Below are positions 1-64,000 of a stretch of DNA of 64,000 bases, piece by piece. The notes under the pieces are model-generated. The model searched no databases and was not told the origin of the DNA. It saw only the letters and a program-made list of their open reading frames with translations. The stretch is from contig NC_086097.1 in assembly GCF_963921235.1 (NCBI RefSeq), positions 107,572,001 to 107,636,000 of the forward strand, read 5' to 3'. Numbering within the stretch: the first letter of the stretch is position 1; each line of letters begins with the position of its first letter. The translations under genes were made by a program, and so were the position numbers. Origin of the DNA: Mobula hypostoma (taxonomy: Eukaryota).

Positions 1-166
1 CTTTATTGCACTGCAACTCATCCCAATGGCTACAAATTTGCCCCATCACCTGCCTGTCTTTCCTGACATCTTTACTGCTCACTATCTTAGATTTATTTCT
101 GTTTTCCCCTTCCTCCACTCTATCATTCCGGTTCCCATCCCCCTGCCAAATTAGTGTAAACCCTCC

Positions 167-1084
167 CTAACAGCTATTAAATTTTCCCGCCAGGATATTG
201 GTCCCCTTCGGGTTCAGGTGTAACCTGTCCTTTTTGAACAGGTCATACTTCCCCCAGAAGAGATCCCAATTATCTAAGAATCTGAAGCCCTGCCCCCTAC
301 ACCAGTCTCTCAGCCATGCATTCATCTGCCTGATCCGACTACTCTTGCCCTCGCTAGCACGTGGCACAGGTAGCAATCCCGAGATTACTACCCTGGAGGT
401 CCTGCTTCTCAGCTTCCTTCCTAACTCCTGGAAATCTCTCTTCAGGACCTCCTCCTTTGTCCTATCTATGTCATTGGTACCAACATGTACCAAGACAACT
501 GGCTGCTCACCGTCCCCCTTTAGAATATTAAGGACCCGATCCGAGACATCCCGTACCCTGGCACCTGGGAGGCAACACACCATGCGGGTATCTCTGTCAG
601 GCTCACAGAATCTCCCATCTGTTCCCTTGACTATGGAATCCCCTACGACTACCGCATTTCTCTTCTCCCTCCTTCTCTCCTGCACAACAGCGCCAGGCTC
701 AGTGCCAGAGACCCGGTCACCGTGGGCGTCCTCTGTCAGGTCATCCCCCTCAACAGCATCCAGAACAAGATATTTGTTGCTGAGGGGGACAGCCACAGGT
801 CTGCTCTCCACTATCCGAGCATTTCCCTTCCCTCTCTTGACAGTGACCCAGTTTTCTGACTCCTGTAGCCTAGGGATGACTATCTCCCTGTAGCTCCTGT
901 CTATCACCTCTTCACTTTCCCTGATAAGCAGTAGGTCATCAAGCTGCAGTTCCAGATCCCTAACACGGTCTCTGAGGAGCTGCATCTCGGTGCACCTGGC
1001 GCAGATGTGGCCATCAGGGAGGCTGGAGGTCTCCCAGGATTCCCACATCTGACACCCTGAACAAAGCACTAACCCTGCAGGCAT
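167..1084 (-). CDS. CR1 LINE ORF1p (Cys-rich/leucine-zipper N-terminus plus SGNH/GDSL esterase-like domain)
   Basis: 305-aa ORF with CxxC...CxxC (CSGC, CARC) and a heptad-Leu stretch (LRDRVRDLELQLDDL). SGNH blocks are VVVGDSIV, PGARV, HVGTND and DRLHLN. The last few codons may be frameshifted. Confidence 0.88.
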   Translation of the reverse strand: MPAGLVLCSGCQMWESWETSSLPDGHICARCTEMQLLRDRVRDLELQLDDLLLIRESEEVIDRSYREIVIPRLQESENWVTVKRGKGNARIVESRPVAVPLSNKYLVLDAVEGDDLTEDAHGDRVSGTEPGAVVQERRREKRNAVVVGDSIVKGTDGRFCEPDRDTRMVCCLPGARVRDVSDRVLNILKGDGEQPVVLVHVGTNDIDRTKEEVLKRDFQELGRKLRSRTSRVVISGLLPVPRASEGKSSRIRQMNAWLRDWCRGQGFRFLDNWDLFWGKYDLFKKDRLHLNPKGTNILAGKFNSC

Positions 1085-1363
1085 TCTACCTAATTCTACA
1101 GGAATGAAACAGGAAAAATAAGTCTACTCACCCACCTACCTCACCAAACGGACGAACTTTTAAAATCGTTAGCTTGTACTGTTAGCTGTGAGAGCCCTGC
1201 TGTTCCTGTCTGTCCGGGCCGATTCGCGAAAGGGGTGGGGGGGAGAAAAAAAGAGTTGATGCCACGCTGTCGCCTGTTCCTGTTTACCGCCGAAGCCCGT
1301 TGAAGCCAAAGCCCTACGCTCTGCTACCGCTCACTCCGCTGCCCGCTGTATAGGGTGGTCTCC

Positions 1364-1397
1364 TTTTTAAACTCTCCATGCGGTCCTGTTGACGTCA
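1364..1397 (-). promoter_or_regulatory. Candidate internal promoter motifs in the CR1 5'UTR (perfect CRE palindrome and TATA-like element)
   Basis: TGACGTCA at 1390-1397, followed on the minus strand by TTTAAAAA at 1371-1364, in a CpG-rich leader. This is a motif match only. Confidence 0.35.
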
Positions 1398-1497
1398 TGC
1401 GCCTGCACAGTCTCGCCCTTCTTGCACTGGAAGAAGTTTTGAAAAAAACTGCCTTCCTTCAGAATTCAGCTCCCACGACGCTCTGTAGTCCCGATCC

Positions 1498-3472
1498 AAA
1501 AGCAAAGGAGAGGGCATATAAGGAAGCAGAAATTAGTGGGAAGACAGAGGATTGGGAAGTTTTTAAAAGCTTACAAAAGGAAACTAAGAAGGTCATTAAC
1601 AGGGAAAAGATTAACTATGAAAGGAAGCTAGCAAATAATATCAAAGAGGATATTAAAAGCTTTTTCAAGTATATAAAGGGTAAAAGACAGGTGAGAGTAG
1701 ATATAGGACCAATAGATAATTATGCTGGAGAAGTTGTAATAGGAGATAAGGAGATGGCGGAGGAACTGAATGAGTATTTTTCATCAGTCTTCACTGAGGA
1801 AGACATCGGCAGTATACCGGACACTCAATGGTGGCAGGGAAGAGAAGTGTGCGCAGTCACAATTACGACATAGAAAGTCTCAGGAAGCTGAATAGTCTAA
1901 AGGTAGATAAATCTCCTGGACCAGATGGAATGCACCCTCGTGTTCTGAAGGAAGTAGCTGTGGAGATTGCAGAGGCATTAGTGATGATCTTTCAAAAGTC
2001 GATAGATTCTGGCATGGTTTCGGAGGACTGGAAGATTGAAAATGTCACTCCGCTATTTAAGAAGGGGGCAAGGAAGCAAAAAGGAAATTATAGACCTGTT
2101 AGCTTGACATCGGTGGTTGGGAAGTTGTTGGAGTTGATTGTCAAGGATGAGGTTACAGAGTACCTGGAGGCATATGACAAGATAGGCAGAACTCAGCATG
2201 GATTCCTTAAAGGAAAATCCTGCCTGACAAACCTATTACAATTTTTTGAGGAAATTACAAGTCGGCTAGACAAGGGAGATGCAGTGGATGTTTTATATTT
2301 GGATTTTCAGAAGGCCTTTGACAAGGTGCCACTCATGAGGCTACGTAACAAGATAAGAGCCCATGGGATTATGGGAAAGTTACATATGTGGATAGAGCAT
2401 TGGCTGATTGGCAGGAAACAGAGAGTGGGAATAAAGGGATCCTATTCTGGTCGGCTGCCGTTTACCAGTGGTGTTCCACAGGGGTCTGTGTTGGGGCCGC
2501 TTCTTTTCAGATTGTACATCAACGATTTGGATTATGGAATAGGTGGCTTTGTGGCTAAGTTTGCTGATGATACGAAGATAGGTGGAGGGGCCGGTAGTGC
2601 TGATGAAATGGAGAGTCTGCAGAGAGACTTGGATAGATTGGAAGAATGGGCAAAGAAGTGGCAAATGAAATACAATGTTGGAAAGTGTATGGTTATGCAC
2701 TTTGGCAGAAGAAATAAACGGGCAGACTATCATTTAGATGGGGAAATAATTCAAAGTTCTGAGATGCAACGGGACTTGGGAGTCCTTGTATAGGATACCC
2801 TTAAGGTTAACCTCCAGGTTCAGTCGGTGGTGAAGAAGGCAAATGCAATGTTGGCACTCATTTCTAGAGGAATAAAGTATAGGAGCAGGGATGTGATGTT
2901 GAGGCTCTATAAGGCACTGGTGAGACCTCACTTGGAGTACTGTGGGCAGTTTTGGTCTCCTTATTTAAGAAAGGATGTGCTGACATTGGAGAGGGTTCAG
3001 AGAAGATTCACTAGAATGATTCCAGGAATGAGAGGGTTAACATATGAAGAACGTTTGTCCGCTCTTGGACTGTATTCCTTGGAGTTTGGAAGAATGAGGG
3101 GGGACCTCATAGTAACATTTCGAATGTCGAAAGGCATGGACAGAATGGATGTGGTAAAGTTGTTTCCCATGATGTGGGAGTCTAGCACAAGAGGGCATGA
3201 CTTAAAGATTGAAGGGCACCCATTCAGTACAGAAGTGCGAAGAAATTTTTTTAGCCAGAGGGTGGTGAATCTATGGAATTTGTTGCCATGGGCAGCAGTG
3301 GAGGCCAAGTCATTGGGTGTATCTGAGGCAGAGATTGATAGGTATCTGAGTAGCCAGGGCATCAAAGGTTATGGTGAGAAGGCGGGGGAGTGGGACTAAA
3401 TGGGAGAATGGATCAGCTCATGATAAAATGGTGGAGCAGACTCAATGGGCCAAATGGCCTTTGTCTTATGGT
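1498..3472 (+). mobile_element. CR1 LINE 3' half, with disrupted ORF2 reverse transcriptase and 3'UTR/tail
   Basis: Motifs KSPGPDGMHPRVLKE, NYRPVSLTS, QHGF, YLDFQKAFDKV, GVPQGSVLGP, KFADDTK and LVRPHLEYC. Frameshift near 1870 and premature TAG at 2791-2793. Ends in the tail ...GGCCTTTGTCTTATGGT. Confidence 0.95.
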
Positions 3473-4080
3473 TTTAACTGAGGGTGTGATTCTCATGTGG
3501 AACAAGGCCAGAGGTAATACCTTAGGCCAGGTTAGCCCAGTTTCTTACATAAGTTTAGTTGGCTTATTCCTTAAGGTTCCATTTGCTCGTTCCACTATAC
3601 CAGCTGCTCTTGGATGGTGAGCGCAGTGAAGTTGCTGTCTGATTGCCAGTTCTTTTACAGATGTTCTCATTTACTTTGGCTACAAAGTGCGGTCCATTGT
3701 CTGAGCTTATCATTTTCAGGAGTCCATAACGGGGAATCACTTCTCTTAATAATATTTTTACAACAGTATTATCAGTAGTGGGTATAGCCTCTATCTGCTA
3801 AATACATCTACTATTAACAAGCAATATTTACGACAACGTACTCTGGGTAGTTCTATAAAATCAAGTTGCAGACAAGAAAATGGTCCACCAGGCAAGGGGG
3901 TAGTTCCGGAAACACACGGCATTCCCTTTCCAGCATTCATTTTTTTTCCACAAGCTGTGGCTCGCCTTTCAACTGCTTGCTGGAAATCAGGGCACCACCG
4001 CCACCAAGATATTAACCATTCCCTCCTTGCCCAAGTATGTACAATTATTTACATCATCTATCAAGATAGATAAGAACACA
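3473..4080 (-). pseudogene. ERV integrase (degraded)
   Basis: Manual minus-strand translation gives GPFSCLQLDFIELP...LLIVDVFSR, EVIPRYGL..ISSDNGPHFVAKV, HHPRAAGIVERANGTL and WPKVLPLALFHMRITPS (D,D,E core visible), with stops and frameshifts. Confidence 0.9.
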
Positions 4081-4277
4081 AACCTGTCTAGCAGGGGTCA
4101 CCCATAAATTGGTCTGAGGTTCAAGGTGGCAACCCATTTGGGACCATAGCTTGCGCTCTCCTTCAGGGGCGTCCCCCGCAAGTTCCATATTTTCCCCCAT
4201 ATCTGGCATACGCGTCCTTAGGTTTTTGTCTAATAAGGTGTTAGGCTCCTGAGGGGACTAAAAGTGTGGGGTCCAAG

Positions 4278-4944
4278 ACTGCCTGTTTTGCTGCTGCACC
4301 AGCCCAAGTATTACCCTTAAATATCTCATCAGATTCTCCAGTATAGGCTGCACATCTAATAATAGCCAAAACTCGAGGTAGCTGTAGAGCTGTGTGTAAG
4401 TTGTTTACAAAGGTAGCATTACTTATGGTGGGGGGGGCAGAGGAAGTCAGGAAACCCCAGAGTTCTGTAGTCAGGGCATAACGGGAGTCTATGTAGAAGT
4501 CCGCACTTTAATCTGTTTGAGATTTCTTTACCACAGGCTTTTTCATTTTAAAATTCGAAACGTTAATTAAAGAGGATTCCAGCTTAGGCTTGTACTTTTG
4601 GCTCCTCCACTGAAGCCCTCGTTCAGGCCCTTTTTATTTTGTTCCAAATAGTTGTGGACTCCCTCTTCAAAGTCATCTTCATTTATGACTTGGTGTTTTT
4701 TTTAAGGTCTTCTACAAAGAATTGGTTCTGTGGTGGATTCTTCAAAATCAGAACTGAGTACACTGTTAGACTAGTCTGTTTCTAAGGTTCAGGCATGAGT
4801 CAGAGCAAGTAGCTCAGCTTTCTGGGCGGAGACAGCTGCTGCAAAGGAGACTTGCTTAACTACTTCACTGTCGTCGCTTATCACATAGACAGAACATCAT
4901 TTTCCTGTTGGATCCACAAAAGAGCTTCCATCCTCATAAAATGT
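4278..4944 (-). pseudogene. ERV RNase H (degraded, split by a 263-bp insertion)
   Basis: Motifs FYEDGSSFVD, SAQKAELLAL, FYIDSRYA, LPRVLAIIRCAAY and GNTWAGAAAKQA occur in canonical order. Confidence 0.88.
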
Positions 4945-5195
4945 TGCCTCGGGTTTGAGGGGGTATTGCGGAAGGGGTGGGAGAGTCTATCCTTGTTTCA
5001 TGGTGGGGGAGGGGTGCAGTTGCTGTGACCGACTTCATGGCCTGAAATTGCCCAGAGATGGAGTACAACGTCTTGGGTTCCGTCAGTATTAAAAGTGTCT
5101 CACCAGATGTCCCATCTTCACCTTTGACTCCTTCCAGTATCGGAGCTGGCCCACGGCCAAGTCCCGCCAGTGTCCCTCGGTGCTGGTTTGTTTCG

Positions 5196-5486
5196 TCAGG
5201 GTGTAGGCAAGGAATCCAGGCTCTTTGGCTTGAATCCAGGGCAAAGCCTATCGGTGATATGGGGAACCATCGGTCCTGTCTGTCGCCAGAGGAAATCTAG
5301 AACTTCAGCCAGTAATACACTGCCCCCTCTTCCTTTAACCTTTCCAATCACCGTGACTGGGAACTTCTGTCCCTCGAGGGGTGCATAATACTGGTTTTCC
5401 TCAGTGAAGCACCCTGTAGGACCATAGCACAGAGTCACATGAGGGTCTGCCTCTGGCAGAGAGGGTTCAAACGAAGTGGAGTCCAA
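5196..5486 (-). pseudogene. 2H-phosphoesterase-like domain within the ERV pro-pol region
   Basis: Open 96-codon stretch with two HxT motifs, PHVTL and PHIT, 60 residues apart. It lies between the protease C-terminus and the RT N-terminus. Confidence 0.7.
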
Positions 5487-5539
5487 ATTAAGTGCCCATC
5501 ACCGGAGGGGGAGGGGTCAGTTTTTCATTAGTCCCAGGG

Positions 5540-5800
5540 TGATACCCTTGTCCGTGCATAGAATCTCGATTTCCGGCGGACAGAACAAGTCTCATTCTGC
5601 TAGATTACACCTCAGACTGGTAGTGACTGTAAATTAAACCTCACACTGGGTCCCCTTGGAATTTCACCTGCAGTGGCTGGGTACGTGAATATGTACGTTC
5701 TGTGCCTTCGAACCCAGTGTGATTGTAGCGTCTGATAGCCGGTATCCCTTTTCCTATACCATCATAAACGGAATTAGAATTGCAGCATCTTGCAATATTA
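5540..5800 (-). pseudogene. ERV protease remnant (C-terminal part only)
   Basis: Contains a flap-like TGFEG and CNLAE*DLFC...I.CTDKG, resembling the NLLGRDLL motif. No D(T/S)G active site is visible. Confidence 0.55.
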
Positions 5801-5896
5801 TATTTGGCTCTTCCTGAGGGGTGGTACTCACGGTAGGAAGCATCCTTCTTCCTGCTGAACATATTCACCTTTAATGTTAGTTCCCTTCGGGGTTGA

Positions 5897-8057
5897 TCAG
5901 GATTTGAAAGCTGGGTCCCAGTCATATGTCAAAGCTCGTCGCATTCGATTTCGGTCATTGTCAGGCCAATCCATATTATTAGTTTTAATCCTGTTGGCTA
6001 ATTTAGTTGGCAAACACTTGAGTAGTAGGGCATTAAACTGGGGGAACAGATTCCCATTATTAAAGGCTTGGTCTCCTGTGAAAGTGCCGTAGCAGGCCAT
6101 AAATCGCTCCCAATAGGCTGGTCCCAATTTCCCAGGCTTAGGTTTGCATTCAAGTACTTTAGGGATATTTACAGGTTGTTGGAGAGCCTTCTCCAAGGCT
6201 TGAATAATCGGGTCTGTCTGTTCATCCTCATTATGGATTCCTGCCGGTAACTCCTGATAAGTTTGGTACCTTAATTCTGCCTTCCATTTCCGCCCCTCAT
6301 CAGATGAGAGAATCATGCAGCAAAGACAAAATAAATCTTGCGGTACTGCGGACATACCAAGCAAACTGTGCTGGTTTTTCTTTTCTTTCGGGAGCCTGAT
6401 TCATGATCGTTAACATCTCTTGAGGCTTCCAGGGTGCATACAAGAGTTACTGAGGGCTGTCCCTCCTCGGCTGCTCATGGACTGGGCAGCATTTGGGTAG
6501 GCAATCTCTGTGGAGCCCTTAACTCTGGGGCTTTATTGGATTCTTCCCTCCCTGTCTCAGAATAATCCCTGGTATTCCCTTTCTGAATCTCAGGGTACAG
6601 GAAGCCTTCCCTTCCCTGCCACTACTGTTTTACCCGAGTGGCCACCGTATCTGAGTACTGGGAGGATTGGGGTTCGGAAGCACTGGGTGCACTCGGCCTC
6701 TGGTAAGGTGGGGGATAAGGTGGGTGCCCAATCCTCATCGCGGTCACTGTCCTTAAACAGGGTCAATAGACAATAGACAATAGGTGCAGGAGTAGGCCAT
6801 TCAGCCCTTCAAGCCAGCACTGCCATTCACTGTGATCATAGCTGATCATCCACAATCAGTATCCAGTTCCTGCCTTATCACCATAACCTTTGATTCCGCT
6901 ATCTTTAAGAGCTCTATCCATCTCTTTTTTGAAAGCATCCAGAGACTTGGCCTCCACAGCCTTCTGGATTCCATATATCCACCACTCTCTGGGTGAAAAA
7001 GTTTTTCCTTAACTCCGTTCTAAATGGCCTACCCCTAATTCTTAAACTGTGGCCTCTGGTTCTGGACTCACCCATCAGCGGGAACATGCTTCCTGCCTCC
7101 AGCGTGTCCAATCCCTTAATAATCTTATATGTTTCAATAAGATCCCCTCTCAGCCTTCTAAATTCCAGAGTATACAAGCCCAGTCACTCCAATCTTTCGA
7201 CATATGACAGTCCCTCCATCCCGGGAATTAAACTTGTGAACCTAAGCTGCACTCCCTCAATAGCAAGAATGTCCTTCCTTAAATTTGGAGACCAAAACTG
7301 CACACAGTACTCCAGGTGTGGTCTCACCAAGGCCCTGTACAGCTGTAGAAGGACCTCTTTGCTCTTATACTCAATTCTCCTTGTTATGAAGGCCAGCATG
7401 CCATTAGCTTTCTTTACTGCCTGCTGTACTTGCATGCTTGCTTTCAGTGACTGATGTACAAGAACACCTAGATCTCGTTGTGCTTCTCCTTTTCCTAACT
7501 TGACTCCATTTAGATAATAATCTGCCTTCCCGTTCTTACCACCAAAGTGGATAACCTCACATTTATCCACATTAAACTGCACCTGCCATGTTGGTATGCC
7601 AGATATGGGTTCGGGATCCCGTATTGGCCCTAGATCTTCGCACGTGGCACTGCCGATTTTAATCCTTCCTGTCTGTCCATATCTGCTTTTGCCTGTTTTC
7701 TTTGTTTCTCTCTTTCTTCTCTCTTCTACCCATTAGCACTCCACTCCGCCTGCAGTGTCTCCCAACTCTTGGGAGTCCCTTCTGCCGTACATACCTCTAT
7801 CCCTTAATCACATGCATTATTCCTCCAGCTGGCCAGTAAGGCACCATTCCATTTAGTGTAGGCTCTACTTTTCCATTCTTTAATCAATAATTTCCACTTT
7901 TTACCGCAATTCTTTTCCCAAATTAAATTTACTGCTTGTCTCCCCTGGTGGCCACACTGTTTCCCTAGTTTCTTTGTTAGCGCTGCACTTAACATCCGGA
8001 GGTCCTTTTCTTATCCGGTATTCGTTCACACATAGCTGTATCAAGAGCCTGTCCCAT
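5897..8057 (-). pseudogene. ERV gag (MA-CA), interrupted by a CR1 insertion at 6764-7589
   Basis: ATG at 8057 reads MGQALDT (myristoylation-type start). Also present are an MA-like VWPPG, a Pro-rich linker and YAPWKPQEM. The capsid/MHR-like ORF at 5897-6364 reads VNIPKVLECKPKPG...YWERFMACYGTFTG. Confidence 0.8.
6764..7589 (-). mobile_element. 5'-truncated CR1 LINE inserted in ERV gag
   Basis: ORF2 C-terminus reads QFNVDKC, LVRPHLEYCVQFWSP, RRLRGDLIE and FFTQRVV. The 3' tail is (CTATTGT)n, seen as CAATAGA repeats at 6764-6783. This tail differs from the other CR1 copies. Confidence 0.93.
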
Positions 8058-8085
8058 TATTGCCTTTATCAGTTGTTCTTAATTA

Positions 8086-8146
8086 TCAAGTCAAGTCAAG
8101 TATGTAGCACATTTAAAAACAACCACGTTGACCAGGGTGCTGTACA
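8086..8146 (-). mobile_element. Possible short L2-type LINE/SINE 3' tail in the ERV leader
   Basis: (TCAAG)3 microsatellite followed by GCACATTTAAAAACAACC..GTTGACC..GTGCTGTAC, resembling fish L2 3' ends from memory. Confidence 0.4.
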
Positions 8147-8914
8147 AAGTAAAGCAAGTAGCCAAAATCACAAATACACAAAACACAGACAAACCAATGA
8201 GACAAACAGCTTATAGACACAAAATACACAACACAAGGGTTTAGGCACAAGCCACTGGGTGAGAAATTCAGCCAGCCTGCCTCCCCCTTAATCACTTTCA
8301 ACCAGCCATATTATCAGGAAGCAGCTGATATGGTCAAATCCGTCAGGTAGTGGTGGCCACCTCTCCTGACTGGGGTCCCCAGTCCCGACTCTTTCCTTAG
8401 GAACAATACAGAATACCCAATGTCTCCTGCAGCCTTTAATTCTCACAAAAACTGCTAGCCTATTTTCTGTTAATACTCGCAAAAAAAAACAACTCTCACG
8501 TACTCTGGAGGCCTTTCTTCCTTTATCCTGAACTTGTCTCATTAAATTTCAACTGGCCATATTTCTGCTGCCAAGTTGAGAATTTAACCGGGCTGCCAGT
8601 CTTGTATTAATTACAAATTTCAACCAGCCATATTGTGAGACATGCGCAACCCCTTTTCCGAATCATCAAATTTCAACCGGCCATACCGTCACCCGCAGCA
8701 ATGTAAAAGAGACAACTGCTTACCTTAAATTCTGTATCCAAATGGGTCGTCCGATCCCGTCAAGGTACCAGTCCCAATGGGCGAGGGGCAAAAATGCTCA
8801 ATTGGACACAAGGAGTAGCCAGAGGTAAACTACCTCAGGGCACCTGCTACTCATTGTGTTTGATTCAAGCCCCCTGTCACTTACTCAGCCCAGAGAGACG
8901 TCCCCTATGTTGGG

Positions 8915-8932
8915 ATCTGAGTCACGGCACCA
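8915..8932 (-). promoter_or_regulatory. Primer binding site, tRNA-His
   Basis: Minus strand reads TGGTGCCGTGACTCAGAT, a 17/18 match to the complement of the tRNA-His 3' end (TGGTGCCGTGACTCGGAT), 2 nt after the LTR-terminal CA. Confidence 0.9.
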
Positions 8933-8934
8933 AA

Positions 8935-9504
8935 TGTACACGTAACTTTGCTAGATCAATTAACGACAGCACAAAAAGATCGTTACTTATCTTTCCACCC
9001 ATTTATTTCTTCAAGCTCAGCCGGCGAGTGAACTTAGACCCGACATCAGGGAGAGACCCTTTCTCATCTCCCCGGCGGTTCTACAAGTTCACTGCCCGAT
9101 GTCAGAATTGTCAGAAGTTATAAAGCCACCGATACAAAAGAACAATCAGTTTGATAACTATTCCGGCCAAGCCAATGGACTATTGATACAAAAGTACAAT
9201 CAATTTGTTAGACACTCCAGCCACCTTAATTAAAGAAAGGAATGTCCTACCTGGTTTGCTGGAGCCACAACTTAATTACAAAGATAAGAACATCCGTCAA
9301 ATTTATGCTTTAAATAAGAAAGGAATGTTCTGTCTAATTTCCATCAGGGACTGCTTTTTGTCAAAATCAAAAGGTGTGAAAAGCCCAGAGACATCTGATG
9401 TGGATCTGGGCGAACTTTAATCATCTTGCTCCAAAGAAGGCAGCTGTGAGACATTAGTCAAACACACTGCAGTCACCGACATAGTACTGAATCCATTGTT
9501 TACA
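8935..9504 (-). repeat. ERV 5' LTR (~570 bp)
   Basis: Minus strand runs TGTAAAC...GTGTACA (imperfect terminal inverted repeat). It has a TATA-like TTTATAA near 9118-9124 and AATAAA at 9002-9007, and abuts the PBS. The outer boundary is less certain (alternative TG at 9453). Confidence 0.78.
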
Positions 9505-9616
9505 GGGATCTGAGAATCCCCCATTCCCTTAAACTTTATCAAAAGCTATTGGCTGGAGGGTAAATGGCAGGGGATTCTTCCCTTCAGGAATGAGAGAACA
9601 AATATATGGATCCTAA

Positions 9617-10293
9617 GCAACACTCACAACACGCTGGAGGAACTCAGCAGGTCAGGCAGCATCCGTGGAAAAGATCGGTCGATGTTTTGGGCCGGAACCC
9701 TTCGTCAGGACTGTAGGGGGAAGGGGCAGAGGCCCTATAAAGAAGGTGGGGGAGGGTGGGAAGGAGAAGGCTAGTAGGTTCCAGGTGAAAAACCAGTAAG
9801 GGGAAAGATAAAGGGGTGGGGGAGGGGAAGCAGGGAGGTGATAGGCAGGAAAGGTGAAGAAGGAATAGGGGAAAACACAATGGGTAGTAGAAGGAGGCAG
9901 AACCAAGAGGGAGGAGGTAGGCAGCTGGGGAAGGGGCAGAGAGACATAGGGATAGGGGAAATGGGAGGGGGAGGGAATTACCAGAAGTTGGAGAATTCTA
10001 TGTTCATACCAAGGGGCTGGAGACTACCTAGACGGTATATGAGGCGTTGCTCCTCCAACCTGAGTTCAGCCTCATCATGGCAGTAGAGGAGGCCATGTAT
10101 AGACATATCTGAATAGGAGTGGGAAGCAGAGTTGAAGTGGGTGGCTACTGGGAGATCCTGTCTGTTTTGGCGGACAGAGCGGAGGTGCTCGACGAAGCGG
10201 TCCCCCAATCTGCGTCGGGTTTCACCGATGTGCCTCCAGCGTGTTGTGAGTGTTGCTTTGACCCCAGTATCTGCAGGTTATCTTGTGTTTTAA
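9617..10293 (-). mobile_element. Penelope-like element, 5'-truncated (GIY-YIG endonuclease C-terminus plus pseudo-LTR), with an inverted pLTR piece
   Basis: Translates as IGETRRRLGDRFVEH...PVATHFN...EQRLIYRLGSLQPLGMNIEF. A 26-bp inverted repeat sits at 9615-9640 / 10233-10258, and the flanking 11-bp direct repeat ATGGATCCTAA at 9606-9616 and 10294-10304. Confidence 0.9.
9676..9713 (-). ncRNA. Decayed minimal hammerhead ribozyme in the Penelope pLTR
   Basis: Minus strand reads CAGTC CTGACGA AGGG TTCCGG CCC AAAA C ATC GACCG. The CUGANGA box and stem II are intact; the GAAA box is mutated to AAAA and GTC to ATC. Confidence 0.7.
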
Positions 10294-10439
10294 ATGGATC
10301 CTAAAATGGCTCTGAGATTGGAATTGGGAATTGCAAATTGAAACCCAAGGAAACGGAATGAAATTCTTTCACTGCTTGTGATGCGGATTTGGAAGTAAAC
10401 TGATACTACACAAATTAGAATAAAGATCACTTCTAACAT

Positions 10440-10920
10440 GGAAGAAGGTCACTCACCTGATACTAACCTTGCTTGTATAAAAAGAGCCCCCTAATCCTAA
10501 TTTCCAGCGTTCAATTGATTACTATGCAGCTAGTGCCTTTCTAATACAGTACATAAACTTTTTTAAAAAGGTGACAAGAGTTTCTGCCTCTGTCACATTT
10601 CAGATGGTGAGTTCCAGATTCATACTGTCCACCAGCAAAAACAGTTTACCTTCCCCCAGTCCTTCTAGCGATTACTTTAAATCCATGCCCTTTGTTTTTC
10701 ACTGCTTTCATTAATCCTTCCTATTTATTCAGTCTTGCATGTTCATCATTTATTACATTTTCCAATGAAAACAACACTACCTTCTCCAATCTTTCCTTAT
10801 AGGTACCATTTCCCAGTCCTTACAGCATCCTCGTCAATCTCCTGTATACTCTCCAGTGTAATTTCTTCTTTCCTGTGCTGTGGAGTTCAGAATGAACACA
10901 GTTTTCCAAATATGGCCTAA
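10440..10920 (-). mobile_element. Old, heavily diverged CR1 3' fragment
   Basis: Degenerate similarity to the reverse complement of the CR1 ORF2 end (for example 10825-10920 resembles 7225-7330). Confidence 0.55.
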
Positions 10921-10944
10921 AACATCAGGCCAGTACTGGACCTC

Positions 10945-13805
10945 AAGAGCTAGAATTTGTAGAATGTCTAACAGATGGCTTTTTAGAACAGCTGGTGTTG
11001 AGCCCACTAGGGGATCAGCTGTGCTGGATTGGGTGTTGTGCAATGATCCGGAGATGATAATAGAGTTTAAGATTAAGGAACCTTTAGGGAGCAATGATCA
11101 CAATATGATCAAGTTCACTTTGAAATTTGAGAAGGAGAAACTAAATTCCAATGTGTTGGTATTTCAGTGGAATAAAGGAAATTACAATGGCCTGAGAAGT
11201 GAACTGGCCAAAGTTGACTGGAAAGGGACACTAGCAGGAAGGACAGCAGAGCAGCAAGACTGGAGTTTCTGTGAAAAATGAGGGAAGTGCAAGACAGATA
11301 TTTTCCAAATAAGAAGGAATTTTCAAATGCAAGAAGGACACTATCATGGCTGCAAGTGAAGTCAGAGTGGAAGTAAAAGCAAAGGGGCATACAAGGAAGC
11401 CAAAGCTAGTGGGAAGATAGAGGATTGGGAAGCTTTTAAAAACTATGAAAGGAAACTAATATCAAAGAAGATACTAAATGCTTTTAAGTATATAAAGGGC
11501 AAGAGAGAGTTGAGGGTAGATATAGGACGAATAGAAAATGACGCTGGAGATATTGTAATGAGGGACACAGTGATGGCAGAGGAACTGAATGTGTATTTTC
11601 CATCAGTCTTCACAGTGGAAGACATCTGCAGTATACCAGACATTCAAGAGTGTCGGCTAAATGAAGTACGTGCAGTGAAAATTACGACTGAGAAGGTGCT
11701 CAGGAAACTTAATGGACTGAGGGTAGATAAATCTCCTGGACCTGATGGAATGCACCCTCGCATTCTGAAGGAAGTAACTGGAGAGATTGCGGAGGCATTA
11801 ACAATGATCTTTCAAGAATTGATAGATTCTGACATTGTACCAGGTGACTGGAAAATTGCAAATGTTACTCTGCTATTTAAGTAGGGTGGGAAGCAGCAGA
11901 AAGGAAACTATAGACGTGTTAGCCTGACATCAGTGGTTGGGAAGTTGTTGGAATCGATTGTTAGGGATGAGGTTACGGAGTACCTGGAGACACATGACAA
12001 GATAGGCCAAAGCCAGCATAGTTTCCTCAAAGGAAAATCCGGCCTGACTAATCTACTGCAATTTTTTGAGGAAATTACAAGCAGGGTAGACAAAGCAGAT
12101 GCAGTCGATGTGGTGTACTTGGATTTTCAGGTGTTTGACAAGGTGCTGCACATGAGGCTGCTTATCAAGATAAGAGTCCATGGAATTACAATGGAGTTAC
12201 TAGCATGGGTGGGGCATTGGCTGATCAACAGAAAACAGAGAGTGGGAATAAAGGGATCCTATTCTGTTTGGTTGCCGGTTACCAGTAGAGTTCCACAGGG
12301 TTCGGTGTTGGGACTGCTGCTTTTTACGATGTATGTCAATGATTTGGACTATGAAATTAATGGATTTGTGACTAAATTTGCTGATGATACAAAGATAGGT
12401 GGAGGAGCGGGTAGTGTTGAGGAAACAGGGAGCCTGCAGAGAGACTTAGATAGTTTAGGGAAATGGGCAAAGAAGTGGCAAATGAAATACAATGTTGGAA
12501 AGTGTATGGCCATACATTTTGGTGGAAGAAATAAACGGGCAAACTATTATTTAGATGGGGAGAAAATTCAAAATGCAGAGATGCAAAATGTATTGGGAGT
12601 TCTTGTGCAGGATACCCTAAAGGTTAACCTCCAGGTTGAGTTGGTGGTGCAGAAAGCGAATGTAATGTTGGCATTCATTTCTAGAGGTATAGAATCTAAG
12701 AGCAGGGATGTGGTGTTGAGGCTCTATAAAGCACTCGTGAGACCACACTTGGAGTATTATGTGCAGTTTTAGGCTCTTTATTTTAGAAAAGATATACTGA
12801 CATTGGAAAGGGTTCAGAGAACATTCACGAGAATGATTCCAGTAATGAAAGGATTGCTGTATGAGGAACGTCTGACAGCCCTTGGGCTGTATTCCCTTGG
12901 AGTTCAGGAGAATGAGGGGGATCTCATAGAAACATTCCAAACGTTAAAAGGCCTGAACAGATTAGATATGGCAAAATTATTTCCCATGGTAGTGGAGTCT
13001 AGGACAAGAGGGCATGACTTCAGTATTGAAGAACGTCCATTTAGAACAGAGATGTGGAGAAATTAGTCAGAGAGTGGTAAATCTGTGGAATTTGTTTCCA
13101 GGAGCAGCTGTAGAGGCCAAGTCATTGGGTGTATTTAAGGCAGAGAAAGATTGATTCTTGATTAGCCAGGGCATCAAAGGGTAAGGGGAGAAGGCAGGGG
13201 AGTGGGGATGACTGGAAAAGCTGGATCAGCCCATAATTGAATGGCGGAGCAGACTCGATTTGAAGAAGTTTTTGAAGATATTGGGGATGCAGGGGTTAAT
13301 GACCTTCAAGGACTTTGTACTCTGTTAGCATAAGTTGCATCCTTTGTTTTTTGCTTTTTGCAGCTGAGGTTGTGAAATAGCTAAGCTACTTCTTTGTTTC
13401 AATCAAGGACAGAACTGTCTGATTCTGTAGAGTAACAGATGTGTGTGTGTGACAAACACTTTGAGGCTGACTACTTCTTTGTCTGGCTTTCTGTATCTTG
13501 TAGTTTGACAAACCTGTACTAAGAATTGGAAAACAACTCCATATATGGATAAGATGGCCTCTTTGAATTGTATAAACGTTGCTGTATGTAACCTACCGAT
13601 AGAAGTCCGGTACAAGCTCCACGAGGGAGAGGAACTTTGTCCCTCTGGTAGCCAGCTCCGGAGCTTCTTGCCGGCTGAGTTTGAATAAATAAACTGGTGA
13701 AAAGGATAAAGTAAAGAACTGTTTGTAGTGTGGTTATTGGTCCAGCAAATTTAAGTTTATAGATGGGCCAATTGGCCTATTTCTGCTCCTATATCTTATG
13801 GTCTT
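10945..13805 (+). mobile_element. 5'-truncated CR1 LINE (endonuclease C-terminus, RT and 3' tail), same family as 1498-3472
   Basis: Motifs EPTRGSAVLDWVLCN, LGSNDHNMI, KSPGPDG, PQGSVLG and KFADDTK, with several stops and frameshifts. The tail is split after GACTC at ~13256 and resumes GATGGGCC...TCTTATGGTCTT at 13762. Confidence 0.93.
13261..13761 (+). mobile_element. Probable solo LTR (~500 bp) inserted in the CR1 3' tail
   Basis: Interrupts an otherwise contiguous CR1 tail. Starts TG and ends TA (possibly a mutated CA), flanked by GATT/GATG. Has TATAAA at ~13572 and AATAAA at 13685. Confidence 0.6.
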
Positions 13806-14305
13806 AAACAGTTTTGAATATAACTCAAGCATAATCTGACAACTCTTGTACTCTCTGACTTGTCTAATAAAGGAAAACATTATATGCCATTTTAACCAAC
13901 ATATTGACCTCTTCACTAGCTTGGAACTAGTTTTATCAGACTTCTCTCTCTGGAGTGTTGGGATGAAATGCTACCATGCTATCCAAAAAACTCAGCATTG
14001 TGGATGGGCCGCCAAGACATCAGTGTTGCTTAAGCTCCAAAACTCCAAGCTCATGCTTCTCAGTCACTCCTGTAGCTGAGGTTGTCCTGGACATGTTGGA
14101 GTTTAAGACTGCCTTTATATTAGATTATAATGAAACCACTTCTGCCACTTACTACAGCAAACTTACCTACTCATTAAAAATAACAAGTTTTATACTCTGG
14201 AAAAAATATACTTATACACTAATACACTAAATACTCTAATGAATGACAAAATTATTGTCATTAGTGCCAAAACTATCTGAGAAATTGTTGAAAGAATATT
14301 GGTTT

Positions 14306-15276
14306 CTCATTCCCAGCGACATACTGTAAATATTAGATATTGAACCATTATGAAATAATTTCAAATTAAAAATTACATCTAATAAGTTCTTATCGGGACT
14401 TTAGACAAAAATCCTTGGGAACAAGATTTACAGACTTCAATTTCTGAGGAAACTTGGAATGAAGTATTTAAATTGGTTAACACTTTATCATTATGTGCCC
14501 GCCACTCCCTCTTACAATTTAAAGTGGTCCATAGGGCCCACATGACCAAGGATAAGCTATTTGGTTTTTTTTAGGATATATCTCCCTTTTGTGATATTTG
14601 TAATAATGGAGAAGCTTCACTAATTCATATGTTTTGGACATGTCCGAGTCTTGGGAAATACTGGAAGGATGTATTTCAAACTTTCTCTGTACTTTTCAAA
14701 GTAAATTTTAAGCCTAACCCTTTGACTGCTTTATTCAGTATTGTTGGAGAAAAAGATACTATTCTGGGGACATTTGATTTGCACATCTTGGCTTTTATTT
14801 CTCTTATAGCTAGGAGGACGCTCTTGCTTAAGTGGAAGGATGTCATTCCACCTACTCACGCTCAATGGTTATGTGATATTATGTCATGTTTAAATTTAGG
14901 AAAGATCCGTTGTTCAATTTCTGAATCTAGCCAAGACTTTCACACATAGTGGGGACCATTTTTGAACTATTTTCAAAATCTTTGATGTGTTGTTAAAGTA
15001 CAGACGTTGGCTAATAACATATTTCACTCTATGATAAGAATTTGTTTTTCCTTCTTTCTTTCTTTACCAAGCAGCTTCGATCTTAGTTGTGGGTTTAGAT
15101 TTTATTGTACAATAATAAAATTATCATATTTCAATATGATTTAATTTAATTTACATGAATATAGAGTAATGAGGTTGCAAGTGTGATTCAAATTTATCTT
15201 TTTTTTGACTTATAATATATGCTTCTTGTACTCTGTGTTCTTCTATGTAGAAATTAATAATAAAAATATTGAAAAA
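14306..15276 (+). mobile_element. 5'-truncated and 5'-inverted L1-clade LINE
   Basis: ORF2 C-terminus reads WEQDL..ISEETW, LQFKVVHR and CDIC...LIHMFWTCP (CCHC region), followed by an A-rich tail. A perfect 16-bp TSD GAAAGAATATTGGTTT lies at 14290-14305 and 15277-15292. Confidence 0.9.
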
Positions 15277-15344
15277 GAAAGAATATTGGTTTGATGTGGT
15301 TAATGGGAAATCCTGAATGAGATGCACCTTAGTGTAGTCCATAA

Positions 15345-16215
<871 letters not shown>

Positions 16216-17067
16216 GTCCATAACACTGAGAAGGCTTACAAAGGGTAAAGACTTTTATTGGCACCCACCACCCACCCTGCAGACCTCAGCAAAGGGAAGT
16301 TAGTGGCCTGGTAATAATGGTGCAGAGCTGCAGGAGAGTAAATGTTTTTGAAACCTTGCACAAAGGTTCATATATCATGGAATTAATGCAAGTGACACAT
16401 TTCACAAATTGTTTTGACGTACATGTGAGAAATAAACTTGAATCTTGAATGGAAAAGGGTGGTCCAATTGTAAATCTGTTGCAATTTCCTGAAGAATAAA
16501 ATGAGAGTTTGATTTGTCAATAAAATTGCTTCTTCAAGCCTTCCAAAGATTAAAATGACAATAGTCTACAATTGTGATTACGATAACAAACTCTGCTCTT
16601 CTGTGGGACAAGGAAGGTGGATCCCTAGAAGCAGACTCACCCAATTCTCTTCTACACGAACGTTCAATGCAATAAAACAGGCCCACTTAATAATTGTCAT
16701 TGGAAGGAGAATGGGGAAATGACAACATGTCCGTGCTGAATCAAATCTGCCCACCATATGATAAAAATGCTGTGTGAAATTCTGCAAATGGAAGTCAATG
16801 TCACATTGGACATACGAGAGGGTGTTCACACAGTATCTCAGTACGAGCACCTTGAGGACAGGAGTAATCGGATATGAAATATAGGGCAGCATCATGTTTA
16901 CTATCCAAAATGTTCTGTTGAGTGGGTATGAAGAATTCCTTATGTACTATGATTTGACAGTAAATGTGCACAATATTTTTAACTTGCAACAAATGCAGTT
17001 GGTAACAGATAAGGTAAGAGCAAATAGTGATTTAACAATAATGAGTAGCAAAGTTTGTCAAACTGTG

Positions 17068-17256
17068 ACAAACAAGAGAAAATCTGCAGATGCTGGAAGT
17101 CCAAGTAGCACTCACAAAATGCTGGAGGAACTCAGCAGGCCAGGCAGCATCTAAAGAATGACATTTCATGCTATGACCCTCAGTATGATTCAGAAACTGT
17201 ACTCTTTTCCATAGATGCTGCCTGGCTTTCTGAATTCCTTCAGCATTTTGAGTGTG
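17068..17256. mobile_element. Penelope pLTR-derived palindromic remnant
   Basis: Shares the CTGCAGATGCTGG...GCTGGAGGAACTCAGCAGG.CAGGCAGCATC sequence with the element at 9617. Imperfect inverted arms at ~17112-17153 and 17212-17256. Confidence 0.75.
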
Positions 17257-17889
17257 GAACTAAACTGTGAACGGCTTACAGGAAATATGTAAACTGGTAG
17301 CAGGCAGATGCTGAATGGCATTATTCAAAGGGTACAAAAGTGAAATCTGATACAAAAATGGAGTATAGGAAAAGAAGCAAATGTGATTTTTTTGGGACAG
17401 AACATTAAATGCTAGAAATACTTAACAGATCAGGCAGCATCTGTGGAAAGAGAAAGAGACTTACTGGTCTAGCACTCTTCACAGAATGGGGAAAGAAAGA
17501 AATACATTAGTTGGCGGGGGGAGGGTATGGATGGAAGAGGAGTTTCTTCTGAAGGCTGAGACTAGATGACCTAAAGTGGCAATTAAAGTCAGATTAAGCT
17601 TCGTGTGTGTAATCTGTTGGATTTAGAATTGTAGGGCAATACAAAACAGGAAAAGTTAAGGCAAAATGGACATTTGGACAAATGGACATAGCCAACAATG
17701 GACATTTCTTATACAAAGAGGAAACAAAGTGAGTTATCTAAAGTTGGCTGACCATCAAGAATCAGAACGCAAAATGTTGCAACACCATATGTTGTACCTG
17801 GTGGCACCTTTTAAAGTCAACAGGGGAATACTTACAATGGTTGGAAGTGTGCATCGCCAAAAGGAAGACAACTGTGGTTATTGGAATTC

Positions 17890-18340
17890 AATCTTTCAAC
17901 TCAAGACCATGCTGCTTCTCAGGGCAGTGTCCTAGCCATCTTCAACTGCTTTAGCAATGATCTACCTTCCATCATAAGGTCTGAAGTGGGTTTGTTTGTA
18001 GATAATTGCACAATGTTGAATTCCATTCACAACTTCTCAGAAAATGAAGCAGAGTCCGCCCGTCCGGAGCAAGATTTAAATAAAACTAAGGGTGCCAAGT
18101 AACATTCGTATTATAAAGTGGCAGACTGTGACCACCACTAATAAGACAGACTCCATACATCTACCCTTAACATTGAAAGGCATTACTATTGCTGAGCCTC
18201 CAACTATCAAAATTCTCAGGGTCATCACCTCCCAATACCATCTTCAAGGCACAAAAGTGATGGGAAACTCTCAACCAGCCTGGATGAGTGCAGCCCCAAA
18301 AAAAACTTCGATACAGTCCAAGACAAAACAACTAACTTGA
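17890..18340 (+). mobile_element. Old CR1/L2-group LINE RT fragment
   Basis: SQGSVL..FNCFSNDLP...LFVDNCT matches degenerate PQGSVL and FADD motifs, with AWMSAAP further downstream. Confidence 0.6.
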
Positions 18341-18979
18341 ATGGTGCCCACAAACCACTGAAAATTATTGTTCCTTGCTTTATTTTTTGCAATCTGGATG
18401 TCACTGACTAGGCCAACACATGCGTCCATCTCTAATTGTGCGAAAGAAAGTGACAGTTTCCTTTCCATGAGCATTCTTCTACTCTGAATGGTAGGATGTT
18501 CTAGGATTACAAACCACCTTTATTGAAGGAAATTCAACATATTTTCAAACCAGGATGGTGTGTGACTTGGAGGCGAACATGGTCATACCAGTATTCCCTT
18601 GAATCTCTAGTCCTAGCAGGCAGCTCTTGAAAGTAAAGTCATGAATTCAGAATGTACTGTTGGAGTAGTCAATAGCAGTAATAGCAGTGTTTTTTTTTAA
18701 AGTTACACACTGATGGTGGAAGGAAGGAATAAAAGGAAAAAATATGCTCCTGTCCCTGTGTTACAGCCACTGTTACAGCTTGCTACAGTTTATTGCAGTT
18801 ACAGTTAATCTGCCCTAACTGCTGGTACAAAATGACCCAGCCTGACCTGTACGACAATGAACTAATAAAACATCTGTAACAATAAGGTTTATGCCTCAGT
18901 CTTGACTTCAAAGATACTTCTGGACAACATTATTGGCAGATTTAATAGCAATGAATCCAAGGATCGAACACTTTACGAA

Positions 18980-19370
18980 TTTCAGTAAGGGAAAATCAAG
19001 GCATTGATGTGAAAAGGGGAAGTATAATCCAAGAGCAGGTTAGTGATAAACATAAAAACCAGATTTATGTAAGAGCTTCTATAGATATAGAAAAGGAAAA
19101 CAATTAGCAACTGTTAGAAAACAGTTCTTTACAAACTGAGACAGCAAAAATTATTTTAAAACAAATTGGTATTGAAGAAATCAATGGAACTGATAGGCAA
19201 TAAGTCTTTGAATTTCTAACTTTCATTGTAGGATCTTGATGAGGCTGGCAAGAGATGATAGATGGATTGGTAGTCATGTTTCAAACTTCCATTGATTGGT
19301 TCACACAAAGTAGAAGGTAGCAAGTGAAACCTCGCTATTTAAGGAAGGACAGGGAGAATAAGTAAGTTTA
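18980..19370 (+). mobile_element. Old, diverged CR1 ORF2 fragment
   Basis: Patchy similarity to 1600-2090, for example GTAGCAAGTGAAACCTCGCTATTTAAGGAAGG versus GAAAATGTCACTCCGCTATTTAAGAAGGG. Confidence 0.5.
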
Positions 19371-19424
19371 GTGGCATCCATGACTGAATTTAGAGTATTG
19401 GGGTCAGAACTCTTCACGATCTAT

Positions 19425-20243
19425 TGTAGCCTGGAAAAATACACACTCAGGACTACAAATACTTCTTCGGGTTTATAATTCCCTTATCTGTTTTAGGTGC
19501 TTTAATGCAGAAACAAGGTATCAAAATAAAAATGAAATGAATTTTTTAAAAAACAGTTCCTGCTGCTTCAATCTCAGCTTGATTTTGGTTCACTCACTCA
19601 TGTATCAACTAGTTACATACACGGCATAAAAATAAATAGCACATATACAAAACCAACGTGGTATTAGCAATTCTAGAAAACAATGCAAACAATATTAGAA
19701 TCCTACCAACCCTGTGCCTTATACACATCAAACACATAGGCTAGACCCTGAAACAAGTTCTCCTTGCACATGCTACGTGAACATTTCATATTACTCCGTT
19801 ACATTCACATTCGGTCATGGAGCAATAAAGTAAGGCAGAAATAAACCTTTACAAATATTTTTACAATATATATAGCCTTGTAGTTAAATTACTAGAAAGA
19901 CTAACCCACTAGGCCTATAAGGAACTTTGCACAACCACGCTATCCAGTGCCGATGAAAATCTAAAGCATCCACATGTAAAACATACCAAATTACCAAAAT
20001 TCTAGATTTACAAACAAGTATACACGAATTTACATGGATATTATCAGACGTTATTCATTTTTCCTCACCATACGATGAGTACTCGGCGTTCTTTCCAGAA
20101 CATGGCAACTCTTCTTTCTACACCGCACGGGCATAATGACATCACCATTTTCTCTTAAAGGCACAGGCAGCTATTTTAGTATTACCAGGGTGAATACTGT
20201 ACATGAGTGCACTTTAACAATAAAAAATGATATTCAGCGGTCA
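19425..20243 (-). repeat. 3' LTR of a Gypsy retrotransposon (~820 bp)
   Basis: On the minus strand it begins TG immediately after the purine tract AGGGGAGAA (20244-20252, preceded by GAGGACG) and ends ...CCAGGCTACA at 19425. Confidence 0.7.
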
Positions 20244-21935
20244 TTCTCCCCTGCACACAGGTAAGCGTCCTCGATTACTCGCTCACTGCAAAAGTACTTT
20301 TAACCACTTTAACTGCTTCTCTGGATAGAACTGAACTTAGACTAGCCAGTATCTGTGACACTGCTGCAGGACTCATGGAGGCCACATCTCAGACTGACCT
20401 TGGTCTGTAATGTGAGTTAGAGTGCTGTCCAGCATTTACTCTTTTACTCCTGCTGGGTGCTGCAACAGGAAGACATCTGACCCTGTACCAACATCTGACC
20501 CTGTATCAACTGTCACAGGCACAATGGTCTCAGTTCCAGAAGTTTTGCTGTCACGGCTAGGGTCGAGATTATGTTCTGACACAACTTCTCCCAACATCAC
20601 ACCATCCTCTGAATCCTCAGAACCTGATTCATATCCAGGGGAGGGCCAGCCTGAATTACAGGAGTTTGCAGTCTTCTTTGAGGAGCTGGGCTTGGAATGT
20701 TCTCACGAGGCCTTATGTCTACCCTGTTCACCCTCTTGCTAGGCCCTCCCTCCAAAGGTATGTAGGTATCCATGTATGTGCTGTCTAGTCTAGTACCCCT
20801 ACCACTGTGTAGACAGTTGCTTTCCAAGCATCCTGGATATTATTACGACCTAATGGTCTGTTCCAGAGGTAAACTAGTGCATTTACATCAATCTGTGGAC
20901 AATGAATTTTATCCTTCTGTCAGGCAATATGTTCTGCAGCCTTCTGTTCAGAGCATTCTTTTGCTCTGGCATTAGCATCCCTCAGTCGTTTCTGATGTAT
21001 GGCTAACCCATCATATCTCCTGTCCACAGACTGTTCCTGCCCCAGCAGAGCATCGACAGGCAAGTGGGGGATCAACACTAAACAGCAGGTAATAAGGGGA
21101 CTATCTGGTGGTTGTGTGAGGCATCACATTATACCCATACACTAACTCGGGTAGATGCTCTGGCCACCTGCGTTTCTTTTCTGGAGGCAACGTATGCAAC
21201 AAATCATGCATCATCCTGTTGAAACGCTCACACTGAGTATTGCCAGTAGGATGATGGGGGATAGTACGACTTTTCTTTAGCCAGTACAGTTTGCAAAGCT
21301 CAGTTATGACCTCACTTTCGAAGTTACTAGTCCTGGTCAGAATGCAAACTCTTAGGAACACCAGTAAATTCATAAACCATTCCCTTTAGAGCACCTTTGC
21401 TGTGGTATCTGCCTTTTGATCCTGAGTTGGGAATGCTTGGATGAATTTTGTAAAAACATCCGTGACTACGAAGACATTCTCACGCCCGTCAGCTGCTGGC
21501 TCAAGCACAGTGAAATCTACAGCGACAACTTCGAGTGGCCTAGAAGCACGGAATAATTTCATGGGGGAACAAATCTTAGGGTGTGGCATTTTAGTTAACA
21601 CACAACATGGACAACCTTTGATCCACCAAGCCACATCCTCATGCATGCCTACCCAAAAACATCTACTTTTCAACAAGTGCAAAGTATACTCTATGTCTTG
21701 ATGACCCATAGAGTCATGAATATATGCTAACACTTTACTCCTCAAGTTGGCAGGTAGCAGAAGCTGATAACAATCCCCGTCCTCAACTACATGATACAGT
21801 AACCGCTTTCGCACCCTGATCCTGTCCCAGTGCTTTAACAGAGACAAAACAGGTTTAGGCAGAATGTTACATTCCGTTCCATTCAGCTTGTAATTTTTCA
21901 GTAGCATCCATAATGGTAACTTCAGGACCTTGTAT
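20244..21935 (-). mobile_element. Gypsy/Ty3 internal fragment: degraded integrase and pol C-terminus
   Basis: HHCC zinc finger (HDSMGHQ...FWVGM...CPCC), [30 protein letters not shown] and [13 protein letters not shown] in ORFs 21386-21907 and 21101-21373. Confidence 0.9.
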
Positions 21936-22603
21936 TCAAATATTTATTTCATTCAAATGGTTAAAAATATCTACCAAGTAAGCCAACTCATGGATACAAT
22001 CCTTTTTTTCAAACTGTTCCAAGAGTGGGGTTTCTTTTTCTTTCAGAAAAAGTGAAATTTCTGTTGTTAGTTTGAACGAGTGCTTCAGACTTGTCCTCTT
22101 TAAAGCCAGCCAACTTCTGTGTGATGAAAAACACTTCATATTCTGCACCCATTTTTTGACTAAATCTTTCGCAATGCAATTATTCAGAGACTGGCTTTTC
22201 ATAAAGTTGATGAACTTATGGTTGTGGACAAAACCTCTTTCAAGGTTGTTGGAAGAGTCTTTGTTGCCAGTGCAAGTCTGTATAAAACAACAACGAGAGC
22301 TTCCTTTTTCATTAAAGTAGCAAAACCGGAAGTTATCAAGCATCACAGGAGCTCCATCTGAGCAAAGAATATGATGTTTTTCTTTCCTGTCAAAGTTTTG
22401 TTTGACAAAAGCAGCTTTTTTTTTTACCATTTCCAAAACACTGACAGCCTTTGCAGTTTCCAAAAGGGACTCACAAAATAAGAATTCTTCTTTGATGGCA
22501 TCAGCCTGCATATAACAAACATAAACCAGGAGCTGACTGTATTGAGAGAGATATCTGTAGTTTCATCCAGTTCCATATGGAACAGGTATTGCAAGGCTGC
22601 TAA
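21936..22603 (-). pseudogene. hAT (Charlie/Buster-type) transposase internal fragment
   Basis: LDETTDIS (first catalytic Asp), IKEEFLFC, CSDGAPVM, an SWL/RWL-like motif and LAYLVDIFNHLNEIN. No TIRs are visible. Confidence 0.88.
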
Positions 22604-22882
22604 TGTCATAAGGGCGGTGGCTGGGAACGGACCCAAGTGCAAGATACAGACACTGAAGTACTAGGGACAGGACTAGGATACAGGGCAAAGGCAAGGACAT
22701 GGACAGGAAAACCAGGAACCTGGAACAGGACTGAACAAGAGATCTAGGAGCCTGGGCTTGGACTCCGAGCCAGAGACTGGACAAGGACCCAGTACCTGGG
22801 TCTTGCCTCTGGCTCGGACCCCAGAACTAGGCAAGGACGAGGCTTGGCAGGCAGGCAGGACGAGGCAGAAATTTACAGGATT
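22604..22882 (-). mobile_element. Probable end (U5 side) of a Gypsy-type LTR inserted in the hAT transposase
   Basis: The transposase reading stops at TGTCA (22604). The minus strand ends ...GCACTTGGGTCC...ATGACA, resembling fish Gypsy LTR termini from memory. The sequence grades directly into the satellite. Confidence 0.6.
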
Positions 22883-25800
22883 GAAGCTTGAGGCTGGAGG
22901 CCGGAGACTTGAGGCGAGGCTGGAGACCGGAGACTGGAGGCGAGGCTGGAGGCCGGAGACTGGAGGCGAGGCCGGAGGCGAGTCTGGAGGCCGGAGACTG
23001 GAGGCGAGGCTGGAGGCCGGAAGCCGGAGACTTGAGGCGAGGCCGGAGGCCGGAGACCTGAGGCAAGAGGCCAGAGGCCAGAGGCCGGAGACCTGAGGCC
23101 GGAGACCAGAGGCGAGGCCGGAGGCCGGAGACTTGAGGCGAAGCCGGAGACCTGAGGCCGGAGACCGGAGGCCGGAGACCTGAGGCCGAAGGCCTGAGAC
23201 CTGAGACCTGAGACCGGAGGCCGGTGACCTGAGGCCAGAGACTTGAGGCCAGAGACCGGAGGCCAGAGGCCAGAAACTGGAGACCTGAGGCCAGAGGCTG
23301 GAGACCTGAGGCCAGAGACTGGAGACCTGAGGCCAGAGGCCAGAGGCTGGAGACCTGAGGCCGGAGGCTGGAAACCTGAGGCCAGAAGCCGGAAACTTGA
23401 GGCCGGAGACCTGAGGCACGGCTGGAGACCTGAGGCGAGGCCGGAGACCCGAGGCCAGAAGCTGGAGGCCGGAGGCCAGAGACCTGAGGCCAGAGACTGG
23501 AGGCCAGAGGCCAGAGGCTGGAAACCTGAGGCCAGAGGCTGGAGACCTGAGGCCAGAGGCCAGAGGCTGGAGACCTGAGGCCAGAGGCTGGAAACCTGAG
23601 GCCAGAGGCCAGAGGCCGGAAACCTGAGGCCGGAAACCTGAGGCACGGCTGGAGACCTGAGGCGAGGCCGGGTCTCCGAGGCCAGAAGCTGGAGGCCGGA
23701 GGCTGGAGACCTGAGGCCGGAGACTTGAGGCAAGGACAGAGGCCTGAGGCCTGAGGCCAGGCCCGAGGCCGGAGACCTGAGGCAAGGCCCGTGGCTGGAG
23801 ACCTGAGGCGAGGCCCGAGGCCGGAGAGCTGAGACCAGGCCAGAGACCCGAGGCGATGCCAGAGGCCGGAGACCGGAGGCGATGCCAGAGGCCGGAGACC
23901 CGAGGTGAGGCCAGAGGCCGGAGGCCGGAGACCTGAGGCGATGCCAGAGGCCGGAGACCTGAGGCCAGAAGCTGGAGGCTGGAGTCCGGAGACCAGAGGC
24001 CGGAGACTTGAGGCAAGGCCAGAGGCCGGAGACCTGAGGCCAGGCCCGAGGCCGGAGACCTGAGGCGAGGCCCGAGGTCGGGGACTGAGGCCAGAGACCT
24101 GAGGCCAGAGGTCGGAGATCCGAGGCGATGCCAGAGGTCGGAGACCCGAGGCGATGCCAGAAGCCGGAGACCCGAGGCGAGGCCAGAGGCCGGAGACCTG
24201 AGGACGGAGACCTGAGGCAAGGCCGGAGACCTGAGGGCAGAAGCTGGAGGCCGGAGGCCGGAGACCTGAGGCTGGAGACTTGAGGCAAGGCCAGAGGCCG
24301 GAGACCTGAGGCCAGGCCAGAGACCTGAGGACAGAGGCCGGAGACCCGAGGCGAGGGCAGAGGCCGGAGACCTGAGGCCGGAGACCTGAGGCGAAGCCGG
24401 AGGCCGGAGACCTGAGGCGATGCCAGAGGACGGAGACCTGAGGCCAGAGGCCAGAGGCCTGAGACCTGAGGCCGGAGACCTGAGGCGATGCCAGAGGCCG
24501 GAGACCTGAGGCCGGAGACCTGAGGACAGAGATCTGAGGACGGAGACCTGAGGTGAGGCCGGAGACCTGAGGCCAGAGACTTGAGGCGAAGTTGGAGGCT
24601 AGAGGCCAAGAGAATTGAGGCGAGGCCAGAGACCTGAGGCGAGGCCCGAGTCCGGAGACCTGAGGCCAGAGGCCAGAGGCCTGAGACCTGAGGCCGGAGA
24701 CCTGAGGACGGAGACCCGAGGCGAGGCCGGAGGCCGGAGACCTGAGGCGAGGCCGGAGACCTGAGGCGAAGCCGGAGGCCGGAGACCTGAGGCCAGAGAC
24801 CGGAGATCTGAGGCCAGAGGCCAGAGGCTGGAGACCTGAGACCTGAGGCCGGAGACCTGAGGACGGAGACCTGAGGCGAGGCCGGAGACCGGAGACATGA
24901 GGCCAGAGACTTGAGGCGAAGCTGGAGGCTGGAGGCTGGAAGCCGGAGACCTGAGGCGAGGCCGGAGACCTGAGGTGAAGCTGGAGGCCGGAGACCTGAG
25001 GCCAGGGCCAGAGGCCTGAGTCCTGAGGCCGGGGACCTGAGACCGGAGACCTGAGGCGAGGCCGGAGGCCGGAGACCTGAGGCCAGAGACTTGAGGCCAG
25101 AGACTTGAGGCGAAGTTGGAGGCTAGAGGCCAAGAGAATTGAGGCGAGGCCAGAGACCTGAGGCGAGGCCCGAGTCCGGAGACCTGAGGCCAGAGGCCTG
25201 AGACCTGAGGCCGGAGACCTGAGGACGGAGACCTGAGGCGAGGCCGGAGACCGGAGACATGAGGCCAGAGACTTGAGGCGAAGCTGGAGGCTGGAGGCTG
25301 GAAGCCGGAGACCTGAGCCGAGGCCGGAGACCTGAGGTGAAGCTGGAGGCCGGAGACCTGAGGCCAGAGGCCTGAGTCCTGAGGCCGGAGACCTGAGACC
25401 TGAGGCCAGAGGCCAGAGGCTGGAGACCTGAGACCTGAGGCCGGAGACCTGAGGACGGAGACCTGAGGCGAGGCCGGAGACCGGAGACATGAGGCCAGAG
25501 ACTTGAGGCGAAGCTGGAGGCTGGAGGCTGGAAGCCGGAGACCTGAGGCGAGGCCGGAGACCTGAGGTGAAGCTGGAGGCCGGAGACCTGAGGCCAGAGG
25601 CCAGAGGCCTGAGTCCTGAGGCCGGAGACCTGAGGCCGGAGACCTGAGGCGAGGCCGGAGGCCGGAGACCTGAGGCCAGAGACTTGAGGCCAGAGACTTG
25701 AGGCGAAGTTGGAGGCTAGAGGCCAAGAGAATTGAGGCAAGGCCGGAGACCTGAGGCGAGGCCGGAGGCCTGAGGCGAGGCCGGAGACCTGAGGCCAGAG

Positions 25801-28800
25801 ACTTCAGGCCAGAGGCCAGAGACCGGAGACCTGAGGCCAGAGACCGGAGACCTGAGGCCAGAGGCTGGAGACCTGAGGCGAGGCCAGAGACCTGAGGCGA
25901 GGATAGAGACCTGAGGCGAGGCCAGAGACCTGAGGTGAAGCTGGAGGCCTGAGGCCAGAGGCCAGAGGCTGGAGACCTGAGGCCTGAGGCCAGAGGCCGG
26001 AGACCTGAGGCCGGAGACTTGAGGCCAGGCCCGAGGCCGGAGACCTGAGGCGAGGCCAGAGGCCGGAGACCTGAGGCCAGGCCCGAGGCCGGAGACCTGA
26101 GGCGAGGCCGGAGGCCGGAGACCTGAGGCCAGAGACTTGAGGCGAGGCCGGAGGCCGGAGACCTGAGGTGAAGCCGGAGACCTGAGGCGAGGCCGGAGGC
26201 CTGAGTCGAAGCCTGAGGCCGGAGACCTGAGGACGGAGACCTGAGGCGAGGCCGGAGGCCGGAGACATGAGGCCAGAGACTTGAGGCCAGAGACTTGAGG
26301 CGAAGCTGGAGGCTGGAGGCTGGAAGCCGGAGACCTGAGGCGAGGCCGGAGACCTGAGGCCAGAGGCCAGAGGCCTGAGACCTGAGGCCGGAGACCTGAG
26401 GCCAGAGACTTGAGGCCAGAGACTTGAGGCGAATTTGGAGGCTAGAGGCCAAGAGAATTGAGGCGAGGCCGGAGACCTGAGGCGAGGCCGGAGGCCTGAG
26501 GCGAGGCCGGAGACCTGAGGCCAGAGACTTCAGGCCAGAGGCCAGAGACCGGAGACCTGAGGCCAGAGACCGGAGACCTGAGGCCAGAGGCTGGAGACCT
26601 GAGGCCAGAGGCCAGAGACCGGAGATCTGAGGCCAGAGGCCAGAGGCTGGAGACCTGAGGCCTGAGGCCGGAGGCCGGAGACCTGAGGCCGGAGACTTGA
26701 GGCCAGGCCCGAGGCCGGAGACTTGAGGCAAGGCCAGAGGCCGGAGACCTGAGGCCAGGCCCGAGGCCGGAGACCTGAGGCGAGGCCCGAGGCTGGGGAC
26801 TGAGGCCGGAGACCTGAGGCGAAGCTGGAGGCTGGAGGCTGGAGACTTGAGGCGAGGCCGGAGGCCGGAGACCTGAGGTGAAGCCGGAGACCTGAGGCGA
26901 AGCCGGAGACCTGAGGCGAGGCCGGAGACCTGAGGCCAGAGGCCAGAGGCCGGAGACCTGAGGCCAGAGGCCGGAGACCTGAGGCCAGAGGCCGGAGACC
27001 TGAGGCGAGGCCGGAGACCTGAGGCGAGGCCCTAGAGACCTGAGGCGAGGCCGGAGACCTGAGGCGAGAGGCTGGAGGCTGGAGACTTGAGGCGAGGCCG
27101 GAGGCCGGAGACCTGAGGTGAAGCCGGAGACCTGAGGCGAAGCCGGAGGCCGGAGACCTGAGGCGATGCCAGAGGCCGGAGACCTGAGGCCAGAGGCCAG
27201 AGGCCTGAGACCTGAGGCCGGAGACCTGAGGCGAGGCCGGAGACTTGAGACCTGAGGCCGGAGACCTGAGGACAGAGATCTGAGGACGGAGACCTGAGGT
27301 GAGGCCGGAGACCTGAGGCCAGAGACTTGAGGCGAAGCTGGAGGCTAGAGGCCAAGAGAATTGAGGCGAGGCCGGAGACCTGAGGCGAGGCCCGAGTCCG
27401 GAGACCTGAGGCCAGAGGCCAGAGGCCTGAGACCTGAGGCCGGAGACCTGAGGACGGAGACCTGAGGCGAGGCCGGAGGCCGGAGACTTGAGGCCAGAGA
27501 CTTGAGGCGAAGCTGGAGGCTGGAGGCTGGAAGCCGGAGACCTGAGGCGAGGCCGGAGACCTGAGGCGAAGCCGGAGGCCGGAGACCTGAGGACGGAGAC
27601 CTGAGGCGAGGCCGGAGACCGGAGACATGAGGCCAGAGACTTGAGGCGAAGCTGGAGGCTGGAGGCTGGAAGCCGGAGGCCTGAGTCCTGAGGCCGGAGA
27701 CCTGAGGCCGGAGACCTGAGGCGAGGCCGGAGGCCGGAGACCTGAGGCCAGAGACTTGAGGCCAGAGACTTGAGGCGAAGTTGGAGGCTAGAGGCCAAGA
27801 GAATTGAGGCGAGGCCGGAGACCTGAGGCGAGGCCGGAGGCCTGAGGCGAGGCCGGAGGCCTGAGGCGAGGCCGGAGACCTGAGGCCAGAGACTTCAGGC
27901 CAGAGGCCAGAGACCGGAGACCTGAGGCCAGAGACCGGAGACCTGAGGCCAGAGGCTGGAGACCTGAGGCCAGAGACCAGAGGCCAGAGACTTGAGGCGA
28001 AGCTGGAGGCCGGAGGCCGGAGACTTGAGGCCAGAGACTTGAGGCGAAGCTGGCGGCTAGAGGCCGAGAGAATTGAGGCGAGGCCGGAGACCTGAGGCGA
28101 GGCCGGAGGCCAGAGACCTGATGCCAGAGGTGGGAGACCTGACGCCAGAGGCCGGAGACTTGAGGCGAGGCCGGAGACCTGAGGCGAGGCCGGTGGCTGG
28201 AGGCCGGATATTTGAGGTGAGGCCGGAGACCTGTGGCGAGACCCGAGGTTGGAGACCTGAGGCAAGGCCGGAGACCTGAGGTGAGGCCAGAGACCTGAGG
28301 CCACAGACCTGAGGCCGGAGACCTGAGGCCAGAGACTTGAGGCGAAGCTGGAGGCCGGAGGCCGGAGACTTGAAGCAAGGCCGGAGGCCAGAGACCTGAG
28401 GCGAGGCCGGAGACTTGAGGTGAAGCTGGAGGCTGGAGGCCAGAGACTTGAGGCAAGGCCGGATGCCGGTGACCTGAGGCCAGAGGCCAGAGACCTGAGG
28501 CTTGGCCGGAGGCCAGAGACCTGAGGCGAGGCCCGAGGCCGGAGACCTGAAGCGAGGCCGGAGACTTGAGGCGAGGCTGGTGGCTGGAGGCCAGAGACTT
28601 GAGGCGAAGCTGGAGGCCGGAGGCCGGAGACTTGAGGCTGGAGACTTGAGGCGAAGCTGGCGGCTGGAGGCCGGAGACTTGAGGCAAGGCCGGAGGCCAG
28701 AGACCTGAGGCGAGTCCGGAGACTTGAGGCTTGGCCGGAGGCCAGAGACCTGAGGCGAGGCCCGAGGCCGGTGACCTGAGTCGAGGCCGGAGGCCGGAGA

Positions 28801-31800
28801 CCTCAGGCGAGGCCAGAGACCTGAAGCCAGAGACTTGAGGACAGAGACTTGAGGCTGGAGACTTGAGGCCGGAGACCAGAGGCGTGGCCAGAGGCCGGAG
28901 ACCTGATGCCAGAGACTTGAGGCATGGCTGGAGGCTGGAGGCCGGAGAATTGAGGCGAGGCCGGAGACCTGAGGCGAGGCCGGAGGCCTGAGGCGAGGCC
29001 GGAGGCCTGAGGCCAGAGACCTGTGGCGAGACCCGAGGTTGGAGACCTGAGGCGAGGCCGGAGGCTGGAGGCCGGAGTCCTGAGGTGAGACCAGAGACCT
29101 GAGGCCAGAGACTTGAGGCCAGAGACCTGAGGCCGGAGACTTGAGGCGAAGCAGGAGGCCGGAGGCCGGAGACTTGAGGCGAAGCTGGAGACCTGAGGCC
29201 TGAGGCGAAGCTGGAGGCTGGAGACCTGAGGTTAAAGACTTGAGGCCAGAGACCTGAGGACAGAGAATTGAGGCGAAACTGGAGACCGGAGACTGGAGAC
29301 CTGAGGCCAGAGGTCAGAGACCAGATTCCAGAGGCCGGAGACCTGAGGCCTGAGGCCAGAGGCCGGAGACCTGAGGCGATGCCAGAGGCCAGAGGCCGGA
29401 GACCTGAGGCGAGGCCAGGCCGGAGACCTGAGGCCAGAGGCCAGAGACCTGAGGCGAGGCCAGAGACCTGAGACCAGAAGCTGGAGGCCGGAGGCCGGAG
29501 ACTTGAGGCAAGGCCGTAGACCTGAGGACAGAGGCCGGAGACCCGAGGCGATGCCAGAGGCTGGAGACCCGAGGCGATGCCAGAGGCCGGAGACCCGAGG
29601 CGAGGCCAGACGCCGGAGATCTGAGGCGAGGCCAGAGACCTGAGGCGAGGCCGGAGACCTGAGGCGAGGCCAGAGACCTGAGGCCAGAAGCTGGAGGCCG
29701 GAGACCTGAGGCCAGAGGCTAGAGGCTGGAGACTTGAGGCCAGAGGCTGGAAACCTGAGGCCAGAGGCCGGAGGCCAGAGACTTGAGGCCGGAGACCTGA
29801 GGCGAGGCCGGAGACCTTAGGTGAGGCCGGAGACCCGAGGCCAGAAGCTGGAGGCCGGAGGCCGGAAACCTGAGACCAGAGACTTGAAGCAAGGCCGGAG
29901 GCCGGAGACCTGAGGCGAGGCCCGAGTCCGGAGACCTGAGGCCAGAGGCCAGAGGCCTGAGACCTGAGGCCGGAGACCTGAGGACGGAGACCCGAGGCGA
30001 GGCCAGACGCCGGAGATCTGAGGCGAGGCCAGAGACCTGAGGCGAGGATAGAGACCTGAGGCGAGGCCAGAGACCTGAGGCCAGAAGCTGGAGGCCGGAG
30101 ACCTGAGGCCAGGCCCGAGGCCGGAGACCTGAGGCCAGAGGCTAGAGGCTGGAGACTTGAGGCCAGAGGCTGGAAACCTGAGGCCAGAGGCCGGAGACCT
30201 GAGGCGAGGCCGGAGACCTTAGGTGAGGCCGGAGACCCGAGGCCAGAAGCTGGAGGCCGGAGGCCGGAAACCTGAGACCAGAGACTTGAAGCAAGGCCGG
30301 AGGCCGGAGACCTGAGGCGAGGCCCGAGTCCGGAGACCTGAGGCCAGAGGCCAGAGGACGGAGACCTGAGGCGAGGCCGGAGGCCGGAGACATGAGGCGA
30401 GGCCAGAGACCTGAGGCGAGGCCAGAGACCTGAGACCAGAAGCTGGAGGCCGGAGGCCGGAGACCTGAGGCCGGAGACTTGAGGCAAGGCCGTAGACCTG
30501 AGGACAGAGGCCGGAGACCCGAGGCGATGCCAGAGGCTGGAGACCCGAGGCGATGCCAGAGGCCGGAGACCCGAGGCGAGCCCAGACGCCGGAGATCTGA
30601 GGCGAGGCCAGAGACCTGAGGCGAGGATAGAGACCTGAGGCGAGGCCAGAGACCTGAGGCCAGAAGCTGGAGGCCGGAGACCTGAGGCCAGAGGCTAGAG
30701 GCTGGAGACTTGAGGCCAGAGGCTGGAAACCTGAGGCCAGAGGCCGGAGGCCAGAGACTTGAGGCCGGAGACCTGAGGCGAGGCCGGAGACCTTAGGTGA
30801 GGCCGGAGACCCGAGGCCAGAAGCTGGAGGCCGGAGGCCGGAAACCTGAGACCAGAGACTTGAAGCAAGGCCGGAGGCCGGAGACCTGAGGCGAGGCCCG
30901 AGTCCAGAGACCTGAGGCCAGAGGCCAGAGGCCTGAGACCTGAGGCCGGAGACCTGAGGACAGAGACCTGAGGCGAGGCCGGAGGCCGGAGACATGAGGC
31001 CAGAGACTTGAGGCCAGAGACTTGAGGCGAAGCTGGAGGCTGGAGGCTGGAAGCCGGAGGCCTGAGTCCTGATGCCGGAGACCTGAGGCCGGAGACCTGA
31101 GGCGAGGCCGGAGGCCGGAGACCTGAGGCCAGAGACTTGAGGCCAGAGACTTGAGGCGAAGCTGGAGACCGGAGACTGGAGACGTGAGGCCAGAGGCCGG
31201 AGGCCAGATTCCAGAGGCTGGAGACCTGAGGCCAGAGGCCGGAGACCTGAGGCCAGAGGCCAGAGACCTGAGGCCTGAGGCCAGAGGCCGGAGACCTGAG
31301 GCGATGCCAGAGTCCGGAGACCCGAGGCCAGAGGCCAGAGGCCGGAGACCTGAGGCCGGAGACCTGAGGCCAGAGGCCAGAGGCCGGAGACCTGAGGCCA
31401 GAGGCCAGAGGCCGGAGACCTGAGGCGAGGCCAGAGGCCGGAGACCTGAGGCGAGGCCAGAGGCCGGAGACCTGAGGCCGGAGACCTGAGGCCAGAGGCC
31501 GGAGGCTGGAGACTTGAGGCCAGAGGCCGGAAGCCAGATTCCAGAGGCTGGAGACCTGAGGCCTGAGGCCGGAGACCTGAGGCGATGCCAGAGGCCAGAG
31601 GCCGGAGACCTGAGGTTAGAGACTTGAGGCCAGAGACTTGAGGCCAGAGACTTGAGGCGAAGCTGGAGACCGGAGACTGGAGACCTGAGGCCAGAGGCCA
31701 GAGGTCAGATTCCAGAGGCCGGAGACCTGAGTCCAGAGGCTGGAGACCTGAGGCCTGAGGCCAGAGACCTGAGGCCAGAGACCTGAGGCCTGAGGCCAGA

Positions 31801-34800
31801 GGCAGGAGACCTGAGGCGATGCCAGAGGCCAGAGGCCGGAGACCTGAGGCTGGAGACCTGAGGCGAGGCCAGAGGCCGGAGACCTGAGGCCAGAGGCCGG
31901 AGACCCGAGTGATGCCAGAGGCCGGAGACCCGAGGCGATGCCAGAGTTTGGAGACCCGAGGCGAGGCCAGAGGCCGGAGACCTGATGCCGGAGACCTGAA
32001 GCCAGAGGCCGGAGGCTGGAGACCTGAGGCCAGAGGCCAGAGGCCGGAGACTTGAGGCGAGGCTGGTGGCCGGAGGCCGGAGACTTGAGGCGAGGCCGGT
32101 GGCCGGAGGCCGGAGACCTGAGACTTGAGGCGAGGCCAGAGACCTGAGGCCTGAGGCGAAGCTCAAGGCTGGAGGCCGGAGACCTGAGGTTAGAGATTTG
32201 AGGCCAGAGACTTGAGGCGAAGCTGGAGACCGGAGACTGGAGACCTGAGGCCAGAGGCCGGAGGCCAGATTCCAGAGGCTGGAGACCTGAGGCCAGAGGC
32301 CGGAGACCTGAGGCCTGAGGCCGGAGACCTCAGGCGATGCCAGAGGCCAGAGGCCGGAGACCTGAGGCGAGGCCAGAGGCCGGAGACCTGAGGCCAGAGG
32401 CCGGAGACCTGAGGCCAGAGGCCGGAGACCCGAGCGATGCCAGAGGCCGGAGACCTGAGGCGATGCCAGAGTCCGGAGACCCGAGGCGAGGCCAGAGGCC
32501 GGAGACCTGAGGCCGGAGACCTGAAGCCAGAGGCCGGAGGCTGGAGACCTGAGGCCAGAGACCAGAGGCCGGAGACTTGAGGCGAGGCTGGTGGCCAGAG
32601 GCCGGAGAGTTGAGGCGAGGCCGGAGACCTGAGACTTGAGGCAATGCCGGAGACCTGAGGCCTGAGGCAAAGCTCGAGGCTGGAGGCTGGAGACCTGAGG
32701 TTAGAGACTTGAGGCCAGAGACTTGAGGCGAAGCTGGAGACCGGAGACTGGAGACCTGAGGCCAGAGGCCGGAAGCCAGATTCCAGAGGCTGGAGACCTG
32801 AGGCCAGAGGCCGGAGACCTGAGGCCTGAGGCCGGAGACCTCAGGCGATGCCAGAGGCCAGAGGCTGGAGACCTGAGCTTAGTGACTTGAGGTCAGAGAC
32901 TTGAGGCCAGAGACTTGAGCCGAAGCTGGAGACCGGAGACTGGAGACCTGAGGCCAGAGGCCAGAGGTCAGATTCCAGAGGCCGGAGACCTGAGTCCAGA
33001 GGCTGGAGACCTGAGGCCTGAGGCCAGAGGCCAGAGACCTGAGGCCTGAGGCCAGAGGCCGGAGACCTGAGGCGATGCCAGAGGCCAGAGGCCGGAGACC
33101 TGAGGCTGGAGACCTGAGGCGAGGCCAGAGGCCGGAGACCTGAGGCCAGAGGCCGGAGACCCGAGCGATGCCAGAGGCCGGAGATCTGAGGCGAGGCCAG
33201 ATTTCGGAGACCCGAGGCGAGGCCAGAGGCCGGAGACCTGAGGCCGGAGACCTGACGCCAGAGGCCGGAGGCTGGAGACCTGAGGCCAGAGGCCAGAGGC
33301 CGGAGACTTGAGGCGAGGCTGGTGGCCGGAGGCCGGAGACTTGAGGCGAGGCCGGTGGCCGGAGGCCGGAGACCTGAGACTTGAGGCGAGGCCAGAGACC
33401 TGAGGCCTGAGGCGAAGCTCAAGGCTGGAGGCCGGAGACCTGAGGTTAGAGACTTGAGGCCAGAGACTTGAGGCGAAGCTGGAGACCGGAGACTGGAGAC
33501 CTGAGGCCAGAGACCGGAGACCTGAGGCCTGAGGTCGGAGACCTCAGGCGATGCCAGAGGCTAGAGGCCGGAGACCTGAGGCGAGGCCAGAGGCCGGAGA
33601 CCTGAGGCCAGAGGCAGGAGTCCTGATGCCAGAGGCCGGAGACCCGAGCGATGTCAGAGGCCGGAGACCCGAGGCGATGCCAGAGTCCGGAGACCCGAGA
33701 CGAGGCCAGAGGCCTGAGACCTGAGGCCAGAGGCCCGAGACCCGAGGCAATGCCATAGGCCGGAGACCCGAGGTGATGCCAGAGGCCGGAGACCCGAGGC
33801 GAGGCCAGAGGCCGGAGACCTGAGGCCGGAGACCTGAGGCCAGAGGCCAGCGGCTGGAGACCTGGGGCCAGAGACCTGAGACCTGAGGCAAAGCTGGAGG
33901 CTGGAGGCCGGAGACTTGAGGCGAGGCTGGTGGCCGGAGGCCGGAGACTTGAGGCGAGGCCTGTGGCCAGAGGCAGGAGACTTGAGGCGAAGCTGGAGAC
34001 CGGAGACTGGAAACCTGAGGCCAGAGGCCAGAATACAGAGGCTGGAGACCTGAGACAAGAGGCTGGATACCTGAGGCCAGAGGCAAGAGGCTGGAGACCT
34101 GAGACAAGAGGCTGGATACCTGAGGCCAGAGGCAAGAGGCTGGAGACCTGAGGCCAGAGACTGGAGACCTGAGGCCAGAGGCTGGAGACCTGAGACCAGA
34201 GGCCAGAGGCAGGAGGCCAGAGGCCGGAGACCTGAGACCTGAGGCAGGGCCGGAGACCTGAGGCGATGCCAGAGGCCGGAGGCCGGAGGCCGGAGACCTG
34301 AGGCCCAAGGCCAGAAGCTGGAGGCCGGTGGACGGAGACCTGAGGCCGGAAACCTGAGGTGAGGCCCGATGCCAGAGGCCAGAGGCCGGTGGCCAGAGGC
34401 CGGAGACCTGAGACTTGAGGCGAGGCCAGAGACCTGAGGCCTGAGGCGAAGCTCAAGGCTAGAGGCCGGAGACCTGAGGTTAGAGACTTGAGGCCAGAGA
34501 CTTGAGGCGAAGCTGGAGACCGGAGACTGGAGACCTGAGGCAAGAGGCCAGAGGCCGGAGACTTGAGGCGAGGCTGGTGGCCGGAAGCCGGAGACTTGAG
34601 GCGAGGCCGGTGGCCGGAGGCCGGAGACCTGAGACTTGAGGCGAGGCCAGAGACCTGAGGCCTGAGGCGAAGCTCAAGGCTGGAGGCCGGAGACCTGAGG
34701 TTAGAGACTTGAGGCCAGAGACTTGAGGCGAAGCTGGAGACCGGAGACTGGAGACCTGAGGCCAGAGGCCGGAGGCCAGATTCCAGAGGCTGGAGACCTG

Positions 34801-37800
34801 AGGCCAGAGACCGGAGACCTGAAGCCTGAGGCCGGAGACCTCAGGCGATGCCAGAGTCCAGAGGCCGGAGACCTGAGGCGAGGCCAGAGACCGGAGACCT
34901 GAGGCCTTAGGCCGGAGACTTCAGGTGATGCCAGAGGCCAGAGGCCGGAGACCTGAGGCCGGAGACCTGAGGCGAGGCCAGAGGCCGGAGACCCGAGCGA
35001 TGCCAGAGGCCGGAGACCTGAGGCGATGCCAGAGTCCAGAGACCAGAGGCGAGGCCAGAGGCCGGAGACCTGATGCCGGAAACCTGAAGCCAGAAGCCGG
35101 AGGCTGGAGACCTGAGGCCAGAGGCCAGAGGCTGGAGACTTGAGGCGAGGCTGGTGGCCGGAGGCCGGAGACTTGAGGCGAGGCCGGAGACCTGAGACTT
35201 GAGGCGATGCCGGAGACCTGAGGCCTGAGGCGAACCTCGAGGCTGGAGGCTGGAGACCTGAGGTTAGAGACTTGAGGCCAGAGACTTGAGGCCAGAGACT
35301 TGAGCCGAAGCTGGAGACCGGAGACTGGAGACCTGAGGCCAGAGGCCAGAGGTCAGATTCCAGAGGCCGGAGACCTGAGTCCAGAGGCTGGGGACCTGAG
35401 GCCAGAGGCCAGAGACCTGAGGCCTGAGGCCAGAGGCAGGAGACCTGAGGTGATGCCAGAGGCCAGAGGCCGGAGACCTGAGGCTGGAGACCTGAGGCGA
35501 GGCCAGAGGCCGGAGACCCGAGCGATGCCAGAGGCCGGAGACCCGAGGCGATGCCAGAGTTCGGAGACCCGAGGCGAGGCCAGAGGCCGGAGACCTGATG
35601 CCGGAGACCTGAAGCCAGAGGCCGGAGGCTGGAGACCTGAGGCCAGAGGCCGGAAGCCAGATTCCAGAGGCTAGAGACCTGAGGCCTGAGGCCGGAGACC
35701 TCAGGCGATGCCAGAGGCCAGAGGCCGAAGACCTGAGGTTAGAGACTTGAGGCCAGAGACTTGAGGCCAGAGACTTGAGCCGAAGCTGGAGACCGGAGAC
35801 TGGAGACCTGAGGCCAGAGGCCAGAGGTCAGATTCCAGAGGCCGGAGACCTGAGTCCAGAGGCTGGAGACCTGAGGTTAGAGACTTGAGGCCAGAGACTT
35901 GAGCCGAAGCTGGAGACCGGAGACTGGAGACCTGAGGCCAGAGGCCAGAGGTCAGATTCCAGAGGCCGGAGACCTGAGTCCAGAGGCCGGAGACCCGAGT
36001 GATGCCAGAGGCCGGAGACCCGAGGCGATGCCAGAGTTCGGAGACCCGAGGCGAGGCCAGAGGCCGGAGACCTGATGCCGGAGACCTGAAGCCAGAGGCC
36101 GGAGGCTGGAGACCTGAGGCCAGAGGCCAGAGGCCGGAGACTTGAGGCGAGGCTGGTGGCCGGAGGCCGGAGACTTGAGGCGAGGCCGGTGGCCAGAGGC
36201 CGGAGACCTGAGACTTGAGGCGAGGCCAGAGACCTGAGGCCTGAGGCGAAGCTCAAGGCTGGAGGCCGGAGACCTGAGGTTAGAGACTTGAGGCCAGAGA
36301 CTTGAGGCGAAGCTGGAGACCGGAGACTGGAGACCTGAGGCCAGAGGCCGGAGGCCAGATTCCAGAGGCTGGAGACCTGAGGCCAGAGACCGGAGACCTG
36401 AGGCCTGAGGCCGGAGACCTCAGGCGATGCCAGAGTCCAGAGGCCGGAGACCTGAGGCGAGGCCAGAGGCCGGAGACCTGAGGCCAGAGGCCGGAGACCT
36501 GAGGCCAGAGGCCGGAGACCCGAGCGATGCCAGAGGCCGGAGACCTGAGGCGATGCCAGAGTCCGGAGACCCGAGGCGAGGCCAGAGGCCGGAGACCTGA
36601 TGCCGGAGACCTGAAGCCAGAGGCCGGACGCTGGAGACCTGAGGCCAGAGGCCAGAGGCCGGAGACTTGAGGCGAGGCTGGTGGCCGGAGGCCGGAGAGT
36701 TGAGGCGATGCCGGAGACCTGAGGCCTGAGGCGAAGCTCGAGGCTGGAGGCTGGAGGCTGGAGACCTGAGGTTAGAGACTTGAGGCCAGAGACTTGAGGC
36801 GAAGCTGGAGACCGGAGACTGGAGACCTGAGGCCAGAGGCCGGAAGCCAGATTCCAGAGGCTGGAGACCTGAGGCCAGAGGCCGGAGACCTGAGGCCTGA
36901 GGCCGGAGACCTCAGGCGATGCCAGAGGCCGGAGACCTGAGGTTAGAGACTTGAGGTCAGAGACTTGAGGCCAGAGACTTGAGCCGAAGCTGGAGACCGG
37001 AGACTGGAGACCTGAGGCCAGAGGCCAGAGGTCAGATTCCAGAGGCCGGAGACCTGAGTCCAGAGGCTGGAGACCTGAGGCCTGAGGCCAGAGGCCAGAG
37101 ACCTGAGGCCTGAGGCCAGAGGCAGGAGACCTGAGGCGATGCCAGAGGCCAGAGGCCGGAGACCTGAGGCTGGAGACCTGAGGCGAGGCCAGAGGCCGGA
37201 GACCTGAGGCCAGAGGCCGGAGACCCGAGCGATGCCAGAGGCCGGAGACCCGAGGCGATGCCAGATTTCGGAGACCCGAGGCGAGGCCAGAGGCCGGAGA
37301 CCTGATGCCGGAGACCTGAAGCCAGAGGCCGGAGGTTGGAGACCTGAGGCCAGAGGCCAGAGGCCGGAGACTTGAGGCGAGGCTGGTGGCCGGAGGCCGG
37401 AGACTTGAGGCGAGGCCGGTGGCCGGAGGCCGGAGACCTGAGACTTGAGGCGAGGCCAGAGACCTGAGGCCTGAGGCGAAGCTCAAGGCTGGAGGCCGGA
37501 GACCTGAGGTTAGAGACTTGAGGCCAGAGACTTGAGGCGAAGCTGGAGACCGGAGACTGGAGACCTGAGGCCAGAGACCGGAGACCTGAGGCCTGAGGCC
37601 GGAGACCTCAGGCGATGCCAGAGGCCAGAGGCCGGAGACCTGAGGCGAGGCCAGAGGCCGGAGACCTGAGGCCAGAGGCAGGAGTCCTGATACCAGAGGC
37701 CGGAGACCCGAGCGATGTCAGAGGCCGGAGACCCGAGGCGATGCCAGAGTCCGGAGACCCGAGGCGAGGCCAGAGGCCTGAGACCTGAGGCCATAGGCCG

Positions 37801-40800
37801 GAGACCCGAGGCAATGCCATAGGCCGGAGACCCGAGGTGATGCCAGAGTCTGGAGACCCGAGGCGAGGCCAGAGGCCGGAGACCTGAGGCCGGAGACCTG
37901 AGGCCAGAGGCCAGCGGCTGGAGACCTGGGGCCAGAGACCTGAGACCTGAGGCAAAGCTGGAGGCTGGAGGCCGGAGACTTGAGGCGAGGCTGGTGGCCA
38001 GAGGCCGGAGACTTGAGGCGAAGCTGGAGACCGGAGACTGGAAACCTGAGGCCGGAGACCTGAGGCCAGAGGCCGGAGACCCGAGCGATGCCAGAGGCCG
38101 GAGACCTGAGGCGATGCCAGAGTCCGGAGACCCGAGGCGAGGCCAGAGGCCGGAGACCTGATGCCGGAGACCTGAAGCCAGAGGCCGGACGCTGGAGACC
38201 TGAGGCCAGAGGCCAGAGGCCGGAGACTTGAGGCGAGGCTGGTGGCCGGAGGCCGGAGAGTTGAGGCGATGCCGGAGACCTGAGGCCTGAGGCGAAGCTC
38301 GAGGCTGGAGGCTGGAGGCTGGAGACCTGAGGTTAGAGACTTGAGGCCAGAGACTTGAGGCGAAGCTGGAGACCGGAGACTGGAGACCTGAGGCCAGAGG
38401 CCGGAAGCCAGATTCCAGAGGCTGGAGACCTGAGGCCAGAGGCCGGAGACCTGAGGCCTGAGGCCGGAGACCTCAGGCGATGCCAGAGGCCAGAGGCCGG
38501 AGACCTGAGGTTAGAGACTTGAGGCCAGAGACTTGAGGCCAGAGACTTGAGCCGAAGCTGGAGACCGGAGACTGGAGACCTGAGGCCAGAGGCCAGAGGT
38601 CAGATTCCAGAGGCCGGAGACCTGAGTCCAGAGGCTGGAGACCTGAGGCCTGAGGCCAGAGGCCAGAGACCTGAGGCCTGAGGCCAGAGGCAGGAGACCT
38701 GAGGCGATGCCAGAGGCCAGAGGCCGGAGACCTGAGGCTGGAGACCTGAGGCGAGGCCAGAGGCCGGAGACCTGAGGCCAGAGGCCGGAGACCCGAGCGA
38801 TGCCAGAGGCCGGAGACCCGAGGCGATGCCAGATTTCGGAGACCCGAGGCGAGGCCAGAGGCCGGAGACCTGATGCCGGAGACCTGAAGCCAGAGGCCGG
38901 AGGCTGGAGACCTGAGGCCAGAGGCCAGAGGCCGGAGACTTGAGGCGAGGCTGGTGGCCAGAGGCCGGAGACTTGAGGCGAGGTCGGTGGCCGGAGGCCG
39001 GAGACCTGAGACTTGAGGCGAGGCCAGAGACCTGAGGCCTGAGGCGAAGCTCAAGGCTGGAGGCCGGAGACCTGAGGTTAGAGACTTGAGGCCAGAGACT
39101 TGAGGCGAAGCTGGAGACCGGAGACTGGAGACCTGAGGCCAGAGACCGGAGACCTGAGGCCTGAGGCCGGAGACCTGAGGTGATGCCAGAGGCCAGAGGC
39201 CGGAGACCTGAGGCCGGAGACCTGAGGCGAGGCCAGAGGCCGGAGACCTGAGGCCAGAGGCAGGAGTCCTGATACCAGAGGCCGGAGACCCGAGCGATGT
39301 CAGAGGCCGGAGACCCGAGGCGATGCCAGAGTCTGGAGACCCGAGGCGAAGCCAGAGGCCTGAGACCTGAGGCCATAGGCCGGAGACCCGAGGCAATGCC
39401 ATAGGCCGGAGACCCGAGGTGATGCCAGAGTCTGGAGACCCGAGGCGAGGCCAGAGGCCGGAGACCTGAGGCCGGAGACCTGAGGCCAGAGGCCAGCGGC
39501 TGGAGACCTGGGGCCAGAGACCTGAGACCTGAGGCAAAGCTGGAGGCTGGAGGCCGGAGACTTGAGGCGAGGCTGGTGGCCAGAGGCCGGAGACTTGAGG
39601 CGAAGCTGGAGCAGGAGACTGGAAACCTGAGGCCGGAGACCTGAGGCCAGAGGCCGGAGACCCGAGCGATGCCAGAGGCCGGAGACCTGAGGCGATGCCA
39701 GAGTCCGGAGACCCGAGGCGAGGCCAGAGGCCGGAGACCTGATGCCGGAGACCTGAAGCCAGAGGCCGGACGCTGGAGACCTGAGGCCAGAGGCCAGAGG
39801 CCGGAGACTTGAGGCGAGGCTGGTGGCCGGAGGCCGGAGAGTTGAGGCGATGCCGGAGACCTGAGGCCTGAGGCGAAGCTCGAGGCTGGAGGCTGGAGGC
39901 TGGAGACCTGAGGTTAGAGACTTGAGGCCAGAGACTTGAGGCGAAGCTGGAGACCGGAGACTGGAGACCTGAGGCCAGAGGCCGGAAGCCAGATTCCAGA
40001 GGCTGGAGACCTGAGGCCAGAGGCCGGAGACCTGAGGCCTGAGGCCGGAGACCTCAGGCGATGCCAGAGGCCAGAGGCCGGAGACCTGAGGTTAGAGACT
40101 TGAGGTCAGAGACTTGAGGCCAGAGACTTGAGCCGAAGCTGGAGACCGGAGACTGGAGACCTGAGGCCAGAGGCCAGAGGTCAGATTCCAGAGGCCGGAG
40201 ACCTGAGTCCAGAGGCTGGAGACCTGAGGCCTGAGGCCAGAGGCCAGAGACCTGAGGCCTGAGGCCAGAGGCAGGAGACCATAGGCGATGCCAGAGGCCA
40301 GAGGCCGGAGACCTGAGGCTGGAGACCTGAGGCGAGGCCAGAGGCCGGAGACCTGAGGCCAGAGGCCGGAGACCCGAGCGATGCCAGAGGCCGGAGACCC
40401 GAGGCGATGCCAGATTTCGGAGACCCGAGGCGAGGCCAGAGGCCGGAGACCTGATGCCGGAGACCTGAAGCCAGAGGCCGGAGGTTGGAGACCTGAGGCC
40501 AGAGGCCAGAGGCCGGAGACTTGAGGCGAGGCTGGTGGCCAGAGGCCGGAGACTTGAGGCGAGGCCGGTGGCCGGAGGCCGGAGACCTGAGACTTGAGGC
40601 GAGGCCAGAGACCTGAGGCCTGAGGCGAAGCTCAAGGCTGGAGGCCGGAGACCTGAGGTTAGAGACTTGAGGCCAGAGACTTGAGGCGAAGCTGGAGACC
40701 GGAGACTGGAGACCTGAGGCCAGAGACCGGAGACCTGAGGCCTGAGGCCGGAGACCTCAGGCGATGCCAGAGGCCAGAGGCCGGAGACCTGAGGCCGGAG

Positions 40801-43800
40801 ACCTGAGGCGAGGCCAGAGGCCGGAGACCTGAGGCCAGAGGCAGGAGTCCTGATACCAGAGGCCGGAGACCCGAGCGATGTCAGAGGCCGGAGACCCGAG
40901 GCGATGCCAGAGTCTGGAGACCCGAGGCGAGGCCAGAGGCCTGAGACCTGAGGCCATAGGCCGGAGACCCGAGGCAATGCCATAGGCCGGAGACCCGAGG
41001 TGATGCCAGAGTCTGGAGACCCGAGGCGAGGCCAGAGGCCGGAGACCTGAGGCCGGAGACCTGAGGCCAGAGGCCAGCGGCTGGAGACCTGGGGCCAGAG
41101 ACCTGAGACCTGAGGCAAAGCTGGAGGCTGGAGGCCGGAGACTTGAGGCGAGGCTGGTGGCCGGAGGCCGAAGACTTGAGGCGAAGCTGGAGACCGGAGA
41201 CTGGAAACCTGAGGCCAGAGGCCAGAGGACAGAGGCTGGAGACCTGAGGCCAGAGACTGGAGACCTGAGGCCAGAGACTGGATACCTGAGGCCAGAGGCT
41301 GGAGACCTGAGACCAGAGGCCAGAGGCTGGAAGCCAGAGGCCAGAGGCCGGAGACCTGAGGTTAGAGACTTGAGGTCAGAGACTTGAGGCCAGAGACTTG
41401 AGCCGAAGCTGGAGACCGGAGACTGGAGACCTGAGGCCAGAGGCCAGAGGTCAGATTCCAGAGGCCGGAGACCTGAGTCCAGAGGCTGGAGTCATGAGGC
41501 CTGAGGCCAGAGGCCAGAGACCTGAGGCCTGAGGCCAGAGGCAGGAGACCTGAGGCGATGCCAGAGGCCAGAGGCCGGAGACCTGAGACTGGAGACCTGA
41601 GGCGAGGCCAGAGGCCGGAGACCTGAGGCCAGAGGCCGGAAGCCAGATTCCAGAGGCTAGAGACCTGAGGCCTGAGGCCGGAAACCTCAGGCGATGCCAG
41701 AGGCCAGAGGCCGGAGACCTGAGGTTAGAGACTTGAGGCCAGACTTGAGGCCAGAGACTTGAGCCGAAGCTGGAGACCGGAGACTGGAGACCTGAGGCCA
41801 GAGGCCGGAGGTCAGATTCCAGAGGCCGGAGACCTGAGTCCAGAGGCTGGAGACCTGAGGCCTGAGGCCAGAGGCCAGAGACCTGAGGCCTGAGGCCAGA
41901 GGCAGGAGACCTGAGGCGATGCCAGAGGCCAGAGGCCGGAGACCTGAGGGTGGAGACCTGAGGGTGGAGACCTGAGGCGAGGCCAGAGGCCGGAGACCTG
42001 AGGCCAGAGGCCGGAGACCCGAGTGATGCCAGAGGCCGGAGACCCGAGGCGATGCCAGAGTTCGGAGACCCGAGGCGAGGCCAGAGGCCGGAGACCTGAT
42101 GCCGGAGACCTGAAGCCAGAGGCCGGAGGCTGGAGACCTGAGGCCAGAGGCCAGAGGCCGGAGACTTGAGGCGAGGCTGGTGGCCGGAGGCCGGAGACTT
42201 GAGGCGAGGCCGGTGGCCGGAGGCCGGAGACCTGAGACTTGAGGCGAGGCCAGAGACCTGAGGCCTGAGGCGAAGCTCAAGGCTGGAGGCCGGAGACCTG
42301 AGGTTAGAGACTTGAGGCCAGAGACTTGAGGCGAAGCTGGAGACCGGAGACTGGAGACGTGAGGCCAGAGGCCGGAGGCCAGATTCCAGAGGCTGGAGAC
42401 CTGAGGCCAGAGGCCGGAGACCTGAGGCCAGAGGCCGGAGACCCGAGTGATGCCAGAGGCCGGAGACCTGAGGCGATGCCAGAGTCCGGATACCCGAGGC
42501 GAGGCCAGAGGCCGGAGACCTGATGCCGGAGACCTGAAGCCAGAGGCCGGAGGCTGGAGACCTGAGGCCAGAGACCAGAGGCCGGAGACTTGAGGCGAGG
42601 CTGGTGGCCAGAGGCCGGAGAGTTGAGGCGAGGCCGGAGACCTGAGACTTGAGGCAATGCCGGAGACCTGAGGCCTGAGGCAAAGCTCGAGGCTGGAGGC
42701 TGGAGACCTGAGGTTAGAGACTTGAGGCCAGAGACTTGAGGCGAAGCTGGAGACCGGAGACTGGAGACCTGAGGCCAGAAGCCGGAAGCCAGATTCCAGA
42801 GGCTGGAGACCTGAGGCCAGAGGCCGGAGACCTGAGGCCTGAGGCCGGAGACCTCAGGCGATGCCAGAGGCCAGAGGCTGGAGACCTGAGCTTAGTGACT
42901 TGAGGTCAGAGACTTGAGGCCAGAGACTTGAGCCGAAGCTGGAGACCGGAGACTGGAGACCTGAGGCCAGAGGCCAGAGGTCAGATTCCAGAGGTCGGAG
43001 ACCTGAGTCCAGAGGCTGGAGACCTGAGGCCTGAGGCCAGAGGCCAGAGACCTGAGGCCTGAGGCCAGAGGCAGGAGACCTGAGGCGATGCCAGAGGCCA
43101 GAGGCCGGAGACCTGAGGCTGGAGACCTGAGGCGAGGCCAGAGGCCGGAGACCTGAGGCCAGATGCCGGAGACCCGAGCGATGCCAGAGGCCGGAGACCC
43201 GAGGCGATGCCAGAGTTCGGAGACCCGAGGCGAGGCCAGAGGCCGGAGACCTGATGCCGGAGACCTGAAGCCAGAGGCCGGAGGTTGGAGGCCAGAGGCC
43301 AGAGGCCGGAGACTTGAGGCGAGGCTGGTGGCCGGAGGCCGGAGACTTGAGGCGAGACCGGTGGCCGGAGGTCGGAGACCTGAGACTTGAGGCGAGGCCA
43401 GAGACCTGAGGCCTGAGGCGAAGCTCAAGGCTGGAGGCCGGAGACCTGAGGTTAGAGACTTGAGGCCAGAGACTTGAGGCGAAGCTGGAGACCGGAGACT
43501 GGAGACCTGAGGCCAGAGACCGGAGACCTGAGGCCTGAGGTCGGAGACCTCAGGCGATGCCAGAGGCTAGAGGCCGGAGACCTGAGGCGAGGCCAGAGGC
43601 CGGAGACCTAAGGCCAGAGGCAGGAGTCCTGACCCCAGAGGCCGGAGACCCGAGCGATGTCAGAGGCCGGAGACCCGAGGCGATGCCAGAGTCCGGAGAC
43701 CCGAGGCGAGGCCAGAGGCCAGAGACCTGAGGCCAGAGGCCAGCGGCTGGAGACCTGGGGCCAGAGACCTGAGAACTGAGGCAAAGCTGGAGGCTGGAGG

Positions 43801-46800
43801 CCGGAGACTTGAGGCGAGGCTGGTGGCCGGAGGCCGGAGACTTGAGGCGAGGCCTGTGGCCAGAGGCAGGAGACTTGAGGCGAAGCTGGAGACCGGAGAC
43901 TGGAAACCTGAGGCCAGAGGCCAGAAGACAGAGGCTGGAGACCTGAGACAAGAGGCTGGATACCTGAGGCCAGAGGCAAGAGGCTGGAGACCTGAGACAA
44001 GAGGCTGGATACCTGAGGCCAGAGGCAAGAGGCTGGAGACCTGAGGCCAGAGACTGGAGACCTGAGGCCAGAGGCTGGAGACCTGAGACCAGAGGCCAGA
44101 GGCAGGAGGCCAGAGGCCGGAGACCTGAGACCTGAGGCAGGGCCGGAGACCTGAGGCGATGCCAGAGGCCGGAGGCCGGAGACCTGAGGCCCAAGGCCAG
44201 AAGCTGGAGGCCGGTGGACGGAGACCTGAGGCCGGAAACCTGAGGTGAGGCCCGATGCCAGAGGCCAGAGGCCGGCGACCTGAGGCCGGAGACCTGAGAC
44301 CTGAGGCGAGGCCGGAGACCTGAGGCAAGACCGTTGGCCGGAGGCCGGAGACCTGAGGCGAGGCCGGTGGCCGGAGGCCGGAGACTTGAGGCGAGGCCGG
44401 AGACCTGAGGCCTGAGGCGATGCCAGAGGCCGGAGGCTGGAGACCTGAGGTTAGAGACTTGAGGCCAGAGACTTGAGGCCAGAGACTTGAGCCGAAGCTG
44501 GAGACCGGAGACTGGAGACCTGAGGCCAGAGGCCAGAGGTCAGATTCCAGAGGCCGGAGACCTGAGTCCAGAGGCTGGAGACCTGAGGCCTGAGGCCAGA
44601 GGCCAGAGACCTGAGGCCTGAGGCCAGATGCAGGAGACCTGAGGCGATGCCAGAGGCCAGAGGCCGGAGACCTGAGGCTGGAGACCTGAGGCGAGGCCAG
44701 AGGCCGGAGACCTGAGGCCAGAGGCCGGAGACCCGAGCGATGCCAGAGGCTGAAGACCCGAGGCGATGCCATATTTCGGAGACCCGAGGCGAGGCCAGAG
44801 GCCGGAGACCTGATGCCGGAGACCTGAAGCCAGAGGCCGGAGGTTGGAGACCTGAGGCCAGAGGCCAGAGGCCGGAGACTTGAGGCGAGGCTGGTGGCCG
44901 GAGGCCGGAGACTTGAGGCGAGGCCGGTGGCCGGAGGTCGGAGACCTGAGACTTGAGGCGAGGCCAGAGACCTGAGGCCTGAGGCGAAGCTCAAGGCTGG
45001 AGGCCGGAGACCTGAGGTTAGAGACTTGAGGCCAGAGACTTGAGGCGAAGCTGGAGACCGGAGACTGGAGACCTGAGGCCAGAGACCGGAGACCTGAGGC
45101 CAGAGGCAGGAGTCCTGACCCCAGAGGCCGGAGACCCGAGCGATGTCAGAGGCCGGAGACCCGAGGTGATGCCAGAGTCCGGAGACCCGAGGCGAGGCCA
45201 GAGGCCGGAGACCTGAGGCCAGAGGCCAGCGGCTGGAGACCTGGGGCCAGAGACCTGAGAACTGAGGCAAAGCTGGAGGCTGGAGGCCGGAGACTTGAGG
45301 CGAGGCTGGTGGCCGGAGGCCGGAGACTTGAGGCGAGGCCTGTGGCCAGAGGCAGGAGACTTGAGGCGAAGCTGGAGACCGGAGACTGGAAACCTGAGGC
45401 CAGAGGCCAGAAGACAGAGGCTGGAGACCTGAGACAAGAGGCTGGATACCTGAGGCCAGAGGCAAGAGGCTGGAGACCTGAGACAAGAGGCTGGATACCT
45501 GAGGCCAGAGGCAAGAGGCTGGAGACCTGAGGCCAGAGACTGGAGACCTGAGGCCAGAGGCTGGAGACCTGAGACCAGAGGCCAGAGGCAGGAGGCCAGA
45601 GGCCGGAGACCTGAGACCTGAGGCAGGGCCGGAGACCTGAGGCGATGCCAGAGGCCGGAGGCCGGAGACCTGAGGCCCAAGGCCAGAAGCTGGAGGTCGG
45701 TGGACGGAGACCTGAGGCCGGAAACCTGAGGTGAGGCCCGATGCCAGAGGCCAGAGGCCGGCGACCTGAGGCCGGAGACCTGAGACCTGAGGCGAGGCCG
45801 GAGACCTGAGGCAAGACCGTTGGCCGGAGGCCGGAGACCTGAGGCGAGGCCGGTGGCCGGAGGCCGGAGACTTGAGGCGAGGCCGGAGACCTGAGGCCTG
45901 AGGCGATGCCAGAGGCCGGAGGCTGGAGACCTGAGGTTAGAGACTTGAGGCCAGAGACTTGAGGCCAGAGACTTGAGCCGAAGCTGGAGACCGGAGACTG
46001 GAGACCTGAGGCCAGAGGCCAGAGGTCAGATTCCAGAGGCCAGAGACCTGAGTCCAGAGGCTGGGGACCTGAGGCCTGAGGCCAGAGACCTGAGGCCTGA
46101 GGCCAGAGGCAGGAGACCTGAGGCCTGAGGCCAGAGGCAGGAGACCTGAGGCGATGCCAGAGGCCAGAGGCAGGAGACCTGAGGTTGGAGACCTGAGGCG
46201 AGGCCAGAGGCCGGAGACCCGAGCGATGCCAGAGGCCGGAGACCCGAGGTGATGCCAGAGTTCGGAGACCCGAGGCGAGGCCAGAGGCCGGAGACCTGAT
46301 GCCGGAGACCTGAAGCCAGAGGCCGGAGGCTGGAGACCTGAGGCCAGAGGCCAGTGGCTGGAGGCTGGATACGAGGCGAGGCCGGAGACCTGTGGCGAGA
46401 CCCGAGGTTGGAGACCTGAGGCGAGGCCGGAGGCTAGAGGCCGGAGACTTGAGGCGAGGCTGGTGGCCGGAGGCCGGAGACTTGAGGCGAGGCCGGTGGC
46501 CAGAGGCCGGAGACCTGAGACTTGAGGCGAGGCCAGAGACCTGAGGCCTGAGGCGAAGCTCAAGGCTGGAGGCCGGAGACCTGAGGTTAGAGACTTGAGG
46601 CCAGAGACTTGAGGTGAAGCTGGAGACCGGAGACTGGAGACCTGAGGCCAGAGGCCGGAATCCAGATTCCAGAGGCTGGAGACCTGAGGCCTGAGGCCAG
46701 AGACCTCAGGCGATGCCAGAGGCCAGAGGCCGGAGACCTGAGGTTAGAGACTTGAGGCCAGAGACTTGAGGCCAGAGACTTGAGCCGAAGCTGGAGACCG

Positions 46801-49800
46801 GAGACTGGAGACCTGAGGCCAGAGGCCAGAGGTCAGATTCCAGAGGCCGGAGACCTGAGTCCAGAGGCTGGAGACCTGAGGCCTGAGGCCAGAGGCCAGA
46901 GACCTGAGGCCTGAGGCCAGAGGCAGGAGACCTGAGGCGATGCCAGAGGCCAGAGGCCGGAGACCTGAGGCTGGAGACCTGAGGCGAGACCAGAGACCGG
47001 AGACCTGAGGCCTGAGGCCGGAGACCTCAGGCGATGCCAGGGGCCAGAGGCCGGAGACCTGAGGCCGGAGAGCTGAGGCGAGGCCAGAGGCCGGAGACCT
47101 GAGGCCAGAGGCCGGAGACCTGAGGCCAGAGGCCGGAGACCCGAGCGATGCCAGAGGCCGGAGACCTGAGGCGATGCCAGAGTCCGGAGACCCGAGGCGA
47201 GGCCAGAGGCCGGAGACCTGATGCCGGAGACCTGAAGCCAGAGGCCGGAGGCTGGAGACCTGAGGCCAGAGGCCAGAGGCCGGAGACTTGAGGTGAGGCT
47301 GGTGGCCGGAGGCCGGAGACTTGAGGCGATGCCGGAGACCTGAGGCCTGAGGTGAAGCTCGAGGCTGGAGGCTGGAGACCTGAGGTTAGAGACTTGAGGC
47401 CAGAGACTTGAGGCGAAGCTGGAGACCGGAGACTGGAGACCTGAAGCCAGAGGCCGGAAGCCAGATTCCAGAGGCTGGAGACCTGAGGCCAGAGTCCGGA
47501 GACCTGAGGCCTGAGGCCGGAGACCTCAGGCGATGCCAGAGTCCGGAGACCCGAGGCGAGGCCAGAGGCCGGAGACCTAATGCCGGAGACCTGAAGCCAG
47601 AGGCCAGAGGCCGGAGAGTTGAGGCGAGGCTGGAGACCGGAGACTGGAGACCTGAGGCCAGAGGCCAGAGGTCAGATTCCAGAGGCCGGAGACCTGAGTC
47701 CAGAGGCTGGAGACCTGAGGCCTGAGGCCAGAGGCCAGAGACCTGAGGCCTGAGGCCAGATGCAGGAGACCTGAGGCGATGCCAGAGGCCAGAGGCCGGA
47801 GACCTGAGGCTGGAGACCTGACGCGAGGCCAGAGGCCGGAGACCTGAGGCCAGGCCTGAGGCCGGAGACCTGAGGCCAAGCCTGAGGCCGGAGACCTGAG
47901 ACCTGGCCGGAGACCCGAGGTGAGGCCAGAGGCCAGAGACCTGAGGCGAGGCCGGAGACGTGAGGCGAGGTCGGAGGCCGGAGACCTGAGGCGAGGCCGG
48001 AGACGTGAGGCGAGGTCGGAGGCCGGAGACCTGAGGCGACGCTGGAGGCCAGAGACCAGAGACCTGAGGCGAGGCCAGAGGCCGGAGACCTGAGGCCAGA
48101 GGCCGGAGACCCGAGGCGAGGCCAGAGGCCGGAGACCCGAGGCGAGGTCCGAGGCCGGAGACCCGAGGCAATGCCAGAGTCCGGAGACCCGAGGCGATGC
48201 CAGAGGCCGGAGACCTGAGGCCAGAGGCCGGAGACCCGAGGCAATGCCATAGGCCGGAGACCCGAGGTGATGCCAGAGTTCGGAGACCCGAGGCGAGGCC
48301 AGAGGCCGGAGACCTGAGGCCGGAGACCTGAGGCCAGAGGCCAGCGGCTGGAGACCTGGGGCCAGAGACCTGAGGCAAAGCTGGAGGCTGGAGGCCGGAG
48401 ACTTGAGGTGAGGCTGGTGGCCGGAGGCCGGAGACTTGAGGCGAGGCCTGTGGCCAGAGGCAGGAGACTTGAGGCGAAGCTGGAGACCGGAGACTGGAAA
48501 CCTGAGGCCAGAGGCCAGAGGACAGAGGCTGGAGACCTGAGACAAGAGGCTGGATACTTGAGGCCAGAGACTTGAGGCGAAGCTGGAGACCGGAGACTGG
48601 AGACCTGAGGCCAGAGGCCGGAGGCCAGATTCCTGAGGCTGTAGACCTGAGGCCAGAGACCGGAGACCTGAGGCCTGTGGCCGGAGACGTCAGGCGATGC
48701 CAGAGGCCAGAGGCCGGAGACCTGAGGCGAGGCCAGAGGCCGGAGACCCGAGCGATGCCAGAGGCCGGAGACCTGAGGCGATGCCAGAGTCCAGATACCC
48801 GAGGCGAGGCCAGAGGCCGGAGACCTGATGCCAGAGACCTGAAGCCAGAGGCCGGAGGTTGGAGACCTGAGGCCAGAGGCCAGAGGCCGGAGACTTGAGG
48901 CGAGGCTGGTGGCCGGAGGCCGGAGACTTGAGGCGAGGTCGGTGGCCGGAGGCCGGAGACCTGAGACTTGAGGCGAGGCCAGAGAGCTGTGGCCTGAGGC
49001 GAAGCTCAAGGCTGGAGGCCGGAGACCTGAGGTTAGAGACTTGAGGCCAGAGACTTGAGGCGAAGCTGGACACCGGAGACTGGAGACCTGAGGCCAGAGG
49101 CCGGAGACCTGAGACTTGAGGCGAGGCCAGAGACCTGAGGCCTGAGGCGAAGCTCAAGGCTGGAGGCCGGAGACCTGAGGTTAGAGACTTGAGGCCAGAG
49201 ACTTGAGGCGAAGCTGGAGACCGGTGACTGGAGACCTGAGGCCAGAGGCCGGAGGCCAGATTCCAGAGGCTGGAGACCTGAGGCCAGAGACCGGAGACCT
49301 GAGGCCTGAGGCCGGAGACCTCAGGCGATGCCAGAGGCCAGAGGCCAGAGACCTGAGGCCGGAGACCTGAGGCGAGGCCAGAGGCCGGAGACCTGAGGCC
49401 AGAGGCCGGAGACCCGAGCGATGCCAGAGGCCGGAGACCTGAGGCAATGCCAGAGTCCGGAGACCCGAGGCAAGGCCAGAGGCCGGAGACCTGAAGCCAG
49501 AGGCCGGAGGCTGGAGACCTGAGGCCAGAGGCCAGAGGCCGGAGACTTGAGGCGAGGCTGGTGGCTGGAGGCCGGAGACTTGAGGCGATGCCGGAGACCT
49601 GAGGCCTGAGGCGAAGCTCGAGGCTGGAGGCTGGAGACCTGAGGTTAGAGACTTGAGGCCAGAGACTTGAGGCGAAGCTGGAGATCGGAGACTGGAGACC
49701 TGAGGCCAGAGGCCGGAAGCCAGATTCCAGAGGCTGGAGACCTAAGGCCAGAGGCCGGAGACCCGAGGCGATGCCAGAGTCCGGAGACTCGAGGCGAGGC

Positions 49801-52800
49801 CAGAGGCCGGAGACCTGAGGCCAGAGGCCGGAGACCCGAGGCAATGCCATAGGCCGGAGACCCGAGGTGATGCCAGAGTCCGGAGACCCGAGGCGAGGCC
49901 AGAGGCCAGAGACCTGAGGCCAGAGGCCAGCGGCTGGAGACCTGGGGCCAGAGACCTGAGACCTGAGGCAAAGCTGGAGGCTGGAGGCCGGAGACTTGAG
50001 GCGAGGCTGGTGGCCGGAGGCCGGAGACTTGAGGCGAGGCCTGTAGCCAGAGGCAGGAGACTTGAGGCGAAGCCTGGAGACCGGAGACTGGAAACCTGAG
50101 GCCAGAGGCCAGAGGACAGAGGCTGGAGACCTGAGACAAGAGGCTGGATACCTGAGGCCAGAGGCAAGAGGCTGGAGACCTGAGGCCAGAGACTGGAGAC
50201 CTGAGGCCAGAGGCTGGAGACCTGAGACCAGAGGCCAGAGGCAGGAGGCCAGAGGCCGGAGACCTGAGACCTGAGGCAGGGCCGGAGACCTGAGGCGATG
50301 CCAGAGGCCGGAGGCCGGAGACCTGAGGCCCAAGGCCAGAAGCTGGAGGCCGGTGGACGGAGACCTGAGGCCGGAAACCTGAGGTGAGGCCCGAGGCCAG
50401 AGGCCAGAGGCCGGCGACCTGAGGCTGGAGACCTGAGACCTGAGGCGAGGCCGGAGACCTGAGGCGAGACCGTTGGCCGGAGGCTGGAGACCTGAGGCGA
50501 GGCCGGTGGCCGGAGGCCGGAGACTTGAGGCGAGGCCGGAGACCTGAGACTTGAGGCGAGGCCGGAGACCTGAGGCCTGAGGCGATGCCAGAGGCCGGAG
50601 GCTGGAGACCTGAGGTTAGAGACTTGAGGCCAGAGACTTGAGCCGAAGCTGGAGACCGGAGACTGGAGACCTGAGGCCAGAGGCCAGAGGTCAGATTCCT
50701 GAGGCCAGAGACCTGAGTCCAGAGGCTGGGGACCTGAGGCCTGAGGCCAGAGACCTGAGTCCTGAGGACAGAGGCAGGAGACCTGAGGCGATGCCAGAGG
50801 CCAGAGGCCGGAGACCTGAGGCTGGAGACCTGAGGCGAGGCCAGAGGCCGGAGACCCAAGCGATGCCAGAGGCCGGAGACCCGAGGTGATGCCAGAGTTC
50901 GGAGACCCGAGGCGAGGCCAGAGGCCGGAGACCTGATGCCGGAGACCTGAAGCCAGAGGCCGGAGGCTGGAGACCTGAGGCCAGAGGCCAGAGGCCGGAG
51001 ACTTGAGGCGAGGCTGGTGGCCGGAGGCCGGAGACTTGAGGCGAGGCCAGTGGCCAGAGGACGGAGACCTGAGACTTGAGGCGAGGCCAGAGACCTGAGG
51101 CCTGAGGCGAAGCTCAAGGCTGGAGGCCGGAGACCTGAGGTTAGAGACTTGAGGCCAGAGACTTGAGGTGAAGCTGGAGACCGGAGACTGGAGACCTGAG
51201 GCCAGAGGCCGGAAGCCAGATTCCAGAGGCTGGAGACCTGAGGCCTGAGGCCGGATACCTGAGGTTAGAGACTTGAGGCCAGAGACTTGAGGCCAGAGAC
51301 TTGAGCTGAAGCTGGAGACCGGAGACTGGAGACCTGAGGCCAGAGGCCAGAGGTCAGATTCCAGAGGCCGGAGACCTGAGTCCAGAGGCTGGAGACCTGA
51401 GGCCTGAGGCCAGAGGCCAGAGACCTGAGGCCTGAGGCCAGAGGCAGGAGACCTGAGGCGATGCCAGAGGCCGGAGACCTGAGGCTGGAGACCTGAGGCG
51501 AGGCCAGAGGCCGGAGACCTGAGGCCAGAGGCCGGAGACCCGAGTGATGCCAGAGGCCGGAGACCCGAGGCGATGCCAGAGTTTGGAGACCCGAGGCGAG
51601 GCCAGAGGCCGGAGACCTGATGCCGGAGACCTGAAGCCAGAGGCCGGAGGCTGGAGACCTGAGGTTAAAGACTTGAGGCCAGAGACCTGAGGACAGAGAA
51701 TTGAGGCGAAACTGGAGACCGGAGACTGGAGACCTGAGGCCGGAGGTCAGAGGCCAGATTCCAGAGGCCAGAGACCTGAGTCCAGAGGCTGGAGACCTGA
51801 GGCCAGAGGCCGGAGACCTGAGGCGATGCCAGAGGCCAGAGGCCGGAGACCTGAGGCTGGAGACCTGAGGTGAGGCCAGAGGCCGGAGACCCGAGGCGAT
51901 GCCCGAGTCTGGAGACCCGAGGCGAGGCCAGAGGCCGGAGACCAGAGACCAGAGGCCGGAGACCCGAGGCAATGCCAGAGGCCGGAGACCCGAGGCAATG
52001 CCAGAGTCCGGAGACCCGAGGTGAGGCCAGAGGCCGGAGACTGGAGGCGAGGCTGGTGGCCGGAGGCCGGAGACTTGAGGCGAGGCCGGAGACCTGAGAC
52101 TTGAGGCGATGCCGGAGACCTGAGGCCTGAGGCGAAGCTCGAGGCTGGAGGCTGGAGACCTGAGGTTAGAGACTTGAGGCCAGAGACTTGAGGCGAAGCT
52201 GGAGACCGGAGACTGGAGACCTGAGGCCAGAGGCCGGAAGCCAGATTCCAGAGGCTGGAGACCTGAGGCCAGAGGCCGGAGACCTGAGGCCTGAGGCCGG
52301 AGTCCTCAGGCGATGCCAGAGGCCAGAGGCCGGAGACCTGAGGTTAGAGACTTGAGGTCAGAGACTTGAGGCCAGAGACTTGAGCCGAAGCTGGAGTCCG
52401 GAGACTGGAGACCTGAGGCCAGAGGCCAGAGGTCAGATTCCAGAGGCCGGAGTCCTGAGTCCAGAGGCTGGAGACCTGAGGCCTGAGGCCAGAGGCCAGA
52501 GACCTGAGGCCTGAGGCCAGAGGCAGGAGACCTGAGGTGATGCCAGAGGCCAGAGGCCGGAGACCTGAGGCTGGAGACCTGAGGCGAGGCCAGAGGCCGG
52601 AGACGTGAGGCCAGAGGCCGGAGACCCGAGCGATGCCAGAGGCCGGAGACCCGAGGCGATGCCAGAGTTCGGAGACCCGAGGCGAGGCCAGAGGCCGGAG
52701 ACCTGATGCCGGAGACCTGAAGCCAGAGGCCGGAGGTTGGAGACCTGAGGCCAGAGGCCAGAGGCCGGAGACTTGAGGCGAGGCTGGTGGCCTTAGGCCG

Positions 52801-55800
52801 GAGACTTGAGGCGAGGCCGGTGGCCGGAGGCCGGAGACCTGAGACTTGAGGCGAGGCCAGAGACCTGAGGCCTGAGGCGAAGCTCAAGGCTGGAGGCCGG
52901 AGACCTGAAGTTAGAGACTTGAGGCCAGAGACTTGAGGCGAAGCTGGAGACCAGAGACTGGAGACCTGAGGCCAGAGACCGGAGACCTGAGGCCGGAGAC
53001 CTGAGGCGAGGCCAGAGGCCAGAGACCTGAGGCCTGAGGCCAGAGGCCGGAGACCTGAGGCTGGAGACCTGAGGCGAGGCCAGAGGCCGGAGACCTGAGG
53101 CCAGAGGCCGGAGACCCGAGCGATGCCAGAGGCCGGAGACCCGAGGCGATGCCAGAGTTCGGAGACACGAGGCGAGGCCAGAGGCCGGAGACCTGAAGCC
53201 AGAGGCCGGAGGTTGGAGACCTGAGGCCAGAGGCCAGAGGCCGCAGACTTGAGGCGAGGCTGGTGGCCTTAGGCCGGAGACTTGAGGCGAGGCCGGTGGC
53301 CGGAGGCCGGAGACCTGAGACTTGAGGCGAGGCCAGAGACCTGAGGCCTGAGGCGAAGCTCAAGGCTGGAGGCCGGAGACCTGAAGTTAGAGACTTGAGG
53401 CCAGAGACTTGAGGCGAAGCTGGAGACCGGAGACTGGAGACCTGAGGCCAGAGACCGGAGACCTGAGGCCGGAGACCTGAGGCGAGGCCAGAGGCCGGAG
53501 ACCTGAGGCCAGAGGCAGGAGTCCTGATGCCAGAGGCCGGAGACCCGAGCGATGTCAGAGGCCGGAGACCCGAGGCAATGCCAGAGTCCGGAGACCCGAG
53601 GCGAGGCCAGAGGCCGGAGACCTGAGGCCAGAGGCCGGAGACCCGAGGCAATGCCATAGGCCGGAGACCCGAGGTGATGCCAGAGTTCGGAGACCCGAGG
53701 CGAGGCCAGAGGCCGGAGACCTGAGGCCGGAGACCTGAGGCCAGAGGCCAGCGGCTGGAGACCTTGGGCCAGAGACCTGAGACCTGAGGCAAAGCTGGAG
53801 GCTGGAGGCCGGAGACTTGAGGTGAGGCTGGTGGCCGGAGGCCGGAGACTTGAGGCGAGGCCTGTGGCCAGAGGCAGGAGACTTGAGGCGAAGCTGGAGA
53901 CCGGAGACTGGAAACCTGAGGCCAGAGGCCAGAGGACAGAGGCTGGAGACCTGAGACAAGAGGCTGGATACTTGAGGCCAGAGACTTGAGGCGAAGCTGG
54001 AGACCGGAGACTGGAGACCTGAGGCCAGAGGCCGGAGGCCAGATTCCTGAGGCTGTAGACCTGAGGCCAGAGACCGGAGACCTGAGGCCTGTGGCCGGAG
54101 ACGTCAGGCGATGCCAGAGGCCAGAGGCCGGAGACCTGAGGCGAGGCCAGAGGCCGGAGACCCGAGCGATGCCAGAGGCCGGAGACCTGAGGCGATGCCA
54201 GAGTCCAGATACCCGAGGCGAGGCCAGAGGCCGGAGACCTGATGCCGGAGACCTGAAGCCAGAGGCCGGAGGCTGGATACCTGAGGCCAGATGCCAGAGG
54301 CCGGAGACTTGAGGCGAGGCTGGTGTCTGGAGGCCGGATACTTGAGGCGAGGCCAGAGACCTGTGGCGAGACCCGAGGTTGGAGACCTGAGGCGAGGCCG
54401 GAGGCTAGAGGCCGGAGTCCTGAGGTGAGACCAGAGACCTGAGGCCAGAGACTTGAGGCCAGAGTCCTGAGGCCGGATACTTGAGGCGAAGCTGGAGACC
54501 TGAGGCCTGAGGCGAAGCTGGAGGCCAGAGGCCTGAGGCGAAGCTGGAGGCTGGAGGCCGGAGACCTGAGGTTAAAGGCTTGAGGCCAGAGACCTGAGGA
54601 CAGAGAATTGAGGCGAAACTGGAGACCGGAGACTGGAGACCTGAGGCCGGAGGTCAGAGGCCAGATTCCAGAGGCCGGAGACCTGAGTCCAGAGGCTGGA
54701 GACCTGAGGCCTGAGGCCAGAGGCCGGAGACCCGAGGCGATGCCAGAGGCCAGAGGCCGGAGACCTGAGGCTGGAGACCTGAGGCGAGGCCGGAGGCCGG
54801 AGACCTGAGGCCAGAGGCCGGAGACCCGAACGATGCCAGAGGCCGGAGACCCGAGGCGATGCCCGAGTCTGGAGACCCGAGGCGAGGCCAGAGGCCGGAG
54901 ACCTGAGACCAGAGGCCGGAGACCCGAGGCGATGCCAGAGGCCGGAGACCCGAGGCAATGCCAGAGTCCGGAGACCCGAGGTGAGGCCAGAGGCCGGAGA
55001 CCTGAGGCTAGAAGCCAGAGGCTGGTGACCTGGGGCCAGAGACCTGAGACCTGAGGCGAGGCCGGAGACCTGAGACCTGAGGCGAAGCTGGAGGCTGGAG
55101 GCCGGAGACTTGAGGCGAGGCTGGTGGCCGGAGGCCGGAGACTTGAGGCAAGGCCGGTGGCCGGTGGCCGGAGACTTGAGGCGAGGCCGGAGGCCGGAGA
55201 CCTGAGACTTGAGGCGAGGCCGGAGACCTGAGGCCTGAGGCGAAGCTGGAGGCTGGAGGCCGGAGACCTGAGGTTAGAGACTTGAGGCCAGAGACCTGAG
55301 GCCAGAGACTTGAGGTGAAGCTGGAGACCGGAGACTGGAGACCTGAGGCCAGAGGCCGGAGGCCAGATTCCAGCGGCTGGAGACCTGAGGCCAGAGGCCA
55401 GAGACCTGAGGCGAGGCCGGAGACCTGAGGCGAGGCCGGTGGCTTGAGGCCGGATACTGGAGGCGAGGCCGGAGACCTGTGGCGAGACCCGAGGTTGGAG
55501 ACCTGAGGCAAGGCCGGAGACCTGAGGTGAGGCCAGAGACCTGAGGCCAGAGACTTGAGGCCACAGACCTGAGGCCGGAGACCTGAGGCCAGAGACTTGA
55601 GGCGAAGCTGGAGGCCGGAGGCCGGAGACTTGAGGCGAAGCTGGAGGCCGGAGGCCGGTGACTTGAGGCGAAGCTGGAGACCTGAGGCCTGAGGCGAAGC
55701 TGGAGGCTGGAGGCCGGAGACCTGAGGTTAAAGACTTGAGGCCAGAGACCTGAGGACAGAGACTTGAGGCGAAACTGGAGACCGGAGACTGGAGACCTGA

Positions 55801-58800
55801 GGCGAGGCCAGAGGCCAGAGGCCAGAGGCCAGATTCCAGAGGCCGGAGACCTGAGTCCAGAGGCTGGAGACCTGAGGCCTGAGGCCAGAGGCCGGAGACC
55901 TGAGGCGATGCTAGAGGCCAGAGACCAGAGACCTGAGGCGAGGCCAGAGGCCGGAGACCTGAGGCGAGGCCGGAGACCTGAGGCCAGAGGCCGGAGACCC
56001 GAGGCGAGGCCAGAGGCCGGAGACCCGAGGCGAGGTCCGAGGCCGGAGACCCGAGGCGAGGTCCGAGGCCGGAGACTGGAGACCTGAGGCCAGAGGCCGG
56101 AGACCTGATGCCAGAGGCCAGAGGTTGCAGACCTGAGGCCAGAGGCTGGAGACCTGAGACCAGAGACCAGAGGTTGCAGACCTGAGGCCAGAGGCTGGAG
56201 ACCTGAGACCAGAGGCCGGAGACCTGAGGCGAGGCCCGAGGCCGGAGAACGGAGACAAGAGGCCAGAGGCCAGAGGCCGGAGACCTGAGGCCGGTGACCT
56301 GAGGCGAGGCCCGAGGCCGGAGACCGGAGACAAGAGGCCAGAGGCCAGAGGCCGGAGACCTGAGGCCGTTGACCTGAGGTGAGGCCGGAGACTTGAGGCG
56401 AAGCTGGAGGCTGGAGGCCGGAGACTTGAGGCAAGGCCAGAGGCCAGAGACCTGTGGCCAGGCCCGAGGCTGGAGACCTGAGGCCAGGCCCAAGGCTGGT
56501 GACCTGAGGCCGGAGACCTGAGGCCAGGCCTGAGGCCGGAGACCTGAGGCCAAGCCTGAGGCCGGAGACCTGAGACCAGGCCGGAGACCCGAGGTGAGGC
56601 CAGAGGCCAGAGACCTGAGGCGAGGCCGGAGACGTGAGGCGAGGTCGGAGGCCGGAGACCTGAGGCGAGGCCGGAGACGTGAGGCGAGGTCGGAGGCCGG
56701 AGACCTGAGGCGACGCTGGAGGCCAGAGACCAGAGACCTGAGGCGAGGCCAGAGGCCGGAGACCTGAGGCCAGAGGCCGGAGACCCGAGGCGAGGCCAGA
56801 GGCCGGAGACCCGAGGCGAGGTCCGAGGCCGGAGACCCGAGGCAATGCCAGAGTCCGGAGACCCGAGGCGAGGCCAGAGGCCGGAGACCTGAGGCCAGAG
56901 GCCGGAGACCCGAGGCAATGCCATAGGCCGGAGACCCGAGGTGATGCCAGAGTTCGGAGACCCGAGGCGAGGCCAGAGGCCGGAGACCTGAGGCCGGAGA
57001 CCTGAGGCCAGAGGCCAGCGGCTGGAGACCTGGGGCCAGAGACCTGAGGCAAAGCTGGAGGCTGGAGGCCGGAGACTTGAGGTGAGGCTGGTGGCCGGAG
57101 GCCGGAGACTTGAGGCGAGGCCTGTGGCCAGAGGCAGGAGACTTGAGGCGAAGCTGGAGACCGGAGACTGGAAACCTGAGGCCAGAGGCCAGAGGACAGA
57201 GGCTGGAGACCTGAGACAAGAGGCTGGATACTTGAGGCCAGAGACTTGAGGCGAAGCTGGAGACCGGAGACTGGAGACCTGAGGCCAGAGGCCGGAGGCC
57301 AGATTCCTGAGGCTGTAGACCTGAGGCCAGAGACCGGAGACCTGAGGCCTGTGGCCGGAGACGTCAGGCGATGCCAGAGGCCAGAGGCCGGAGACCTGAG
57401 GCGAGGCCAGAGGCCGGAGACCCGAGCGATGCCAGAGGCCGGAGACCTGAGGCGATGCCAGAGTCCAGATACCCGAGGCGAGGCCAGAGGCCGGAGACCT
57501 GATGCCGGAGACCTGAAGCCAGAGGCCGGAGGCTGGATACCTGAGGCCAGATGCCAGAGGCCGGAGACTTGAGGCGAGGCTGGTGTCTGGAGGCCGGATA
57601 CTTGAGGCGAGGCCAGAGACCTGTGGCGAGACCCGAGGTTGGAGACCTGAGGCGAGGCCGGAGGCTAGAGGCCGGAGTCCTGAGGTGAGACCAGAGACCT
57701 GAGGCCAGAGACTTGAGGCCAGAGACCTGAGGCCGGATACTTGAGGCGAAGCTGGAGACCTGAGGCCTGAGGCGAAGCTGGAGGCCAGAGGCCTGAGGCG
57801 AAGCTGGAGGCTGGAGGCCGGAGACCTGAGGTTAAAGGCTTGAGGCCAGAGACCTGAGGACAGAGAATTGAGGCGAAACTGGAGACCGGAGACTGGAGAC
57901 CTGAGGCCGGAGGTCAGAGGCCAGATTCCAGAGGCCGGAGACCTGAGTCCAGAGGCTGGAGACCTGAGGCCTGAGGCCAGAGGCCGGAGACCCGAGGCGA
58001 TGCCAGAGGCCAGAGGCCGGAGACCTGAGGCTGGAGACCTGAGGCGAGGCCGGAGGCCGGAGACCTGAGGCCAGAGGCCGGAGACCCGAACGATGCCAGA
58101 GGCCGGAGACCCGAGGCGATGCCCGAGTCTGGAGACCCGAGGCGAGGCCAGAGGCCGGAGACCTGAGACCAGAGGCCGGAGACCCGAGGCGATGCCAGAG
58201 GCTGGAGACCCGAGGCAATGCCAGAGTCCGGAGACCCGAGGTGAGGCCAGAGGCCAGAGACCTGAGGCTAGAAGCCAGAGGCTGGTGACCTGGGGCCAGA
58301 GACCTGAGACCTGAGGCGAGGCCGGAGACCTGAGACCTGAGGCGAAGCTGGAGGCTGGAGGCCGGAGACTTGAGGCGAGGCTGGTGGCCGGAGGCCGGAG
58401 ACTTGAGGCAAGGCCGGTGGCCGGTGGCCGGAGACTTGAGGCGAGGCCGGAGGCCGGAGACCTGAGACTTGAGGCGAGGCCGGAGACCTGAGGCCTGAGG
58501 CGAAGCTGGAGGCTGGAGGCCGGAGACCTGAGGTTAGAGACTTGAGGCCAGAGACCTGAGGCCAGAGACTTGAGGTGAAGCTGGAGACCGGAGACTGGAG
58601 ACCTGAGGCCAGAGGCCGGAGGCCAGATTCCAGCGGCTGGAGACCTGAGGCCAGAGGCCAGAGACCTGAGGCGAGGCCGGAGACCTGAGGCGAGGCCGGT
58701 GGCTTGAGGCCGGATACTGGAGGCGAGGCCGGAGACCTGTGGCGAGACCCGAGGTTGGAGACCTGATGCAAGGCCGGAGACCTGAGGTGAGGCCAGAGAC

Positions 58801-61800
58801 CTGAGGCCAGAGACTTGAGGCCACAGACCTGAGGCCGGAGACCTGAGGCCAGAGACTTGAGGCGAAGCTGGAGGCCGGAGGCCGGAGACTTGAGGCGAAG
58901 CTGGAGGCCGGAGGCCGGTGACTTGAGGCGAAGCTGGAGACCTGAGGCCTGAGGCGAAGCTGGAGGCTGGAGGCCGGAGACCTGAGGTTAAAGACTTGAG
59001 GCCAGAGACCTGAGGACAGAGACTTGAGGCGAAACTGGAGACCGGAGACTGGAGACCTGAGGCGAGGCCAGAGGCCAGAGGCCAGAGGCCAGATTCCAGA
59101 GGCCGGAGACCTGAGTCCAGAGGCTGGAGACCTGAGGCCTGAGGCCAGAGGCCGGAGACCTGAGGCGATGCCAGAGGCCAGAGGCCGGAGACCTGAGGCT
59201 GGAGACCTGAGGCGAGGCCAGAGGTCGGAGACCCGAGCGATGCCAGAGGCCGGAGACCCGAGGCGATGCCAGAGTCTGGAGACCCGAGGCGAGGCCAGAG
59301 GCCGGAGACCTGAGGCCGGAGACCTGAGACCAGAGGCCGGAGACCCGAGGCGATGCCAGAGGCCGGAGAACCGAGGCGATGCCAGAGTCCGGAGACCCGA
59401 GGCGAGGCCAGAGGCCATAGACCTGAGGCCGGAGACCTGAGGCCAGAGGCTGGAGACCTGAGACCAGAGGCCAGAGGTTGCAGACCTGAGGCCAGAGGCT
59501 GGAGACCTGAGACCAGAGGCCAGAGGTTGCAGACCTGAGGCCAGAGGCTGGAGACCTGAGACCAGAGGCCGGAGACCTGAGGCGAGGCCCGAGGCCGGAG
59601 ACTGGAGGCAAGAGGCCAGAGGCCAGAGGCTGGAGACCTGAGGCCGGTGACCTGAGGCGAGGCCCGAGGCCGGAGACCGGAGACAAGAGGCCAGAGGCAA
59701 GAGGCCGGAGACCTGAGGCCGGTGACCTGAGGCGAGGCCGGAGACTTGAGGCAAGGCCAGAGGCTGGAGACCTGAGGCCAGGCCCGAGGCTGGAGACCTG
59801 AGGCCAGGCCCGAGGCCGGTGAACTGAGGCCGGGGACCTGAGACCAGACCTGAGGCCGGAGATCTGAAGCCGGAGACCTGAGACCAGGCCGGAGACCCGA
59901 GGCGATGCCAGAGGCCGGATCCCGAGGCGAGGCCAGAGGCCGGAGACCCGAGGCGAGGCCAGAGGCCGGAGACCTGAGGCCGGAGACCTGAGGCGAGGCC
60001 GGAGACGTGAGGCGAGGTCGGAGGCCGAAGACCTGAGGCGATGCCGGAGGCCGGAGACCTGAGGCGATGCTAGAGGCCAGAGACCAGAGACCTGAGGCGA
60101 GGCCAGAGGCCGGAGACCTGAGGCGAGGCCGGAGACCTGAGGCCAGAGGCCGGAGACCCGAGGCGAGGCCAGAGGCCGGAGACCCGAGGCGAGGTCCGAG
60201 GCCGGAGACCCGAGGCGAGGTCCGAGGCCGGAGACTGGAGACCTGAGGCCAGAGGCCGGAGACCTGATGCCAGAGGCCAGAGGTTGCAGACCTGAGGCCA
60301 GAGGCTGGAGACCTGAGACCAGAGACCAGAGGTTGCAGACCTGAGGCCAGAGGCTGGAGACCTGAGACCAGAGGCCGGAGACCTGAGGCGAGGCCCGAGG
60401 CCGGAGAACGGAGACAAGAGGCCAGAGGCCAGAGGCCGGAGACCTGAGGCCGGTGACCTGAGGCGAGGCCCGAGGCCGGAGACCGGAGACAAGAGGCCAG
60501 AGGCCAGAGGCCGGAGACCTGAGGCCGTTGACCTGAGGTGAGGCCGGAGACTTGAGGCGAAGCTGGAGGCCGGAGGCCGGAGACTTGAGGCAAGGCCAGA
60601 GGCCAGAGACCTGTGGCCAGGCCCGAGGCTGGAGACCTGAGGCCAGGCCCAAGGCTGGTGACCTGAGGCCGGAGACCTGAGGCCAGGCCTGAGGCCGGAG
60701 ACCTGAGGCCAAGCCTGAGGCCGGAGACCTGAGACCAGGCCGGAGACCCGAGGTGAGGCCAGAGGCCAGAGACCTGAGGCGAGGCCGGAGACGTGAGGCG
60801 AGGTCGGAGGCCGGAGACCTGAGGCGAGGCCGGAGACGTGAGGCGAGGTCGGAGGCCGGAGACCTGAGGCGACGCTGGAGGCCAGAGACCAGAGACCTGA
60901 GGCGAGGCCAGAGGCCGGAGACCTGAGGCCAGAGGCCGGAGACCCGAGGCGAGGCCAGAGGCCGGAGACCCGAGGCGAGGTCCGAGGCCGGAGACCCGAG
61001 GCAATGCCAGAGTCCGGAGACCCGAGGCGAGGCCAGAGGCCGGAGACCTGAGGCCAGAGGCCGGAGACCCGAGGCAATGCCATAGGCCGGAGACCCGAGG
61101 TGATGCCAGAGTTCGGAGACCCGAGGCGAGGCCAGAGGCCGGAGACCTGAGGCCGGAGACCTGAGGCCAGAGGCCAGCGGCTGGAGACCTGGGGCCAGAG
61201 ACCTGAGGCAAAGCTGGAGGCTGGAGGCCGGAGACTTGAGGTGAGGCTGGTGGCCGGAGGCCGGAGACTTGAGGCGAGGCCTGTGGCCAGAGGCAGGAGA
61301 CTTGAGGCGAAGCTGGAGACCGGAGACTGGAAACCTGAGGCCAGAGGCCAGAGGACAGAGGCTGGAGACCTGAGACAAGAGGCTGGATACTTGAGGCCAG
61401 AGACTTGAGGCGAAGCTGGAGACCGGAGACTGGAGACCTGAGGCCAGAGGTCGGAGACCCGAGGCGAGGCCAGAGGCCGGAGACCCGAGGCGAGGTCCGA
61501 GGCCGGAGACCCGAGGCGAGGTCCGAGGCCGGAGACTGGAGACCTGAGGCCAGAGGCTGGAGACCTGATGCCAGAGGCCAGAGGTTGCAGACCTGAGGCC
61601 AGAGGCTGGAGACCTGAGACCAGAGACCAGAGGTTGCAGACCTGAGGCCAGAGGCTGGAGACCTGAGACCAGAGGCCGGAGACCTGAGGCGAGGCCCGAG
61701 GCCGGAGACCGGAGACAAGAGGCCAGAGGCCAGAGGCCGGAGACCTGAGGCCGGTGACCTGAGGCGAGGCCCGAGGCCGGAGACTGGAGACAAGAGGCCA

Positions 61801-64000
61801 GAGGCCAGAGGCCGGAGACCTGAGGCGAGGCCGGAGACTTGAGGCGAAGCTGGAGGCCGGAGACTTGAGGCAAGGCCAGAGGCTGGAGACCTGAGGCCAG
61901 GCCCGAGGCTGGAGACCTGAGGCCAGGCCCGAGGCCGGTGAACTGAGGCCGGGGACCTGAGACCAGGCCTGAGGCCGGAGACCTGAGGCCGGAGACCTGA
62001 GACCAGGCCGGAGACCCGAGAACAGGCCGGAGACCCGAGGCGATGCCAGAGGCCGGAGTCCCGAGGCGAGGCCACAGGCCGGAGACCCGAGGCGAGGCCA
62101 GAGGCCGGAGACCTGACGCCGGAAACCTGAGGCGAGGCCGGAGGCCGGAGACCTGAGGCGATGCCGGAGGCCGGAGACCTGAGGCGATGCTAGAGACCGG
62201 AGACCTGAGGCCAGTGGCCTGAGACCTGAGGCAGGTGACCTGAGGCGATGCCGGAGACTGGAGACTTGAGGCGACGCCGGAGGCCAGAGACCTGAGGCAA
62301 GGCCGGAGGCCGGAGACTTGAGGCGAGGCCAGTGGCCGGAGGCCGGAGGCCGGAGACTTGAGGCGAGGCCGGAGACATGAGGCCTGAGGCCAGAGACTTG
62401 ATCCCAGAGACCTGAGGCCAGAGGCCAGAGGCTGGAAACCTGAGGCCAGAGACTTGAGGCCGGAGACCCAAGGCCAGAAGCTGGAGGCCGGAGACCTGAT
62501 GCCAGAGCCCGGAGACCTGAGGCCGGTGTCCTGAGGCGAGGCCAGAGGCCAGAGACCTGAGGCGAGGCCGGAAGCCAGAGACCTGAGGCGAGGCCGGAGA
62601 CTTGAGGCGAAGCTGGAGGCTGGAGGCCGGAAGCCAGAGACCTGAGGCGAGGCCGGAGACTTGAGGCGAAGCTGGAGGCTGGAGGCCGGAGACTTGAGGC
62701 CAGGCCAGAGGCCGGAGACCTGAGGCCAGGCCCGAAGCCGGAGACCTGAGGCCAGGCCCGAGGCCGGAGACCTGAGGCCAGGCCTGAGGCCGGAGACCTG
62801 AGACCAGGCCGGAAACCCGAGGCGATGCCAGAGGCCGGAGACCCGAGGCCGGAAGCCAGAGACCTGAGGCGAGGCCGGAGACTTGAGGCGAAGCTGGAGG
62901 CCGGAGGCCGGAGACTTGAGGCCAGGCCAGAGGCCGGAGACCTGAGGCCAGGCCCGAGGCCGGAGACCTGAGGCCAGGCCCGAGGCTGGAGACCTGAGGC
63001 CAGGCCCGAGGCCGGGGACCTGAGACCAGGCCTGAGGCCGGAGACCTGAGGCCGGAGACCTGAGACCAGGCCGGAGACCCGAGAACAGGCCGGAGACCCG
63101 AGGCGATGCCAGAGGCCGGAGTCCCGAGGCGAGGCCACAGGCCGGAGACCCGAGGCGAGGCCAGAGGCCGGAGACCTGACGCCGGAAACCTGAGGCGAGG
63201 CCGGAGGCCGGAGACCCGAGGCGAGGTCCGAGGCCGGAGACCTGAGGCTAGAGACCGGAGACTGGAGACCTGAGGCCAGAGGCCGCAGACCTGATGCCAA
63301 AGGCCAGAGGTTGCAGACCTGAGGCCCGAGGCTGGAGACCGGAGACCAGAGGCCAGAGGCCAGAGGCTGGAGACTTGAGGCGACGCTGGAGGCCGGAGGC
63401 CGGAGACCTGAGGCCAGGTCCGAGGCTGGAGACCTGAGGCCAGGCCCGAGGCCGGTGACCTGAGGCCGGAGACCTGAGGCCAGGCCTGAGGCCGGAGTCC
63501 TGAGGCCAGGCCTGAGGACGGAGTCCTGAGGCCAGGCCTGAGGACAGAGACCTGAGACCAGGCCGGAGACCCGAGGCGATGCCAGAGGCCGGAGACCCGA
63601 GGCGAGGCCAGAGGCCGGAGACCTGAGACCGGAGACCTGAGGCGAGGGCGGAGACGTGAGGCGAGGCCGGAGGCCGGAGACCTGAGGCGATGCCGGAGGC
63701 CGGAGGCCGGAGACTTGAGGCGACGCCGGAGGCCAGAGACCAGAGACCTGAGGTGAGGCCGGAGGCCGGAGACCTGGGGCGATGCCAGAGGCCAGAGGCG
63801 GGAGACCTGAGGCGAGGCCGGAGGCCGGAGACCTGAGGCCAGAGGCCGGAGACCCGAGGCGAGGTCTGAGGCCGGAGACCCGAGGCGAGGTCCGAGGCCG
63901 GACACTGGAGACTTGAGGCCAGAGGCCGGAGACCTGATGCCAGAGGCCAGAGGTTGCAGACCTGAGACCAGAGACTGGAGACCTGAGACCAGAGGCCGGA
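22883..64000. repeat. Complex GC-rich satellite of at least 41 kb, made of 7-bp (GAGGCCG/GAGGCCA/GAGGCTG/GAGACCT/GAGACTT) and 5-bp (GAGGC) units with higher-order repeats
   Basis: Directly visible tandem structure in a single orientation, with a purine-rich plus strand and no interruption seen up to the window end. Confidence 0.98.

Follow-up and report, generated by a model that had tools for sequence, protein, structure and literature searches.

A 2H-superfamily domain with a predicted CNPase-like fold between protease and reverse transcriptase of endogenous retroviruses in cartilaginous fishes

CNPase converts 2',3'-cyclic phosphates to 2'-phosphates, and so does the CPD domain of fungal tRNA ligase, which acts on the 2',3'-cyclic phosphate ends of RNA. 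In CNPase the catalytic domain follows a kinase-like domain, and the CPD domain belongs to a cellular RNA repair enzyme composed of three domains. Other enzymes of the same 2H superfamily cut 2-5A or cyclic dinucleotides, and a likeness in fold does not fix the substrate. The viral 2',5'-phosphodiesterases (MHV ns2, MERS-type NS4b, the C-terminal domain of rotavirus VP3 and a domain of torovirus pp1a) and the phage protein Acb1 also belong to this superfamily and carry its HxT/S motifs; they stand alone or within proteins of RNA viruses and phages. Small nucleotide-metabolising accessory enzymes within Gag-Pro-Pol are familiar from the dUTPase of betaretroviruses and non-primate lentiviruses, which is unrelated to the 2H domains in fold and chemistry. 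For fish retroviruses, 2H modules are already in print: a module of this kind is described for walleye dermal sarcoma virus (PMC9503650, section 3.4.5, citing Mazumder et al., 2002), and some epsilon-like endogenous retroviruses (ERVs) of ray-finned fishes are stated to encode a CNPase (PMC4977317, citing Basta et al., 2009). The first-pass annotation of the DNA studied here, which named such modules as reported from some retroviral polyproteins, was right in this respect. Among the papers listed by full-text literature searches there was no assay of any retroviral 2H domain.

The locus described here is of the same kind, a 2H domain in a class I retrovirus of fishes, and its hosts are cartilaginous fishes. 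It lies in a stretch of 64,000 nucleotides from Mobula hypostoma (contig C1:107572001-107636000), called the window in the following, in which positions are counted from the first letter. The element is a truncated class I (gamma/epsilon-like) ERV on the minus strand with the gene order gag - protease - RT - RNase H - integrase, of which the RT is mostly deleted. The N-terminal part of gag (MGQALDT...; 7592..8072, minus strand) was recognized by tblastn and translation and the C-terminal part (5843..6515, minus strand) by mapping of the element. Between them translation identified a fragment of a LINE RT C-terminus (..FNVDKCEVIHFGG..; about 6900-7590, minus strand), which splits gag in two. 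The retroviral protease (5530..5846, minus strand), found by tblastn with the protease-bearing ORFs of the genomic copies L033, L037, L041 and L035, is degraded: one stop at 5594-5592 falls inside its ..NLAGRDLL.. motif and further stops follow at 5519-5517 and 5501-5499. Element mapping places the whole 2H module at 5498 to about 5058 (minus strand). It is followed by an RT stub that extends to QYPLKPEA (4945..5048, minus strand), in which translation shows the first 35 or so RT residues, and which is fused to RNase H at about 4945/4944; the missing RT amounts to about 1.35 kb in RT-bearing relatives. The RNase H region (4187..4944, minus strand; translation and element mapping) contains stops and frameshifts, and the integrase (3467..4227, minus strand) is indicated by weak Pfam rve matches (E 0.0015 and 0.042). 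At about 3467 the provirus stops against a LINE, with no env gene or 3' LTR found, and positions 1-14000 of the window hold no LTR-like direct repeat. In relatives the RT can be matched to that of MMLV at E 6e-45, with LW[AS] aligned to the initial QAW of MMLV RT chains.

Other repeats lie near the provirus. LINE copies occupy 167-3399 and 11360-13215; two plus-strand copies (1512-3403 and 11385-13215) are 78-84% alike, and plus-strand RT ORFs lie at 1798-2793 and 11885-12772 (RVT_1, E 4e-31 and 1e-19). A LINE ORF on the minus strand (167-1123) encodes a GDSL-type esterase domain (Lipase_GDSL_2, E 3.6e-15). Another minus-strand ORF of 99 aa (9978-10277; ..GETRRRLGDRFVEHLRSV..) had no Pfam match at E<=0.001 and presumably resembles a repeat-borne nuclease-type motif.

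The module itself was met as a stop-to-stop open frame of 100 aa at 5498..5196 on the minus strand, which reads WALNLDSTSF...PHVTLCYG...PHITDRLCPGFKPKSLDSLPTP, given also as WALNLDSTSFEPSLPEADPHVTLCYG...MVPHITDRLCPGFKPKSLDSLPTP. The His codon of PHVTL lies at 5441-5439, behind a Pro codon at 5444, and that of PHITD at 5261-5259, behind a Pro codon at 5264 (all minus strand), which gives a His-His distance of 60 residues. Upstream of the frame is the C-terminus of the protease, and downstream are LWAIS (5057-5049) and QYPLKPEA (ending at about 4945), the initial motifs of a gamma-type RT. Translation thus bears out the first-pass annotation as to a motif pair 60 aa apart in one frame between protease and RT. 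Its statement that the module is still open holds for the uninterrupted frame of 100 aa; this frame is joined to neither protease nor RT, however, and its last six or so residues are out of frame.

Alignment to the sister copy L035 (49% identity), which was used for structure prediction, assigns 5218..5498 (minus strand) to the N-terminal 94 or so residues of a 2H (CNPase-like) domain; this open part would contain strand 1 (WALNLD), PHVTL, a helix, a beta-hairpin and PHITD. Behind a 1-nt deletion at 5218/5217, the frame continues into an out-of-frame tail (..DSLPTP and TGA; 5196..5217, minus strand). The C-terminal part of the domain is found in the shifted frame (GFLAYTLTKQ...GQLRYWKESKVKMGHLVRHF; 5092..5217, minus strand), where it agrees with what L037, L033 and L032 continue to read in frame and ends with a stop at 5091-5089 (minus strand). 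After a second frame break near 5092-5099 the domain end and the first RT residues (..FNTDGTQDVVLHLWA; 5049..5099, minus strand) are read in the first frame again, as seen from translation and from LW[AS] against QAW. With stops in the protease, the 1-nt deletion, further breaks and the deleted RT, the copy in the window is dead. The extent of 96 aa first given to the module proved too short, as the full domain comprises about 153 aa in open copies, from W[AG][LI][NS]LD to just ahead of LWA.

In the 3.48 Gb genome of the animal at least 150 matches to the window peptide were found, with identities of 46-100%, and 55 of the 150 matches listed have a stop inside the match. The copy nearest to the window shares 90.1% of its DNA sequence. 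The same out-of-frame ending, ..L[PLS][TK]P followed by a stop, closes 25 of the 30 closest copies, the window included; two more of the 30 (L006 and L030) show the same out-of-frame residues, which are missing from the other three (L009, L014 and L026). When 12 copies were aligned at the DNA level, this ending could be traced to the deletion at 5218/5217: it is present in the window and in L015, L022, L002, L017 and L013, that is in all six copies chosen for their tail, and the deleted base is retained in all six in-frame copies (L037, L033, L026, L009, L035 and L042). The last six residues of the ORF and the TGA are out of frame because of this deletion. Programmed recoding of the conserved TGA that follows ..LPTP, by read-through or by frameshift, had been considered as well and was rejected, since the stop follows a shared 1-nt deletion and autonomous relatives as well as other species read straight through this position.

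Judged by the spans of the matching segments (HSPs), the RT-deletion junction of the window is common to 24 of the 30 closest copies, the remaining six being uninformative; L034, L035, L038 and L041-L043 have an RT between the two HSPs. The copy in the window is therefore a member of an old subfamily which was amplified after the loss of RT and the frameshift in the module, and this mode of spread suggests that the subfamily was non-autonomous. The first-pass annotation had noted that the module was kept while RT was lost. This is no sign of selection, since the RT deletion (24/30) and the frameshift (25-27/30) are both common to the subfamily, and the survival of the module beyond the RT says nothing on selection.

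Module and RT lie in one open frame in L033, L035, L037 and L042, the protease is also continuous with them in L033 and L035, and L032 consists of the module alone. A profile of 15 copies was run against 1.84 billion representative proteins and gave 15 matches at E<=1e-3: ten retroviral fragments or polyproteins, along with five repeat proteins that are unrelated. The retroviral matches include P0006 from Leucoraja erinacea, a Pol protein of 1225 aa with protease, HHVTLAYD...APHLTLKV, RT, RNase H and integrase; the near-identical P0029 of the same species was the sole other match to its region 118-290 in a word-index search. A word-index search for longer relatives with a module profile yielded none among 8000 candidates, and a profile search of IMG/VR viral contigs with the module alignment found no relative. 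In one further predicted protein, P0005 (892 aa), ERV module and RT are joined to many C2H2 zinc fingers in a long array; it is either a chimera of the gene model or a real fusion of ERV and zinc finger sequences.

A second profile search led to a second lineage (P0015-P0028; PLHVTLYYD...IPHVTLAV), with Chiloscyllium punctatum and Narcine bancroftii among the named sources of these matches. At least three further ERV lineages whose 2H module is longer, but likewise placed between protease and RT, were found in the genome of M. hypostoma itself (L045-L074, L075-L094). Lineage 3 (..NVFWIGDIEDQIWETWEKW..ELHCTVIFD..EPHITLLV..), a relative of lineage 2, has at least 95 matches there, located between protease and RT, many of them in open frames of several hundred residues; lineage 4 (LHFTAWY..PHLTLAM) and a form like P0003 occur in the same genome. 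Lineages 2-4 have a strand-helix unit ahead of the first motif, of which the helix is absent from lineage 1, to which the window belongs. In an hhalign comparison lineages 1 and 3 were aligned with a probability of 94.2% (E 1.2e-7) and with both His motifs in register.

A 57-row alignment gave the first His in 46 of 51 rows and the first Thr in 47 of 51; conservation peaks at the second His (55/56), and the second Thr was found in 48 of 56 rows with Ser in six more. Conservation of both HxT motifs thus extends from sibling copies to further ERV lineages and to other species. The Asp at the fourth place of the second motif in the window copy (HITD) occurs in only 2 of the 24 rows of lineage 1, and in five old copies (L002, L003, L007, L008 and L010) Asn replaces the first His. 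By these alignments the domain is conserved across four ERV lineages and several species of cartilaginous fishes.

For structure prediction a protein of 164 aa encoded by L035:2991-3482 was used in place of the window peptide, to which it is 49% identical. A first AlphaFold model from 15 rows of the same lineage reached a pLDDT of 33; with the 57-row alignment, AlphaFold2 gave a model with a pLDDT of 83.0 and a pTM of 0.76. In this model each His marks the start of a strand (E31-37 and E91-96), and the pairs of His and their motifs would be placed in a cleft. The two H-x-T motifs stand at strand starts in CNPase as well.

Foldseek against the PDB returned 49 matches at E<=1e-3, and all of the matches listed are CNPase, RICH or the kinase/CPD part of fungal tRNA ligase, with 6u05 at the top (E 1.9e-5). 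VIA-align against 48,161 chains placed CNPase first (2xmi, Z 13.8, rmsd 3.2 A, 144 residues aligned), followed as runner-up clade by the CPDase of Deinococcus (5h7f, Z 8.1); ranks 1-17 are all 2H proteins, and LigT, ThpR, plant CPDase, Acb1, VP3, ns2, Usb1, a poxvirus cGAMP PDE, AKAP18 and ASCC1 appear at Z 5.1-6.9. A second structural comparison resulted in Z values of 13.0-13.9 for CNPase, 11.8 for 6u05 (PF08302, tRNA_lig_CPD; over chain residues 637-832), 11.8 for RICH, 10.0 for the NMR structure of rat CNP, 7.2 for VP3 and 6.8 for LigT. CNPase and RICH (2xmi, 1woj, 2ilx, 2i3e; PF05881) are thus the best structural matches by a wide margin, with 139-144 of the 164 residues superimposed at 2.3-3.5 A. 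The identity to them is only 13-15%, however, the retroviral domain is about 60 residues shorter and the His spacing is 60 in the lineage of the window versus 79 in mouse CNPase (H230 and H309 according to PDB titles); moreover, the retroviral module is embedded in Pol, unlike the CNPase domain behind its kinase-like partner. The fold comparison proposed by the first-pass annotation accordingly returned a 2H match, on the sister copy, and the proposal of a 2H-superfamily module between protease and RT agrees with the motifs and with the predicted fold of that copy. By its motifs and the predicted fold of the sister copy the module is a 2H-superfamily domain, with CNPase, RICH and the CPD domain of tRNA ligase as the closest folds.

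An ordinary linker between protease and RT that happens to contain two HxT triplets would be the simplest alternative. The motif pair, taken alone, is indeed weak evidence: single PH[VIL]T motifs are no commoner in the six-frame translation of the window than in shuffled sequences (4 observed, 3.7 expected), and Pfam has no match at E<=1 for the 100-aa window peptide. Pairs 40-100 aa apart in a single open stretch number one in the window and were met in 1 of 200 shuffles. A linker could be about 110 aa shorter than the module, which moreover is conserved across species and lineages and yields a confident 2H model in L035. The results on fold and conservation refute the chance reading, which we regard as hardly credible; they, rather than the motif pair alone, are the reason why the domain in the window is counted as real.

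Sequence searches gave no more than leads. No Pfam family reaches its curated cut-off for any module. 2H families head the listings below threshold: Acb1 at E 0.002-0.067 in all four lineage-3 modules and at 0.31-0.32 in lineage 1, 2_5_RNA_ligase2 at E 0.014-0.075 in three of five lineage-2 proteins and LigT_PEase at E 0.076 in 2 of 13; GCV_T_C, Hen1_Lam_C, ASY3-like, T4_RIIA1 and EH_Signature are the non-2H rows found there. Searches of the M. hypostoma genome with Pfam Acb1 and 2_5_RNA_ligase2 gave no match (as controls, Acb1 matched nowhere and PF13563 matched in 11 of 14 genomes). Sequence searches of the PDB with module profiles returned no 2H protein and only weak, unrelated matches; the profile of the 57-row alignment matched RT only, because RT columns were inside the profile. 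In the ESM Atlas, tRNA_lig_CPD stands on 25 of the 30 nearest named clusters of the lineage-1 module with scores of 0.95-0.96, at a recognition value of 2291, which is borderline.

The CNPase model PF05881 (cut-off 25 bits) matched none of the modules at E<=10 and matched the host gene at 143.9 bits, so that at this cut-off the modules would not be placed in the CNPase family by sequence. An hhalign comparison of module profiles with the host's own CNPase exon gave a probability of less than 1%. For these two reasons the capture of the module from a host CNPase/RICH gene stays plausible only. The host CNPase exons (L095-L100) are located at two places, C91:33.776-33.782 Mb and 33.954-33.962 Mb, with identical translations in a different exon order, which may reflect a duplication or an assembly artefact.

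The top three matches of the L035 model in BFVD are all proteins of fish retroviruses, namely one of walleye epidermal hyperplasia virus 1 (4.6e-8), Q2VF30_1 (7e-7) and one of walleye dermal sarcoma virus (6.4e-6). The matched walleye proteins Q9WHI8 and A4GTG3 (1317 and 1159 aa; TMq 0.65-0.68) are labelled as envelope polyprotein and not as Pol. If this label is right, the 2H module of the walleye viruses resides in a different polyprotein and its placement may differ from the one described here; the same fold would then have been captured or moved more than once.

Our preferred reading is that the window holds the front two-thirds of a Pol-encoded 2H domain, which would have served the living virus as a CNPase-like cyclic phosphodiesterase and of which this copy is a dead remnant; we give it a probability of about 0.55. 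As its position suggests, the domain would be made within Gag-Pro-Pol, packaged in the particle and cut out by the viral protease. With its two His-x-Thr motifs it would then hydrolyse 2',3'-cyclic phosphates, of nucleotides or of RNA ends, to 2'-phosphates. This would probably serve to deal with the products of metal-independent host RNases or to keep the 3' ends of RNA in a usable state.

Coronavirus ns2/NS4b, rotavirus VP3, phage Acb1 and the poxvirus cGAMP phosphodiesterases belong to this superfamily too and have its catalytic motifs, and these are the model enzymes for another role, that of an antagonist of innate immunity which destroys nucleotide second messengers such as 2-5A, 2'3'-cGAMP or other cyclic oligonucleotides. 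Such enzymes appear in the structural lists (Acb1 7t27 at Z 6.7, VP3 at 6.6-7.2, MHV ns2 at 6.5, penguinpox cGAMP PDE at 5.5) and in BFVD (Acb1 5e-3, HKU5 ORF4b 0.068), for lineage 3 the strongest Pfam lead is Acb1 (E 0.002, below the cut-off), and an enzyme carried inside Pol would be in place when reverse transcription produces DNA open to sensing by the host. These matches reach about half the Z of CNPase, RICH and CPD (11.8-13.9), however, and a Z under 8 lies in the range which the tool itself calls common. The viral 2',5'-phosphodiesterases and Acb1 (Z 6.5-7.2; BFVD E 5e-3 to 0.07) are clearly more distant than the CNPase clade, VP3, ns2 and AKAP18 score Z 5.4-7.2 against the L035 model and show no sequence match to it, and their free-standing or RNA-virus and phage context differs from a module inside Pol. 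No significant sequence match supports the antagonist either; none was found for the tRNA-ligase CPD. The role in antagonizing 2-5A or cyclic-dinucleotide signals, which the first-pass annotation had offered beside RNA processing, is weakened by the Z values of 11.8-13.9 for CNPase, RICH and CPD versus 5.5-7.2 for VP3, ns2, Acb1 and the poxvirus PDE, and we consider it unlikely.

Substitution rates bear on whether the domain was functional at all. In lineage 3, comparisons between the two subfamilies gave an omega of 0.17-0.28 for the module, 0.18-0.59 for the protease part and 0.11-0.14 for the RT part, based on eight pairs with clean borders; two of the ten pairs, both with L050, were left out because a border motif was missed and module and RT were pooled. 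Between the subfamilies of lineage 1 dN is 0.29-0.47 with dS saturated, and within the subfamily of the window dN/dS is 0.45-0.79. According to these rates, purifying selection acted on the domain in the time when the viruses were active, and its trace between subfamilies implies that it mattered to the replicating viruses.

This also touches the idea of a 2H fold devoid of catalysis, which might for instance bind RNA or Gag or serve as a spacer in the timing of protease and RT maturation, with lineage 1 possibly an inactive relic already. The missing helix and the short His-His spacing of lineage 1 would fit such a role, as would the several old copies with Asn for the first His. The losses of motif residues are confined to decayed copies, however, the two His and two Thr/Ser columns rank with the best conserved of the whole alignment, which covers lineage 1 and other species as well, and selection between subfamilies speaks for a working domain. 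We therefore hold a non-catalytic module for quite improbable, more so than the antagonist, and retain the cyclic phosphodiesterase as the preferred reading.

As far as the sources cited at the outset go, 2H/CNPase modules in fish retroviruses were known already and the window contributes a further member; the copy itself is a fossil of little significance. The present analysis adds rays, skates and sharks to the fishes whose retroviruses carry the 2H module, finds the protease-RT junction occupied by it in several lineages, describes a reduced form that lacks the first helix and indicates, from the substitution rates, that the module was under purifying selection. Speculatively, retroviruses of cartilaginous fishes may have kept, under purifying selection and in no fewer than four lineages, a host-derived CNPase-like enzyme in Pol, one that was delivered with the virion against a defence acting via 2',3'-cyclic-phosphate RNA ends or 2'-5'-linked signals. 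We give this wider proposal a low probability; if true, the domain would be a recurrent retroviral accessory enzyme on a par with dUTPase.

What the first reader, a model, noticed from the sequence alone, without database searches (positions are those of the whole stretch)
22604..23200. The giant satellite appears to be born inside a retrotransposon LTR
Seen: the hAT transposase frame is cut at 22604 by TGTCA, followed by ~280 bp of LTR-like sequence. That sequence already holds proto-units (GAGCCAGAGACTGG, GACGAGGC twice, GGCAGGCAGGCAGG) and passes without a gap into the array at 22883. Inference: a short tandem tract in an LTR expanded to more than 41 kb, capturing satellite genesis from a transposon. 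Prediction: beyond the far end of the array lie the rest of the LTR (or element) ending in CA, a 4-6 bp TSD matching the bases before 22604 (..GCTAA), and then the 5' part of the hAT transposase.
Basis: partly seen in the sequence, partly recalled or inferred. Interest (0 to 1): 0.72.

Follow-up and report, generated by a model that had tools for sequence, protein, structure and literature searches.

The report
Satellite array beside probable retrotransposon end
A block of short DNA repeats more than 41,000 bases long starts 279 bases inside what looks like the end of a retrotransposon and probably grew from a small repeat tract there, a known way for satellite DNA to arise, but the far end of the block that would prove it could not be seen.

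Summary
The junction is real. A decayed Buster-type hAT transposase stops at 22603, and a TGTCATA terminus matching the Sushi/rGmr1 LTR motif starts at 22604. After 279 bp, an array of 7- and 5-bp units runs off the window (over 41 kb, one orientation). The quoted 'proto-units' are present but do not clearly beat composition-matched shuffles (p 0.05-0.31), and the step into the array is abrupt. The 279-bp piece is itself periodic (lag 6, z 4.8). The first 27 array units form a regular 26-bp tract that lacks the commonest interior units (0 of 27 versus 2218 of 6151), as a preserved seed would. The interior holds 99.5-99.9% identical kilobase duplications. The decisive tests (far flank, TSD, other copies) could not be run, and no AATAAA or TATA was found, so even LTR identity is inferred. 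Best reading: in-place expansion of an LTR-internal tract (about 0.55), a known process (Ogre satellites, mouse Ms6-hm/Hm-2). The scan has noted three other TE-born satellites on other DNA of this genome (unchecked).

The parts
21885..22603 (-). Decayed hAT transposase fragment of the Buster/ZBED8/DUF4371 type; the host of the insertion. Its 5' part is missing beyond 22603, and its 3' part is missing below 21885, where it abuts a Gypsy pol fragment.
22599..22603 (+). Predicted left copy of the target-site duplication (CTAA or GCTAA); partner not seen
   Evidence: sequence; inference
22604..22610 (.). Integrase-type terminus TGTCATA: matches Sushi 5' motif TGTYANR at 7 of 7; read on the minus strand (TATGACA) it matches the Sushi 3' motif CNTNACA at 6 of 7
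   Evidence: motifs from PMC3601003 Table 3; chance within 3 nt of the cut about 1% (63 matches in 44801 flank positions)
22604..22882 (.). 279-bp probable LTR part: purine-rich on +, built of degenerate 6/7-bp CAGGA/CTGGA/CAAGGA-type words; no AATAAA or TATA on either strand; no other copy in the window
22745..22835 (.).
   Evidence: I8; -52.1 kcal/mol, z -5.4, 0 of 200 shuffles (region chosen after seeing it); no Rfam family
22883..23057 (+). Array edge: regular tract of about 26-bp units (7+5+7+7), lacking the commonest interior units; candidate seed tract
23058..64000 (+). Array body: about 6150 units of 7 or 5 bp (CGGAGAC, CTGAGGC, CAGAGGC, GAGGC and variants), one orientation, with kilobase-scale duplications at 98-100% identity; runs off the window

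Best explanation
A Gypsy-type (Sushi/rGmr1-like) LTR element, or a solo LTR, inserted into an already dead hAT copy at 22603/22604. Its LTR was made of degenerate 6-7-bp words and carried a short tract of 26-bp units (7+5+7+7). That tract survives at 22883-23057, anchored to unique sequence. It lengthened by slippage or unequal exchange. Point changes, many of them what methyl-CpG deamination would give (CCGGAG to CCAGAG or CTGGAG), created new 7-bp variants that were themselves amplified, and recent duplications of 0.4-2 kb inflated the block beyond 41 kb. SHOWN: hAT cut, terminus motif, periodicity of the piece, distinct edge, unit alphabet, recent duplications. INFERRED: that the piece is an LTR, that the tract was part of it, the mutational route, and the orientation (the T-rich minus strand suggests 22604 is the element's 3'/U5 end read leftwards). 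NOT SEEN: far flank, TSD, other copies. No function is implied; it is most likely neutral heterochromatic DNA.
For: Terminus TGTCATA fits TGTYANR exactly where hAT similarity ends; chance about 1% within 3 nt and 1.8% within 6 nt. Left of it lie hAT codons, not a PBS or PPT, so this is an outer end of an insertion. Piece and array share polarity: GC skew 0.20 versus 0.25, AT skew 0.39 versus 0.46; 6 of 892 flank windows are as skewed. The piece is periodic: lag 6 identity 0.403 versus 0.273 in shuffles, z 4.8 (27 lags tried); lag 19, also a period of the array edge, z 2.9; 0 of 315 flank windows reach the lag-6 excess. Edge: 0 of 27 units are CTGAGGC/CAGAGGC/CAGAGAC/CTGAGAC/CCGAGGC versus 2218 of 6151 in the rest, and no 26-unit interior window has fewer than 2; TGGAGGC 7 of 27 versus 150 of 6151, at most 4 in any interior window. 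Only 3% of 40-mers in the first kilobase recur, versus 18-97% in the other 41 bins. CGG- and CAG-heptamers number 1262 and 1263, CpG observed/expected 0.52. The process is documented for Ogre LTR elements (PMC7004042) and mouse MaLR LTRs (table rows).
Against: The piece is no more array-like than its own shuffles (k-mer p 0.048-0.31; Markov z -0.9 to 1.3). Its main period is 6 and the array's is 7. The transition is abrupt, after an AT-rich 16-mer. No AATAAA within one mismatch and no TATA on either strand. No homologue of the piece was found anywhere searched. A distinct, unhomogenised edge is expected of any array whatever its origin, and array units are not independent, so the edge p-values (about 1e-5) overstate the case. 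An apparent deletion joint 0.7 kb away (hAT to Gypsy pol at 21885) shows that unrelated pieces get fused at this locus.
Confidence: 0.55

Rival explanations
1. The satellite existed first, elsewhere. It became joined to the middle of the LTR by a deletion, or a short piece of it was copied into the LTR, and it then expanded. The LTR is a neighbour or landing site, not the source.
For: Abrupt step at 22884; no significant sequence identity between piece and array; period 6 versus 7; an apparent deletion joint nearby at 21885.
Against: A cut through the array interior should expose interior units (36% of units), but the edge has 0 of 27 and is a regular 26-bp tract. Polarity and G-doublet words are shared across the junction.
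Confidence: 0.22
2. The 279-bp piece is not an LTR but the end of another TGT-terminated element with internal tandem repeats (Ginger-like or a non-autonomous DNA transposon), or an old decayed margin of simple sequence. The array still grew in place, but not from an LTR.
For: No AATAAA or TATA; no second LTR, PBS, PPT or gag-pol attached in the window; Ginger elements share the TGTNR terminus (PMC2836005 passages); the piece is itself periodic.
Against: The target (..TGCTAA) fits neither Ginger1 (CCGG/CCGT) nor Ginger2 (RTATAY). The terminus fits the 7-nt Sushi and rGmr1 motifs. A hairpin and a T-rich strand are compatible with fish Gypsy LTRs (PMC3601003).
Confidence: 0.16
3. The join between the unique flank and the array is an assembly error.
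For: Long simple arrays are hard to assemble (general knowledge); no read was seen to span the junction.
Against: The edge tract is unique, regular and graded into the interior, which a chimeric join to interior sequence would not give.
Confidence: 0.05

Closest known systems
Mouse Ms6-hm and Hm-2 expanded simple repeats inside MaLR LTRs (Kelly 1994; seen only as table rows and references in PMC9659126 and PMC6947457)
   Same: Short G-rich unit expanded at one locus inside an LTR of a vertebrate retroelement.
   Different: Here the host is probably a Gypsy LTR, the array mixes 7- and 5-bp units with kilobase duplications and exceeds 41 kb, and origin inside the LTR is not yet shown.
Ogre-derived satellites of Lathyrus sativus and PisTR-A of pea (PMC7004042: abstract and Discussion read)
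   Same: A short tandem tract carried by an LTR retrotransposon occasionally expands into a long array.
   Different: Those tracts lie in the 3' UTR, not the LTR, and were shown in many short copies; here one locus, one flank, no other copy seen.
LTR-derived satellites Sobo, potato St repeats, maize CRM1TR/CRM4TR, Ctenomys RPCS and swamp-eel MALREP (table rows in PMC9659126)
   Same: Satellite traced to LTR sequence, including a Gypsy LTR in a fish.
   Different: In those the link rests on monomer similarity to the element; here the 5-7-bp units are too short for that test, and the link rests on position and periodicity.
SINE-derived satellites of squamates (PMC10702118, abstract read)
   Same: Vertebrate tandem arrays arising from part of a retroelement.
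   Different: [quoted passage not shown]

Membership tests
Gypsy/Metaviridae LTR (Sushi or rGmr1 type) | Terminal integrase motif (TGTYANR / TGTNANR) | tested here: met
   TGTCATA at 22604; motifs from PMC3601003 Table 3
Gypsy/Metaviridae LTR (Sushi or rGmr1 type) | Second terminus (..ACA) and 4-6-bp TSD | not testable with these tools
   Far end outside the window; no TGACA in 22883-64000; no genome held
Gypsy/Metaviridae LTR (Sushi or rGmr1 type) | AATAAA signal and TATA-like box | tested here: inconclusive
   Neither found in the 279 bp on either strand, not even AATAAA with one mismatch. Only part of the LTR is visible, but Sushi AATAAA lies near the 3' end, so this counts against the minus-strand U5 reading.
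Gypsy/Metaviridae LTR (Sushi or rGmr1 type) | Paired LTR, PBS, PPT, gag-pol | tested here: inconclusive
   None attached within the window; would lie beyond the array or be absent in a solo LTR
Gypsy/Metaviridae LTR (Sushi or rGmr1 type) | Dispersed copies in the genome | not testable with these tools
   No genome, no reads laid; pattern scans of microbial and viral collections gave 7 chance hits and 0 hits
Retrotransposon-derived satellite (Ogre / Ms6-hm type) | Long contiguous head-to-tail array | tested here: met
   At least 41.1 kb, 6178 parsed units, GAGGC 2915 versus GCCTC 0
Retrotransposon-derived satellite (Ogre / Ms6-hm type) | Unit traceable to the element's own sequence | tested here: inconclusive
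   k-mer and Markov tests not significant; periodicity and seed-like edge supportive
Retrotransposon-derived satellite (Ogre / Ms6-hm type) | Short tract of the same unit in other element copies; both halves of the element flank the array | not testable with these tools
Ginger DNA transposon | TGTNR terminus | tested here: met
   PMC2836005 passages
Ginger DNA transposon | Target CCGG/CCGT (Ginger1) or RTATAY (Ginger2) | tested here: not met
   Left target reads ..TGCTAA; old copies can decay
hAT, Buster/ZBED8/DUF4371 type (host fragment) | Transposase homology including the LDE(S/T)TD motif | tested here: met
   (Pfam scan of the fragment alone was negative)

The most novel reading that the evidence does not exclude
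This is a single-locus giant satellite caught with its seed intact: a 26-bp tract native to a Gypsy LTR, whose 7-bp alphabet was diversified by CpG deamination and which is still growing by kilobase duplications. Together with the SINE-, Penelope- and ribozyme-module-born arrays noted elsewhere in this genome (unchecked scan notes), it would show a cartilaginous-fish genome repeatedly turning pieces of unrelated transposons into arrays of tens of kilobases in place, each with an unexpanded family as its control.
Probability: 0.3. Interest if true: 0.55.

Novelty: new member of a known kind. Interest (0 to 1): 0.3.

Why it matters
If the far flank holds the rest of the LTR, the TSD and the hAT 5' part, this is a clean vertebrate case of satellite birth with both the ancestral state (other LTR copies) and the seed tract preserved. 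That would allow the order of unit mutations and the growth rate to be read directly. The process is known from plants and mice. My searches (listings only) showed no paper describing an LTR-born satellite in a shark or ray, but most subscription papers are not in the library. Until the far flank is seen it is a plausible, unproven example.

Tried and rejected
Whole-genome search: no genome held. Laying contigs on the junction: no data returned, so other copies and the empty site in related species stay unseen. Run search: 16 of 19 rows hold part of 19300-23000, 4 of them half or more of 378 words, from 4 studies; none was laid, and the best holders may be the source, so this is not used as evidence. 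Metagenome pattern scan: 7 hits, none extending beyond the pattern (best alignment 23 nt), taken as chance. Viral scan: 0 hits. Protein routes to other copies: 1 unrelated repeat protein among 1.84 billion representatives; 14 hits among 8000 candidates, of which the 3 read look like bacterial proteins with convergent heptapeptide repeats. Rfam: one match at E 0.3, below threshold. PDB sequence search of the hAT fragment: nothing below E 0.17. Whole-piece RNA fold: not special, z -0.51. The bacterial promoter scan is irrelevant to a vertebrate LTR and found nothing. Scan notes near this window or alike in sequence: nothing relevant. One megablast self-comparison printed no rows and was replaced by exact 40-mer chaining. 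Rejected: the proto-units as evidence; a coding role for the long minus-strand ORFs, which follow from the units lacking stop codons (164 TTA/CTA/TCA triplets in 41 kb); the Gypsy pol fragment at 20400-21885 as the body of this LTR (the hAT lies between them, and its own putative 3' LTR shows no similarity).

Full report
Setting. The left 22.6 kb of the window is a stack of decayed transposable elements and the right 41 kb is one tandem array. Earlier scan notes call this genome a ray (unchecked). No whole genome is held, so all sequence evidence comes from the window.

The host. The minus-strand frame at 21936-22562 matches 43 proteins at E<=0.001 among 362 candidates, named ZBED8-, ZBED5-, SCAND3-, FAM200-like or DUF4371. 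tblastn aligns residues 147-373 of the best one (P0001, 541 aa) to 22550-21885 at 53% identity, with frameshifts and a stop. So this is a dead Buster-type hAT (subfamily name recalled). The long frame ends at a stop just above 22562, but a second frame carries on: LAALQYLFHMELDETTD, in register with the LDESTD motif of the homologues and with ELAAS of P0001, up to the codon at 22603-22601. The HMM aligns only the last 14 of these residues (1.8 bits), so the exact end rests on three identities seen by eye. The hAT also lacks its 3' part: at 21885 it abuts a Gypsy pol fragment (Integrase_H2C2 E 2.3e-16, rve E 2e-4; joint printed), probably a deletion.

The terminus. 22604 begins TGTCATA. PMC3601003 (passages and part 1 of 2 of section 8 read) gives TGTYANR as the 5' motif of Sushi LTRs, TGTNANR for rGmr1, and CNTNACA as the Sushi 3' motif. 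The window matches the first two fully and, read on the minus strand, the third at 6 of 7. TGTYANR occurs 63 times in 44801 flank positions, so a match within 3 nt of the cut has about a 1% chance. Left of it are hAT codons, not a PBS or PPT, so it is an outer end. The paper says U3 of these clades is T-rich; the piece is T-rich only on the minus strand (86 of 279), which suggests the element reads leftwards and 22604 is its 3' end. This agrees with my recall of fish Gypsy LTR ends. Against it, no AATAAA (even with one mismatch) and no TATA lies on either strand. Ginger transposons also begin TGTNR, but their targets (CCGG/CCGT, RTATAY; PMC2836005 passages) do not fit ..TGCTAA. LTR is therefore likely but not shown.

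The proto-units. All quoted words are present. Tested against 2000 dinucleotide shuffles of the piece, shared frequent k-mers give p = 0.31 (k=7), 0.089 (8), 0.20 (9), 0.061 (10) and 0.048 (12); against natural flank windows, which are not composition-matched, 0 to 17 of 448 do as well. The longest exact match to the array, 13 nt, is reached by 77 of 1000 shuffles, and the longest repeated word, 10 nt, by 246 of 2000. Markov models of the array of order 3-6 give z from -0.9 to 1.3, and the score jumps to 0.91 only at 22884. The best proto-unit is one arm of a hairpin at 22745-22835 (z -5.4, 0 of 200 shuffles, region chosen after seeing it).

What does link piece and array. The piece is periodic: identity at lag 6 is 0.403 against 0.273 (z 4.8, 27 lags tried), with lags 19 and 25 at z 2.9 and 3.1; 0 of 315 flank windows reach the lag-6 excess. 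Words of the form C[ACT][AT]?GGA occur 17 times against 4.0 expected (motif chosen after looking). Both share strand skews, matched by 6 of 892 flank windows. So the array adjoins an element already built of 6-7-bp G-doublet words, though the piece's main period is 6 and the array's 7.

The array. It parses into 6178 steps: 5224 heptamers, 899 pentamers, 55 single bases, all in one orientation. The first 27 units form a regular tract of about 26 bp (identity 0.76 at lag 26). None is CTGAGGC, CAGAGGC, CAGAGAC, CTGAGAC or CCGAGGC, which make up 2218 of the other 6151; no 26-unit interior window has fewer than 2. TGGAGGC is 7 of 27 against 150 of 6151. Only 3% of 40-mers in the first kilobase recur, against 18-97% in the other 41 bins. 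The interior holds recent duplications, such as 2133 bp at 99.8% (53779 and 57039) and 1549 bp at 99.5% (38033 and 39614). CGG-, CAG- and TGG-heptamers number 1262, 1263 and 592, and CpG observed/expected is 0.52; CAG and TGG are what CpG deamination makes of CCGG (inference). This is the picture of an anchored seed and an actively growing body. The caveat: any array has a less homogenised edge, and units are not independent.

What could not be seen. The far end is outside the window: no TGACA, and the three CTAA hits are array variants. No second copy of the piece is in the window. No reads or contigs were laid. Pattern scans gave 7 chance hits in metagenomes and 0 in viral contigs, and protein routes gave only unrelated repeats.

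Mechanism and rivals. Most likely (0.55) an LTR-internal 26-bp tract expanded in place. Rivals: a pre-existing satellite fused to or copied into the LTR (0.22), a non-LTR host element (0.16), an assembly error (0.05).

Comparison with what is known. Expansion of retrotransposon-borne tracts into satellites is shown for Ogre elements (PMC7004042, abstract and Discussion). Review tables list mouse Ms6-hm and Hm-2 from MaLR LTRs, RPCS, Sobo, CRM repeats and swamp-eel MALREP from a Gypsy LTR (PMC9659126 and PMC6947457, passages; the primary papers were not read). PMC12628747 (passages) reviews the same routes, and PMC10702118 (abstract) covers SINE-born arrays in reptiles. Two elasmobranch genome preprints (passages) report abundant simple tandem repeats and 2.7-4.7% LTR content, with no mention of TE-born satellites in the passages seen; their supplements were not seen. 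Searches listed no paper on an LTR-born satellite in sharks or rays. The scan has noted three TE-born arrays on other pieces of this genome, which I did not check and do not count as support.

Verdict. Observation partly confirmed, interpretation partly supported. It works like a retrotransposon-derived satellite; membership is unproven because the two defining tests could not be run. New member of a known kind; interest 0.3.

Noticed in passing
window 15345-16215: Internally deleted hAT element with both ends: terminal repeat CAGTGGTCCCCAACC at 15345, its imperfect partner near 16202-16215, an 8-bp direct repeat GTCCATAA at 15337 and 16216, and a transposase C-terminal remnant at 15534-15890.
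   Followed up: partly
window 19385-21885, minus strand: Decayed Gypsy pol 3' part (integrase) with a purine tract near 20240 and a probable 3' LTR to its left; its 5' part is replaced by the hAT fragment at 21885, an apparent deletion joint.
   Followed up: partly
window 22745-22835: Strong hairpin inside the LTR-like piece (z -5.4); both arms match array words in opposite orientations. Could be an R-region stem-loop.
   Followed up: partly
window 3500-9400: Broken fragments that look by eye like retroviral gag, RNase H and integrase on the minus strand, interrupted by a CR1-like piece near 6780-7600; Pfam found nothing for the four ORFs scanned. Label recalled, not tested.
   Followed up: no
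window 167-1123, 1500-3450, 10900-13250: CR1/L2-type LINE pieces: an ORF1 with GDSL esterase domain (E 3.6e-15) and two reverse-transcriptase copies about 80% alike.
   Followed up: no
window 9615-10258 and 17104-17261: Penelope-like endonuclease remnant (by eye; Pfam negative) between 29-bp inverted arms, and a related pair of 55-bp inverted arms at 17104-17261.
   Followed up: no
window 22673-25715, minus strand: The array's minus strand is almost free of stop codons and gives ORFs of 641-962 aa that resemble bacterial heptapeptide-repeat proteins by convergence; a trap for gene prediction.
   Followed up: partly
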